64,000 bases of DNA from Haplodiscus bocki (Eukaryota): positions 117,242,001 to 117,306,000 of the forward strand of contig OZ296648.1 of assembly GCA_965655095.1 (NCBI GenBank), read 5' to 3'. This document shows positions 1 to 64,000 of this stretch, one piece after another (position 1 is the first letter of the stretch; the number at the start of each line of letters is the position of its first letter). The notes beneath the pieces were generated by a model that saw only the letters and a list, made by a program, of their open reading frames with translations, ran no database searches and was not told the origin of the DNA. Both the position numbers and the translations under genes were made by a program.

Positions 1-3000
1 AGAGAATTAACATCGAGGATGTACTGAAATACTGTGAACACAAAACATAGCCACCCAAGGAGGAAACAAATTAACCTTATTTCGTTTTACCGCGAATTGG
101 AAAAAACACGAGTTCTCAGGGTTTACACTTTTATATGTATATTGACTGGCGAGTTAAGAAAACATTTCCAAATTTCATTTCGGAAGAGTTCGCAAAATGT
201 ACGAAAAGCGTCATCAACAACAAAAATCGTTTAACTCTATAAGTAGTTTGCAAAAAATTCCGAAGTCCTGAAAACTGTCCTAAATTATTTTGAAGCAAAG
301 AGCCTGAACAATTTTCAATGATTTTTACAATTTTCGAAACATAGTTCAGAAAAATATGCCCAAAAATTTTCCCGAAATTCAGAGGAAAACTTCCTTCACA
401 CATATAGTACTCGCAGCACAAACTTCTCACTTCAAAAAACTTTTCGTTGAAAGGTTACTTATCGAACATGTGCTTTTAATTTTCTTGTCATAATTTAACG
501 TCAACAAACGTTTTTTTGAAAACGTAAAAAAAACAAAAATGAAAATTCTCATTTTCTATTTGACTGGATAACAAAGGAATAACTGCCTGTTATCGCGTCC
601 CACTCCAATAGCATTGTAAGCGCTCATTGAAAAGATGCACAATTTTTTCATAAAGCTTCAGCTAGGAGCAGTAGTGGTTCATACACGTCCGCTGGTTGAA
701 AATGACGGAAGAAAAATTGTATATTTTTGGTGCTCTCGTTAAACTGTCGAGGTTAAATATGAAGAAAAAGCCTAAAGCTCCCAGTCCTTATAGGTCGAGA
801 CCTCAATTTTTTAAAAATTTCAATTTTACTCAATGAAAATCAGTCTACCAAAAATTAGTATAACGCCACTAGTTTTTCCACCGTAAGTTGCAAAAATGGC
901 ACATAATCGAGGAATAAACAAGAGGTATTGCAATTGTTTTTCGCAATTATGCTTTCGGAAACAGATGTCAAAGTGGCGGATTTTAGATATGAAGAAAATG
1001 TGCCTTACCTAGTCTAAGGAAGCCCCTATCTAGGGCTTAAACCTTTTGTCTTACCCTCTAGAACAACGGACCGAGTAGCAGAAAAATCGATTGGTGGTCG
1101 AACCATAATAATACAGAAAACACTCAAAAATTGAACTTTGTCGAAAAACCCGAAAATCGGACGCATCCCCGAAAAAAAAGTTGACAATAGCTAGTTTCGA
1201 GCCCGAATCTACGGCTTGAGGACTCTTTGTCCCACCTTTTAAACCACCGGGTGTTTCTAGAGTACCACTTGGAAGCGTCGAATTTTCTCAGAATTTCATC
1301 GGTTTTAGAGGTCTTGAAAAAAACAAAACCCCTGTAATAGTCGAGAACTTTTCTTCAAAAAGCGGCGACTAAAAATGAAATCATGTCCAAATTGGATCAG
1401 TTGACCAATTGACCAAATTTGAGGTTTTTGTATGAACTAATAAACTATAAACCTTTCAGATAAAAATTTGCAGCTTTGAATCTTGCTCACTACCTTGACT
1501 CTTGATTTTTTCTGGAAAATGAAGTCTTGAAAAGTTTACGTTACTTAGGTGTAAAGATTTTTCTATGCATTCAGTTGAAAAAATCTTTTTCGGAGTTCAG
1601 GTATCAGAAAATTGTCAAAGCCAAAAGTTCAAAGCTGAAAATGTAAAGCTGAAAATGAAAGATTCAAAGCTGAAATGTAAACGGTGCATACTTATTTTCT
1701 ACTTCCTTTGAGGGTTGAATTTTTTACGTTTTAATACATGGATAACAAGAAATCACAGTCTTGGAAGGACAGAAGGACAATCGTTTTGAAAAAAAAAAGA
1801 AATTTGGGTCAAATTTTCTTATCATGGCTTCGGGTGGATTCGAAGTCTCAATCGAGCCCCTCAAAACGATTCATCCATTTAGTCAATCAAAAATGACAAA
1901 AAATTCCCAAAATGGGGGAGCCTCTCATACGCTGAATATTGCTCTGATTTTCACCAAACGAAAATCTTTGTGGTCTTATCAAATTTCCTAGAAAATCTAC
2001 TACTATTTTTTCTAATCCTTTCTACTTTTTTTCTAATCTTTTTAGTTTGAGCTTCAAAAACGTCAATTCCTCTCAGTTCACTCAATTAAAATTAGTACTG
2101 CTTGTAACAAACACTCAAGACCTTGCCCCTTGAATTCAGACAACTATCAAAATATTTCATATATTTTGTGGTCTTCTTACAGGAAAAACGATTCTATTCT
2201 ACCACTGTTCAAAATCGATTGACCTAAAAGACATTCAAGAGATAAGAACAAATTAACTTTTAGTTGATGCGTATTAGCACAATTGTATTTGACTTCCCCG
2301 GCCTATACAATCAGTAAAGCAGGCTCGTTATATCCTCTTGGACTGAAAATGAAAATACCACCAGAATCCGTTTTTTTCAAAAACAAACTGAAAAGGCTAT
2401 AAAATATAGCTGATAGCACAAAACAAAAAACTAGTAATCGAGAAATTTTATTTGATAGTATTATTTGTCATAGAACACTCCCAAAATCAACGTCATCAGT
2501 AAAAAAACATTACGCGTGGCCGCCGCAATGATGTAAAACTAATTTGCAAGAGGGCGATTTCAAACCCGGCTAATTGGAACAACTGCTTAGCCCATACTAG
2601 AAATAGCCCAAAACTTGCATTAGACCTATATATGCTAATGAGGTTAATTAGTCATTAGAGTTGATACCTTTGGTGCAACTCTACCCCTTTTGAACAAGTC
2701 ACGTGATTGATTGTTGAGTTCAAACAGGCACTTGTAAGTCATAGCCACATTTTGTGATAATTATTGCGCAATTATGGCCCCTAGGGCCGCGTGGAATGTT
2801 CCAATCAGTGGCGGGTTTGCAATCATCGAGTGTTTTCGCCAAGAAAATAGAAATTGCACCCCACTAAGTGAAAGAGCTCCGTCAACTGTGGCAACAACTG
2901 AAGCTACAGTAGAGGCATTGACTTCAAGTGACATCGATATGGAATGTTGGATTTGTTAGAAGACATGATCATTAACCAATCACTTTCAAGTCCATCACCT

Positions 3001-4053
3001 CTCGCTACTAAGACACTTACAATATTATTCCCTTATGTGTCGAAATTGTCTGCAAAATATCGGAATGGGCCATGTTTTCATGATTTGACAAGTTTTTTGT
3101 TGCAAGGCGAAGTTTGCGAGTGGAAAGGCTTGAAGAAAATTAAAAGTAAAAATAAGCACCCATTTTAAGAGAAGAAAATAAAGGGATTTGCTAGAGACAG
3201 CGGGCACTAATATGGGTTAAGGAGAAGGGGGAGGTAGAAAGAAGCGTGAATAAACTAGCTAATTATTTATTTCAAATTATATCTGAAGGCGAGGTTAGAA
3301 TTAAGTGACAAAACAGAAAATGTGGCCTGGTGAGAGGAATGTCGCAACCGTCTATGGAAAAGACTGAACAAGCGGCATTCTACATAATAATAAGCATGGA
3401 TAAGTAAGTATACGAGTATCACCTCAGCCATTCTGTTATTTACGTTTTTGAATTATTGCGCAATAAATCAATACAAGGTTTGTTTGTGACCTTTGTCAAA
3501 GACCGTAGTGTCAAAATTAAGAGCTGTCACAGGAGTGAGAGAAATAAGTACACTTGAGATTGCGTTGAACTGTATGTAATTAATAATCTACCTCAAAGCT
3601 GAAAATATATAACATCAAGTTCTGTAAAGTTGAGAATAAGGGTCTCCTCCCAAGAGAATTAGGTAAAATTACGTGAACCGATAGACAACAATTTGGCTTG
3701 GGTTTATGATAAGATCTCGATGCATCACTAATTTCAGCTGCTCTAACTCTTCACTGCAAGAGTTCTTTCTCTATTGATTAACGAACTTTCTTCCGCTTAT
3801 CAAACGACAAAGGCGAGGCAAGCGATAATTATATCACGCTCAAAGCAGCAGCAACATCCCCAAATTCAGCGCCCATGGTCAAGACGCATCCCCCATTGAT
3901 GATCCCATTTCGCATTTATGTTCCATTGAAGACGATTTGTTGTAGAATAAACATACTAAGAAGCATTTTGTCAAGGAATATGTTTGAATAATACAAATAG
4001 AGGTTTCAGTTTCGATATGGATAAGGGTGGCAAAAAAGAAAATAAAGCCACAG

Positions 4054-5658
4054 TTATACTGCAGCTACTGTCGTCGCAGTTGGGGTGAGCTCCGCAGGTG
4101 AATCAATTCCCAGCGGAGGTGTCAATGGTTCCTCTTTGAAGCCATCTGCACTGCTGGGAGAAAGTTCCGGACTTAGAGCTGAGTTACCGTTTGTGCCACT
4201 TGTTGAGTTGTTTGAACTGGTAGGCGATACAGGTGATAATGTACTGTTGGTTGTCGTACTTCCGTTAGGAGATGTTTTCGTCTGTGTTAGCAATCGGGCT
4301 GATCTACTCGTATCAATTCCATGCTTGATTTTAATATGGGCAACCAGTTTGTCTTTGCGGTAGAACACTTCTTGACAGTAACTACAGGTATAGCTGTGCA
4401 CTTTCAAATGGAAATGGTTAAGATGGCGTTTCATGGTGCTTTGACTGGCAAAGTCTTTAGAACAGACAGTACAAGGCCACGTTTGTTTCGGAGTACCGTT
4501 TGAATTCAACGTTGAACTTTTCATAGGGCTCGTCAAGTTAGGCGACTTGGAACTGTTCTTCTTTGCATTAGGTGTTGTCGTGGAATAGTTCGGAGAATCA
4601 GACGAGTTTTTGAATCCGTTCAATGAGGGCACTTTGATGCCGCCGCATTTGTTGGGAGAGGCACTGTAGCTTAGACTGGATTTGGTAATGTTGTTGTTAT
4701 TGCTAGCAGTCGAAGGCGGCGATATGCTTGCAGCAACATTATTTTGAGAGTGATTATTCAAAGGGTAAGTAGATTGCGATAGCAAAGAAGACACCAACAG
4801 AGGTTTCACTGAACTAAGGTCTTGGGCCGACACAGAAGAGTTGTTGTTGTTGTTGCGCAAGAAACTGTTTGATAGATTCAGCACGGCTGAGTCGCACGCA
4901 GCTGCAATTGTAGGCGTGACCACTTTAGGAGCAGCCGGGTAGATAGGTCTGTAATAGTTAACGGCCACGGCTTTTTTCGCCAACTGATCAGATACAGCCT
5001 GGAGACTTTTTCTTTTCAAACCATGTCTGTGTGCGCCATTCTGAAAACCATTGCCCCTTCGATGGTTTGAATATTGGCCGCCATTTACATCATTTTCGTT
5101 CGGACTAGGAGTTGAACTCTTCAAATTCTCATCTTCATTTTCGGTTTCTTCACTTTTGAACTCCCCGTTGCAATAGTACATGGTTTGTGACAAAATTTTG
5201 GTCGGAGGTTCAGGCAACAGTTCTGATAGAAGAGTGTTAGAAGGCGAGGAACATCTTCCTGAGCTGGCTCCGCTAGGGTTAGAGTTGTTGGAATTCACAG
5301 AGACTCCATTACTGTTTATGATGTCACTGACATCTGACTTGATGAACTCGGTGTAGGAAGGCGTGTTGGAGAAGGAATGTGCTCCAGTGGAAGTATGGAA
5401 GCAATTGTTCTTTGCAAAAGAGTCCCATTTATGGATGATGGCTCTGCCAGCCGCTCCGTTCTGTTGAAGTGTGGATGAGTCATCAAAGAATTTGGCAGCT
5501 GGCCCTGGTGACGTGTAAGCCACCACTGAATGTGACTTGGATGATTGATATGCTGATAGAATGACAAAATGCATGTCGTACTCTGAGCTCAAAAACTCCA
5601 CTGTTTTCTTCAGCAGAAAAAAAGCATTGTTGAAACGTTCTTCGTCGCAAAGCGCCAT
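4054..5658 (-). CDS. C2H2 zinc-finger transcription factor (2 fingers), intronless coding region, ~534 aa
   Basis: This is the only long uninterrupted ORF (547 aa from 5697). It has two tandem fingers, CTVCSKDFASQSTMKRHLNHFH and CSYCQEVFYRKDKLVAHIKIKH, flanked by S/N/T/P-rich low-complexity regions, plus a basic patch (GLKRKS). The second Met (MALC, 5658) lies 14 nt after a polypyrimidine-AG acceptor, so it is the likelier start; 5697 is the alternative. Confidence 0.9.
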   Translation of the reverse strand: MALCDEERFNNAFFLLKKTVEFLSSEYDMHFVILSAYQSSKSHSVVAYTSPGPAAKFFDDSSTLQQNGAAGRAIIHKWDSFAKNNCFHTSTGAHSFSNTPSYTEFIKSDVSDIINSNGVSVNSNNSNPSGASSGRCSSPSNTLLSELLPEPPTKILSQTMYYCNGEFKSEETENEDENLKSSTPSPNENDVNGGQYSNHRRGNGFQNGAHRHGLKRKSLQAVSDQLAKKAVAVNYYRPIYPAAPKVVTPTIAAACDSAVLNLSNSFLRNNNNNSSVSAQDLSSVKPLLVSSLLSQSTYPLNNHSQNNVAASISPPSTASNNNNITKSSLSYSASPNKCGGIKVPSLNGFKNSSDSPNYSTTTPNAKKNSSKSPNLTSPMKSSTLNSNGTPKQTWPCTVCSKDFASQSTMKRHLNHFHLKVHSYTCSYCQEVFYRKDKLVAHIKIKHGIDTSRSARLLTQTKTSPNGSTTTNSTLSPVSPTSSNNSTSGTNGNSALSPELSPSSADGFKEEPLTPPLGIDSPAELTPTATTVAAV

Positions 5659-5672
5659 CTTTTTTGTATTCA

Positions 5673-5686
5673 CTAAAAAACAAACA
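5673..5686 (-). promoter_or_regulatory. Putative 3' splice acceptor upstream of the zinc-finger start codon
   Basis: Minus strand reads tgtttgttttttAG|tgaatacaaaaaagATGGCG. Confidence 0.55.
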
Positions 5687-8600
5687 TCTTCAATCATTAT
5701 AATCCAATTGAAAAATCAAAAACATTGATTTTAACTGACAACTTTTAGTTATACACAAAACATTACTTGATGGATTAAATGCATTTTTTGCATATTTCAC
5801 AAAAACCATAAACTGAGTTTACCACAAATGGAGCGGCTGTGTTTTTTAACCGAAAAAGTTATCAAAACCGATATAAAAAACCTGGAGAACAAAGAATGTG
5901 GTGACTCCAAAGTCCCGTAGAAAATCATTCCATACAAACCCTTGAATTAATTCGCGTGAAAGCTCTTTTAGTTTCGTTGGCAATTAAGTAGCTCGAGGTT
6001 TTTGTAGTTTAACTAAATTTGAACACTAGTTTTTACAAAGCATGTGTTTTCTTCAGAACAAACAAAAATGATAGCAAGAAACAGTTTGCAAAAGATGATT
6101 ATATTTCATCTGCTAAGCGTGTAGCAACGACAAAACAGCAAGGCTTCAATGCCCGCCCGAATACTTTTCACGCTTATGGTTAAAAATTCGTGAAGCGTCA
6201 CTCGCAGTCTCTGCACTTAAATGTGCATGCACCATCAACGTATGTTAGGTATATTTGTTACATTAAAACATGTCAAGCTTATTCTAAACAAGACGCAACG
6301 TGCGAGCGAGCGGTATTTTGGGCCAAAATATGATGCATTCAAAAAAGCCTTTCTGCGCTGTGAATATTATACAACGCACAGGGCCATCAGTTCGACAGAG
6401 CGAAATAATTACGCAAAAATGTTTGAAAAACGGTACAAGCCGAACGAATCAAGCAAGACGTGGCATTACAGAATCAATTACGAAATTTTTGAAGGTGAAT
6501 TAATGAGCATATTTCTGCTTTCATCTGAAATAAGTCGCTCCCGCGCTCCCTGATAAATTTGTCAACAAAAACCCAGCGGTACCTTCGTTAATATTTAACT
6601 CTGATTTCTTTCTAAGCAAAATTTCGCTGACTTTTAAAGCCGTTTGGCCGAACGCAAACATTTCAACAACGTTTATATCAACCAAAACTTTATCATTGTA
6701 CCAAAACACAAACTATATCATTTGTGAAAACTAGAAAATCTAATAACATAAAAAAATATTTCAGGAAGAAAAAAGTCTCAAAAAAATAATTAACGAACAA
6801 ACCTTTTTTCAAAGCTTTTGTGAATCAAGATGTGATGGATTTATATATAATATGGGGAAAATGATTATAATTGAAAGGGTTATTTATTTTTAGTTGAGGA
6901 TATTCTAGGCAAAACTGGGCAACTTGTATCGATTAGCGTAAAAAATGATAGTAAGAAAGTAGACGCGTAGAGGGTGCTGTACTTGGCTTTTCAACGTGTT
7001 GTCGCCGACAACTTGTCGGCAACATATTTTATCCAATGGCGTTCGTCGCCTCATTGAGAACATATGCGTAAACAAGTGCTGATCTGTTTTATCCTATTCT
7101 TAATTACGTAATGTGTTCATTACGCGAGCGAGCGGGTTGCGTGATACAGAATGAAGAGCGTTCAATACATTGAATGCATGGGCAGCCAACTGTGAAGCGC
7201 AGCGGATTGCGAATATACGACGAGTCGTTCCCGACTAGCGCAAGGCAAGGCAATAGCGCCGCCGACAACTACGAGGCGAATCAAGTCACAGCAGGCCCAG
7301 GCCATATGATACAAAAATGCGTCATGCTAGGACTGCTGCGTACTAAGTTATTACGTCATACAGGCTAGGCTAAGGCAAAATTGAGGCACGGGTGACGACT
7401 GTGACCACCAAATGTCGTGTAATAGAGCCCGTCAATCGATTGCAACAGCCTACTTGGGACCAAGTACATCGGATTCGATAGGATACCCCTTTTAACACGC
7501 ATAGATAGATTCACTAATAAATCGGCAGGTAGGTAGGTGAAAATGCTGCACTTATTGACTAACAAGAACCCGACTAGCCTACGGCTCAGAAGCAGTATTT
7601 TAAGGTAGAAGCATTAAATCGATAGTTGTCGGCCTAGTAGGAAAGAAGGCATAACTACCCGCGTGGCAATTAGGGGTCAATTAGAGACATGACCAGGGTA
7701 TTAACATAATAGAACCTTTGTCGGTAATATTCTTCACACATGAAATGTAATGAAATCAATAAATATCGGTAATTGGCATTTAGAGCAGGAAATTGTAGCC
7801 CTCAAAGAAGGAAAAGATTTTCACCTGATCGACCAGCCTTGACTAATGATAACCTCTATATTTGTCGAAGTATTTGCCAATCAACAGGGCTTTCGCGTAA
7901 ATTAGAACAATCAATAGTCAAGATTTCAAATAGTCAAATCGAAGATCGCAATGACAAACTTTTGGGATCTACAATGATAAAGGTTCCTTTCTTTTCTGAC
8001 ACTACTGTATGCACACTGTAACGTGTTCGTTGAGCAAGTACGCAGCGAAATGAAAGTTTATAAAAAATAACGATAACCTAATCTTGTGTATCTAATAACC
8101 CTCAAGATTGAATTTTCCAAAAATCACAACAAGACTAGGAAATGGATCAGATGATAACGAATTGAATGCATATGCGACCGGGCAAACAAGTGTTTAAAAT
8201 ACATACGATTTGAATAGTACGAAGTGTTTACAAAAGCGAAGATGCAAAACAAAACCACATGTTTATTTCAAGTAGGACTTAGTAGCATAATTAAATGTCA
8301 CTTTAGGAGCAAGTTTGTGTAGTGGGAAATTCCCCATCGTATGCAGGTTACATATATGTTTGCCGTCGCCCTGCTGCATAAGAAAGTTGGAGACACTTCT
8401 GAAATGGTAGCGGTAGATGACAATGATAAAAAAAGGCACTCCTGAAATGGTAGCGAAAATGATTAGGAAGTTGCAGATGGGCAATGTGGCTGTACACAAT
8501 TGGGACAACCACCGAGTCCAGTTAAACAACTTACAAGGATGGTGCTGTTACAGGGGAGTATAAGAAGGAAGCTGTAAAAGTATATGAGTATGTTATATGC

Positions 8601-9266
8601 ACGATGTAATGTATGTGGTACTACTGGTATGTTATCAGATGCTAGCGCGGTGATATTTGGGATCCTTGGCAAGGAAATCCCAAGTTGGAAGGCAACAAAA
8701 AGAGAGCAACTCGAATTATGTGGCTCAAATTGATGAAAATGCGGCAAAATTGTGCAGATTGTAGAGGGAGAGAAGGAGACGAGATATAACATGAACAGAC
8801 TGGTACTTCCCGCTGAAGTTGAACAGGCCAGCCAAAAAGCAAAATAAATTCAAACACAGCTTGTGCTGCCGTTCGACGAACCTCCTCCCTTTTGTTCCCT
8901 GCGCTGGCTGGCCTGCAATAAAAAGAAGAGAAATATATGAGACAAAACCAGTGGTACCACCGCCAGCACCAGCAACACAACCAGAGTAGCCGTCGTATTA
9001 GCCAGGCTAAAACGCGAGAAAAGGGAAGATGGGATTCGATGGATCCAAACAAGAGAGCCAAGTCAAGTGGAGCGATGAAAAAAAGAGTCAGACATGAATG
9101 AACGAGGTTCAAGCCAAACTAAAGCAACAAACAACAGTGCCTTCCCGAGAATACAAGTACTGGTAGCAACAGCGACGTGAGAATTCTAGAGTGGCATAGT
9201 ACCGGTACCGGCGGCAGTATTGGCCTTCGTAGCTATTTTCAATGGATGATAGTAAAGAATGAATAC

Positions 9267-9286
9267 ATATATATATATATATATAT
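9267..9286. repeat. (AT)10 microsatellite
   Basis: Read directly from the sequence. Confidence 0.95.
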
Positions 9287-12200
9287 GCATGAACATGAAT
9301 GATGAAACAGTAAAAAACCGACGACTTTCACGACTAAAAATGCCTGCTTTCATATCCCATCCGCAAGCCTGGCTTTCTGTCCTTATCTCTCATTTCCCGG
9401 TTATTCATTATATTTTTGCAAGCAATGAATGGTTAAATATATTTACGTCCCGTGTCAAGGCTGTCGCCAGTGAGTTACAACATAGTAGCTTTTTGTCAAA
9501 AACGTCATCTGTTCTCTTGACACGAATGTGCTGTTATGCCGGCCAAAACCACGAACAGAACAGAAAGGCTACTGCTGTGAAAAGAAATCTGGTATTTTTT
9601 CTTGGACAACACTCAACTACTGTTACACAGATTCTACTACTGCTGCTAATGCCTACCAGTGCCAGAGCATATGGGACTGGACTATACCAGACCGGACTGG
9701 ACCTAATTTCGCCTGGATAGATCATGTTTTGACATGTTTCGCCACCAAGCACAACAGCACTCTTTGCCTGTCAGGCTTTCAGGCAACCGGCCACCCCCAC
9801 TTTCGTCTCCTGCCTGGTGGCTCCAGAGCGTCCTCCTGACATTTGGCTATCCATCACTTCCTCTGTTTCTTTGGCCTGCGATGCCACTACAACAGTTTCA
9901 GTCATTGATGTGTTGGCAGAAGAATCACCGCGGTCTATATCCGCCAAACCGGGACAACAGCGCCACGAAGAAAAAATGAAAAGCGTAGGGAAGCATCAAC
10001 GAACAAGGACGGCAGTGTTGGTTGCGTTCGTTGGCAATGCTTAATCATTGGATTGAGCTGAGCTGTCGAGGCTTCTCGTGCCTACAGCCGCCATTCTTAA
10101 GTCTCATGCATCTTTTCAATGCTCGAGTATTTGAACAGTATAAAAGATACAATGGACGACTAGAGGGAAAGTGAACAAGTGCATTCCAACATCTGTTGTA
10201 GAAGTGTTCCCCCAAACAACAAACGTATATTCATACATACACAAATGTTGTTCCTTACAAGCAATCATTAACTATGCATGCAAAAATACCCAACATCTTA
10301 CATTGAGTCATGCTTCGATTTCCCCTATCAGTCAGTTTTCAATTTTTCAATTTTGCAACACTTTGAGTGCTTCGCAGTGAGACAACGCGAAGCATAACGT
10401 TGAAATAAAAAGAAGTGATAACGAAAGTCCACTATATTTTTTGTATACTAAAAAACAACAAGACTGAAAAAGTACAGGGATAAATTTTCAAAATTCTACT
10501 AACTTTTGATAACGCGTGAGGAGAACAGCCGCTTTGAGAGTTGTGGAACTATCTGTGGGTTATATTCGGAGAAATGAAATTGGGAACTGTTTCTACCCGC
10601 TCCTAAGAGGATAAATTAAGTATGCAACTGTGTGCTACTTTCGCCTGCTATATTTCGTATCTATGGCAACAAGCTAACCGACTGGAAGGCGAGACGGGAC
10701 AAATTAGTCGTGCTTCTCGTCCTCGTCAAAGAGGCCAGGCAATTTAAACAAGGCAAATACTGAGAAGAGCGGAGCGGGTATTGAGGCACGTAGGCATTAA
10801 TGGTACTGGTAAGTAGGTAAGGTTGTAGGTATGTAGGTAGGCAGAAGGTTGTTAGGTGACGTATATCATGGTGTGCTGTGGTCAGGTTGGCGCGACCGCG
10901 GTGGCCGTGGCAAACGGAGGCAGCGGATTTGTTGGTAGTTCTAGTCGTGGTTCCTCGCTGCTGCAGTTGCCTGCCTAGGCTTGCTTAATTTGGGACAGAT
11001 TTTGGGGAGAGAAGAGAGAGTGAGCATAACACACGACAATTAGGAGAGAAAGAGGAGAAGTATAACTGGGAGGCAGGAATGGCCAATAGAAGGAAGCCCA
11101 ATGGTAATTCAACTCAACAACAGCAGCACGGCCGCCGCCACAACCAACAACGCCTGACTCCCCACCAAGCCAAGCAGAGAGAAGTACCAGCACAGAAGAG
11201 AACAGAGCAAAACAGAAGTAAGCTGTATGGCGTGGTGCTGTTATTGAGTTGAGTTCAGAAAAAGGTGGTGGTGGTGGTAGTAGTAGAGAAAGAAGGTTGG
11301 AGCAGGTAGCAAGTAAGAATAACCTCGAATGCGACCACCAGGACAGAACCATCGTGTACCATATCTAGTTCGTTAGTTGGTTGGTGGTCGTGTTGGTGCT
11401 ACCAAAGTTGCCTTACCTCGCCTCGTTAAGGCTGTTTACCAATTATGTTAGCCTACCAATTGCAGGGGCAACCAAGGGCATATCACCGCCTAGGCACAGG
11501 GGGCAACGAACAGACTGTGGAGGAGGCGACGTTGGCGGGTGTGAACCAAGGCAACTGATGACAGCCAATAGCGTTTGGAAAAAACCAAGAACAGGCGAAT
11601 CAATGAAAGCGCCAGGAAACTGCCGCCAACACCGCGCAGTCAGCACCGTTGTCGCCTTGGCGTCAACAAAACACGAAAAAGTAGGCACAGCGAGGCAAAC
11701 TATACTAATATAGTGCCATGTATAACAGTTCTATCTCGGTCTGCGTGCACTCTACCCCCTTGCTTGAAAATTTCAGAGTAGTTTCTTATGAAAACGACGA
11801 CGAGCGGTGTTGGAGAAAGTGGAGGAAACAGGGGAAATTATAACGAGGGGCATGTTAGGGAAAGCAAAATATTTGGGATTACAGTCGTGCTGGTGGCGGC
11901 GGCGAAAGTGTCTAACGTCGGGCGGCATGACAAGTGGCCTCTTCGTTAATATCTTAGTAAGGCATATTTATAACAAAGAACTAGGCGCAGAGGTAGAGAA
12001 AAGCTTAGGTTAGCCTGAGAGGAGAGGCGAAGTGTGAACATATTACAGGGGAATAAATATCATCGCTTTCTTGTGTTCGGTGGGTGGTTGGCGGGCGGGC
12101 GGGCGACTTTGTCAGATCAGGCAAAAGGCAACATTGGTGGTGGCAGTGGCTTCACCCGACTTGGCAACTCGATTCAGGCACAAGACTTTGCAGAAGGCAT

Positions 12201-13600
12201 TGAGCAGAAGCAAGCAGTTAAGAAATGCACCCAAGCAAGCACAAGGCGGTAAGGGAGAGGCGAGGCAAACGTAGTCGAGACATGCCAACATATGATTAGA
12301 CAGGGAATGGGCAGGGCGACTTGGACAGGGAAGGCTGCTGTAATACCGGACCGGACGCATAATGGGTCAGATTACTACAGCGAGAAATAAGAAGCTCCTG
12401 TAGCAGCCGATCCCCCCGAGAGAAGAGCCAAAAAGGGAGACACATACGTACGTTGATAGGTAAATAGAGGAGGAGGGCGGATGGCAGCCCGGGCAATGCA
12501 GAGAGGCGGACAGGGGGAGGGGTGGGTTATATATAGAGAGCAAAGAGGAGACAACTACTACGATAGGTCTCCGGCTCCATATATAGGGAGGGTACAACAC
12601 AATACAACATAACACGTACCCCGAACAAGCACCGCAACCGAGAGGCATGGAATGGCACCAGCGGGCACTTTTGTTCAAAGTTGGCTCAGTTGTTATTCGC
12701 TATTCGAAACACCTATATATGTCTATGTATATGTGCCTCTGCCATCATATACCTCTATACCTCGTTCTCCTGTTTCTGTCTGTTTTTATATCTAGGTGTT
12801 CATCAATTTTGCAACTATCCAGTAGAGTTGCCCACTGCTATTTATTTAACAACATGATAGTGATTATGATCACGTGATATCATGGCACATTAGCATTAGT
12901 CATAATTCAACATCCACAAGTAGACGACTCCACCTACGTAATGGCCCTCTTCACATCCACATAGTCACATTTCTCCATCTCCTCTTACTTCATCCAACTT
13001 TTAACCGTTCGCATAATTTTCAGTTGCCCTCAAAAAAAGCACTTCGTATTTCCTACCTGATACTAACCATGCAATGATGAACAATAACAGTAACAAAATG
13101 CCAATACACACAAAAAAAAACAAAATTAACTTCAAAATTGAATAAAATCTGAAAATCTGACTTTTATTCAGGCTCGTATGAAAATCAGATTCAAACACAG
13201 AGTTTAAAAATGTGAAAATTCTTAAAATATGAATATAGTCCTTGAAAACGATATTGAAAAGTGCAAAAAATGATGTGCAAGTATACAAATGATTTTAAAA
13301 AAAACTAACATAAGAAATGAATGTTGTAGACTATAATCGATGCTTCATCAATCCACGAAAAAAAATGACAAAAACATTGAACGCACTTCGTAAGTAAAAA
13401 TCAGTACCAAAATTCGATTTAAAATGCAACGATAGTTGTGCAATCACATTAGTGTCCTATTCTCAGTTTCTTCGGAGCGTACAACCAAAAAATATAGCCT
13501 TTGCACAAAACATTTCTTTCTCAAGCAACACCGTAAACGCACCTAGGAAACGGTTACACATGTTGCACAACACACGAGCTCATCAAAGTTGGCGCACGAC

Positions 13601-14082
13601 TTATATTCTGCCCATATTTATAAAACGGAAGGAAAATCATCCACACGAAAACTCAAAGGGTTGCGTTTTTTTACGTTTAATTGCCAATTGTCAGGGCAAT
13701 ACTCAGATTAAGGAATCTAAATTTGAAAATTTTTTGTCACCAAATTAGTGCAAATTTGCCGCAGAATGCGAATGATTGGTAAAATTTCTCAAACACGTAC
13801 GAAATGAGGTTTTTTAAAAAATAGATGGATTTTTTTGAAAAACTCGAATTTTTTCAAAATTGGTAAAAGTGGCAAATTTACTTAGAATGCGTATCGAATA
13901 TTATATCTTAAAAATGTCTTTTCCACCTTAATTTTGAGGTATTTTTGGCGAAAAAATTTTCAAATTTGAAAAAACTAGAAAATATTTGAAGTATTTTTTT
14001 AAAAGTTTTCGTCCTTTTAAAAGGCATCTTTAACAAAAATTGGATGGCGGAAAATATGCCCGTCGTAGCCGCCGGTCTCGTT
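13601..14082 (+). mobile_element. Non-autonomous Helentron-like (HINE/DINE-1-like) element, family B, copy 1
   Basis: 5' end TATTCTGCCCATATT..GGAAGGAAAAT; 3' sub-terminal inverted copy GGCGGAAAATA followed by a GC-rich stem-loop remnant and GTCTCGTT; internal repeats of GCAAATTT..AGAATGCG. Homologous to 30097-30527, 59551-59620 and 59870-60118. Confidence 0.6.
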
Positions 14083-14620
14083 ATTTGTGAAACAACTCAA
14101 ATAGAAACTACAATGCGACATCTGAAATCTTTTTCCACCCATTTGAAAAATAATAAATTTCTGTATTATTGATTCAGGGATGATAATGTGCTAAGCTTAT
14201 TCAGCTAATATTGCTTTGATCGATTACGACGACGTCAAATGTTATTACTTCAGGCGAATATGGAGCGCGGCGGTGGAGGCAGCAGGCGTATGGCGGTGCC
14301 GAGAGTATACATTAAAAAAGCCCTTTTATTAGACCATGTTGCATAATGCACATTGTGTTGCCTGGATTGCAGGTGGCATTTGAACAAAGCATGAGGGCAA
14401 TGATTGGATTTAACACGCGCCCCCTCCATTAGAATACCTCAATAACCCCTCGTCAAAAGAACAACTAACACTTGCAAGTTGCAGATACGAACAGAAGAGT
14501 ATTATTAGTACAGCACAGGGGTATTTACAAGAAGATTGGAATGTAAGTCGCCTACTACATTAAAAGAGGGATACAGCACCGCAACTTAGGGGGCTTTGAT
14601 AGGGTGTGTGTATTTGTGAT

Positions 14621-14635
14621 GGGGGGGGGGGGGGG
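14621..14635. repeat. Poly-G tract (G15)
   Basis: Read directly from the sequence. Confidence 0.95.
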
Positions 14636-17600
14636 TAAAGAAGGCAAGGGCAGCAGTAAGTAAGTAAATGGGGGCATAGATAGATAGGAGAGAAATCAGG
14701 TCTAGGGACTATTAGGAGTAAAAGGAGAGAGCGTCGGCTGCTGTTGTTACAATAAATCCAATTAGTATCAACAACTTCTGCTTAGCGCCATACAATGTGA
14801 TTAAGAGCACAGGGCATATGTGGGATAGCGAGCCCACTTGTTTAATAAACAGTCCTAACTAGATGTAAACTCCTGCAATTGGCAATGCGCCAGTCACTAC
14901 CACTGTAAGTATCCCATAATCCCTCTTCCCCAGGGCAGGGAAGCAGGGGCACACGTGCATAGTGCATATACAACAAAAGACGATGAGGCAGAACACGACA
15001 TTTGAGCCCGGCTGCCGTTTTAAAAGGCTATGCCTAGCTTTGATGCAGTAGCTACGAAAATGACACATCACTTTAGAATAAGAAGCCCAACAACCACTAC
15101 ATAATAGAAGAAGGACAATTACATAATAGCAAAGAATTAATGCAGGAAGCAGCTTTTGAATATTTTATTCAAACCAGGAGGATATTGTTCAGCCCGTATT
15201 CTCAGCCCGTTCTTAACTCGAGCGATATTTTAGATATCTTCACATTAGGATGTCTTTTATATTACTCAACGAAACTAAATTCTAATCATGTTTTATTCAC
15301 ATACCAGGTGTTTCACTATCAAACATACATAGCCTTCCAAAATTGTTTGTTTTCAGAAAAATGATATCAAAACAAAATTTCGTCACATTTACAGGGAAAA
15401 TGAATTTATCCAAGAGTCAGTTACTCAGATTGGCACATGAAAAAGAATTAGAAGCAGTTCCCGAGAAACCACAAGTTAAATCAAATCAGGGACAAAGAAG
15501 GATTCGCTTCATTTTTAGAAGAAATATAACCGAATATTAAAGCGGATATTGATTTTTAAAGACGTCTAAAATCGACGCTTTTCTACAAAACTTCTACAGG
15601 CCAGTATATCACTTCCATGCTATCTACCTAAATGGTAAGAACTGAAAAGACGACTAAAACGTAACATTTGACTTCCCAATACCAAAAATTTTTGTCATGC
15701 CAATTTTTCTCGTAGCAAATACAAGCTTTGTTCGGAAAAACGTTATAAAACTTTTATGATATCCCCTCACATAAATTGGCTCTGAATGGCAGCGGCGACT
15801 TGATCCTTTCTGGCTGTTTTTTGTCAATACATGATGGCAATATCTCCAAATTTGCGATTTTTCTAATAATCTTACGTGACAAATGTCGCTAGCTTTAAAA
15901 CTGCCGTCAAAACGGAATAAAATAACGGTACAAAATGGAGAAAAGGCAGAGTTAAGGCTTGAGAAAGAAAAAAGTAAACTGTAGAATTTTTATCAAACTC
16001 TACAACGCACACCGACAATAGAATAACGAAAGCACCGATACAAAAAAGCAATACCTTCGAAGTTTTACTTTAATTTCTGGATTTATTCCGAAGTATCGGA
16101 ATCTAAGTCATGATCAGTTCTAGGTTTAAATGCAGTCTCAGTACAGTGATAAAAATTATTTAAGCAACGCTAAGGCATTCCAACTTACGATTTTTGTTGC
16201 TCTATCGAGTTACAGCTTCACTTTTTCACTTTATAATGAAAAATTACAGAATCGCAGACGATGGGTTCTTGTGCCTAATTTGTACTGAGCTGAAATTAAG
16301 CAAGGTTCGTTTTGAAAACGTGAAGGTGGTTATAAAGATTGAAATTTTGTTATGCAGAAGAAATTACTGCTTAATTAAGTCCTCAGTTAAACGAATGAAA
16401 GTCAGTGAAAAGAGGTTCAAGTACTAAGCGAGCGCATGATATTTTGGCCCGATTAGAGATTGATTCATGAAGCTTTTATTTTAGAAGAAGCTTGAAGTAG
16501 AAAACGAACCGAGTTGAGCCAAAGCTAAATCGACGAGTCAACAATTATCCGAGCCAAACGCTATAGCCAGAGCATGAAAAGCAGGCACTGGTACATGCAG
16601 AAGCCAATAAGCTCGAAGCCATTTGACCATACAATTTAGTGGCAGGACCGTGAACAAAATTTTGTTCATAGTCCAGGCCGGCCTCCTTTGCCGAAACAAA
16701 AACAACTAGGCGAGAACCAAACCACCAAAGAAATTAAGATAGAAGACAAGCTTCAGAATTCTTCAGAACCTGAGAATGACAACAGCTCTTTTAATTCTTC
16801 ACTCACTGCAGATGACCGACCTACAGAAAGATAGATACTTTGAGACAACCTGTCCAAATAGCAAGACTTCAGCAACATATTTCGTTTATATTCAACCCAG
16901 TGTGGTTAGAGTATATTCCAAATATTGCAGACATTGACATGATGGTGACGTAAAAGGCGCTCACTCTTGAATGGATGCATATGAGACGATTAATGAACTT
17001 TTTGTGTGCTTACAAGGCTCATCTGTGTCAGAAAAAAGCAAGCTGCTAGCAGGCAAAAAGGCTCACTGAGTACATAATAAGTACTTTCATTCAAAAATGA
17101 CACCACGTGTAATTTACAATTCAGTTGGTTCATAGCTATGTTTCATTTCGTTGATTGTACATCACTGTGAATCACTAAACCCAGAGCTGAAGAAATTCAT
17201 TCATGCTCTGCCTAAAGTGATACATGATGGGACTACTAGAAAAAACAATGCGGATAGATATGACGACAAATCGTTCAAAACAACTTTCATATTTAAAAGA
17301 ACCCAGAGATACTAAGTGTGGCACAACACATTTGGAAAAACCACCACACCAAAGTCCTAAGTGTGACGCAAGTGCTTAGAACACTCCTGTTTTTGGTTAG
17401 CTTCTCCAAAAACAGATCAGTTTTATCAATACCAGTTTTACGAAGTAAAATGTAAATGAAATCAAAACCAGAATTAAGAGAAATATAAGACCATGTAAAA
17501 CAGTGGAGAAACCAAGAATATGTTGAGATTAGCAACACAATTCGATTTACAGGAATGTCTAAAAGAGAACCAATTTGCTTTTTTTAGAAATTTTAAGACT

Positions 17601-18467
17601 TACAGCTAGCTGATTCAATTTACTAACAAGCCCAGAACGCTCAAATTGGGACTGCTTGCAAAACTAATAATATATCAAGGGTACCGTAACATTCAGGGTG
17701 CGTACGAAATCACACAGAAAAATACTGAAGTGGGACGTTTTTTTAATGGAAAAATTGCTCGACTTGCGAAGTCTCGAACCCGTATATATAGCTTGAAAAC
17801 CTTTTGTGCCAACCTTTTACACGCTGGCCCCTTAGACCTCAGTTTGCTTCAAGGAGAGCAGAGAGGGTGTTTTCTACAATTTTTTTGAGCCTTTCAGCAG
17901 TAAAACAAGCCCGGAAACGGCTCGAGCGCTGCCTGTATGACACAAAATATCAATTGGAGATCTTTTTCTGGAAAATTTTCGCACGCCTGACAAAATGCTT
18001 GGTATATTCGCATTTGTTTTTCCTAAAATTATTGTTCCACGTGGCCAAAAATTTCGCCTTTGGTACGATATAACCTCCCTCAACAAGATTGTAAGGTTGT
18101 TGTCAGGGGGTGGGGTATGAGGAAAGGGGGTATCAGGGAACAGCGCTGAATATATTGAATTCATTATTATTTCCAAAAGTTTTCGATTAAAAAAAACGGT
18201 ATACAAAATGCGCATCACATTTTTTTCAGTCGAAATTTGTTTTATTTTCTATACTTTCCACGTTTTTACTGCTTTCATGCAGTGTCTATACGTTAACCAC
18301 TCAAAAACAATTAAATCTGTCAGTTCACATTGACAAAAACTCAAGGCTAATAGGGCTAGTTTACACACGCCGACTGAATAGGAAACGAAACCAATATTGG
18401 TGAAATGAGAAAAATCCGGGAAGAAGTCGTTGATTAGTTTCAGAAACTTCTTCGATTTTCGATTATT

Positions 18468-18822
18468 ACACAGATGCGAAGCTGTGCTTCGCAACACTTG
18501 CGCCAACGGAATACTAGTGGAAAAATCAACTGATTTTTGAAGGGGCCACAAAACTACGAATACTAATGATAACAAAAGTACAGGAACTCAGTTATTTATG
18601 GTACATTTAAACACAAGTAAGAAACGCTACAAGAATTCATTCGTTTGATAATTTGAATACGAACACTGATTCTCAAGCGACAATGGCACAGTCAGTAGAG
18701 CATGCGCCTGCGGAGCCTAAGACATTTCTTCTTCTCTTTGGTCAAAAGTCTAAAACTTGCGTCAGTTGTGAACGGATCGTAAAAATTGAAAACTGTGTTA
18801 TAGCACTTGCTTGCGCAAGTGG
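18468..18822 (-). mobile_element. Non-autonomous Helentron-like element, family A, copy 1
   Basis: One end ACACAGATGCGAAGCTGTGCTTCGC-AACACTTGCGC (stem-loop plus subTIR); other end GCACTTGCTTGCGCAAGTG (subTIR with palindrome). Shares both ends with 33546-33949 and 38034-38436. Confidence 0.65.
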
Positions 18823-19487
18823 AAAAAGGGTAATAAATCTGTATTAGCTAATAGGGAAGAGCAATCAAGATTGAAAATTTTTTCTCGGGTACAACCATAT
18901 AAGGTCAAGTGCAAAGCCATTTAGGGGTCACCATTTGGGCGCTTTGCATGACCTTAGGACTTTTATTGCCACTATCCAGATGCAAACTAAGTTACTGAAG
19001 AGAATCGATAATACACAATTTCCATCCTTAGGTGGATAAACTGCAACTCAACCATTATCCATGCTTCTTGAAAAATCCAACAAAGTCTCGTATTTTAGCG
19101 GACTCCGTACCAAATCATCAAAGCATTTGAACATAAAATGAACTTATTTCCAAGAAACGATAAAAATTAAACCAGTTCACACCAAACACAACACAGACGC
19201 GAAGCGGAACTCCGCAACACATTCTGACTTGTCACTTGAGATTAAGATCTTGAACAAACCAAAGGCTCTGAAAACAAGTTTGATCAGACACATGATTGAC
19301 ACTTTAAGAAAAACTACACTATATGTATGCCTGTGGAAAGGTTGTTCGAGAAAAGTCAAAATGAAACAAAAAGCTCTAACAGTGCCTGATACTCGAAAAA
19401 ATGATGTGTCAGTCATGGCTTTTTAGATTCGCTATTTTGAGGCCCAATGTTCGAAAGACTTACACAGTGAACAACGCCAAAAAATAA

Positions 19488-19665
19488 TACTATGTGTCCT
19501 AAAAAAACGTTATACACAAAAATTTCGAGCTCTCAAAATGGCCAATATTTGCCAACAATCAGAACAACTCAAAAGTTTTTTCATCTCCGATGTCTTCCTC
19601 ACTAACATTTACCATTTTTTAAGCTCGAAAGATTTACATGTAACGTTTTTTCGGGTCACCTAATG
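19488..19665. mobile_element. MITE with ~60-bp diverged TIRs, Tc1/mariner-like ends
   Basis: Left tactatgtgtcctaaaaaaacgttatacacaaaaatttcgagct aligns with the reverse complement of the right end, cattaggtgacccgaaaaaacgttacatgtaaatctttcgagct. Confidence 0.6.
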
Positions 19666-20467
19666 CACTGCCCAAACTCTTCTATTCAAAACATTATTAT
19701 GTGGAACACTACAATTTAGAACGCTGTTGTTCATTTTTCAAACCATTGTTCAAAAATAGTGCACATTTCAGAATGCGAAAATAAATAAGTACCTGCCATG
19801 ATGTTTCAAAAAGAGCCCTTTTTGACTGTTTACATTAGATGACTAGACTCTCTGATGACGTAACAAAATGCAAGTTTTGGACAGGATAAAAAAACTGCAT
19901 AAACAGGTTTCCAATACACATTTTTCTTTTCAGTCAGAATATATAAAAACACAAAACAAGGAAGTATCACAATTGCCTTCTCCGGTGAATAATAATTAAT
20001 CCCGAGTGAGTAAAAAAGCATAAAACGCTAGTGTAGCTCAGCATTTCGATACAGATGCATATTTTTGCTTCTACAAGTTAAGTTGTTATCTTTAGTGGGA
20101 ACTCGACTCATTTTCATGTTTTCAGGGAACTAAATTGAATTTGTTTAGCGGTCTTATGTCATTTAGGACGCCACCATCTTCAGCGATAGTTACAACGAAC
20201 TATCCCATCGGGAACCAACTCTAAGATCTGAGATAAGATCCAACTCTGGAACGAATTGTGTACCAAGTAATACTTGCCTAAAGGGCTTTATCCTCAAATA
20301 ATCCTTTGATATCCAACGAAACCACCCAAAGAATCCCAAAATGAAACGCACATTTCTTTGTTAAAAATGACTGATCACACATACGGAACAAAGAAGATTC
20401 ACATTTTAGTTGAAAAAAGTTTTCTCGAACAAAAATTCAATATTGTACTCAAGTATCTCTTCAAAAC

Positions 20468-20695
20468 CCAGGAGTAGGTGGCTCAGTTGAGTTTTCGGTG
20501 GAGTCTAGATCGAAAGGTTGTGAGTTGGAATCTTGATAAAGGGATCGGTTTGTCTATGGCCAAGTAGACAAGTTTAGTGCAGGCTAGTACTAAAACTCCT
20601 GGGTCATCTGAAGGAGTCTACTACACGGTTCAAGTCAGAATCGTTTCCTTTCAACTGGTTTGTATAAGCATGACTAAAGCTCTACCTACCCACCC
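20468..20695 (+). mobile_element. tRNA-derived SINE
   Basis: A-box-like GGTGGCTCAGTTG and B-box-like GGTTGTGAGTTGGAATC at Pol III spacing, a unique body, and a short tandem tail CTACCTACCCACC. Confidence 0.55.
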
Positions 20696-21570
20696 AAGAA
20701 CTCTTTGTGTTTTGAAAATATTGCTTCAAAATTAAACACCAAAATAAAGGCAGAACTAACCTGAGCTTTTCACGACCATGCAAAGCAACTGCAATTTATG
20801 TGGCGTGGCAAGATACGAAAAGTGAATGTAAGTCTATTAGTATTAGTCCACCAGATGTAAACAGTGAAAGGCAGACTGGAACTAATGCAAGCTGCCGACG
20901 TCAAAAATGCTGTTCTGTTGCAAATTGGGCGGATGGTTTGTGAACTTGTATAAATAATTTGGGTGTGATTTGATTCAAAGAAAGGACAACAGCTTACTCC
21001 TGCGCTTGGCGAATCTGAATAGTTGTGATGCAATGTTGTCGGGAATGATGTTGGAGGTACTGGGATACAGTGCAAAAAGATAGAAGGTTAGGTTCAGCCA
21101 GGACGCTTTGGTTTTTTGCTGGAGCTACCAAAGACAGGCTCGGCACGTTGGTGAAAACAGTGAAGACTTGCTGGAGTGCGAGTGTCTGAGATTTCACAGG
21201 CGAAATGTTTTTGAGAGAAGAGGGGAGACCAAACAGCGAAACTGAAAAAAAAAGAGACTGGAGAAGCAAAAGACCGCAGGCCTTCACGACAACTAGAATT
21301 CAGTTGAGATTTGAACTGCTGAGACAGTGGCGACAGTTGTTTGTTAGGTCAAACAAATAAATGATACAGGATTCCAACAACGCCGCCACAAATGTCGAAC
21401 CAAACGCTCCTCAGGCAGCAGGCAAACACTTTAATTCTAAACTGTCGAGTCTTTTTTGTCGGTTGAACAGTCCACAAATATTGCACACAACTAAAATGAG
21501 TCGAATTTTTACTCAAAAAGCAAAGCACCAAGGCACTAGAAAAAGAAGAGACAGCGACAAGAAATTTCCA

Positions 21571-21618
21571 GTCGTTTTTCTCCCACCAGAAGAGGTCGTT
21601 TTTCTCCCACCAGAAGAG
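21571..21618. repeat. Perfect 2 x 24-bp tandem duplication
   Basis: GTCGTTTTTCTCCCACCAGAAGAG occurs twice in tandem. Confidence 0.95.
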
Positions 21619-24600
21619 TTGAAAGACAGACTTGCTCCCACTTTTGTCTAGTTCGGAACAGTTTGTGTTGTGTTGAAATGTTTCCTCGGGACAGAAGGTA
21701 AAGAAACCACGAAGTTACGAGGAATAACAACAAAATAACAGAAGCCGGGGAGAGTACGTAGTAGGCAGAGTGGGACGAAGAAAACAAGAAGACGAGTTGG
21801 AATTTAAGGCACGGTGGACAAGATAGGCAGGCAATAAGGCAAAAAGGAATGTGAGAAGGTACAAATTCTGTAGGTTGCCACCAAACCTGCGAAAACAAAA
21901 ACGCTAAGCTAGTTGCTAAGCGTAGTTGATGGTGCTGTTGTCTATGAGAAAGTACAAACGGCAGTGGCTTTGGTAGCGGGGAATTTACAAGCGTAGATTC
22001 ATCCCTTAAACAAGAACCGAGAGAGAATTGTCGAGGAAGGGAGAAATGAGTTGCTTGTCGGTGTCGTGGAAACGAAAGGGGCAGAGATAGCAAATGAAGA
22101 ATAGTGTTGGTTGTGGTTTTAAGAAGGAGCAGGGAACCACAACTGCTGTGGTTCTGTGCTTGTGGCAGAGAGGGATACACGATGATGAAACAAACTCCTA
22201 TCATTTATTGCAATAACAAACGACGAACAAGAAGGCGGCGGCTGCAGCGGCGACAACAACGCCAGCCGAGGTTCAACTTAGCTCTCCAACATTTAGCTGA
22301 TGTTACTGGTTGGTGTATTTCTATCTTTCTATATTCTCTTTCGCTTCCACTGCTATCTTCCCGTTCCCTTTCCCTCCGAATCTAACAAGAGTTAGGCACT
22401 CCGCCGCGGCGCTACAACAGGGAGGCAAGACAAGGCAAGAGAAAATGATGCAAAACCGACGAATGAAATATTAGCAGCTCAGTTTAGTCGAGCCGACATA
22501 CATAACACTTACATCGTGCCGCAGATTTCAAGAGCAGGCAAAGGCGGTGGCTGCTGGGACGGCGGTGGGAAATCGAGAAAAGGGAGGAGGAGGCAATTGA
22601 AAAACTGGATTCAATAACCTGCCTAGCGAGTGATTGTGGTCGTCACGCAAACCAAAGAGTACTCATTCGTGTTTCTGATGAAAAATCAGAGCCCCACTCG
22701 AAAGCCTCAGTAAAAACGGCAGCCATGAACCTGCCAGCTTGCAAGCAGCTGAGACAGCGCGGAGGGGAAATAGCGCAAAATATTAAAAGTAGAAAAAACG
22801 TCTTGATCGCGTGGTTTTCAAAAAAAACGGGAGGGGGTACATACAGGTAGTAGCGGTAGCACGTGATCTGACCGCGCCTTATTTTTTGGTGGATATGTTG
22901 ATGGTTGAGTTTACAGGCAAAAGGAGGGGCAGTGTGAATAACAGGTTGAGAGGCGAGTAGTACTTGTAAAGAGGGAACAGGCAGGTAGTCAGGTAGCATT
23001 GGCGGCGGAGGTGCAGGCGGTGGCTGCTGCTGATCTGATTTGATGACAAATAAGAGAGCAGGTGAATTTACAATGAATATTTCATTAAAGCCATACTACC
23101 AATGCTGAGTACAAAACTGGGAGAAATGAAAGACGGCTGCCTGCTTGCTCCTGCTCCTCGTTGAAGCAGGTTACTTACAGGTACCTCTACCTATGCAATC
23201 CAATCAACATATGTATATGCAACCTCAACCTGTACACGGCTGAGTATCTCAACATGCTGCTGTTGAATAAACCTCGTTTAACAAAAAGGACAGCATTAAT
23301 ATATTCATTGCACGAACATTTGTCTCCACAACCCTCTCTCTTCTCCCCTCACAAGCTCATTCACATGAACAATTCAGACTCCGCACTTTCACTGCTCCTC
23401 TTCTCTTCAACTCAATAAAATGCATGTTCATAATGCACCGCCCGGCTGCACATCTGCCGACGATGGAATAACCAATACAATTACTAACATCATCATCATC
23501 ATCAATAACATCAAATCATACATTACATGGATGTAGTATCATATATGAACAACAGGCGACAAAACAACGATTGCACAAACATATGCCCCATCCTAACACA
23601 CATTGAACTTAAAGCAAACAGTTCAAAGAAAAGTTCGCTAATCGATTCATCTAATGGTGCTGAAGTGCTACAGTGTCAGCGAGGGAATCGAGAGGTTGAA
23701 GGTTCGGTTCTAAGGGTTCGGCATCATTTCACCTCGGATTCATTTAACCCCCACTATCATTTAACTCTGTCATTTCGCCCAGTAACATCTCATTCCACAT
23801 TGAGTTGACACCATTTTATAAACAGCGTCAAAACTGTTTCTCTGGTAAAAAACAACTTGGTCTAATTATCAACAGAGGCGAAGCTGCGCTTGTTACGGAA
23901 GAGCAAAGGCATCGACTAATTTCCAAACGACAAAAATGGTTTATTTGATTGCCATTATTTTCAATATGAAAAGCTTACAGGAAAAATGATGCTACTGAAA
24001 AGGAAAATTCATTAGTCCGAAACACAATTTTCCCCTATCACTCCAAAGATCACTAGGTAGCTAGAATTTGAATTTGCACAGGCTGGAAAAAAAACCCGAC
24101 CGATTCAAGAAAAAGTCTTTCCAAGAACGACGCAAGTCGAAGCAACGCAAATCACAAGTTTAATTTTTCGGATAAGAAATTAAGAGGCAGTTAACCCCTG
24201 CCACTCTATAATATCAACCGGTAGCGATATTTTGACCGACCGCTGATTGGACTCAATCCGAATTGTAATTTTGTTAGGAAACATTTTCTTAAGATCACGC
24301 AATCAGTTAGGAACATCGCCATTTTTCTCATTACAAGTTAAATTCTTCTTACTCTTTCTCAAAGTTAAGCCACGGTAGCCCAATTCAATCAAGCGTAGTT
24401 CGATAATAGGCCACGTGATGAAAAGTCTGATAGGCAGCGACGCGAAGTGACCGGGAAAGCATTGTCTGCCAGCGATAACGCAAATTTGGCGAGTTTTGAA
24501 CTGTTCGGAAAAACTTCGACAATCCGAGTCTTTAACACGTGCTAGCAGCATATGTACCACAGGCATATTCGGGCTGCGCAAGGCTGGCAAAATGAAACCT

Positions 24601-27600
24601 ATCTTCCTGGCAGTTCCGAACAGCAGTACCAATCAATACAAGAAAAAAACCTGGCGCAAAGACTTTCCTAATTTCCGAAAATACCGAACTGAAATTAAAC
24701 CCCATTTAAAAAAAGAAATTTGCCAGCCTATGTCTAAAAATCCCTCCGGGATTTTCGACAAAAAAAACTGTGAATTGATTCCATCGATCAACGGCAAAAT
24801 AATTTTGATAAAGAAAGTCAATTTTAGACAAAATGAGGTTTTCAATTCATCAAAAACTTCCAAAGAAAGGCACCCTAGACGACGAAGAGCGGTGCCATTG
24901 GCAAAAAATTAGTTGCTGTACAAAAAATGAAGAGAAAAAAACTTATCCAGAGCAGTGACGAATGAGTTATTATCTTTTCTGATGCAGTAGCGGTTGCCGA
25001 AACGCTGATTTGGAGGGCAAACGAAAAGTAGCTAATTTTAGCAGTTTTTGGCTAACTCTGAAGCAGTGAAAGAAGTATTTGGCACGAGATCCTAAAAATT
25101 GGAAGAAATAACTAACTTCGTTTCATTGAACTTGATACGTAAACAAGAAGTTGATTTGGAAAGCACAGTAGCAAAAGTAGCACAATTAACCAATTTTGCA
25201 TATCAAAAAACACAAAACGTCAATTCTACAAAAACAATTTTTTTGTTGAAAAGAACTTGCAAAAAAATGTCCTGTAACGTTGGCTTTCATAGAGCTTCTA
25301 CCTGAAAAAGGACATCCGAAAACAAAAACGGAAAATTCCTCAAACTTCTAAATTTAAGTATTTCCAGTCTAACAGTAGGCCACGGAAAAACCTCGACAAA
25401 CGATTTCGGAGCTCCAACTAAAATTAGCTATTCTCAGGCAGCTTTACTCCACTAATCTGGCCTGGGAGTTAGAGAGTTGATGTGGAAGGAAAACCCACGA
25501 AGGTTCCGCGAAAATGGGGCAACTAACTACTTTTGGCCTATTTTAAAATTCTTAAAAGATTTTCCTGACGAAGAGAATTTGTAAAAATTCTTCAAGGCTC
25601 AACATTTCGTACCGATTTAAGCTGGTTGCGTAGTCAAAAAGATGATTGTAAGACAAGAAGGTGAAATTTGGCAAGAGATTGTATACTCAAAAAAGAGTTT
25701 TAAAATACACTTTTATATTAATCTCGTCAAATTCGGGTTGAAAATACAATATTCGCAGGAAAAAAACGTACGTAGGAAAATTTCCAGCCCAATTTCCAGA
25801 AAAAAAGGAATTCTCTCAATTGTGAAATAAGCTTTTTCTTGCTCAAAGAAGATATCAAAAATTGAGAAAAATGGAAAAATTGCATGCAAAAGAAACTCGA
25901 AACCGCGATGGGAATCGAATCCGGGTGGTTGTAGTAAAAGAGCACAAAAACTCGTCATTAATCATTAGACCGAAAGCGAAATTGTTCATTCCACCACTAA
26001 TCTTGTCCAAATCTGAACGCTACGACAAAAACCTCGCGTCAACCATATCAAGCTGCCGGTTTGCCAGCTCATTATTTAGCAAGTAAACTAACAATATGGT
26101 GAGGAACAACCACTAAAAAACCACTGAAACAATAAGTCCATGAATACCATATCGTTTAATTTTCGCAAAAAATTTACGGATTTTTTCGAAACCGCTTGTA
26201 TCACGAAAAAGGTGTTAGCATCCTCAGGAGTTTTATTTTGTTCGGTTAGTGCTTTTTATGGGAAATTTGCCAGGGATTGCGAAATTTACGTATTTTGGAG
26301 ATAATAAAGCTCTGTAAAAGCTGTGAGGGAAAATATAAATTGACGTGGAAAATACTCGTCTCGCGATTTGAAGAAACTAATTTTATTTTCAAAACAGGCG
26401 AACACTCAAATTGTTTGCGACGTTTTGCGTGAAAGATAATATTTTTTATATAAAATCAACACAGTCACAAAAATTTTGAGTCTCACGATCAGCTCCGCCT
26501 ATTTAAGATTTCGTTTGGTTGATATTGACCCGAATCAAACCATCAAAAACGAAATTGGTTCTTTGCGTGGTAATTGCTCATAACTAGGCTACGAGGTTCT
26601 CAATAACATAAAAAACTTGACGCTGCTGTTTTTGTAAAAATGGTGCTAATTAGACTTGGAGTGAAATGATAGGGGGTGAAACAAAATGGGGTGAATTTAC
26701 CATTGACTGATTCTAAATCATGTCCGCAGGCTTTCAAAATTTTGATTCAGTTGGTCGCTCACTAACGAAAGTTGTAACTTCTGGCTGCGAAACTCTAGTT
26801 GTTCAAATACGTTTAATTGTTGAAGTATAATCAAAACCAAAAGCAATCAGTAGCAGAGATTGGAATCATCTCTAACATGTATCAGTTCGACAAACGGTAA
26901 CTTCTGAATCATTGCACGTATCATTACATGAACAACATAGCCTTGTAACCGATCACAGGCGATTAGGCTACTCATTGACTACAAAAACAAAACAACTAAG
27001 TTATCGCGTTGGAAAATCCTTCTTAAATTTTGCTTTCATATTCCTGGACAATCTTGATACATGATCAAGTTGAAAGCATAGGCTATAATGTGCATAGTGC
27101 AAGTCTTGCGAAGGGATTCAGGCTCGCTGACTACATGTTTTTGCAATGCCAGAGAGCATCTAGCAAAATCCGAAGAAATAATGCAGAGAAAAACCTACAG
27201 AGATAACAGCGGAGGTTCAAGGTAACTATCCTAACTTCAAACAAAAATTAGCTGAAAAAGATAACTTTGTGATCTCTAAAGTAAACGAAAACCAGCCGCT
27301 GTTTAACAAATGCCGCCTCAGGCAGCAAGGCTCCAAAAATTGAAGACTAAGGCCTTAAGTAAAGCAATACGAACCTAAAGAAAAAATATCTTCCCAAAAC
27401 CGTGTTTTATTGATAATTTGTCTGAAAATTCGACTGAGAGATTTTTCCAGCAACCCGAAGGTCAAGTGAGAAATGAGGAGATGCTGACGGTTATTAGGAG
27501 ACACACACTCGAGGCAGTTTTCCAAGTGATGAGAGTCGCAGTAACTTACCGCAAAAGGCAAAAACAAATGAAAACAATCGCTCTACATCTTGAGAGCATC

Positions 27601-30096
27601 TTGGCCAGACCACCTATATACTACGGAGCGTAGCCCAAAAAGCCCCGTATTGCTTTTACAACTAATCCAGAGGGTGTCACAAAGCCCAGTTCACTTCTAT
27701 TGTTTGTACAACAGGATATAAAATCTTTGGAAGAATCGACAAGTCTCAAGGGAACCTATTTTTTTTACAATTTTCGGCAATAAATCCATGAGAAAAGATC
27801 GCTCGGAATCGAAACTTGAATCGAAACCCACTGCTGTACACACTGCCTAATATGTTCCTCAATTCAAGTGATATGCATCACTTTGAGACACGCTGAACGC
27901 GCAAAACTTTAGATAATGCAGAAATTTAATTGAAGTCAATTTTTTGTTAAAAAATTGTCAGTCAAAAAATTTGGAAAATCAGAAAAATTTCGGCTAACGA
28001 CTGAATGCAACTAGCGCATCACATTCCTTCGCCGAACTTTTCTTGTGATGCCATACATGGGAAGTCAGGGCAGAGAATTGTGAAAAGTAACACTAATTCT
28101 CCAAAAAAATCTGGGTTTTCAATTCTTTTCGCTAAAAACTCGCCGAAGGGAATTTTCAGCTGTCAAAAAATTCAGCCGCGGTCAGTTACAACATTGCCAA
28201 TGCAGCTAAGCAATGGGCAAATGGATCCTCCGACTACGTTTGTAGAAATTGAGCGTCAAGGTTAAGAAAAGCAGTGGGCAATGGGAGTGTCAAAGCTGTT
28301 TTGAAGTTCAAAAAGTTCCGTTTTCTCCAACGAAAACTGGCAGAAAAAAGGCGACAAAAGATCACAGCACACCGCTCAACTGGATGGTGTTCCATCGAAT
28401 CATGCAAAAACATTAGCGTTTCCAAGCTTCCTGTAAAGACAGGACTGACATATACATTTTGCCCTCTAAAAAATCCGAATAAAGAAATTTTTATTATTGC
28501 TATAACTCGCTGAAGGAAAATTGGCGGTCGAAAGTTTGAAAATTAGAATTACAGAGATGAAACTCAGAGGGACGTCATGGATGGGAAAAAAATCATTTTG
28601 AAGTGTCCTTGTGCGAACAGGCTTCGCTCCGCTCACCTAAAAAGATCTAGTTGTCGAATTTTCGGGGTTTTTTCTCATTTGAAGTTTTTTTGCAAGCTGA
28701 GTCTTCAAATATTCTTGTTTTATATTAGACAGCCATCAGACAAAAATCCATAAATCCATCAGATACTAAACGTGGCTGCCATCAGAAAAAAATTCGGTGA
28801 GTTTTTTACGAATTGCACTTGCAAAACGCAAAATTTTCAGCCGATGTAAACTTTGTGTGTCGAGTTTCCTGGTAATAAAGACTATAAGAACCAAATTTGG
28901 CAATGGTTTACAATTTTACAGTGAAATTTGAATTTCATATATTCAAAAATCCTTTTCAAACTGTAAAGAAAAAAATGCAGAAAAGTGAATCAATCCTCTC
29001 AAAATTTTTCCAGACCAGTTCAATCACTTTGACATTACAACTGAGGTTTGACCTGTTTATGTTATGCGTTTACTAATATGAAAAACCTGAGAACGCCCAC
29101 GAATTACGAAATTCCAGGAATTTTTTTCAGGAGTGTTCCGTCAACGCTACATAATTCAGTACTGATTACACCTGAAAAAAAAATGAGCCGTGAATATTAA
29201 TACATGTTTATTGCAAAAGATGGAATGAACTCCCCCGAGAGCGGTTCAATAACAGCAATACAGAACGATGTTCTATATCCGTGAGGGTTATTTTATATTG
29301 AAAATGGAGGCTTACTGTGTGAAACGAGACGCGCGGTCTCAACAACTTTTGATTAAAACACTAGCGCTAAAGGAAGAATATGAAACTATTCAATAAAATA
29401 ACAGCTTCTCTTCTTATGCAAAGGAGAAAAGCGCTGGGCGAATATATGATCAAGCCCACCTTAGGTTTCTGTGTACAGAAGTAACATTCTGTAAATTTCG
29501 CAGAACATTTTGAAGTAGCATCTGATTTGCATTAACAAGAAGGAAATTGACTCTTCGAATTGATCCAATATGAAAAATTAAATCGGCTCTGAAATTCGCA
29601 AAGGTATTGGAATCGACCTTCTCGATATCTGCTATAAATGTGAAGAAACTAATAGTCTTGGCAAACTACCATTACCAAATTGAGGAATTAAACCAAATAC
29701 TCGAATAAATTCAATTCAGTTTTATTCGCCGGCGTTGACAGTCAGCTTAGAGAAGTGAGTTAATTGTGTATCAGGTTGAAGTCTCCGAATTTCTCAGCAC
29801 TGATCAGCTCAAAAGTAGAATCCATTACTGATTTCACACCCTTGCATTACCTGAAAATTTGAATCAGTCTGAAAAAATCTGAACAATTGCTCATTCACAA
29901 ACACTCAGCGATGCGTCGATTTGGAGCAAACTATTTTGAAAAATATTAATTTTCTGAGTCTTTACAGGACCACAAAAATTGCATATCTTGCATCGAATCG
30001 CAGCACCTACGCTATTCTCACAACATCTAAACCCAAATTTTATTGCAACATTTTCAAATTAGGCTCAGAAAACTGCTACCACAATCACAACAGCTG

Positions 30097-30527
30097 TCCG
30101 CCCATATTTCAATATAAAAGCAAAATCGTCCTAACGCCACGCGTTTTTCACGTTTACTTGCCAATTGCACGAGAACGTGAGTTTGAAAATTGTTATGGGC
30201 GAATCACAACCAAATTACGTAGAATGGGAATGAAATAGGGCTTAAAAATGTACGAGAAAAAAATTTTAGTGGAAAAAGTTGGCAAATTGGAAAAAAGTAG
30301 CAAATTTGATGTAGAATGCGGATAAAATGGTAATGTTTCTAGAAAATGCCATTTACCGACTAAAATTTAGGTTTTCAAGAAAAATTTTAACTCATTGAAA
30401 ATTGGGAAAAATTAGCCAATGTGATATAGGATGCATATAGATGGGTAACTTTTCCTTGAAACGCATTTTCAACAAAGTTGGAGGGCGGAAAATATGCAAT
30501 GTGCCGGTGGTAGCCGCGTCTTTTGTT
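30097..30527 (+). mobile_element. Helentron-like element, family B, copy 2
   Basis: TCCGCCCATATTTCAATAT at the 5' end; GGAGGGCGGAAAATATGC..GCCGGTGGTAGCCGCGTCTTTTGTT at the 3' end; same internal repeat as copy 1. Confidence 0.6.
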
Positions 30528-33500
30528 TTGCTATAAAGTTTGATTTCAAGCTAGTAGGATCTCTAAACCCACACATTGATATCCCTTCCATATACCTAAA
30601 ACTTTTTGAGCGAAACACAAAATCACCCATTTTCATATCTTTTTTGGGGCCTTCACACCGATTTTTGGGTGGTTCCGACTCTGACTTTTTCTCGCCAAAT
30701 TTTTCTTTTCGAAAGATGCCTGTAAACTTTGTAGTTTGATTTGGTGAAAAGCAACAGTTTTTAGCACCAAAAAACTAAAGATAAATAAAAAGTAGTATTT
30801 CTATTCCAACAGAAACTTTTTGAAAAAAATGTTAGTACATACGAATATTGTTTCTCACACATTATGTAGTATGGTTGACCCAATGCCAGTAAAGTACTTC
30901 TTTAGTTTGAGTCTCAAGTTAGCGAAAATGGTGATATTGGGTTCGAAACATTCTCTAATTGAGTTCAAGACTCAAATCAACTAGATCTACTTTCATCTTG
31001 TTTCTCATAGGCTTTAAAATATTATCAGCTAATAAAAATTCAATTCAAAGTGGGTCTTACCTAACTTCGAAGGGTTCAGCTACCGAAAAACAAATCCAGA
31101 ATATCCCAAAATATGAAATACGTTTGAAACAATTATTCTATTTTCAGTAGTAGGTTACAGCCTCTCAATGGTTTCTTGGATCAATTAATTCAGAAGCAAC
31201 GACGTGACGCAAATGATGCTGCAAACGTTTGCGCGCGCCTGCGACAACGGGACCAAAGAAAACAGTATTCGCCGCAGTCGTAAGGCTCATATTGAACGAT
31301 TTTCAGAATTGAAAAGTACTCGGCCGTTCTTTTTGTAGTCGGCACGTAGCTGCCTAAGAACACTACAGTTTATCCCTACTGGAAAATACATAACACACGG
31401 AGATACACGCGTATATAATTATACAAGTTGGAGGCTTCGTTTGTGTTCTCCCGCTGCGGCCGCTTTTTCCCAACCACCAACAAAAAGCCAAGCATTCCCA
31501 CCATCACAACATTTTCCAGGCAGCAAACTAACAACGTTCGCTCAGTTCAGACCACCAAATTTTGGAATACATACAGCACATTCGACGAATTCAGGCAAAC
31601 GAGGTCATCGTATCACAAACTACTTCGTCATCTAAAATATTACGTCATCAGAGCCGACGATGATGGTGGCGCCGGTCTTAGCGACATTTAGGCGTCCGGG
31701 AGATTGACTATAATATTAGACTGCTTTTCCCGTGGCCGCGGAACAACGCGACTTGAGATGTCTCGGCTTGACACCATTCAGAACTGATGACGTATGCATC
31801 AATCATCTCATCTCCCCATGTCTTACTCTAACTTCTGCTTAGCTTTTTATCCCCATCCGCGTACTCATTGGCAACACATGTTACCCGATTGCGTGACAGC
31901 GATTATAACATATATTTTAAGCACTACTCTTGCAACCAGTTTTGATACTCAATACAAAATTAGGCACAGTCATCATATATCGTATCGTAATAGTATAAAC
32001 ATACTCGTCCTAGTACACTTTTTCACATATATGCATGTGTATAGTATCATGGGAAAGATAAACTAAACGACAAACTACAGAGCATATATCGCTTATGCTG
32101 CGCCATAGAGCCAAGGCAACACGTGTGCCTCCCTTGAGCTTGCTAAATTATCCCAAAGTCTCTTTCCCCATTTTGAAATCTAGCTGGAAACCTCTTCAAA
32201 GGGAGTATTTGGGATTCATGTGATTCAACAACTCATAATACCGTATATTCACAGTTTGTAAATCAGCGAAAACGTGCTGATTTTACTTTTATAAGACTTA
32301 TCTAGCAATTCAATGCCTCAGAGAGGGTTGGCCAATTCTTGAGCTCGGAAGAAACTACTTTCAGTTACTTGGAGAGTCCACAAAGTCACTAACCCACATA
32401 AACATCAAAAAGTTTGAAGTGACATAAAACATTAAAAAGCATTTGTTAGGAATTCTCAAAACTTGTTAGATGAATGAATGTGCTTAGGAATGTAGTTTCC
32501 ATTCAATCAACACTCTCCACTCAAAATTGCTCATCCTTCGCAAACTTCAACTTATTCCAGAAATTTTTCAGCGCTTCACTTTTTTGTTGCAAAAGGAAGC
32601 TGAGAACAAAAAGCAAACAAAACCGGCTTATGAATACGTTATGAGTAAAATAATGTGATTGGGCGCATGAGCAAAATAATGTGTGAAGGATATGTTTTAA
32701 ACTTCTGATTACCTGATCACTTGGTCACAATAGTATAAAACAAGTTAGGATACATTTTGTTTTAAAAACACCCGCTCCTTTGGGGCCTTGAAGAGCTAAG
32801 TGATACATGTCACAAGACAACAAACTATTCAGTAATCTAATATCAATCAATCAAACATTTGACTTGAAAAGAAATTTCCAGTTCCAACATTGACTTCTTT
32901 GACTGAGTAAAACTTCAATAACGGAGATGAAAGCTTATAGAAAGTTCGGAGAAGTTTTTCAGAGTTCCAACATGAAGTTCTTTCAAGCACTGAACTCTAC
33001 ATATCGCTTTGTATATGTTGCTCAACAACCAGATCTACATTATACTATCAAAAAGCTAGACACAGTGAGAACACCTTTGAATTACAATTATCTCAAATAG
33101 TGCAATACACCGTCCCTTTAAATAATTGTTCAAAACTAGTTTTGAATTTTTAAAACAATCCCTTTTAAAAAAAAGCGGGATATTTTTCCTCTTCCTAAAT
33201 CAAAACTTCCTCATTCAAAACGTGATTGAAACCGCCGGACTAGTTCAAATTAACTTTGCTAGAGATTTTTGCCCCTTTTCCAGAAAATAGTCACGTATCG
33301 GCGGACAAAATTCCACAAAAAATCTGTCGAACAATTAATTTCACGTAAAAACTTCATGGTGTTTTGCATAAAAATCAGTCACCTTCTGACTGTCAAAAAG
33401 AGGCTCGAACAATCATAAGTACCTTCCTTTCGTTTCATCGACACGTTGAACGACCAGTTTGGGCAAGAAGGGTGATAATTCGTTTTCACCATTTCTGAAA

Positions 33501-33545
33501 AAATGATTTTTCAAGGTTTGAATATTAGATAGTCAAGAATTTTTT

Positions 33546-33949
33546 ACACAGAGGCGAAGTTGCGCTTCGCAACACTTGCGCCAACGGAATACTAGTGAAA
33601 AATCGAACAACTATAACCTTGATTTTTGAAGGCGCCACGGTTCAACGAAAACTACCGCTTCAGCAATCAAACAGAAATTTAGTTAACTAAGGTAACTCTA
33701 ATAAACTTATACACAAAAGTAACAAGTACGAATTGCTATAGCAGTTAATTCGCTTTACATTTAAAACAAGCGCGCACCCTGTAAAATAGGACACGTGAAC
33801 AAACTTTTGTCCTTGAGCAGCAGCGCATGAATTTTTTGCAGGAAAACGAGAGCGCATGAACAAAATCAAAGAATATTAAACCTCAAAAATGCGGGTTGTG
33901 AACGGATCGAAAAGTTCGCGCAGATATTACACTTACTTGCACAAGTGTA
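33546..33949 (-). mobile_element. Helentron-like element, family A, copy 2, followed by a ~160-bp segment shared with copy 3
   Basis: ACACAGAGGCGAAGTTGCGCTTCGCAACACTTGCGCCAACGGAATACTAGTG is nearly identical to copy 1; ends ACACTTACTTGCACAAGTGTA. Confidence 0.65.
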
Positions 33950-34610
33950 CAACAGAGGCGAAGTGTAGCTCCGGAAAGCTGGCAACCCCAAAGAATCAAC
34001 CCCTACACAATTGGAATAGCCAGTAATGGAAATAAAAACACAGGAAAGCTGAAACTTCGAAGAATCTCAACAAGTATGAAAAACAATTTTCGATACTTTC
34101 TCAGAAATATGCAACGGTGAAACAAATTCATGTAGATAAGGTTAAGAAAGTGTTCCTGAAATCACCACAGCGTCCAAGAAAAGGGACTTTTTCTGAAAAA
34201 AATATGAAAACGACGTAAGAACTTTCTAACAAAACGAAACTGATCTTGATTTTCAAAAAACAGTGTAAGATAATTGGCGGAAAATCGTTGAAAAATTATG
34301 CAAAATTGTAAATTGTGACAGAGTTGATGAAGTTTTGATATAATATTCAAAATTAGAATTTTTCACACCAGAAAATGTATTTGGTTTTGTCATTACAAAA
34401 ACAACCTAGAGACGGATTTTAAACCATAAGAACTATATGGAACAGGCCCTTCATTGCCTCAACATTTTTTTTCACGTGGTTGGTTGATATGCAACGGATT
34501 GCTTCAATTCAACAGATGCGCTGTGAGAAAAACAGAATTCTCAAAATTCAAGTCACAAGTCAGAATGTGTAAAATTGGACTCTCTTTTGGTTCCATTATA
34601 ATATTTTTTT

Positions 34611-34656
34611 TCGACACCAGTGAATTACAGCAGTCGACACCAGTGAATTACAGCAG
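34611..34656. repeat. Perfect 2 x 23-bp tandem duplication
   Basis: TCGACACCAGTGAATTACAGCAG occurs twice in tandem. Confidence 0.95.
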
Positions 34657-35078
34657 CGATGACAAAAAATGCTAGGACCCCGAACAAGTTACCGAAACAT
34701 TACCTTTCACCACATCGCGGAAACATTTTGAACTCTTAACAACTTATTGATCAGGACTGTCCTATGTTTCCAAGTTATTAAAGTATAGTTGTACTGAACA
34801 AGACTCAAAAACATTGCTACTTCTCAATAAAGTATTGATCTCATCCGCAGCAAACATCATAAAACAAGTAAACCATTAATGAACGGCTATTATATATTAG
34901 AAAGATCATTCGTTGATTATGAATTTGCCGATCCCATTAATTAGAAACTTTTTTCGAAAAGAACAAATATACTACACAAATTTTTCAGAAATACAATAAG
35001 TTCAGAAATAAAAAAAGTCAAGATAATGAGTTTTTTTCACAAAGTCTCGAAAAAACTTGCAATTTCGTTATGTCGCGT

Positions 35079-35125
35079 TCCATTGCAGTAACTCCAAGTC
35101 CGTCCATTGCAGCAACTCCAAGTCC
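35079..35125. repeat. 2 x 24-bp tandem duplication, 1 internal mismatch
   Basis: TCCATTGCAG(T/C)AACTCCAAGTCC occurs twice at 24-bp spacing. Confidence 0.9.
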
Positions 35126-35640
35126 AGCCAGACATTTGAATCGACCATTTTATTATTCAATGATCAAATGATTCCAAATCAAAGCTATCACACGCAAATG
35201 GAATGTACTAAAAAAGCTCAAACAAGATTTATTGAAGCTTTCGTCTTTAAAGTGCACCGAAAAAATCCAACGCTCAGAACCTGATTCTTCAATGAATGAA
35301 AAGATACCTAGGTGAAAGAACAACGAGAATCTTATCACACAAAGGCTTAATTTGTCGATTCTAAACCAAGTCATTGTTCTAGCAGGAAAAGAATTTGCAT
35401 CCAAAAAACGCAAACAAAACTTACATTGGCAGCAGTCTTCGTTCAAATAAGCAAAAACAGAAACAGCGAGTTATCTTAAGCAGAATAACTAGCCTGTGAT
35501 TGAAAAATAGTGTATGCTCTACCTTTCTTTTTCCAACAATCACCAAACACCCGCAAAAATTCCACTAGGTCAAATTTATAAATATTTGAAGGTGACTCAT
35601 AAATAATGAAATTAATTTTCGTTCCTCTGTTTCCCCGCCC

Positions 35641-36640
35641 GTAGTGTAGCAGTAGTAGTAGCAGTAGTAGTCGACTTCTGGGCCTTCTTCCCATGGGAAA
35701 TCTTCCATCCCTGATTTGTTTGCTCTTTGTTTGGCTCTGGTAGTCATCAAGTTAATTTTAATTTGCCTTGGGGGTTGCAGTAGCCACAGAGGCAAAGTAT
35801 ACGCCATGTGCAGGATACCTTCTCGTTGTACTGATCTAGAAAGAACTTCCAGTAAGCTTCAAGTAGGTGTTCTTTGTCCATAGGTTCATTAAGTTGCTTC
35901 ATGTGGCGAGAGAGGATGTTGTACAATTGACTGGCGCGGATTACGAAGTTTTCATCAGCTTTCTTCGTCCTCGTGGATGTTACGACCATTTCATTCCGAT
36001 CGCCCTGCCTGGTGTTCGAGCAGGGTCTCACAGACAATAATTCACTGTGTTCGATGTCCATCTTCTGTTCCAGAAGGTCGAGTAGGAAGAGAACGCCGTG
36101 AAGATCTATGTACAGAGATACCGGTAACAGTTTGCTTTTAATAAGTCTGCATTTGTAGCTGATGTCGTATCCATAGAACCAGGCTGTGGCTTGTTTCTGA
36201 ACTTTTTCAAGTTTTTTCAATGACCCGATGCTGGGGTGATACGCTTGCGATGCATACGTTAGCATTGGCATCACGTACCCTGTGTAGGCATGGATCTTGT
36301 TTTGAATATTGCATTTCTTTGTAACATTACGTCGGATTTTGAAAAGGGCCTTGAGGGCGTTTGCCGAGCGTCTTGACCAGACCGGCATTCCATCCCAGAC
36401 CGTCCTCCACAAAAAGACCGAGGTCCCCTTGAACTGATGGTTGATTGATGCTAACATTATTCAACTGGGCAGACATGTCGCCCTTTATAACTAATAAGCT
36501 ACACTTTTTCTCGTTGAGTTTCATTTCGTTCAACTCACACTATTCTTCAAGCTGTTTGGTACCGTTCTCCAACTCTTCTTGTTGCGTGAAGATGAGTTTA
36601 TAATCGTCTGCGTAGCCAAAATATTCTGCGAGTCTTTAGT
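35641..36640 (-). mobile_element. 5'-truncated non-LTR retrotransposon (CR1-group LINE): RT C-terminus, 3' UTR and (TAC)n tail
   Basis: RT catalytic motif EYFGYADDYKL (~36600-36626), then W(stop)CELNEMKLNEKKC, DLGLFV, YTGYVMPMLTYASQAY, LEKVQKQAT and a Cys-rich end CTWRILCLCGYC. One stop (~36540) and one frameshift (~36385). The tail ACTACTACTGCTACTACTACTGCTAC lies at 35641-35671. Confidence 0.9.
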
Positions 36641-38033
36641 TTTGAGGAGAAATTTTGTGAAGAATATATTTGAGAAAGCAACCCTTGCAAATTAAAAATC
36701 AAACTAAACAAATAAAATTAAAGATCTAATTTCATTAAACTATACTTTAGGGGAGGCAAAAAAATTCAGAGTGCAAAGTTTTTGCGGGTAAATAATTAAG
36801 CAGATATATTTCTGAGTAGACATATTATAAATTTGATTATTCTGTTCATGGAAGACTATTTCTTATCGAGCTATTTTTTCAACAAATTACAAGATTTAAC
36901 GAAGAAAATAGACATCAGGGAAAAGGGCTATAAAACCTTTTTATGGAAAAAAACGTTTTGAATTTCTAAAACTGTTTCAACACAAATAGCTCAGACGGTC
37001 AAAAATTGCTCATTCACAGAATTAAATCTAAAATCTTCAAGCAAAATATTATTTTCGTGACCTTTTCTGGCTCACACTGATACGTAGGTGAGTTACATAG
37101 GTTTAAACAGTCGTTACAGGCCAAAAATCGATAGTGTCATCATTCAAAAGCCCATCTTTGTTCAAGTTTTATGTGGAAATAAGACTATACGCGAGCATGT
37201 TTGATTGTGCTCACCAGGTTTTGAAATATTTGGTGGAAATGAGTCGTCATCACTGTTTAACAAACGGAGGAATGGTTCAATCAGCGCCGCACTATAATCA
37301 GGCGCAATATACTTGAAGCGGGAACGGGACCTTTAGATCTATCGAGAAATTTGAAAAAAGGGGTTTTCATTGTTTCTGGTCACAAAAATTTTCTCAGCCC
37401 GCCGAGAAATCGCGCGGGGATACTTTGGAAATTTGCGGTGTTTGAACACTTTTGGTATAACCCGGGGTTATCACAAGAGTCAGCAGAAAATTTTGTGTCT
37501 CGCAAAGCCGAAAACCTCTGCGGACATTTTACTGTTCTCAAAATTCGACAGTTTCTTGGCACTGGTTGCACTCACTGGTTGAGGAAGTTGGCTTTTGTTC
37601 ATCACCACTTTTCTTTTGGGAGTAGACGAAATCACTCTTCATTTTCGTGGACTACACGGTCGAGAAAAACTAGGCACTGTAAAAGTAGGGCAGTTTGATT
37701 GAATTGAAAAACACTAACTAGATTTAAAAGGGCCCAAATCTCTTCCTCCTTCTGATCCCAAAATTGTTCTCCAACCAATGCATTGCCAATTAACAAGCTT
37801 CTTGCCACAGACCTCTCGCTTTGGTTACACGCCATTTTGTCCACAGCAATTTCAGCCTATGGACTTGCAATCCGTGCCAATTCAACCGCTCACACATCAA
37901 CAAACTTAAAATATTGACCTTTTAAACGTGCTTGAGATTAACAACATCAATTAATCCTCATTAAAACAACACGGGCAACATATTCCAAAACGTTGAATTT
38001 CTGTTCGAACATTTGAAATCTGATATCATTTTA

Positions 38034-38436
38034 ACACAGAAGCGAAGCTGCGCTTCGCCTTTCTAGAGTCAACGGAATACAAGTGAACAACTCGAGCAAG
38101 TATAAATGATTTTGAGTGTCACGGTAATACCAATACTACTGATTAAACAAGTGTACAGAAATTTAATTACCTCAGTTAATTCTTATACATTTACATTCAA
38201 GTTCGAACGACTTTAGTGGTTAATTCGCTTTATTTAAAACAATCTCACATACTCGAAAAAAAGTCCACAGGAACAAATTTTTGCAAGGAAGCAAGAACCT
38301 ATGGAAAAAAATTTGAAACAGCGAGAGCGCATGAACAAAATCTCGGAAGATCAAGATCTCGGAAAAATGCGAGTTAAGAGCGGAGATCAAAAAAGTGGCA
38401 AAAGCCGATGATTTAACACTTCTTTACTTAAGTGTA
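38034..38436 (-). mobile_element. Helentron-like element, family A, copy 3 (more diverged)
   Basis: ACACAGAAGCGAAGCTGCGCTTCGC..CAACGGAATACAAGTG; internal GAGAGCGCATGAACAAAATC shared with copy 2; ends ACACTTCTTTACTTAAGTGTA. Confidence 0.6.
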
Positions 38437-40351
38437 ACAGAGCGGCGAAGCCAAGCCCCGCAAAGCCGGCGACCCAGAACAATCCAACTTTTACAAGCGG
38501 AAAAATCAGTATTGAAAACAAGCACAGGAAAAGTCGAAAATTGGAGAACTTCTAAAAACAATTTTCGATACTTTCTCAGAATTATTAAACGATGATTCAA
38601 AGTTATGCAGACTCAGGACGGAAAAGGATTCCTAACATCACCAGGACTTCCAATACTAGGGACTTTTCTCGAAAATACGAAAAGATGTAAGGAAAATGAT
38701 GTTGAAGCTCGTGTGAGTTTCTAAATACAGAGTGAAATAGTGCACAGCAAAAAACACAAACAGCCATCACTAACACTAAGCAGCTTAGCTTCACAGCTTG
38801 GCTGGTGATTAAATTAGTAGTAGCTAGTTGCTGCCTGATTGATATTCTTCGAAAACGAATGCTCGATGAAAGGCTCATGTGAAAATAATTTTGATTTTTC
38901 AATCACAAGTTTAGTTATATGGACGGCAAGGTAGAGAATATGCCAATCCTGCTTCTAACTAGAAAATGAACGTTGCGTGCGAGTGTTTCGCAATGCGTAC
39001 TAGATGATCCCAATTTGACAACTACCAATCATAGAGATAAGCACTCTTAATACAAAATGCATTTAATACTTCGGATTTTCGAAGTACAAGTCGAGTTAAA
39101 AAGCCTGAAACTGTGAAGTAGTGAGACCCTCTCATTCAGAAGTCTCAACAAGTTGTGGAAAAAATCAATCAACTTTGACTAGACGAACAAGCTTGATAAT
39201 ATGCCGAAAAGTTGAAGGTTTCACTTGAAATAATGGCGTTTTGTCAAAGCACCACAAAAACCGATTTCGAAACCCAATAACTATGAAACACGCCATTCAT
39301 TCCCTATGGGATTTTCCAGGTGATGGGTCGATCAATTCAATGGATGGCTTCAATCCAACATATGCACTCTGAGAAAAAGGATTTGAAAGAAGACTCCACT
39401 GAAAATTTTGAAATTCAAGTTAAAAGTGAGGTCATTTCTCGTATTAATAACCCATCTTTTCACGGAAAAATGGTTTCAGTTAAGAAACGAAAAAGTTTCA
39501 TGCAACTGATGATGGTAACTGAGCAGCGTAGAGTATTGCTATAATTTCGCAAACGCGAGTTTTTTTCTGGAATATAGATTTTTTGATCGTTTTGGCCACA
39601 AAAAATGCCTTCAAGACCAATTTTCGAAAATTAGCTCTCGCTATAAAAATCTGAATTCTAAAAGGACAAAACTGAGACAGAAAAATTGGGATGAAAAATC
39701 GTGCCCAGAAACGATCTCAGCAACGATTGCGCAATTACGCAATAAATGCGAGTTGTGAGCGATACAAAGAAGCGGGTCGACCGTAACAAGCTGGCGTTTG
39801 CCAGCTGAAAAGCCGGAATATTACGAAACCGACGCCTGCTATTCGGATGACGCCCAGAGAACACAAAATGCTAGATAGAAAGATTGGCTCTCGTTGCTTT
39901 GTTTCCCCCCTAAAATATGTGTGGAACATGTCTACGTGGCACGTGTGAAGCGTACAAAGGCGGAACTTGCAAAAAAACAAGATTCACAGAACTTCACTTT
40001 CATAATCGGTGTACAATGAACTGATCATCCTTTACAAATGGAAACTTTCACTAAATTTCCACTAAAACACAATGAATTTTCTGTCTGAGTATTCTCGAAT
40101 CTAATCCACTGAATGAAACTGCGTTCGAAATGTTACTTCAACCGTTAAACCCGTTCACCGACAATAAAATTGTATGATCTCAACGTTAATCATTTGGTGT
40201 GCAGAAAGTACTCCACTCATAAACTCAATGAAAAAACGAAGCCTAAAACGTAAGCTCTTCTAGAGATCCGTTTCCAAAAGAGCTTCAAGCATTACAATCC
40301 AACAATATTTTGGCAACACACCACACCAACTAAACTCTAAAGCAAAGAATT

Positions 40352-40421
40352 AGAGCTGAAAGGATTCGAACCTATTCTTCCAAGTCGCGACCTAGCGTGC
40401 TGACCATCACACTAAAGCTCC
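40352..40421 (-). pseudogene. tRNA-like sequence (tRNA pseudogene or SINE head)
   Basis: Minus strand GGAGCTT-TA-GTGTGATGGTCAGCAC-G-CTAGGTCGCGACTTGG-AAGA-ATAGGTTCGAATCCTTT-CAGCTCT. The D-arm and GGTTCGAATCC B-box are good; the acceptor, anticodon and T stems carry mismatches. Confidence 0.5.
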
Positions 40422-41238
40422 CATTTTCAAGCAATCTCTCTAGACTTAAAGACAAGCTTAGTGGTTGCAACAATACATATACACATACAAGCAAATAAAA
40501 GGAGCCCTCTTGCGCTTGAGAATTGCAAACCACGCGTGCTCTACAAATTAAAAAACGCTGATTCAATCGAAAGAGCACGTGACATATGGGCAAAACTGGA
40601 ACCTAGCCACCTAGACTACAATGTATTGGTTGTTGTACACTCGAAGAAACACTGTTGTAACTCTTTACATTGCCGCATTAAAAGTTCGAAGCTCTAATAA
40701 ACTGTCTAAAATAAACTGTTTGTCTCAAACAAAATTCATAATTCATTATTCACAAAGCTATCTTGAGCTGTGTAACAGTGCATACGCCTCCCAGAAAAAC
40801 TTCATTAGAGGGCAATAAAAATTCAAACAATCCTGGCTCTGAATAATTCATCAAATGAGCTTCAACCATTCATGAGTTTCTGGCACACGAGCAGGAGGGT
40901 CAAAACGCAACTTCTATCAATTTGAAACTGAATGAATTGTATTTTTCAAACGCCCAGAAGAATAATTTCTTCATTTTAACATCTAGTTTTTCGTAAGAAT
41001 GATTTTTTTCTATCTTCGGTCAGAAAAAATGAACGGAGTCTGAAACAAAGACCCAGTCGAATTTAAAAACGTACATAGTGTTGGCATAAGTGCCTAACGA
41101 AATTCATGCTAAACTAGGCACTTGGCTTACTACTGGATATTTTCCACCAACCACATTTGTTCGATATTCGAAAAAGTTGAGATAAAAAAAACTGATTCTC
41201 AAACGTTTATGCTATTTTAAGAATCAATTACAATTACC

Positions 41239-41387
41239 AGTAGTAATAGAAGGGGGAGTGATTAGAACCACTTATGTCTCTCTCCATATAGTGTAGTCGA
41301 GTTAGAGCCACTTATTGCTCCTCGATTTTAATACGTTACCAACTCTTAGTCTAACTTCATCTTAACTTTGACAGCTCATCTAGTTTA
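41239..41387 (+). repeat. Left terminal inverted repeat of the Polinton
   Basis: Starts AGTAGTAATAG. Block 41265-41384 aligns ungapped to the reverse complement of 53911-54030 with 19 mismatches in 120 by manual count. Confidence 0.95.
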
Positions 41388-43446
41388 TTAGCGTGAAAAA
41401 ATTGACAGCTGTTTTATCACAGACAAATAGGCGTACAAAGGGCATTTTTCATTCAATTTGAAGATAATGTTTGCAAAAATCAGAAATGCAAAACTAAACT
41501 ACAGCAGCCTATCCATAACCCATCTGGTCTTCATAATCAGCGTGAACCATAAACGAAGCACAAAAACAACGGAAAAATTAGTATTCAATTTCACTCGAAG
41601 TCGAAAAATCTTCGATAACCCACAGAAAGGACCAATTTGATGTTTAACCGAATCGCAGCTAGTAGAGTTCAACAAACAAACAAACAGAATTCATAGCTTG
41701 CGGATGACAACCAGTCCCGCCACCCCGGCATTGGAACTGTGCTAGCAATCAACAGTTCTCGCAAAAAACCACTCAAATGGAAAATTTCAAAATTACAAAA
41801 CGTGACAATCCAAAGTGATGAAGCTATAACTATGCTTTCGTCGGCCATTTTACAGCAAAGCTTCGCAATGACAAGTGTGTTGAGAGAAGTTGGCTCGCAA
41901 TTCCACTACCTTGTATATTCATCTACTGAAGAAGGCGATCTCGAAGTGTGTGAAGAGCCACCTCTGAAGATTGTGAGGTATGCCAATGAGTTTCATCGAA
42001 CAAACTTGCCGAAAAGCTTCTGTACCATTCTTTAAAAACCAGCTTGGTAGCATGCAATGTGAATACAGTATAAGAGACCACAAACCAGGAAATTATGTTG
42101 AAATAGAAGACATCAAAAATTAATGGAGACCATTACCACATTTTCCTTCATCTGAAATCTTCTGTCGGACCAGAGAAGTTTATCAAAAAGAGCATAGCTG
42201 ACAATTTGACACGAGGAAAATCGCCCCTCAAAAATCGAAAAAGCTACGTCAAATTGTTCAAAATGTAGCACCCAGAAAGCTGTTTACATCAAGAGGCCAA
42301 CTGGCAACCGACTTTCCATACACGGCGAAAAACTTGAGTCGATGGTGCAAGCAAAATGAACCAAGGAATTGGGATGCACCTTCGCAACTGTATGGGAATT
42401 CCAGTGCACTCGCTACACGGAGTTTGACGGGAATGAAGACGCCGAAAAGCTGTCTTATTTGTGCAAAAAGACTGGCAGAGCTATAAAACTCAAAGGCAGT
42501 TTTCAAAGATTGTGTGATTGGTTTAATCAATTTACTTGAACGCGGCTTTGGAAACTTCAACGCTTCACATCATAACAATGTTCGTGCAGTAGACCTCCGC
42601 TATTCCAATGCTCCATGCCAGTTTTTCGAATGCATCCAATGTTCAGACTGTGTATTTGACACAAGCGATGGGAAAAATTTTGAATTTGACCCCAACTTAT
42701 ACTCTTTTATAGAGGAGAACGTTCAATTTGTGTGAAAGGTTCATTTATAATTAACTTGTTCAACAAAGTAGCCTCTTTTCAAAAAACTTTAGATTCTGCG
42801 ACACTTAGTTGAAGCACAATAATTAGACGACAACTTCAAGCTTGCGAAGTATCTTTTCACTAGGAATTCGAAAAGAAAAAACGCCTTTCGCAGAGTCCTA
42901 CTTTCCAGACAAAACCATACACCTCCATGATATAAATAACTTCGCTCCGTCTGGTGGACTAATCGGTCCCGGAAAAAGTAGCAAGTACAGTTTCTTGAAT
43001 TATTTCAGAATTTTCTGTTTGCATGCAATCTTCCACTTCCACGACGCATTTGGATTCATGAGAAGTAACTATAATGTAGGTCCCGGTTACGTTTAGGAGC
43101 TTACAGAAAAACCACTTTTTGAGAACAATATGCTTCTCGGACACTTATCTGGTTTAAGCTATTGGCTTTATCTGAAGTTGTTCCACAGGAAGCTGTATGA
43201 GCAATTTGGGTTTTGCCATCATTTGTGTATGAGCAATCATTTTGTGATTTACCGAAATCGATGTCAGTTGTGCTAGAGTTACCTGTGTTGACCATTTCTA
43301 TACCTAATTCCGAAAAAATTCATCTGAAGGCTTCGCTTTCGACACAGGATCTGAAAAATTGCTTTCAGCAAAATATTAAGGGGAAACATTTCAAGATTCG
43401 ACAAACAATGAATGAGCTAGCAAGAGTGAACCAATCGATTCAAAGC

Positions 43447-43700
43447 GTAATTGACGATTTGTATCACCAAGCTTGCGAAGACGAATCTTTTCCCGACTTA
43501 GTAATTGCCGGAAGACATCACAATATTTAATTGATAGCGTTGAAGCAAAATCTCTGTCAACATTCAATGATAATTGAACTGAATGTTACCCAAATGATTC
43601 TTTTCAAAAGCCCACGCGACTTGGAGCCGATTGGCGTTCTCGGTCGGCAGATGGAAGATCGCAACTACTTCTCGATGCATATAAAAAAGCAACCCAGGAC
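43447..43700 (+). pseudogene. Polinton packaging ATPase (FtsK/A32-like) remnant
   Basis: Walker B and downstream motifs VIDDLYHQAC..LVIAGRHHNI*LIALKQNL..IELNVTQMILFKSPRDLEPIGVLGRQM, then after a frameshift LLLDAYKKATQD. No Walker A found upstream. Confidence 0.85.
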
Positions 43701-44187
43701 AAAAAAAATTGATTGATAACGTATGCAATGAAAACGCTGGAACTAGGCGAAAAAGACAGATCCTGTCGGCTGCAAACGGATTGAAACTGCGTGCTTTGGT
43801 ACAACTTTCAGTCCCCAATCATTTAAAGAGGCGCCATGGTATCGTCTAAAATCTACCTAAAAGATCGCAATACAGGAATAGCAGTTTTGAATTTTTTTTT
43901 CGAAAACGAGAGAAACCCGTTTGAACCAGCCCATGAAAACAATGAGCGAGCCAAATAGCTTCGACTGTACAGAGCAAGGCGTCTTTCACTCGTCTCAAAA
44001 ACGATCCACGAATCAGCAGCTGTGAGGGAAATAGTGGGACGACGGTAGGCACGAGCAAAAAGCGTTAAATAGAAAAAGCGTTGAATAGACCTGTGGCGAC
44101 TCCCAAAAACCACTTGCCAAAGGCTCACACCAGCAAACTTTCATCTGGTGCAACGTTCACGGTTGGGTTCATTACAAATGTAGTTGC

Positions 44188-45125
44188 ATGGGAACTGTTT
44201 TCGAACACACGGAAAATTGGGACAAATTTTCAAGCTTTTATTTAACGAGAACGCGGCGTTTGGTACCAGCGAATCAAGAAACAGTCACTTACAGTAAGCT
44301 ACATAACTTGTATACGTCCTGTAAAATTCCTGCCTCTTTCGTAAGCCCAAAATCATTGAAACTGAAACTATAGTCAAATTGTACCTACAACGAAATCGAT
44401 AATTTTGTACAAAAAGTGAGACCTATACAAAGTTCAAACAAGCCCACAGAAACTTCAAACGACTCGAAGTTCGAAGATACAGACTCAATGATATCTGGTC
44501 GTTTGATTTGACTGACATGCAGCCACTCTCCAAATACAACCAAGACATAACGTTCCTTTTTGTTGCTGTCGATACACTTAGTCGCTTCCTCTGGGCTCTT
44601 GCACTCCGAGGAAAAAAATCAGCTGCCTGTAATCAAACCAATATTGCGGGCGTTAGAAGTGGCCACAAAGATTGTCCACCCAAGCATTACCGCGACCCTA
44701 ACGCTCTATCGCTAGAGCCGGAGAAGACTTGGGTTGACAAGGAACGCGAATTTGTACGCGAGCTTTCTAGCTTTTGTCAACAATCGGGTCTCAATAACTA
44801 TTCATTCTTCGATTTGCAGCGAAACGAAAAGGGCGTTGCTTGCTGAAAGGAACATTCGCTCGTTAAAGTCCACCGAAGCGTTTTCTAACTTCTCTATAAA
44901 TTTGTAACCCAATCAGCAAATTAAAGTTCAGAAATGTACAACATGTTAGAATTCGTCGCAAAATAGATCTCTTTCATCAAGGATATCGCATACAATTCAG
45001 GGAAGAGGTGTTCTAAATTGAAAAAGTCGAAACATTGAATCACCCACTGAATCATTGGGAGATTCCAACGACCAGTTGATCCACGAAAAGTTCTACGACA
45101 GCGAGCTCATGTGTTTTGAAAAAGA
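44188..45125 (+). pseudogene. INT: Polinton retroviral-like (DDE) integrase
   Basis: LHNLY..PASF, IWSFDLTDMQPLSKYNQ..FLFVAVDTLSRFLWA, PEKTWVDKEREF, AERNIRSLK, then HVRIRRKIDLFHQGYRIQFREEVF..KFYDSEL. Several frameshifts. The start position is uncertain. Confidence 0.93.
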
Positions 45126-45169
45126 GGACCACGATCAGAAAAACAACAAACTAAGAAATAGTTACGGAA

Positions 45170-46165
45170 ATGGACAAAAGCGACAGCTTCGCCATTAGCT
45201 TATTCTCAAACGAAAAAATGTCAACATTCCCGGAAAAAAACACCAGCCAAATTCACAATTTTTTCACCACCATCGTTGAGCTTCCACGGTACATAGGAAG
45301 TTGCCATAGTAGAACTATCATGGCCGAAATTGATTGAAAACGTGACAGAAGGTCTATGCAGTTATCAACTAACTGCAGGCAAGGAAATTATTGGCTCGAT
45401 CTCAAAACCCTCCTTCGCAGAGAAACCACGTTTTCATAGCGGCATAGTTTCCATGCGTGATCCCCGTAGCTTGAGGAACAGAGCAAAACCGACGTTTGAG
45501 GAAGATGCATTTTCACCGGAAAAAAATTCTCCATAACGGAAGACTATCACCCCTCTGTATATTCCATCATTCAGTCAATGAACATAAAACTATGCAGGAA
45601 AGTTGGGTGGGACACCGATCAATCACATTTTCACTTGGACATTTGCGAAGCGTCGCAGTTACTTAAGTTCAATTTCGTTCAATGGTCGCAAACAGAAAAC
45701 AAAAAACTCCTCGAAGCTGTTTCTCAAGACTTTAAAAATATCTTGGGCCTGGAGTACTTAGTTGAGAGCTGTTGCCAATCTCAATGTGAAAACAACGCCA
45801 CTGAAGAAGGTCACAGAATGACGAATCCCAATCAGGTGAGAAAAAGTTGAAACAAGGTGGAAGGGGCAAATCGAGGCTACTGGTCACTTTTCAGATGACC
45901 CAACAGCTGGGTTGCAAACAATGTTTGTTTACAGAGACTTGGTTCAAAATGAAATAATGGGAAACACACGAACGCTTCAACTCAAGAAGTGCCTCTCAGT
46001 AGCAACAAGAGTTATCAAACATTCACCAAACTTCAATGGCGTCGTGTTATAAAAGCCTCCACTCATTCAATAACCATCTCTCTCCGAAGTGAAACTGGCG
46101 ATTTCAATCCATTTCTCACCCGCGGATAACAAAAATTAACGTTACAATTCAGGCAGGTGAAATAA
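45170..46165 (+). pseudogene. Polinton minor capsid protein (penton, single jelly-roll)
   Basis: N-terminal FAISLFSNEKMSTFP..LSFHGT*EVAIVELSWP. C-terminal DPTAGLQTMFVYRDLVQNEIMGNT..YQTFTKLQWRRV..SITISLRSETG..PF..LTLQFRQVK*. Confidence 0.82.
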
Positions 46166-46451
46166 CTGCAATGAAATGGGAGAACTCGTGGCAAAACCAT
46201 CTATATTCATCGCTGCGCCATATCAATTACTAATTCGGAGGTTACTGAAGCAGTCGTTTTCTCAACTCTCAATAAAAATACCTTCCAGCCTGTCAGCAAA
46301 ATCTGATAATCCGACAAAACGCCACGCAGATTCGACATTCAACAACGATAGCCGCCCATTGTCATCATTATTCTGTTTTTGAGAAACGGAGACTAATAAG
46401 GTCTGTTGTGTCAAGCGGTAGGAAGGTGAGAAAAAAAACAACTACCATAAA

Positions 46452-47000
46452 ATGGGCGCCCACTTTGATCATCAAACTCAACAAAAGACATTTAGAAAAC
46501 CCAATATGGTGACGGCCGGCAGGTCTGCACGCCAGTTTGGGTCAGGAGGACTGGGCGCATTTGCAACGCGGAAGGGGCGGGTGGCAATACCCCTCGTGAA
46601 ACAATATGTGAAGACTGTCGCCAAACAATTAGGCAAGAATCTCATCAACATTTGTGCCCGAAAATACTAACGTCATAAGCGGTAAAAAAACGAACAAAGA
46701 CAGTGTTGCGTGGAACATTCAAAAAGACTGCTGCAAAAACAATAGCTTCTACCTCTGCCTCATCATCAAAAAGGACAAAAGGAAACTTGTCTGAAATTAC
46801 ACGAGCGAATGGCTCACCGCGGCGGCGCGCAAACGCGCGCGCGGACGGTGCACCTGGACATTCACCTTGAGGGCAGCAAGTCACCAGGATCGTTGAACCG
46901 TGGAAAAAAGTTTAAAGAAACCATCACCATCATTCCTCGCAACAAATGTGTAGGAAGAAGTCAGTCTGATACACTTGCTGGTGTTGCCTTCAGCAAGTAA
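46452..47000 (+). pseudogene. Polinton small basic core/membrane-active protein remnant
   Basis: RQFGSGGLGAFATRKGRVAIPLVKQYVKTVAKQLGKNLI (Q-x-G-x-G motif then an amphipathic helix) followed by K/R-rich sequence, in the expected position just upstream of the major capsid gene. Confidence 0.65.
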
Positions 47001-47071
47001 TAAAAGCAGTCAATTATTCATTTAGTTGAAGAAGAAAAAGATTACAAGAAGTCAAAAGGGAAATAGAATTA

Positions 47072-48438
47072 ATGAGTGGTGATGAAGAGTTCCAGCGGCG
47101 CAAGCAGCAATCAAATTTTCTTTTTTGGGTGTTCCAGCCAAATTGCCAATACAGTGGCCCACAGTGCTCTGGACTTTTCGAATAACCATCTGTACTAATC
47201 AATTATGGAGGTACATTTGATCAAGAAGTGCTTCCACAAGTAGGTAGCAAAGGGCCTCAGATTGATTTTTTTTCGTCAAATCCGACAATAAAAAGTGCAT
47301 CGACTTGAATCGAATCTGCTTCGGATTGGAATTTATAATGTGAAACCGGGGCGTACAAGATGCTGCGACGCTGGACCAGGTGCTTTTCTCGAACAACACT
47401 ACACTCTCCATTTTCCCATGTTGAATTGTTTCGAAAACTTATTTCTAATAGCAACAACAATTATCATCACCCGGCGTTTGTCGAGACAGAAGTGACTACA
47501 GATCCAGTCAGCAAAAAGACTTGGAGTGTTTGTCCAGCCAACCAGCATCGAACAAACGAAGGGAAGAACTTAGAATTGAAGGATGAAGTCATGAAAACTC
47601 GCCAACGAGGGAATTTGTTCTTTTTACTTGTACAGAGCTCCATATGTCGACTTTTTGGATTGCGAACGTTTACTAACACCGGGCGTGACTTTGCATTTGC
47701 GCTTCTATCGATCTCTAAATCACAGCGCTCCGGAAACTTTGACTAATTTGAGTGACGCCGAAGTATCGGCGCTCGATAAAAATTGGCCCGCAGTTGTTTC
47801 GAAAAAGCTGTTTGTCAACTAGATTGTTCTGTCGGACATTGTGAAGGTTGGCATCGAGCGAGCGCTCAGAAAAAGTTGCGCGGTACTTCCATACACAGAA
47901 AAATCAACAAAATCTTCATAATACAGTCGGGGCAGAATTGCTTTCTGGCAGAAAACGTTTTTGGCACGGAACCTGTGTGTCAGCTTCCTTTGTGTATGAT
48001 GTGGAATCGATAGTTACGTGGAACAACGACTGCTTCGATGCCCTTCAGGTACGAAAAGTTTGATTCGCACAAAGTGGGGCTTCCGAGAGGCAACGGTTTA
48101 CCCAATACAGGGACGCCGCTGGACACATCAAACGACACACGACTATATTACAACCCCATAAGAGCTTTGGGATTTGAGCGAGGCGGCGGCGGAATTACTG
48201 TGGAAGATTATCAGGCTAACCATTTCTACCTCGTGTTCGACCTAACTTCAAACAGGTAAGCAAGCAAAAGTTTCACCCTCTTTCCGGAAGTGAACGCAGC
48301 AGGCATAATATTGAAATTGTCTTTCAGCAAAGCATTAGTAGAAGCGGTTGAACTATTATTAAATGGAAAACGATTCAGTCAAATTATCATTAAAACTCAG
48401 GGATTATTTCAAAACCTTCATCGCTGGCCAATGGATAA
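47072..48438 (+). pseudogene. Polinton major capsid protein (double jelly-roll)
   Basis: HSALDFS..GPQIDFF..CIDLNRI, TLHSPFSHVEL..LISNSNNNYHHPAFVET, DFLDCERLLTPGVTLHLRFYRS, FIIQSGQ..ENVFG, PFRYEKF, GITVEDYQANHFYLVFDLTS and GIILKLSFSKAL are colinear across frameshifts. Confidence 0.9.
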
Positions 48439-49045
48439 ATTGATTTTAACCTGTCTAGGCGAAAGTTGTCCCAGTCTAACTCGCAATTCAGTTGACGTGG
48501 TTTCATCCGACAACTCCTTTTTGGGTTCGGGACTTTGGGCATTCGGACTCTGCTGTCGCAGGCGGTGAAAACTTTTTCTATCAGATTGTAAGCAGTGCTG
48601 CGCACAATGAAATTGGGCAACATTGGCTTTTGCTGCTATACATCGTGATACCTGATCGAAAAAAAAGCGCAACGACAAATTGATGAAGGTGATTATCATT
48701 TGAGATCCCATCGGTTTGCCCTTCATAAGATATAAAACTTTAGGCAAACAGTCGGCGAGCCTTTCATCAGAATCAAAAAAAGTTTCAAGATAAATTTCCT
48801 TTGGCAAAACCCCAGCTCTAACCTCGGGGGACTTTACTGTTTGTTTATGGCTCACTATCAAAAACAAATTCGATTCGCGGAAAACGTCTCCACCTTGTTG
48901 CGCGACAGAAAGAAAAATTTCCTTTCAAATTAGTCGCTCCCTTACCAAATTGAGCAACGTTTCAGGGATCGAAGTTATCCGGTATTTCAACATACATTAT
49001 AAATGTAATTTCAGATACAAGATTCGCTACAATCAATTTTAGTTT
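48431..49045 (+). pseudogene. PRO: Polinton adenain-like cysteine maturation protease
   Basis: MDKLILTCL..VVSSD, QIVSSAAHNEIGQHWLLL (catalytic His), DPIGLP, QNPSSNLGGLYCLFMAH (the catalytic Cys position now reads Gly). Confidence 0.8.
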
Positions 49046-49050
49046 GAAAG

Positions 49051-49056
49051 AATAAA
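49051..49056 (+). terminator. Putative polyadenylation signal closing the plus-strand structural gene block
   Basis: AATAAA lies where the plus-strand and minus-strand units converge. Confidence 0.4.
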
Positions 49057-49063
49057 GTTCACT

Positions 49064-49595
49064 CAGTTTCCATTGTCAGACTCACTGCTGTCACTGTAGA
49101 TAACAAGTTTACACCCGTTTTTTTGCGATGGTACCTAAAATACTATTGTCATCGCGCGTACCATTTCCTTCTTTCAACTGTTCTGCTTCCCATTCTATGA
49201 ATGGGTGAGTCATTGTTGTTGATTGACCCTGCTCGGCCTCTGCGACCATCTCATCAAAGCGGTCACATTCAACACATTTGTCGTCATCATCATCAACATC
49301 CCAATAGTCAGCTTGATGAAAACCAGGATCCGGAGGACCTAAAGCTTACATACTGCCGATCTTTGAAAATTCAAAATTTACTATTGAAAAACAATCTAAC
49401 TAATAGCAATCTAGCTGAAGCTTGGCTGCTGAAGTAGAGAATGTAAAGGTGTTGGCGGAGTTGCACGTTGAAGATCCACCGAGAGATGATCAGTATAGTC
49501 TTCTCTTGTGTCAATGGAACCATTGGTTAAGTACCAGGAACTGGCATTTTCAATCTCATCATCACTGTGACTGATTATCGAGGAAGCGCAAGAAC
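49064..49595 (-). pseudogene. Acidic coding segments downstream of pPolB, probably two spliced exons (49595-49401 and 49338-~49064)
   Basis: Phase-1 compatible GT..AG introns. Translation includes PPDPGFHQADYWDVDDDDD and HPFIEWEAEQ. Confidence 0.5.
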
Positions 49596-49633
49596 CTACG
49601 AAGCAAAAAAAACGGAAATATACACTGGAACAA

Positions 49634-52600
49634 CTAACAATAAACTTGCTCGTCTGATTTTTTGCCAATTTTGCCTTGTCCATATGCGAGCGATTTGACA
49701 CCATCATCGAGTAAATATCGTTTGTCATCAAAACTGCTCATGGCAACTTTGTGCATACGATTGACAACAATCTGATGATTCTTGGATCTCAATTTTGTCA
49801 GGGACTTTTTAAATCTTCCTTTATTCAGCAGACATTCTCAGTACAAATCATGACGCAGCGTTTTCTTGAGTTCTTTGCAATCCCTTTGAACTCTCTTTGA
49901 CGACCCCTCGAATTGAATACTCTATAATTCAGAACTCAGGCAAACAATTTCACTCGAAACCTTTCCATGTAAATCATCCGTCATGGCAAGCGGTACTTTT
50001 TTGTTGGTTTCGTGTAAAAAACGCTCTTCTGGGTAATCCGACAAGATCCTTGAAGGTCGCCATTTACGAATAACGATCTTCAGTTTCGATTCTATACAAA
50101 TATGAGTCGGTGTCTTTGTAGCAAACGTTTACTTTGTCGCCAAAGCGCGGGTTCATTTCGTCGTAGCGAAATTTTACTTAAACACAGTGTCGACAAATCA
50201 AGTAACGAAGCTCTTACGGGAGTGGGTTTTGACCGAACAATCCTACTTGGAGAGAAGAAAACAGAGACTAAGCCATCATGAAAATGACAGGATTTAAATG
50301 TTGGCTTCATCAAACACTGTTGCGCCTGCTTCTCGTTATTTACAAAAATGATCTCGCGTCGATTGCAAAAATTCTCCCTAGTTTTTCCCAAACAAGCGTT
50401 GCACATCAATTTAAAACAATTTTCTCAAAGTCATGTGATGCTTGCTTTCCCGCTGTGTTTTTTGAAATATAATCCCCCAGCCATTTGCTTTCCCGAAACT
50501 GTATAACACGATGAAGTTTTTTGTCGTGAGAACATGATTCACGTGAAATTCAAGGTTACGGTCGTGGGAGACATAGCAACTTTTACCCAACAACGTTTCA
50601 ACAAACTTCTGTGTTCCATCACTTGGTAACTTAACATTGAAGGATTTGGGGTAGGGAGATAACCATGGTTCATGAATCAAAAGTCTTTCGGGCCCCACAG
50701 GTAAATCATTCTGAGAGTTATGTAAAGAAGAAGAATATATGATATCAAGTTCGACAAACTATCCATTCACTGCATCACCACCAGTAGGAGGGATATCATC
50801 CAAAGTGATTGCATCATTCGAATCATAGTTGTCCAAGGGTAGAGTTTGCTGCATAGTACCAACATACAAAAAAATTTCATGAAAAAATGCATCATCAACA
50901 CTTGTTCCTGATTCATCAAAGTTGTTCAAATCCTTAATATTCGTCTGAAAGTGGCGCAGCTTACCAATTCCGTTAATACCTACCCGAAGTCCCCTCCCGA
51001 AAAACAGCAACATATCGATGTCCGTCAATAAACCCAAATCAACGCGAGTTGTAATCAGCATTGCTTCTCAGCTCAGATTTGGTGCTGAGAAGTGAGCTGG
51101 ATCTAGTTGATACATTTTCATATAAACTTGCCGAAAATTTTCAAAAACATCCGCTAGAATCACAACATCTGTTCGTAAGTACACATCATGATAGTCCCCC
51201 AGAGTGCCACAGCCGAAAAGATTGTAGAATCCTAAGGCTTCACAGAAATATCAATTATGCCTGTTAACGTATTTTTCCAGTCATTGCCATAACTTGGGAG
51301 GGGTTCATTGAATTTTTGAAAGAGTGCAGAAATGAATAAGGGAAGAGACCTTGGCGAGGAAGCAGCTTCCAGTTCACATTCGGATGTTTTGTCAAGAAAT
51401 TTCAAAAGGTTGTAATCATCCGCTTTTAGAGTTTCTGCCAGAGATTCCAAAGTTTGCGACATGAACTGGAAGCTATCGAGAATACTAAGGTTGTTTGTAC
51501 TTTGTACATTTTTACCCTGTGTTTTACCAATTTTTGTGATATAAGACGCAACAGGAACAGATATGCTAAAAGAAATGCAGATCTCATCTGTTCGCGATAC
51601 TGCAGCCAATTTTTCACCAGGGAGATAATTCAAAATTTTTGACTATGTGATGTGCATCGTACCGTGATAGGTTATCAAAAAAATGGGAAAAAGTTGGTTG
51701 ATCGCGCCTTCAAGCTGCAGGAAGAGTGGGCCACACCATAAATCTTACGAGTAATATGACAGTGATGGATAACACGCTGCGAGTGAGATACTGTCCACAA
51801 ATGCAACAGATGACTGTAAGCGGGGATAAAAACTTTTGACGCTCTGCCTGAGACAATTGAAGCCATCTGAAGGTCTGTTTTTGTCCATAACCCCAGCTTA
51901 ACCAAGAGAGAAGAGTTTCCATAAGTTTCGGAATGCAATCCAGTCCTCGATAAAACTCCGACTTCTGAATCAAATTCGCTGAAACAAGAAATATTGTTAG
52001 ATTCTTCATGAAACAAGATACAGGACATGCACCTCGTAAACAGAAACAGTTCAAAACGGAATGAAAAAAACGTAGGAATCGGTAAGATCTGAAAAAACTA
52101 ACAATAGGAGTCAACCATGATAGTTCCAAAGCTGGCAGGATATTGGCGTTCAGTTTCAATTGTGGTTTAATTGCTGTTTCCACCTTCACCATCAGTTGCC
52201 AAGTCGATTGCTTCTAAGTCTGCATGTACAACAAACGGTTTAAATTGCGTTTATTGCTCATTTTCGGATGCCAGTTTCTTCCTATTCTCAGCATGTTGAT
52301 CTCAAGAGGTTTGTGGTGCTCACGAAACTAGAAGTGCTGGTGAAAATTCTGTTTTACAATTGATTGCATACAGTTCCCACAAAATCTAGTTTTTGGACCA
52401 TTCAATCTTTTACGCGAAGACCGAGCCAAATGATGCATGAGATTTGAGAAGTTTTTGATTAAGCAAAAGTGACTTCTCTTGTTCTCGATCAGCAGTAGAA
52501 GTTTCATTTTTCGTCAAGACTTTCGCTTTTTGTATGAAAACGTTCAAAAGACTAACAATAAACAGATATTGAAGCATCATATCGTCTTTCCAAAGTCATT

Positions 52601-53459
52601 GCTCAAAGTCATTGAAAAATCAGATATCTCATATGCAAGCTCACTCATGAAAAGCAAGTATGAGGACGGTCGCTCGACATGGATTTTTGCGGGAATAAAC
52701 CAACAAGTACAGCGTTAATAAATAAAACTTGTCCTTATTCTTAATGGTAAGCAAACTTTGGTAGATTTTTTCGAGTTCAGTTGGGGTCTCATAAAAGATG
52801 AAGCAGCGCTTTTGAAGGGACCGGCCATCCTGTTCTCCAGAGTTCCGATAACCCAACCAGATCCCGCAGAATAAATTGAGAAAGCAAGCTGTCAATCATT
52901 TTGGCAGTTTCGTCTGTGTCCAGCTGATGGGCTACACGCGCCATTGATGAATGAAAATATACTGTAACAAAGTGGTCTTCCAATGGTTCGCAAAGTTTTA
53001 CACTGCTCTCTCTGACCCGTACGCGGGTAGTTTCTCGTTAACAAAAAATGTGATACTCTGTTCATTGGAATTTGAAAACTGGGAAGGTTGCACGTTTTCG
53101 TGTCCGAAGTTCAAATGAAAAACTTTGAAGTTATCGTTCATTGAAGTTTGAACAAAACAAGCTTCAAAATTATGGTCAGAGACGGGGCGCTGAAACAGCA
53201 GAGCGCGAAGCTTGAAGATGGGTCTAGAGGATCTCTGCGCATCCGAAAAAAAGTGAAGGTCATCTGAAACTCCCAGTCAAAATGTGAACAGTTCGAATGT
53301 GGCGAAGAAGTTTGAAGGATGACGACAGACTCTGATCACAGTGACCACCACAGAAAGTTTGGATATGCAAAGTTGGCTCTAAGTTGTGTTCGAGCGAATG
53401 TGCTGATATAAAGTCCTCTTGGATGAGAAAGCAGTCAGACAGTCTTCACATCGAAGCAT
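49634..53459 (-). pseudogene. POLB: Protein-primed family B DNA polymerase (pPolB) with N-terminal C2H2 fingers and an HNH/endonuclease VII-like insert
   Basis: In order: GSGWVI (52853-52864), IKNKDKF and HFCLIKN, Exo I PFVVHADLE, CCICG..HHCHITRKIYGVAHSSCSL, Exo II DNLSRYDAH, ILDSFQFM, Exo III YLRTDVVILADVFENFR, LLTDIDMLLFF, DLPVGPE, motif B KLMCNACLGKTREN, motif C YKDTDS (~50104-50121), and C-terminal SSFDDKRYLLDDGVKSLAYG. Many frameshifts and stops. Confidence 0.95.
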
Positions 53460-53907
53460 TTTGCTGAGGAACATTCAAAAAGGCCTAACTTTCGAAGTTC
53501 ACACCCATTGAATCGTAGTTCGCTTCGTCAATCTCAGGTATGGGAAAATTTCCGTGCATTATGTGGAAAAACTTTTCATCAGGCCCAGTCACAACGTTAA
53601 ATTTACATCGCGATTATAAAATGAGATCACAAAAGTGATCACAAAAGAAGCCCTCCATTAGAAGCCGAATTCAATTATTAGGATTTGAAATAGAAACCGC
53701 GGCTGAAAATCAAAAAAACGGTATTCTTCAAATTTGGAAATGCAGTCTAGCTTTTTCAACCAAATTGGTTGATTGCTATACGCTTTCAAATTCGTGTGTT
53801 CAATGAAGAATTCCAGTAAAGCACGAAGAGTTTTGGATATCTCCATCAGCATTTCAATATTTACAAAGTTGAATCTTGATTTTTATGTTTGATAACTTTC
53901 AGAAAAC

Positions 53908-54051
53908 TAAACCAGATAAGCTGTCAAAGTTGTCACGAAGTTAAACTAAGAGTTCAAAACGTATTAAGATTGAGGAGCAATAAGTGGGTTCAACTCGACT
54001 ACCCTATATGGAAAGAGTCATAAGTGGCTCTAAACCTCTCCTATTACTAAT
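53908..54051 (-). repeat. Right terminal inverted repeat of the Polinton
   Basis: Ends CTATTACTAAT (one substitution from the expected CTATTACTACT), immediately followed by the TSD ATTACC. Confidence 0.95.
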
Positions 54052-57000
54052 ATTACCTAAGAACACGAAATAAAATTTCAAAATTTGGCTCAAAAAAGCG
54101 TTTCGATGAAATACTATTTACATGTTTTCTATCGCAAGTTTGCTACCATTTCCCAAATTAAAGTGACCAGCAACCCCTTCTGCCTGATTGGCCGATTAAA
54201 CTTTCAATATGTGCAGGACATTTTGAAGATCCTTCCACGTTTATTTTTAAGCTTCGAAATCACTGTTATCACGCTGAATGAACAAAGCAGGCGAGTGATT
54301 TTTGCGGTCGACTTGATGAACTCACTCATTTTTTTAATTCGGCATGATCATTATGACGCCATAACCGAAACAAAAACACTGAGTTTTGATTACTCGCTTT
54401 TAATTAGCTCGCTATTTTCACTTGATGGCTTCCGCAATAACGCCAAAATTGGAGCGTTAGCGTGAGAGCCGAGACACGGTTCATTAGCTCCATTTTATAT
54501 AGGATATAGGAAGGATAGGATGGAAGTTTTACGGAAAACTTAAATTTCGATCCAAAAGTTGTCACTATGAAGAATTTTCCACGCGTATGGCAAATTTTAT
54601 ATTTTATTTTGGATCCGAAGTTTCGAATGTAGTGGTTTACGTTTTGAAAAGCACGCGGCGAGTGGATGATTTTCCCCAATTTGAAATATTGCGAAAAATG
54701 ATGTTTACTCAAATCAACTACACTTTTACCATCTTGAGGGTCTTTAAAAGACAAATTATAAAACACGAGTTCACCATTTTGCCAGGCCTTTTTAGTCGGC
54801 GCTACTGTTCAAAAAGTCAGACTTCTGCAGTACTTAGTTGTTTTTAGGATCGACGAAATCACCGTGTATACGACCTTTTCTTTGACCAAATTTGACGTCT
54901 CTACTATTCGCTTTCACCAGGCCTTTAGAATGTACCAAAAACCAGAATTTCAGCATATATCCAAAATGAAAAACATCAAATTTTTTCGCGAAGACAAACG
55001 CCAAAATTTTCTGTAAAAATTCAATCATCAGGCCTAAAATTTTCGACCTTGGGTGATAGTAGACTTTTTCGCCAGAAAAGCCGACAATTCTCGAAAAAGG
55101 GTTCACCCGAGGATATTTTGAGTCATACGGGTGGTGCCGATTTCGGTTGTTCCCAGCTTGTTTCAGATGTGCTTCCCTTTTAGGAAAATTGAAGATTAGG
55201 TTGACGTTTTGGGTCACGAAATTAATTCTTTTGGTGGATTGCTAAATATCATAAGACAAGCACAATACGTGTTACCGTCGCAAACATGTTTGCGGCTGGT
55301 ATTTAAAAATTGTACATCAACCCAATTTACAATTTTATGTTTACCCGTCTTACGCGATTTGGTACGTAATCAATTTATCAGAGGGAAATAGAGCTCTAAA
55401 CATTTTTAATCAAATTTCCCTACAGTTGCTATCAATTGAAAATTGCGAAAGAACTTTGTGAAAAAGAAAGATTGAATTAGTTCTTATAATACGTCAGTTT
55501 TCAAGGAAAGTAGTGAAAACAATGAAAGTTCAGTTCAAACTGTGAAAAATTAATCGGCATGCCAAAAACAATTATCACAGAATTTGATTCGTTGCATGAA
55601 CTTTTCTGTGGAGACATGCTTGCCCCGCGTAATTGTCTGATAAAATTTGTCTAAGCGTGAACTGAGAGAACCTAGAAAAGTTTCAACATTTTAGAGTTTC
55701 ATCAAATTTACAGCGATACTTAATTGAAAGTTAGAGTCCCGGTTGCCCTTTCGTTTGGCAATTTTGCCCTCTTTCCAGATTTTGAGTTGTTTCATGAATA
55801 TGTATGTCAAGATCGGAAAATGAGCTTTTCTAGAGTTCAAACTTTGACTGTTACCGTTCGAAAATAAATGGAAAACCAAATATCACAAAACACTTCAGTG
55901 ATCACTGCACTAGAAAACAATGTCAACATTAATACAAATGGTAGAAACTTACCAAATCACAATTGCTTCGATTCCTTGGTTGAATCGGCAACACGAACCC
56001 AAAAACTTAGTAATGTTTAGATCAGAGATTAGTAACAACCAAACAGCACCTTGGATGATAGACTTCCAAAATTTGTATCTAGGCTGTTCCTTTGGTTTCT
56101 TCATGAAGCTGAAGCACCACTTCCAGCGTCAACTGGACTCCACATAGGTCCCTCACTTCCATTTTAGGGATTAGAATTTATACTCCCCGACAGCCATAGT
56201 ACTTGACACCAAAAACACACAGCAGCGAGTTCCCATACAATCTTTAATGTAAAAGAGTTGTTTCTTGAAACTATGACTCATTATTAGCGTTCGATTGAGG
56301 GTTATGCAAGCCAGATGTAGCAGCAGCAGATATCACAATAATATGAGAACCTACACAGCATTTCGTAATTCCAGAGTACTTCAAAGTGTATACTGGAATG
56401 TCTGAAACGGTCTTGGTAAAATGGTCTCGAAGTTCCACTTTACAAAGAAGGAATAAGAGCAGGAGCATGTGCTATATAGCCTAGGAACTTTTTCACAGGA
56501 GCCTTTTCAAAGAGAAACACTCACCCCACTCGGAGAGGACTTCAGAATATTTTGGGGATATCTACTGGGTCTCCTTTATTCCTCATTCTGTTCTCCCGCG
56601 AATCAAGATAAATAAATTCAAAATTTCCCGGCGTTTAACATTTCAAAAGTATATTGACTGATGATTAAGAAAAAATTCAGTTTTTTTTAATTTATGCGCT
56701 CTCACCGCTACAATGATGGCCCGTATGGTCTCTCCTCCACTCCCACGCAGCTTTGTTGCGTTTTGAAACGAAAATTTTGAAATGTTTCATTATCGCATGA
56801 ACATCCAAGTATATTGACTTGGAAAACAAAAACATTTTTAAATTGTGAGCTCTCACCGCTATGATGGTAAATAACTTCTGACGGCCACTAATCACTCAAT
56901 TAACCAGAAGTTTTCAACAAACACCACTGTTTTGTCAGCGTTTTACTGTCGAGTATGTAGGCCTATCACATCGACTTTTTTCGTAAGATGATGACAGTTT

Positions 57001-59869
57001 CACATCTAAATGATGCAATTCGGGCATAAAAAGAGGAATCGGGCCAATTCGTGGCAGTGGGTACAAATACGAAAAACGTGCAATACAAATTAACCAAATC
57101 TTCTCAACTGATTTCTTTCATAATTGGTTTAAACCCATATACAAGTTAAATGGATATCCGAATTATCCGTAAACGAATTGACCGGAGTATAGTGTAGTTG
57201 CATTTTATGATATGACGGTTCCTTCCAGTGTCGAACTCTCCAAATCTGAAAACTTTCCTGATTTTGCCCATTCATCTCTCAAGTATCCGCGACTTTTGCC
57301 AGCTTACTATTCATGTTTTGGCTGCCCCCAGCTTTTCATTAATTTCCCAAAAACAATAAAAACTTTCGTGATGACCCTCATTGATCCCTGTTTTATAGGC
57401 CAGCTTTGCCAAGTTATAGCAGGAAATCAAGCGGCCGTACGTTTCCTTCGGTATATTGATTTCCATTGGGACGTCCCCTTTCAAGTAAATAAAGGCTTAT
57501 CGACAGCGCCGACTTTGGCCGCTCTCGTCTCGTTAAAGAAGAACAACCAGTTTGCATCACTTTCGACAAAAAACATCGCATTGCGATATTTTCCGTCAAG
57601 GTGAAAAGATTGATCGAACTCACAACCTAAAAAAAATCGACGAAGCTAGTCTGAAGATTTCAAGCCGGACGCTTCAGTGAATTATGAGTTTGAAAAGCGA
57701 CGAAATAAGAATGACATTCGGACTTTTGCAATTCCGGCATATGAAAATTCCAGTAGAAGGAACAAAATGAGATTTCTCAAGAAAAGAGTCATCCAAAAAA
57801 ACCGTCAATTCAGACATCGATAGAATTCAAAACTAGTTTCCGAGGATGCATTGGAATATTGAGATCTATGTAGACAATAGCATTTTTGGCCAACTATGAA
57901 TCCAATTCCGATGTAGAGAACAATTATGAAAACATATAGAAAAGAACAGTCAGCCTCAAGTAAAAAATTACAGATTGACACCGTGACGGATAAGGAAGCA
58001 GGTAGATCTGAAAAAATTTTAGTATCGAAGCATGTTAAGACGAACAGCACTCTCTGGCACTTGCAATCCATCAGGAATCCACTACACGGAAGAACATTGA
58101 GGATTTTTCATGCAATATCCCAGAAATACACTTGTCCCACTTGTTTTTGAGTGAGACGAGTTTGGAAACAGAGATGAGTCTATTTTCAAAACAATTCCAG
58201 CATTTTGGACTATCAAGATTCCAATGCAGGAACGTGATTGGGAGTATTTCGGCTCAAGACTCCAGAAAAGCTTTCCGAACGAGACCTTGGTTGGCAAAAT
58301 CAAACCTGTGTTTGAAGAAAAATGTGTTTGAATTTTGAGAACCTTAAAAAAAGAGAATGGACTACCAGGATTTAGGCACATGAAACAAATCAATCAAGTT
58401 GGATGGAATTTTCTACCACACAATGCTTTCGATTCAGACGTTGGAGCAAGAAACCAGTTCAGTGGTTATCAACAACTTTGAGTTGCAATGTCAAAAAAAG
58501 CCAGGGTTAGAAGCCGTTCTGTTCCACTTTGGAACAATCAAAAAACAAACGCAAGTAACAACTTGAGAAGCTTTTGAAGCCGATTTTCGTGTAAAATTGA
58601 ACATCTGTCGCTTCAGATTTTCATTGAAGATTTCTAGTTTTTGTTACGGACAAAAAGAGTTTTAACATCAAGTTATTTCAAGGATGAAAACTTTTTGAGC
58701 ATTCTCGGACAATTACGGTTGCCACGCAAAACAACGAAAAGGATGGTTTATCAAACAAACACTCCTCTACAAGTTGAAAACATTCAATTATTACTCCGCT
58801 GAACGGATTTAAGATTGTAGTTACGAACGAAGAATAATTTCAAAAACGGGATGAACGAATTTTGATTAAATTTTAGATTCTTCGGACTATTAGGATCTTG
58901 ATACGAGAATCAAAAGAAAAGTTTTTTCAATCCAAGTTTCCTTTCAAAACTTTCCATGGATACTTGTGGGAAGAAATTAGTCCTGTAGTCACGGAAAAAG
59001 AAGGCCGAATAACGTGATGATCCAAAAAAATCTGCCCCATTCAAAATATCAAGTTTCTGAGGCAATGAACCAAATGGAAAACTTCTCATTGCAATGGATT
59101 GTCACTAAATGAAAGCTTTTGGTTAAGACATCGTTGAAAAAATTGAAGCCAGTAATGCAAGAGAGATTAGAGTTCTGAAAAGAATGATTTTTGAAAACTG
59201 GCAGTTTCCATCGCTTCAAGGGTCTTTTAAGATTATAATGCAAGAAAGAAGCCCAAAAATTTCTGTAGCACACTCCTGTAAAAGCTGGTTGTCGATTGAG
59301 ACCTAGTTGCGAGAATTCAAACCTGTAGTTTTGGAGAAAGAGAAGATTTTGCATGAAAGAAATTCAAAACTGATTGCGGTTTTTGGATCTCGAGAGTATG
59401 TTCAGAAGCATCCAAAGTTTTGCCCACAAAAGTAGATTTTGAGATGAAATGAAAACTTCGAGTTATACGAAGGTTTTCAGGAATTTTTTCAAACCGATCT
59501 TTCTCAAAAAAAACTACCAGTAAATTTGAATAGAAAACATTTTGCGTTACATTTTCCGTCGTATTTTTAATATGGAAGAATTTTTTCTCTGGCCAGGTGC
59601 GTTTTCTAACGTTTAGTTGCCGGTACTAAGGGAGGGGGGGAGCTTGATGCAGTTATTGACACCCAGACCGAACTTATCCTAAGTGAAAAATGTCAAAGTG
59701 CAAACTCAGTACAAATTCAATAGAAACTGAACTTTGTTGACTAAGTACACACTAAGTAAACCAACTGTCAAACCTCGATGACAATGCAATTATTCTACGT
59801 ATATTAGACAGTTCTACGAACGGAGCCTTGAATGAAGGTGACATCTCTCTGCGAGCTGTCCATACTTTC

Positions 59870-60118
59870 ACAAAAACTTCTACATTGACAGAACTTAGAC
59901 AAGTTTTGAAAAAACCAAACTTTTTTCTCAGAAATTCCAAACTCCGTACGTTTTGAAAATTCTTGCTGTTTCTGTCGCATTCTACAGTGAAAAAAAACTT
60001 CAGGGCCGGACAAGCGTTCAAGTCGGATATTGTTAATTGACAAAAATGCGAAAACCTTCGCTTTCAGCGTTTCGAGTAGACCATTTTCCTTCCATATTCA
60101 AATGTGGGCGGAAAAAAA
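59870..60118 (-). mobile_element. Helentron-like family B, 5' fragment (a second fragment lies at 59551-59620, + strand)
   Basis: Reverse complement reads TTTTTCCGCCCACATTTGAATATGGAAGGAAAAT and contains the CTGTAGAATGCG internal repeat. Confidence 0.5.
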
Positions 60119-63100
60119 TGAAAGTCTGTGCAAGTCGAGAAACAGCGATGGGTTCACATGAACGTTAGTCTTACAATGCCTAAAACCAACGACATTCTGA
60201 GAAACCTTGGTTTATCAAACTGAGGAGAACAGAATAATCTGGCACTCCGAACTCATTTAAACATATGAAGCAGAACTGTGGGTGAATCCAAAACCATACT
60301 ATAAAACAAAGACAGGGCAGTCTGACAATGTTCAAATCCCAAAAAAATGAAAGTTTCGAATTGAAATTAAAACTACACAACCAAACGGAATGCTTCACGA
60401 TTAAAGGTGGGTGTGTCAAAAGCATGTTGGAAAACAATTAAACGTGAGTGTCACAAGACTTCTAACCAAAAGTTTTTCTGAGAAGACCGTTCTTTCACCA
60501 AATCCCATCAAAAAATTGCTTTTACAACTCCGAGTTTGATTAAATGTTTGTGACTGTTTCCAAAAACTGCGAATTTTTTAAAACCTGAACTAACTTACAC
60601 GTTTATTGTATTGGCTTAGGAATTCCGAAAAGCCAGTTGGAAGAAACTAAACGTTACTACTATCGAACGAAAACATTTTCCTTGAAATTGCCTTGTTTTG
60701 GGGAATCATCTCGGAAATGTTGTGCTAGACCGGCAACCAAACTTTTGTTATACGAATCTTGGGAAGCAAAAACCTATCTCTTAAAGAAAATTAACGCAGT
60801 TCTCAATGCCAATGACCAAAATGGTTGTTGAAAAGTGAAATATGCTTTCCAATTCACATCAGGCAACACGATTTCAGAAGTTAAATTTTTCAACTAAATA
60901 GTTCATGCGCTGGACTTAGCGAGCCGAAGCCTGTTTTGAAAAACAACCGTGCGTTCGTCTCTTATTATATAAAACCAGAGCAATTTGTGAAAATGCCATG
61001 TTTTTGATAAGTCATATCAAAAAGGTTAATTTACACATTCGGCTTCAAAGAAAGAATTACGTACAAGTTGTACAAGTACCAGCAACTCCAAAGCCAATTT
61101 GAAAACCAAATGACCGTTAACCTCATTTTACATAAAAATAACTCCCCCTAGAAAACGCCATGCTTTGGAAAAATCCCAACCGTGGTTTTCTAGGAGTTTG
61201 AGCTAAATTAAAATTCCTATGTACAATCCTGTAACGGCCAAAAAGTAAATTGAAAGAAAAAAGGTTACTCTTGAATTACGGAAAACACAGGTCTGTCTGG
61301 AAATGTTTTTGTATTGCAAATTTACATCAAAAGATTGTTCTAGAGCTCTGACAATAGGTAAACACTTGACCCATAAGTCTGACAGAGCCCACGAACCGAA
61401 TTGGAATTTACTCGAGCACCATTCCCAAAAGTCGGAAAATGAGACTGCTTAGAATGGTGGATTTTGCAAAATACATCAAAAAAGAAGTTTAGGTTGAATC
61501 AAACGTTTGTCGTACAATTCGAGTTGACCTCAAAACCATGTTATAAAAACACTTACGTTAGTCGAAAGCTACTTTAAACCAAAAATCGTTCTCAAAAAGC
61601 CCCACCTCACGCATGTAGCAGCCGATATGGTTATAGTCCCGCGAAAGCAAACTGTAGGTTCTTGATGAAGTCATGGGCGTGTCCTAAAACCATGTTGAGA
61701 AAATTATTGGACGTAATTTAGGCAGCAAATTGAACCAAAAGACTTTCGGAAAGAAACTGCGGTTACAAGAAACTGACATCAACAATTTCGAACTCAATCA
61801 TCGAAACATAAGTGAAACAAGGTACTACCTTCTCGATGGAGTTCAAACAGCACAGTGAAAGCAATTCACAATAATTTTCACGTTAGATAAAAGCAAGATT
61901 CTTTGAAAAAACCATTCCGTTGCAAAACCACATCAATGTTGTGTTTCAAGTTTCCGACCTGTCATAATGTTTGAGGTACAAATAATCAGCAGTCCAAAAA
62001 TCAGTCACAAAGCAGTAAAAAAGTTACTGCAAGCTGCTGAATCTTTCGAGAAGTAACTTTGTTTCTTTAGTACGACATCTTAAACTGTTGATGTAGACAG
62101 CCGTTATCAACTGAACAATTGATGTTCGAAACAGTTCGAGCTGGGAAACAAAATAACAAACAACAAAAGTTTTCTCACTCAGCCAGCTCTCGTTCCAAAG
62201 TCTGTTGTCGCGAAAGTTTACAACAACCGAACATGAACTTTCGGGGAGTAGAAAAATTAACAAGAGTAGAAATCCCGTCCAAACCTATTCCAATTTTCTT
62301 CAGAGACTTCGGTTTTCCGGCATTTTCTCACTCTTTTCGAGGCAAAGTTTTAACAGCGAAGTACCATGATTGTGGCAAGAACCGTGGAAAATTTTTTTCT
62401 ATCAGTTAAAACAAAAAAAGAGAAATTTAGACAAAGAATTACTCACGAAACAAACGTTTCCAGCAGTTATGAACAATCAAAGTATAAACCGCCGTTTTCC
62501 GGAATCTAAGCTTTTACATTCCCAACTCTGTCCGAGTCTGATAAAAAGTTGGGTGAAAAAGTATCAAAAATCATGCCAGCAAAGCAGGCTACTGTTTTAT
62601 TTTGATGAAACGGAATTGTATGATATTAACATCAAACGTTCACTTGACCTCAGTGAAAACAAGAAACAGCGCTGTTTCAAATAGTAAAAACTTGCTTAAA
62701 CTGTTCCAAGTTTCATAACAAATTATTTAAATATTCAATGCACTTGAAGGATCCACAATTGTCACTGTGGAAGGTGGAACTGTTGATCCGTTGTAATGAG
62801 ACATTGAACATATTACCGAAGAGTTATAGCCAGCATTTCAGTTTTTATATCTAAACGTGTTTCCGGCTTGTCTCTAAATTCACCGCTCTTGTTCCACATC
62901 AAAACTCTTCACAATTAGGAGCATGCCTGTAAACTTGGTGCTGAACAGTGATTAAAAGAAAGAAAATTTAAAACTACTTGGCTTTGAGAAACCATAAATC
63001 AGGAGCCATGAAAAAGCTCGCACCATACAAAACGCTGAATGTTGATATTATGCGTTAGATGTTTGGCTGAATGCTTCAGTCAGCAAAAAGTCAAGTATCA

Positions 63101-64000
63101 CATGGAAGATTGAACACTCTGGATTATCTCATTTGCTTTCTGCCTGCCAATGCCATGAGAAAAAGTGCTTCCTGCTACATTTTAGGAGGAGATGTCGGCA
63201 GTGCTACTTAAACTGAAAAGCTCCTCAAGCTTTCAAAAATTAGTGTACTTCAGATGGTAACAAAGGGTGATGCAAATTTTGCGCAAAGCGGTGCCTGGGT
63301 CCAGTAACGTTTGTTTGCAAAACTTTTTACCAACTTCCTAACTTTAGTACCTTAAGGAAAAGAATGAGCAGCCATCCTCAAGAATAGTTAACTTTAGCTT
63401 AGTTGTGCTCGGCCAACTTCTTTAAGGTAGAAGTTTTCTATGAAATTTTGCCAGTCGCTATAATGCAGCCGGCCAATTTTCTTAAATTCCCTCCGAAACG
63501 CATTTTCAGGCAACAACTGAAACCTTTTTTGACTGTGCTTAATAAAGTCAAACTTTTGAAAGTAAACCATAGCGATTTCTGAACTCAGTGGATAAAACAG
63601 TACCTGAATAAATTGAATTTTTCAATGCAGACGCTGGTTGTTTCTTTCATTATCTTTCAGTTCTTGTCTCAGGCTTCTACAACTGGGGCAAAAACAGTAT
63701 GAGCAGATACGTTTGAACTTAACCGAGGCAACTTTCTACAATTGGGTCATAATCGATCCTCTCATGCCAGATATCCAATAAGCCTTACCGAAATTAAATC
63801 ACTGTTCCTTGTTTTTGATCCGAGATGTTTTCGTTGCCTTGAAACAAAGCTGATGGAAAGTCACAGGTGCCTAAACTTACAAAAAATGTCCCTCAGTCCA
63901 ACTGATTGAGACTTCTCGAAACCACTCTCGTTTTAATTCCATTTGTTTTTGCCGTCTTCACGGTTTCTATTGTCGGATAAATTTGGCAACTAAGCAAATT

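Follow-up and report, generated by a model that had tools for sequence, protein, structure and literature searches.

Vertebrate Mavericks are described as elements of 12.7-24.6 kb, bounded by terminal inverted repeats (TIRs) of 46-1,447 bp with a terminal motif of the (AG)3 or (AGT)2 type and by a 6-bp target site duplication (TSD); 96% of the loci are reported as decayed (PMC8097293). Their second module comprises the genes INT-mCP-PW-MCP-PRO converging on pPolB (PMC8097293, section 7). In the Alpha and Beta adintoviruses, PolB, an rve integrase, an FtsK-type ATPase, adenain, hexon and penton are described between inverted repeats (PMC8502044). Nematode and oomycete Polintons of the pPolB2 group are reported to have an HNH/Endonuclease VII-type nuclease domain within pPolB (PMC10748475), and dinoflagellate Polinton-like proviruses to contain spliceosomal introns inside the integrated elements (PMC11957031). 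Introns are described as absent from the core genes of animal Polintons (PMC8097293; bioRxiv 10.1101/2022.07.12.499685). Mavericks are given as 4.5% of one acoel assembly (PMC6451197).

The stretch of DNA analysed here (64,000 nucleotides, referred to as the window) contains at positions 41239-54051 a Polinton/Maverick copy of 12.8 kb forming one integrated unit, which as a whole is very probably a fossil provirus, inserted once and then decayed. With the vertebrate Mavericks it has in common the 6-bp TSD and an (AGT)2-type end, a TIR length inside the reported range, a total length at the low end of that range, the second-module array converging on pPolB, and the decayed state (PMC8097293). 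Unlike in these elements, what is left of the ATPase precedes INT on the strand of the capsid genes instead of accompanying pPolB, and the Maverick genes pz and pm were not recognised (PMC8097293). The gene set between inverted repeats, in an animal-like genome, is shared with the adintoviruses (PMC8502044), the nuclease domain with the pPolB2 Polintons (PMC10748475) and an intron-like interruption with the dinoflagellate proviruses (PMC11957031).

Boundaries and gene content

A previous sequence-only reading of this DNA had proposed a fossil Polinton/adintovirus-like provirus, and this proposal is borne out by the TSD, the TIRs and the ordered gene remnants. The TSD it had named, ATTACC, is present as an exact 6-bp repeat at 41233-41238 and 54052-54057; two random 6-mers from the window agree with P = 4.7e-4. 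Of the AGTAGT starts ascribed to both TIRs, only that of the left TIR (41239-41398, strand +) is exact, while the right TIR (53897-54051, strand -) begins with ATTAGT on its own strand, one mismatch away from AGTAGT. Both TIRs are about 160 bp long and about 80% identical (81.6% over the 147 columns of a blastn alignment; a global alignment of 160 columns has 32 mismatches), and their local alignment score of 188 compares with a maximum of 52 among 297 random pairs. A second TIR copy, internal or elsewhere, was not found in the window, and an Rfam scan gave no match inside the element.

Using fetched homologs as tblastn queries, 956 HSPs were obtained inside the element compared to 0, 0 and 0 in three triplet-shuffled controls, and none in the window outside the element. 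The queries had been fetched with pieces of the window, yet they reach well past those pieces. Homolog tiling upheld the gene order and strands given by the earlier reading, with remnants of ATPase, integrase, minor capsid, basic PW-like protein, major capsid and protease on strand + and pPolB convergent on strand -. No gene is present twice and every gene of the copy is broken, the longest Met-started ORF comprising 160 aa, as had been stated, and the longest stop-to-stop frame 168 aa. Frameshift-tolerant alignment nevertheless recovers pPolB and the major capsid gene nearly end to end, at 57% and 68% identity to relatives without names; no protein names occur among the matches listed (120, 120 and 35). 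The identities of integrase, protease and minor capsid are more weakly supported than those of pPolB and major capsid. Pfam detected in 12 long six-frame read-throughs only rve (E 0.016), zf-C2H2 (E 0.05-0.07) and one spurious match, and no Pfam family was found for 3 major capsid, 4 minor capsid and most core homologs scanned. Relatives in phages were not found, and 23 pattern matches in GTDB genomes yielded 0 confirmed relatives.

Between about 41600 and 43400 (strand +) there are probably one or several decayed accessory ORFs, one frame showing CxxCxxC by eye; this stretch had no match from the fetched homologs and no credible match in Pfam, NCBIfam or PHROGs. It is followed by the middle fragment of an A32-like packaging ATPase (43447-43697, strand +) corresponding to residues 94-180 of a 237-aa relative, a Pox_A32 protein, with 82% identity, 1 frameshift and 1 stop. 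The profile match is restricted to positions 83-185 of 233. PF04665 was assigned to 13 of 35 ATPase homologs, and P0313 matches Pox_A32 with E 1.7e-8. The ATPase homology claimed earlier thus stands, but for a middle fragment only: the N-terminal half with Walker A and about 55 C-terminal residues are missing, and the Walker A half was found nowhere in the window. A GPGKS-like stretch near 42956-43051 was rejected as Walker A, giving tblastn E-values of 4.6-8.5 only and no alignment to a profile of 19 of the 35 homologs. From about 43700 to 44290 (strand +) no Pfam match was obtained in three frames, and together with the first stretch about 2.4 kb of the element remain without match to anything tried. 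The decayed retroviral-type (rve) integrase (44290-45140, ends by eye, strand +) lies at its expected place in the array. Its Pfam rve match is weak (E 1.9e-4, 22.1 bits versus a cut-off of 32.6; ORF 44403-44846), the region also matches IS481 transposase (DDE) with E 0.0011, and there was no PDB sequence match.

A putative decayed minor capsid gene (penton, PX; 45218-46156, strand +) aligns to P0300 and P0262 with 42-47% identity, 3-5 frameshifts and 3-4 stops, at scores of 356 and 406 versus a null of at most 40. It sits one gene upstream of the major capsid gene, and its motifs agree by eye with Polinton PX rows. The penton model (pLDDT 44) is too poor to judge, with a best Z of 4.6 for an EhV-201 capsid entry and 2.7 for the mavirus penton, and the profile matched no PDB sequence. 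At the pw position, a decayed gene for a small basic protein (46452-46991, strand +), the 'core protein' of the earlier reading, shows 55% identity to P0249 with 3 frameshifts and 0 stops; 62 of 70 matches fall on this part, the window's own ORF being one of them. This small amphipathic, basic gene of the virion module may resemble what is labelled 'Cupiennin' in adintoviruses. The decayed major capsid gene (47100-48435, strand +) is full-length and shows 67.6% identity to residues 4-454 of P0122, with 6 frameshifts and 5 stops. The full-length relative P0122 is predicted to fold as a double jelly-roll, its model (pLDDT 78) matching PBCV-1, iridovirus, mavirus and Sputnik capsids (best E 6e-15, TM 0.5-0.6); an Atlas DJR-like cluster was assigned to a major capsid relative with a score of 0.98 (family on 65% of members). 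The last gene on this strand is a putative decayed Ulp1/adenain-type cysteine protease (48433-48900, ends approximate), recognised by the tail of P0178, which aligns at 48576-48852 with a score of 101 versus a null of 31-32 and resembles Peptidase_C48 clusters (score 0.94, family on 38% of members). The window's own protease frames matched neither Pfam nor PDB.

The pPolB gene and its 124-nt insert

The decayed pPolB gene (49679-53459, strand -) is retained over its full length and aligns with 57% identity to residues 1-1257 of the 1268 residues of P0005, interrupted by 21 frameshifts and 13 stops. The columns of Exo I-III, Pol B and Pol C are largely identical, and those of Pol A agree in 3 of 7 positions. 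A search with pPolB gave 452 matches at E <= 0.001. Among the 120 matches listed, PF03175 is precomputed on 21 and PF02945, the nuclease domain, on 62, and a Pfam scan of P0005, P0012, P0013 and P0059 did not match PF03175. This poor PF03175 match of full-length relatives leans toward the 'divergent' PolB of Beta adintoviruses. The relatives P0005 and P0003 carry N-terminal C2H2 fingers and an Endonuclease VII-like insert, and among 60 PDB matches listed P0005 was matched through its zinc fingers only. The nuclease insert is widespread among distant matches and therefore does not by itself tie the element to the pPolB2 group. In a FastTree phylogeny the fossil copy falls inside a pPolB clade of 13 proteins without names (support 1.0), in keeping with the undescribed lineage suggested before. 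The divergent motifs on which that suggestion was based are less telling, since relatives at 78% (capsid half) and 82% (ATPase remnant) indicate that much of the oddness is due to decay and truncation after insertion. Downstream of pPolB, a small acidic ORF (49109-49345, strand -) weakly matches the tail of P0011 (E 0.035).

The pPolB gene is interrupted by a 124-nt insert (51979-52102, strand -) with signals of a spliceosomal intron: a GTTAGT donor, CTAAC 22 nt before the end, 11 pyrimidines in 17 positions and a TTTCAG acceptor. It contains 47% T compared to 31% in the pPolB gene. Read from 52102 to 51979, it fits the U2-type consensus of GT donor, branch point, polypyrimidine tract and AG acceptor. 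Compared to all three close homologs spanning the site (P0005, P0007 and P0012, which lack the insert), two conserved anchors lie exactly 124 nt further apart. No other gene with homologs holds a comparable insert, the largest being 21 codons in the minor capsid gene relative to one of two homologs. We consider it likely, judging from these signals, that the insert is a spliceosomal intron by origin.

The ORF of the relative P0004 seems to open inside a similar acceptor: its first residues match the acceptor in translation, and the Asp conserved in the spanning homologs is missing. Together with the insert, this start suggests an intron-bearing lineage. It is an even call whether a still active animal Polinton sub-lineage may have carried the pPolB intron through self-synthesis and re-integration beside intronless sisters. 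Intact vertebrate Mavericks, in contrast to this pPolB with its C2H2 fingers, Endonuclease VII-like insert and apparent intron, are described without introns (PMC8097293). An intron in a core gene of an animal Polinton was not found in the literature searched, outside the scope of which were Kapitonov and Jurka 2006, Pritham 2007, Haapa-Paananen 2014 and the Repbase reports. The accounts found concern introners in dinoflagellate elements (PMC11957031), PLVs of protists with group I introns, and nematode Mavericks whose cargo genes contain introns. The dinoflagellate introners are reported from protists as transposon-made and mostly post-integration (PMC11957031); unlike these, the present case is a single intron-like insert in a core gene, for which neither repeat ends nor, within the window, a second copy could be seen.

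Decay, alternative explanations and proposed history

The K2P distance between the TIRs is 0.23, i.e. about 0.10-0.12 per copy. At d = 0.10, 15.4 stops are expected in pPolB and 5.6 in the major capsid gene, where 13 and 5 were observed; the core gene for the basic protein departs from this, with 0 stops versus 2.2 expected. The agreement of the pPolB and major capsid stop counts with the TIR divergence indicates that the element was intact at insertion and subsequently decayed by about 10% per site.

Within a fossil Polinton, the 124-nt stretch might alternatively be an ordinary post-insertion insertion of host DNA or a small transposon, with splice-like ends arisen by chance. Degraded Mavericks are reported to hold large insertions often, which were called introns by Genewise (PMC8097293), and the absence of the insert from the three close homologs would fit such an event. 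Bare GT..AG ends, found in 1 of 31 possible placements of the insert, would occur by chance with a probability of about 9% (0.0031 x 31 placements). The same placement, however, also yields GTTAGT, CTAAC at -22 and TTTCAG. The joint frequency of donor and acceptor multiplied by the placements is 2.8e-4, and only 2 of 127,752 window segments of 124 nt have such ends, the insert itself being one, both values applying to patterns set after inspection of the sequence. Furthermore, the insert contains the branch-point-like CTAAC and shows no visible target duplication at its ends. P0004 could also start with genuine coding sequence from which one residue was deleted, but its first residues match the translated acceptor and the conserved Asp is missing. 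Taken together, we regard an ordinary insertion with splice-like ends as unlikely.

Two further explanations concern the element as a whole. A composite, made of two adjacent Polinton fragments or by recombination between related copies and bounded by ends from different insertions, is suggested by an ATPase cut at both sides and flanked by stretches without match, and by the TIR divergence of about 20%. It is made very improbable by the exact TSD at both ends, the lack of duplicated genes and of an internal TIR copy, and the single age that fits the stop density in both pPolB and the major capsid gene. Still less probable is a (nearly) intact element in which the breaks in the frames stem from faulty sequencing or assembly of a long-read contig left unpolished. 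Fragmentation of such regions by misassembly is on record (PMC11131425), and 5 of the 21 pPolB frameshifts adjoin a homopolymer of at least 5, compared to a background of 11%. Yet 16 of the 21 shifts in pPolB and 5 of 6 in the major capsid gene lie away from homopolymers, the in-frame stops agree with the 32 substitutions separating the TIRs, and a zinc-finger ORF of 553 aa, situated elsewhere in the window, has no interruption.

Following the reading as a single decayed provirus, the rve integrase encoded by one polintovirus genome would have inserted this genome into the chromosome of a eukaryote, probably an animal, and the 6-bp duplication would have arisen when the host repaired the staggered joints. 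Staggered joining with host repair is the established mechanism for TSDs, and the duplication itself is observed here. In the active lineage, linear DNA would have been copied from the inverted ends by pPolB, and double jelly-roll capsid, penton, packaging ATPase and maturation protease would have been encoded, as judged from gene homology. Virions would be expected from the family. The pPolB gene most likely held one short spliceosomal intron, which the host spliceosome would have excised in nuclear transcription. The copy was presumably coding when inserted and would later have diverged, free of selection, by about 10% per site, with indels scattered along it and larger stretches lost near the ATPase; it can now probably make none of its own proteins.

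Meaning for the Polinton family

Apart from the pPolB insert, the element is an ordinary dead Polinton copy, and fossil Polintons are common. With decayed copies being the rule, as reported for the vertebrate loci (PMC8097293), it matters little as a fossil. It does provide a clean, datable example with both ends, a TSD and a consistent decay clock. The pPolB intron, if true, would be evidence, at the sequence level, that the active element was expressed in the nucleus in a spliceosome-dependent manner, would make its replication reliant on the host spliceosome and would represent a recent, traceable intron gain. A published survey used a threshold of 900 aa or more for the pPolB ORF (PMC10748475). 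By such ORF-length filters intron-bearing families, if they exist, would be missed or called broken, and living Polinton families may thus be undercounted.

Termini of the element

The element spans positions 41239-54051 (12,813 bp) and is very probably a real, well-bounded fossil Polinton belonging to a known kind of element. The exact 6-bp target site duplication ATTACC put forward in the sequence-only reading is present immediately beside both termini (probability of identity for two random 6-mers of the window 4.7e-4). The terminal inverted repeats (TIRs) of about 160 bp are real, too, with a local alignment score of 188 compared to a maximum of 52 for 297 random pairs, and with 81.6% identity over 147 columns in blastn. 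The left TIR begins with AGTAGT, and (AGT)2 is reported as end motif of Mavericks in PMC8097293. The right one had been thought to start likewise but reads ATTAGT on its own strand, a single mismatch. As stated before, no ORF longer than 160 aa survives, counted from Met; the longest stop-to-stop frame has 168 aa.

Gene content and relatives

Single window frames with X at stops served as queries and matched 452 (pPolB piece), 136 (major capsid piece) and 35 proteins (ATPase piece); the frame running from the minor capsid into the gene after it matched 70. Mapping back, which is partly circular, yet with matches reaching far beyond the query pieces, placed 120/120 pPolB matches (best 120 of 452) on the minus strand inside 49640-53459, 120/120 capsid matches (best 120 of 136) inside 47082-48677, 64/69 minor capsid/next-gene matches inside 45237-47416 and 35/35 ATPase matches inside 43204-43698. 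In total 956 HSPs fell inside the element and none outside, and none was obtained in any of three triplet-shuffled controls. Frameshift-aware alignment to relatives, suggested earlier as a check, succeeded for pPolB and, with scores of 297-1343 vs 27-40 for the null comparisons, for capsids, the basic gene and the ATPase piece.

The DNA polymerase gene pPolB (53459-49679, minus strand) aligns with residues 1-1257 of 1268 of its relative P0005 (57% identity, 21 frameshifts, 13 stops), and the major capsid gene (47100-48435, plus) with residues 4-454 of P0122 (67.6%, 6 frameshifts, 5 stops). A model of P0122, an intact capsid relative, built with 37 homologs (pLDDT 78) matches the major capsids of PBCV-1, iridovirus, mavirus and Sputnik (best E 6e-15) and, in BFVD, capsids of adintovirus, adomavirus and virophages. 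The minor capsid model was of low quality (pLDDT 44, best Z 4.6). This gene (45218-46156, plus, 42-47% identity) is assigned as putative minor capsid by its position and by motifs resembling, by eye, the PX rows in supplement 3 of PMC4028283; domain and capsid definitions follow PMC11161782 and PMC4028283. From their row codes, we take these PX rows to be sea urchin, Ciona, Xenopus and CPB.

The small basic gene (46452-46991, plus, 55% identity), a putative core protein, occupies the place of pw in vertebrate Mavericks (PMC8097293). Its 72-aa ORF at 46452-46670 represents a protein-library cluster (P0241, 100% identical), a case of a pseudogene fragment called as protein. The ATPase (43447-43697, plus) covers only residues 94-180 of 237 (82% identity). 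A profile from 19 of the 35 ATPase homologs detected no N-terminal half in the whole window, so the motif previously regarded as divergent is more likely absent. For the integrase, the Pfam rve match (E 1.9e-4) stayed under the cut-off. The protease region gave no match with the window's own frames; a protease is supported through the relative P0178, whose tail aligns to 48576-48852 (score 101 vs 31-32) and is similar to Peptidase_C48 clusters (score 0.94, with the family on 38% of their members). Directly downstream of pPolB lies an acidic 78-aa ORF (49109-49345, minus), perhaps a conserved accessory gene; a short motif of it is found again in the extended C-terminus of P0011, a pPolB relative (E 0.035). 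No gene was recognised over about 2.4 kb of the element (41600-43400 and 43700-44290). The left part contains a Cys-rich CxxCxxC stretch (42487-42735, plus) with a weak PHROGs match to NinG/Rap endonuclease (E 0.053), and a 16-nt tandem duplication lies between ATPase and integrase (44057-44089).

For the FastTree trees, 119/120 (pPolB) and 94/120 (capsid) of the matches listed passed the length filter. The window pPolB groups with P0001-P0012 (support 1.0), and therein with P0001-P0004 (0.97). Among the matches listed, 37 capsids have at least 430 aa (mutual identity 49-100%); many capsid genes of the lineage thus look intact. The pPolB/capsid pairs P0004/P0124 and P0002/P0125 each agree in the length of their longest contig and may lie on the same elements.

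Decay and surrounding DNA

Integration, protein-primed copying and packaging are established features of the Polinton family. Our element would have integrated by its rve integrase with a 6-bp stagger, been copied from its inverted ends by protein priming and been packaged in double jelly-roll particles. If the TIRs were identical at insertion, their differences over 160 columns, 16 transitions and as many transversions (K2P distance 0.23), correspond to about 0.10-0.12 per copy. With d = 0.10 and 4.3% of substitutions creating a stop, expected vs observed stops are 15.4 vs 13 for pPolB, 5.6 vs 5 for the capsid, 3.5 vs 3-4 for the minor capsid, 2.2 vs 0 for the basic gene and 1.1 vs 1 for the ATPase piece. 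These counts fit the TIR-based value, indicating that the element was coding at insertion and has been drifting since. Neutral decay of 10% could make up a large share of the capsid tip length (0.27; closest capsid P0121). Assembly error is an unlikely source of the broken frames, as 16 of the 21 pPolB frameshifts lie away from homopolymers and a host ORF of 553 aa is unbroken elsewhere in the window.

In this Ser/Asn-rich ORF (4054-5715, minus), which probably encodes a host transcription factor, a pair of C2H2 zinc fingers lies close to the C-terminus (Pfam zf-C2H2, E 2.2e-7). A non-LTR retrotransposon fragment (about 35747-36700, minus) shows RVT_1 in one frame (E 1.8e-4); a 237-aa ORF comes next, in a different frame. 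Both, together with Atlas neighbours headed by Nematoda and Echinodermata, fit an animal host. The fragment is bracketed by the two long copies (33541-34136 and 38029-38611, about 600 bp each, 4.48 kb apart, 70-84% identity) of a dispersed repeat with a shorter third copy at 18463-18524. Further features are a MITE-like inverted repeat (19491-19662; 59-nt arms, 73% complementary, spacing 54 nt) and a tRNA-like sequence (40351-40421, minus; Rfam RF00005, 35.5 bits), about 800 bp from the Polinton left end, a candidate tRNA, pseudogene or SINE head.

An intron-like insert in pPolB

Compared to P0005 and P0012, the window pPolB is longer by about 41 codons around residue 475. From a conserved Asp to a conserved Phe-Tyr there are 10 residues in all three close homologs spanning the site, and 124 nt more in the window. 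Only one of 31 possible 124-nt placements between these anchors has GT..AG ends (52102-51979, minus). It starts with GTTAGT, has CTAAC 22 nt before its end, terminates in TTTCAG and contains 47% T (31% in the pPolB gene). Bare GT..AG ends would arise by chance with a probability of about 0.09, and the fuller pattern, chosen after inspection of the sequence, with 2.8e-4. P0004, a 797-aa ORF of the same sub-clade open to the C-terminus, starts in a stretch matching the window's translated acceptor (VSA common to both) and lacks the conserved Asp. In P0007, which begins in this very column, the Asp motif is preserved. Among the matches listed, ORFs start at 473-491 in 5/12 close homologs (4 not spanning the site) and 0/108 distant ones, a weak clustering because the close set is rich in fragments. 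The simplest reading is an intron common to part of the lineage; a chance insertion is less probable.

According to PMC8097293, intact vertebrate Mavericks have no introns, and 96% of the loci are degraded. Nematode Mavericks carry introns in cargo genes and none in core genes (bioRxiv 10.1101/2022.07.12.499685); introners are described in dinoflagellate Polinton-like elements (PMC11957031) and group I introns in cryptophyte PLVs (PMC12220804). Word searches of PMC10748475, PMC11296320, PMC8502044, PMC11131425 and PMC3671162 showed no mention of a Polinton core-gene intron. We give even chances to the intron having been inherited by active copies; if so, it would represent a new variant.
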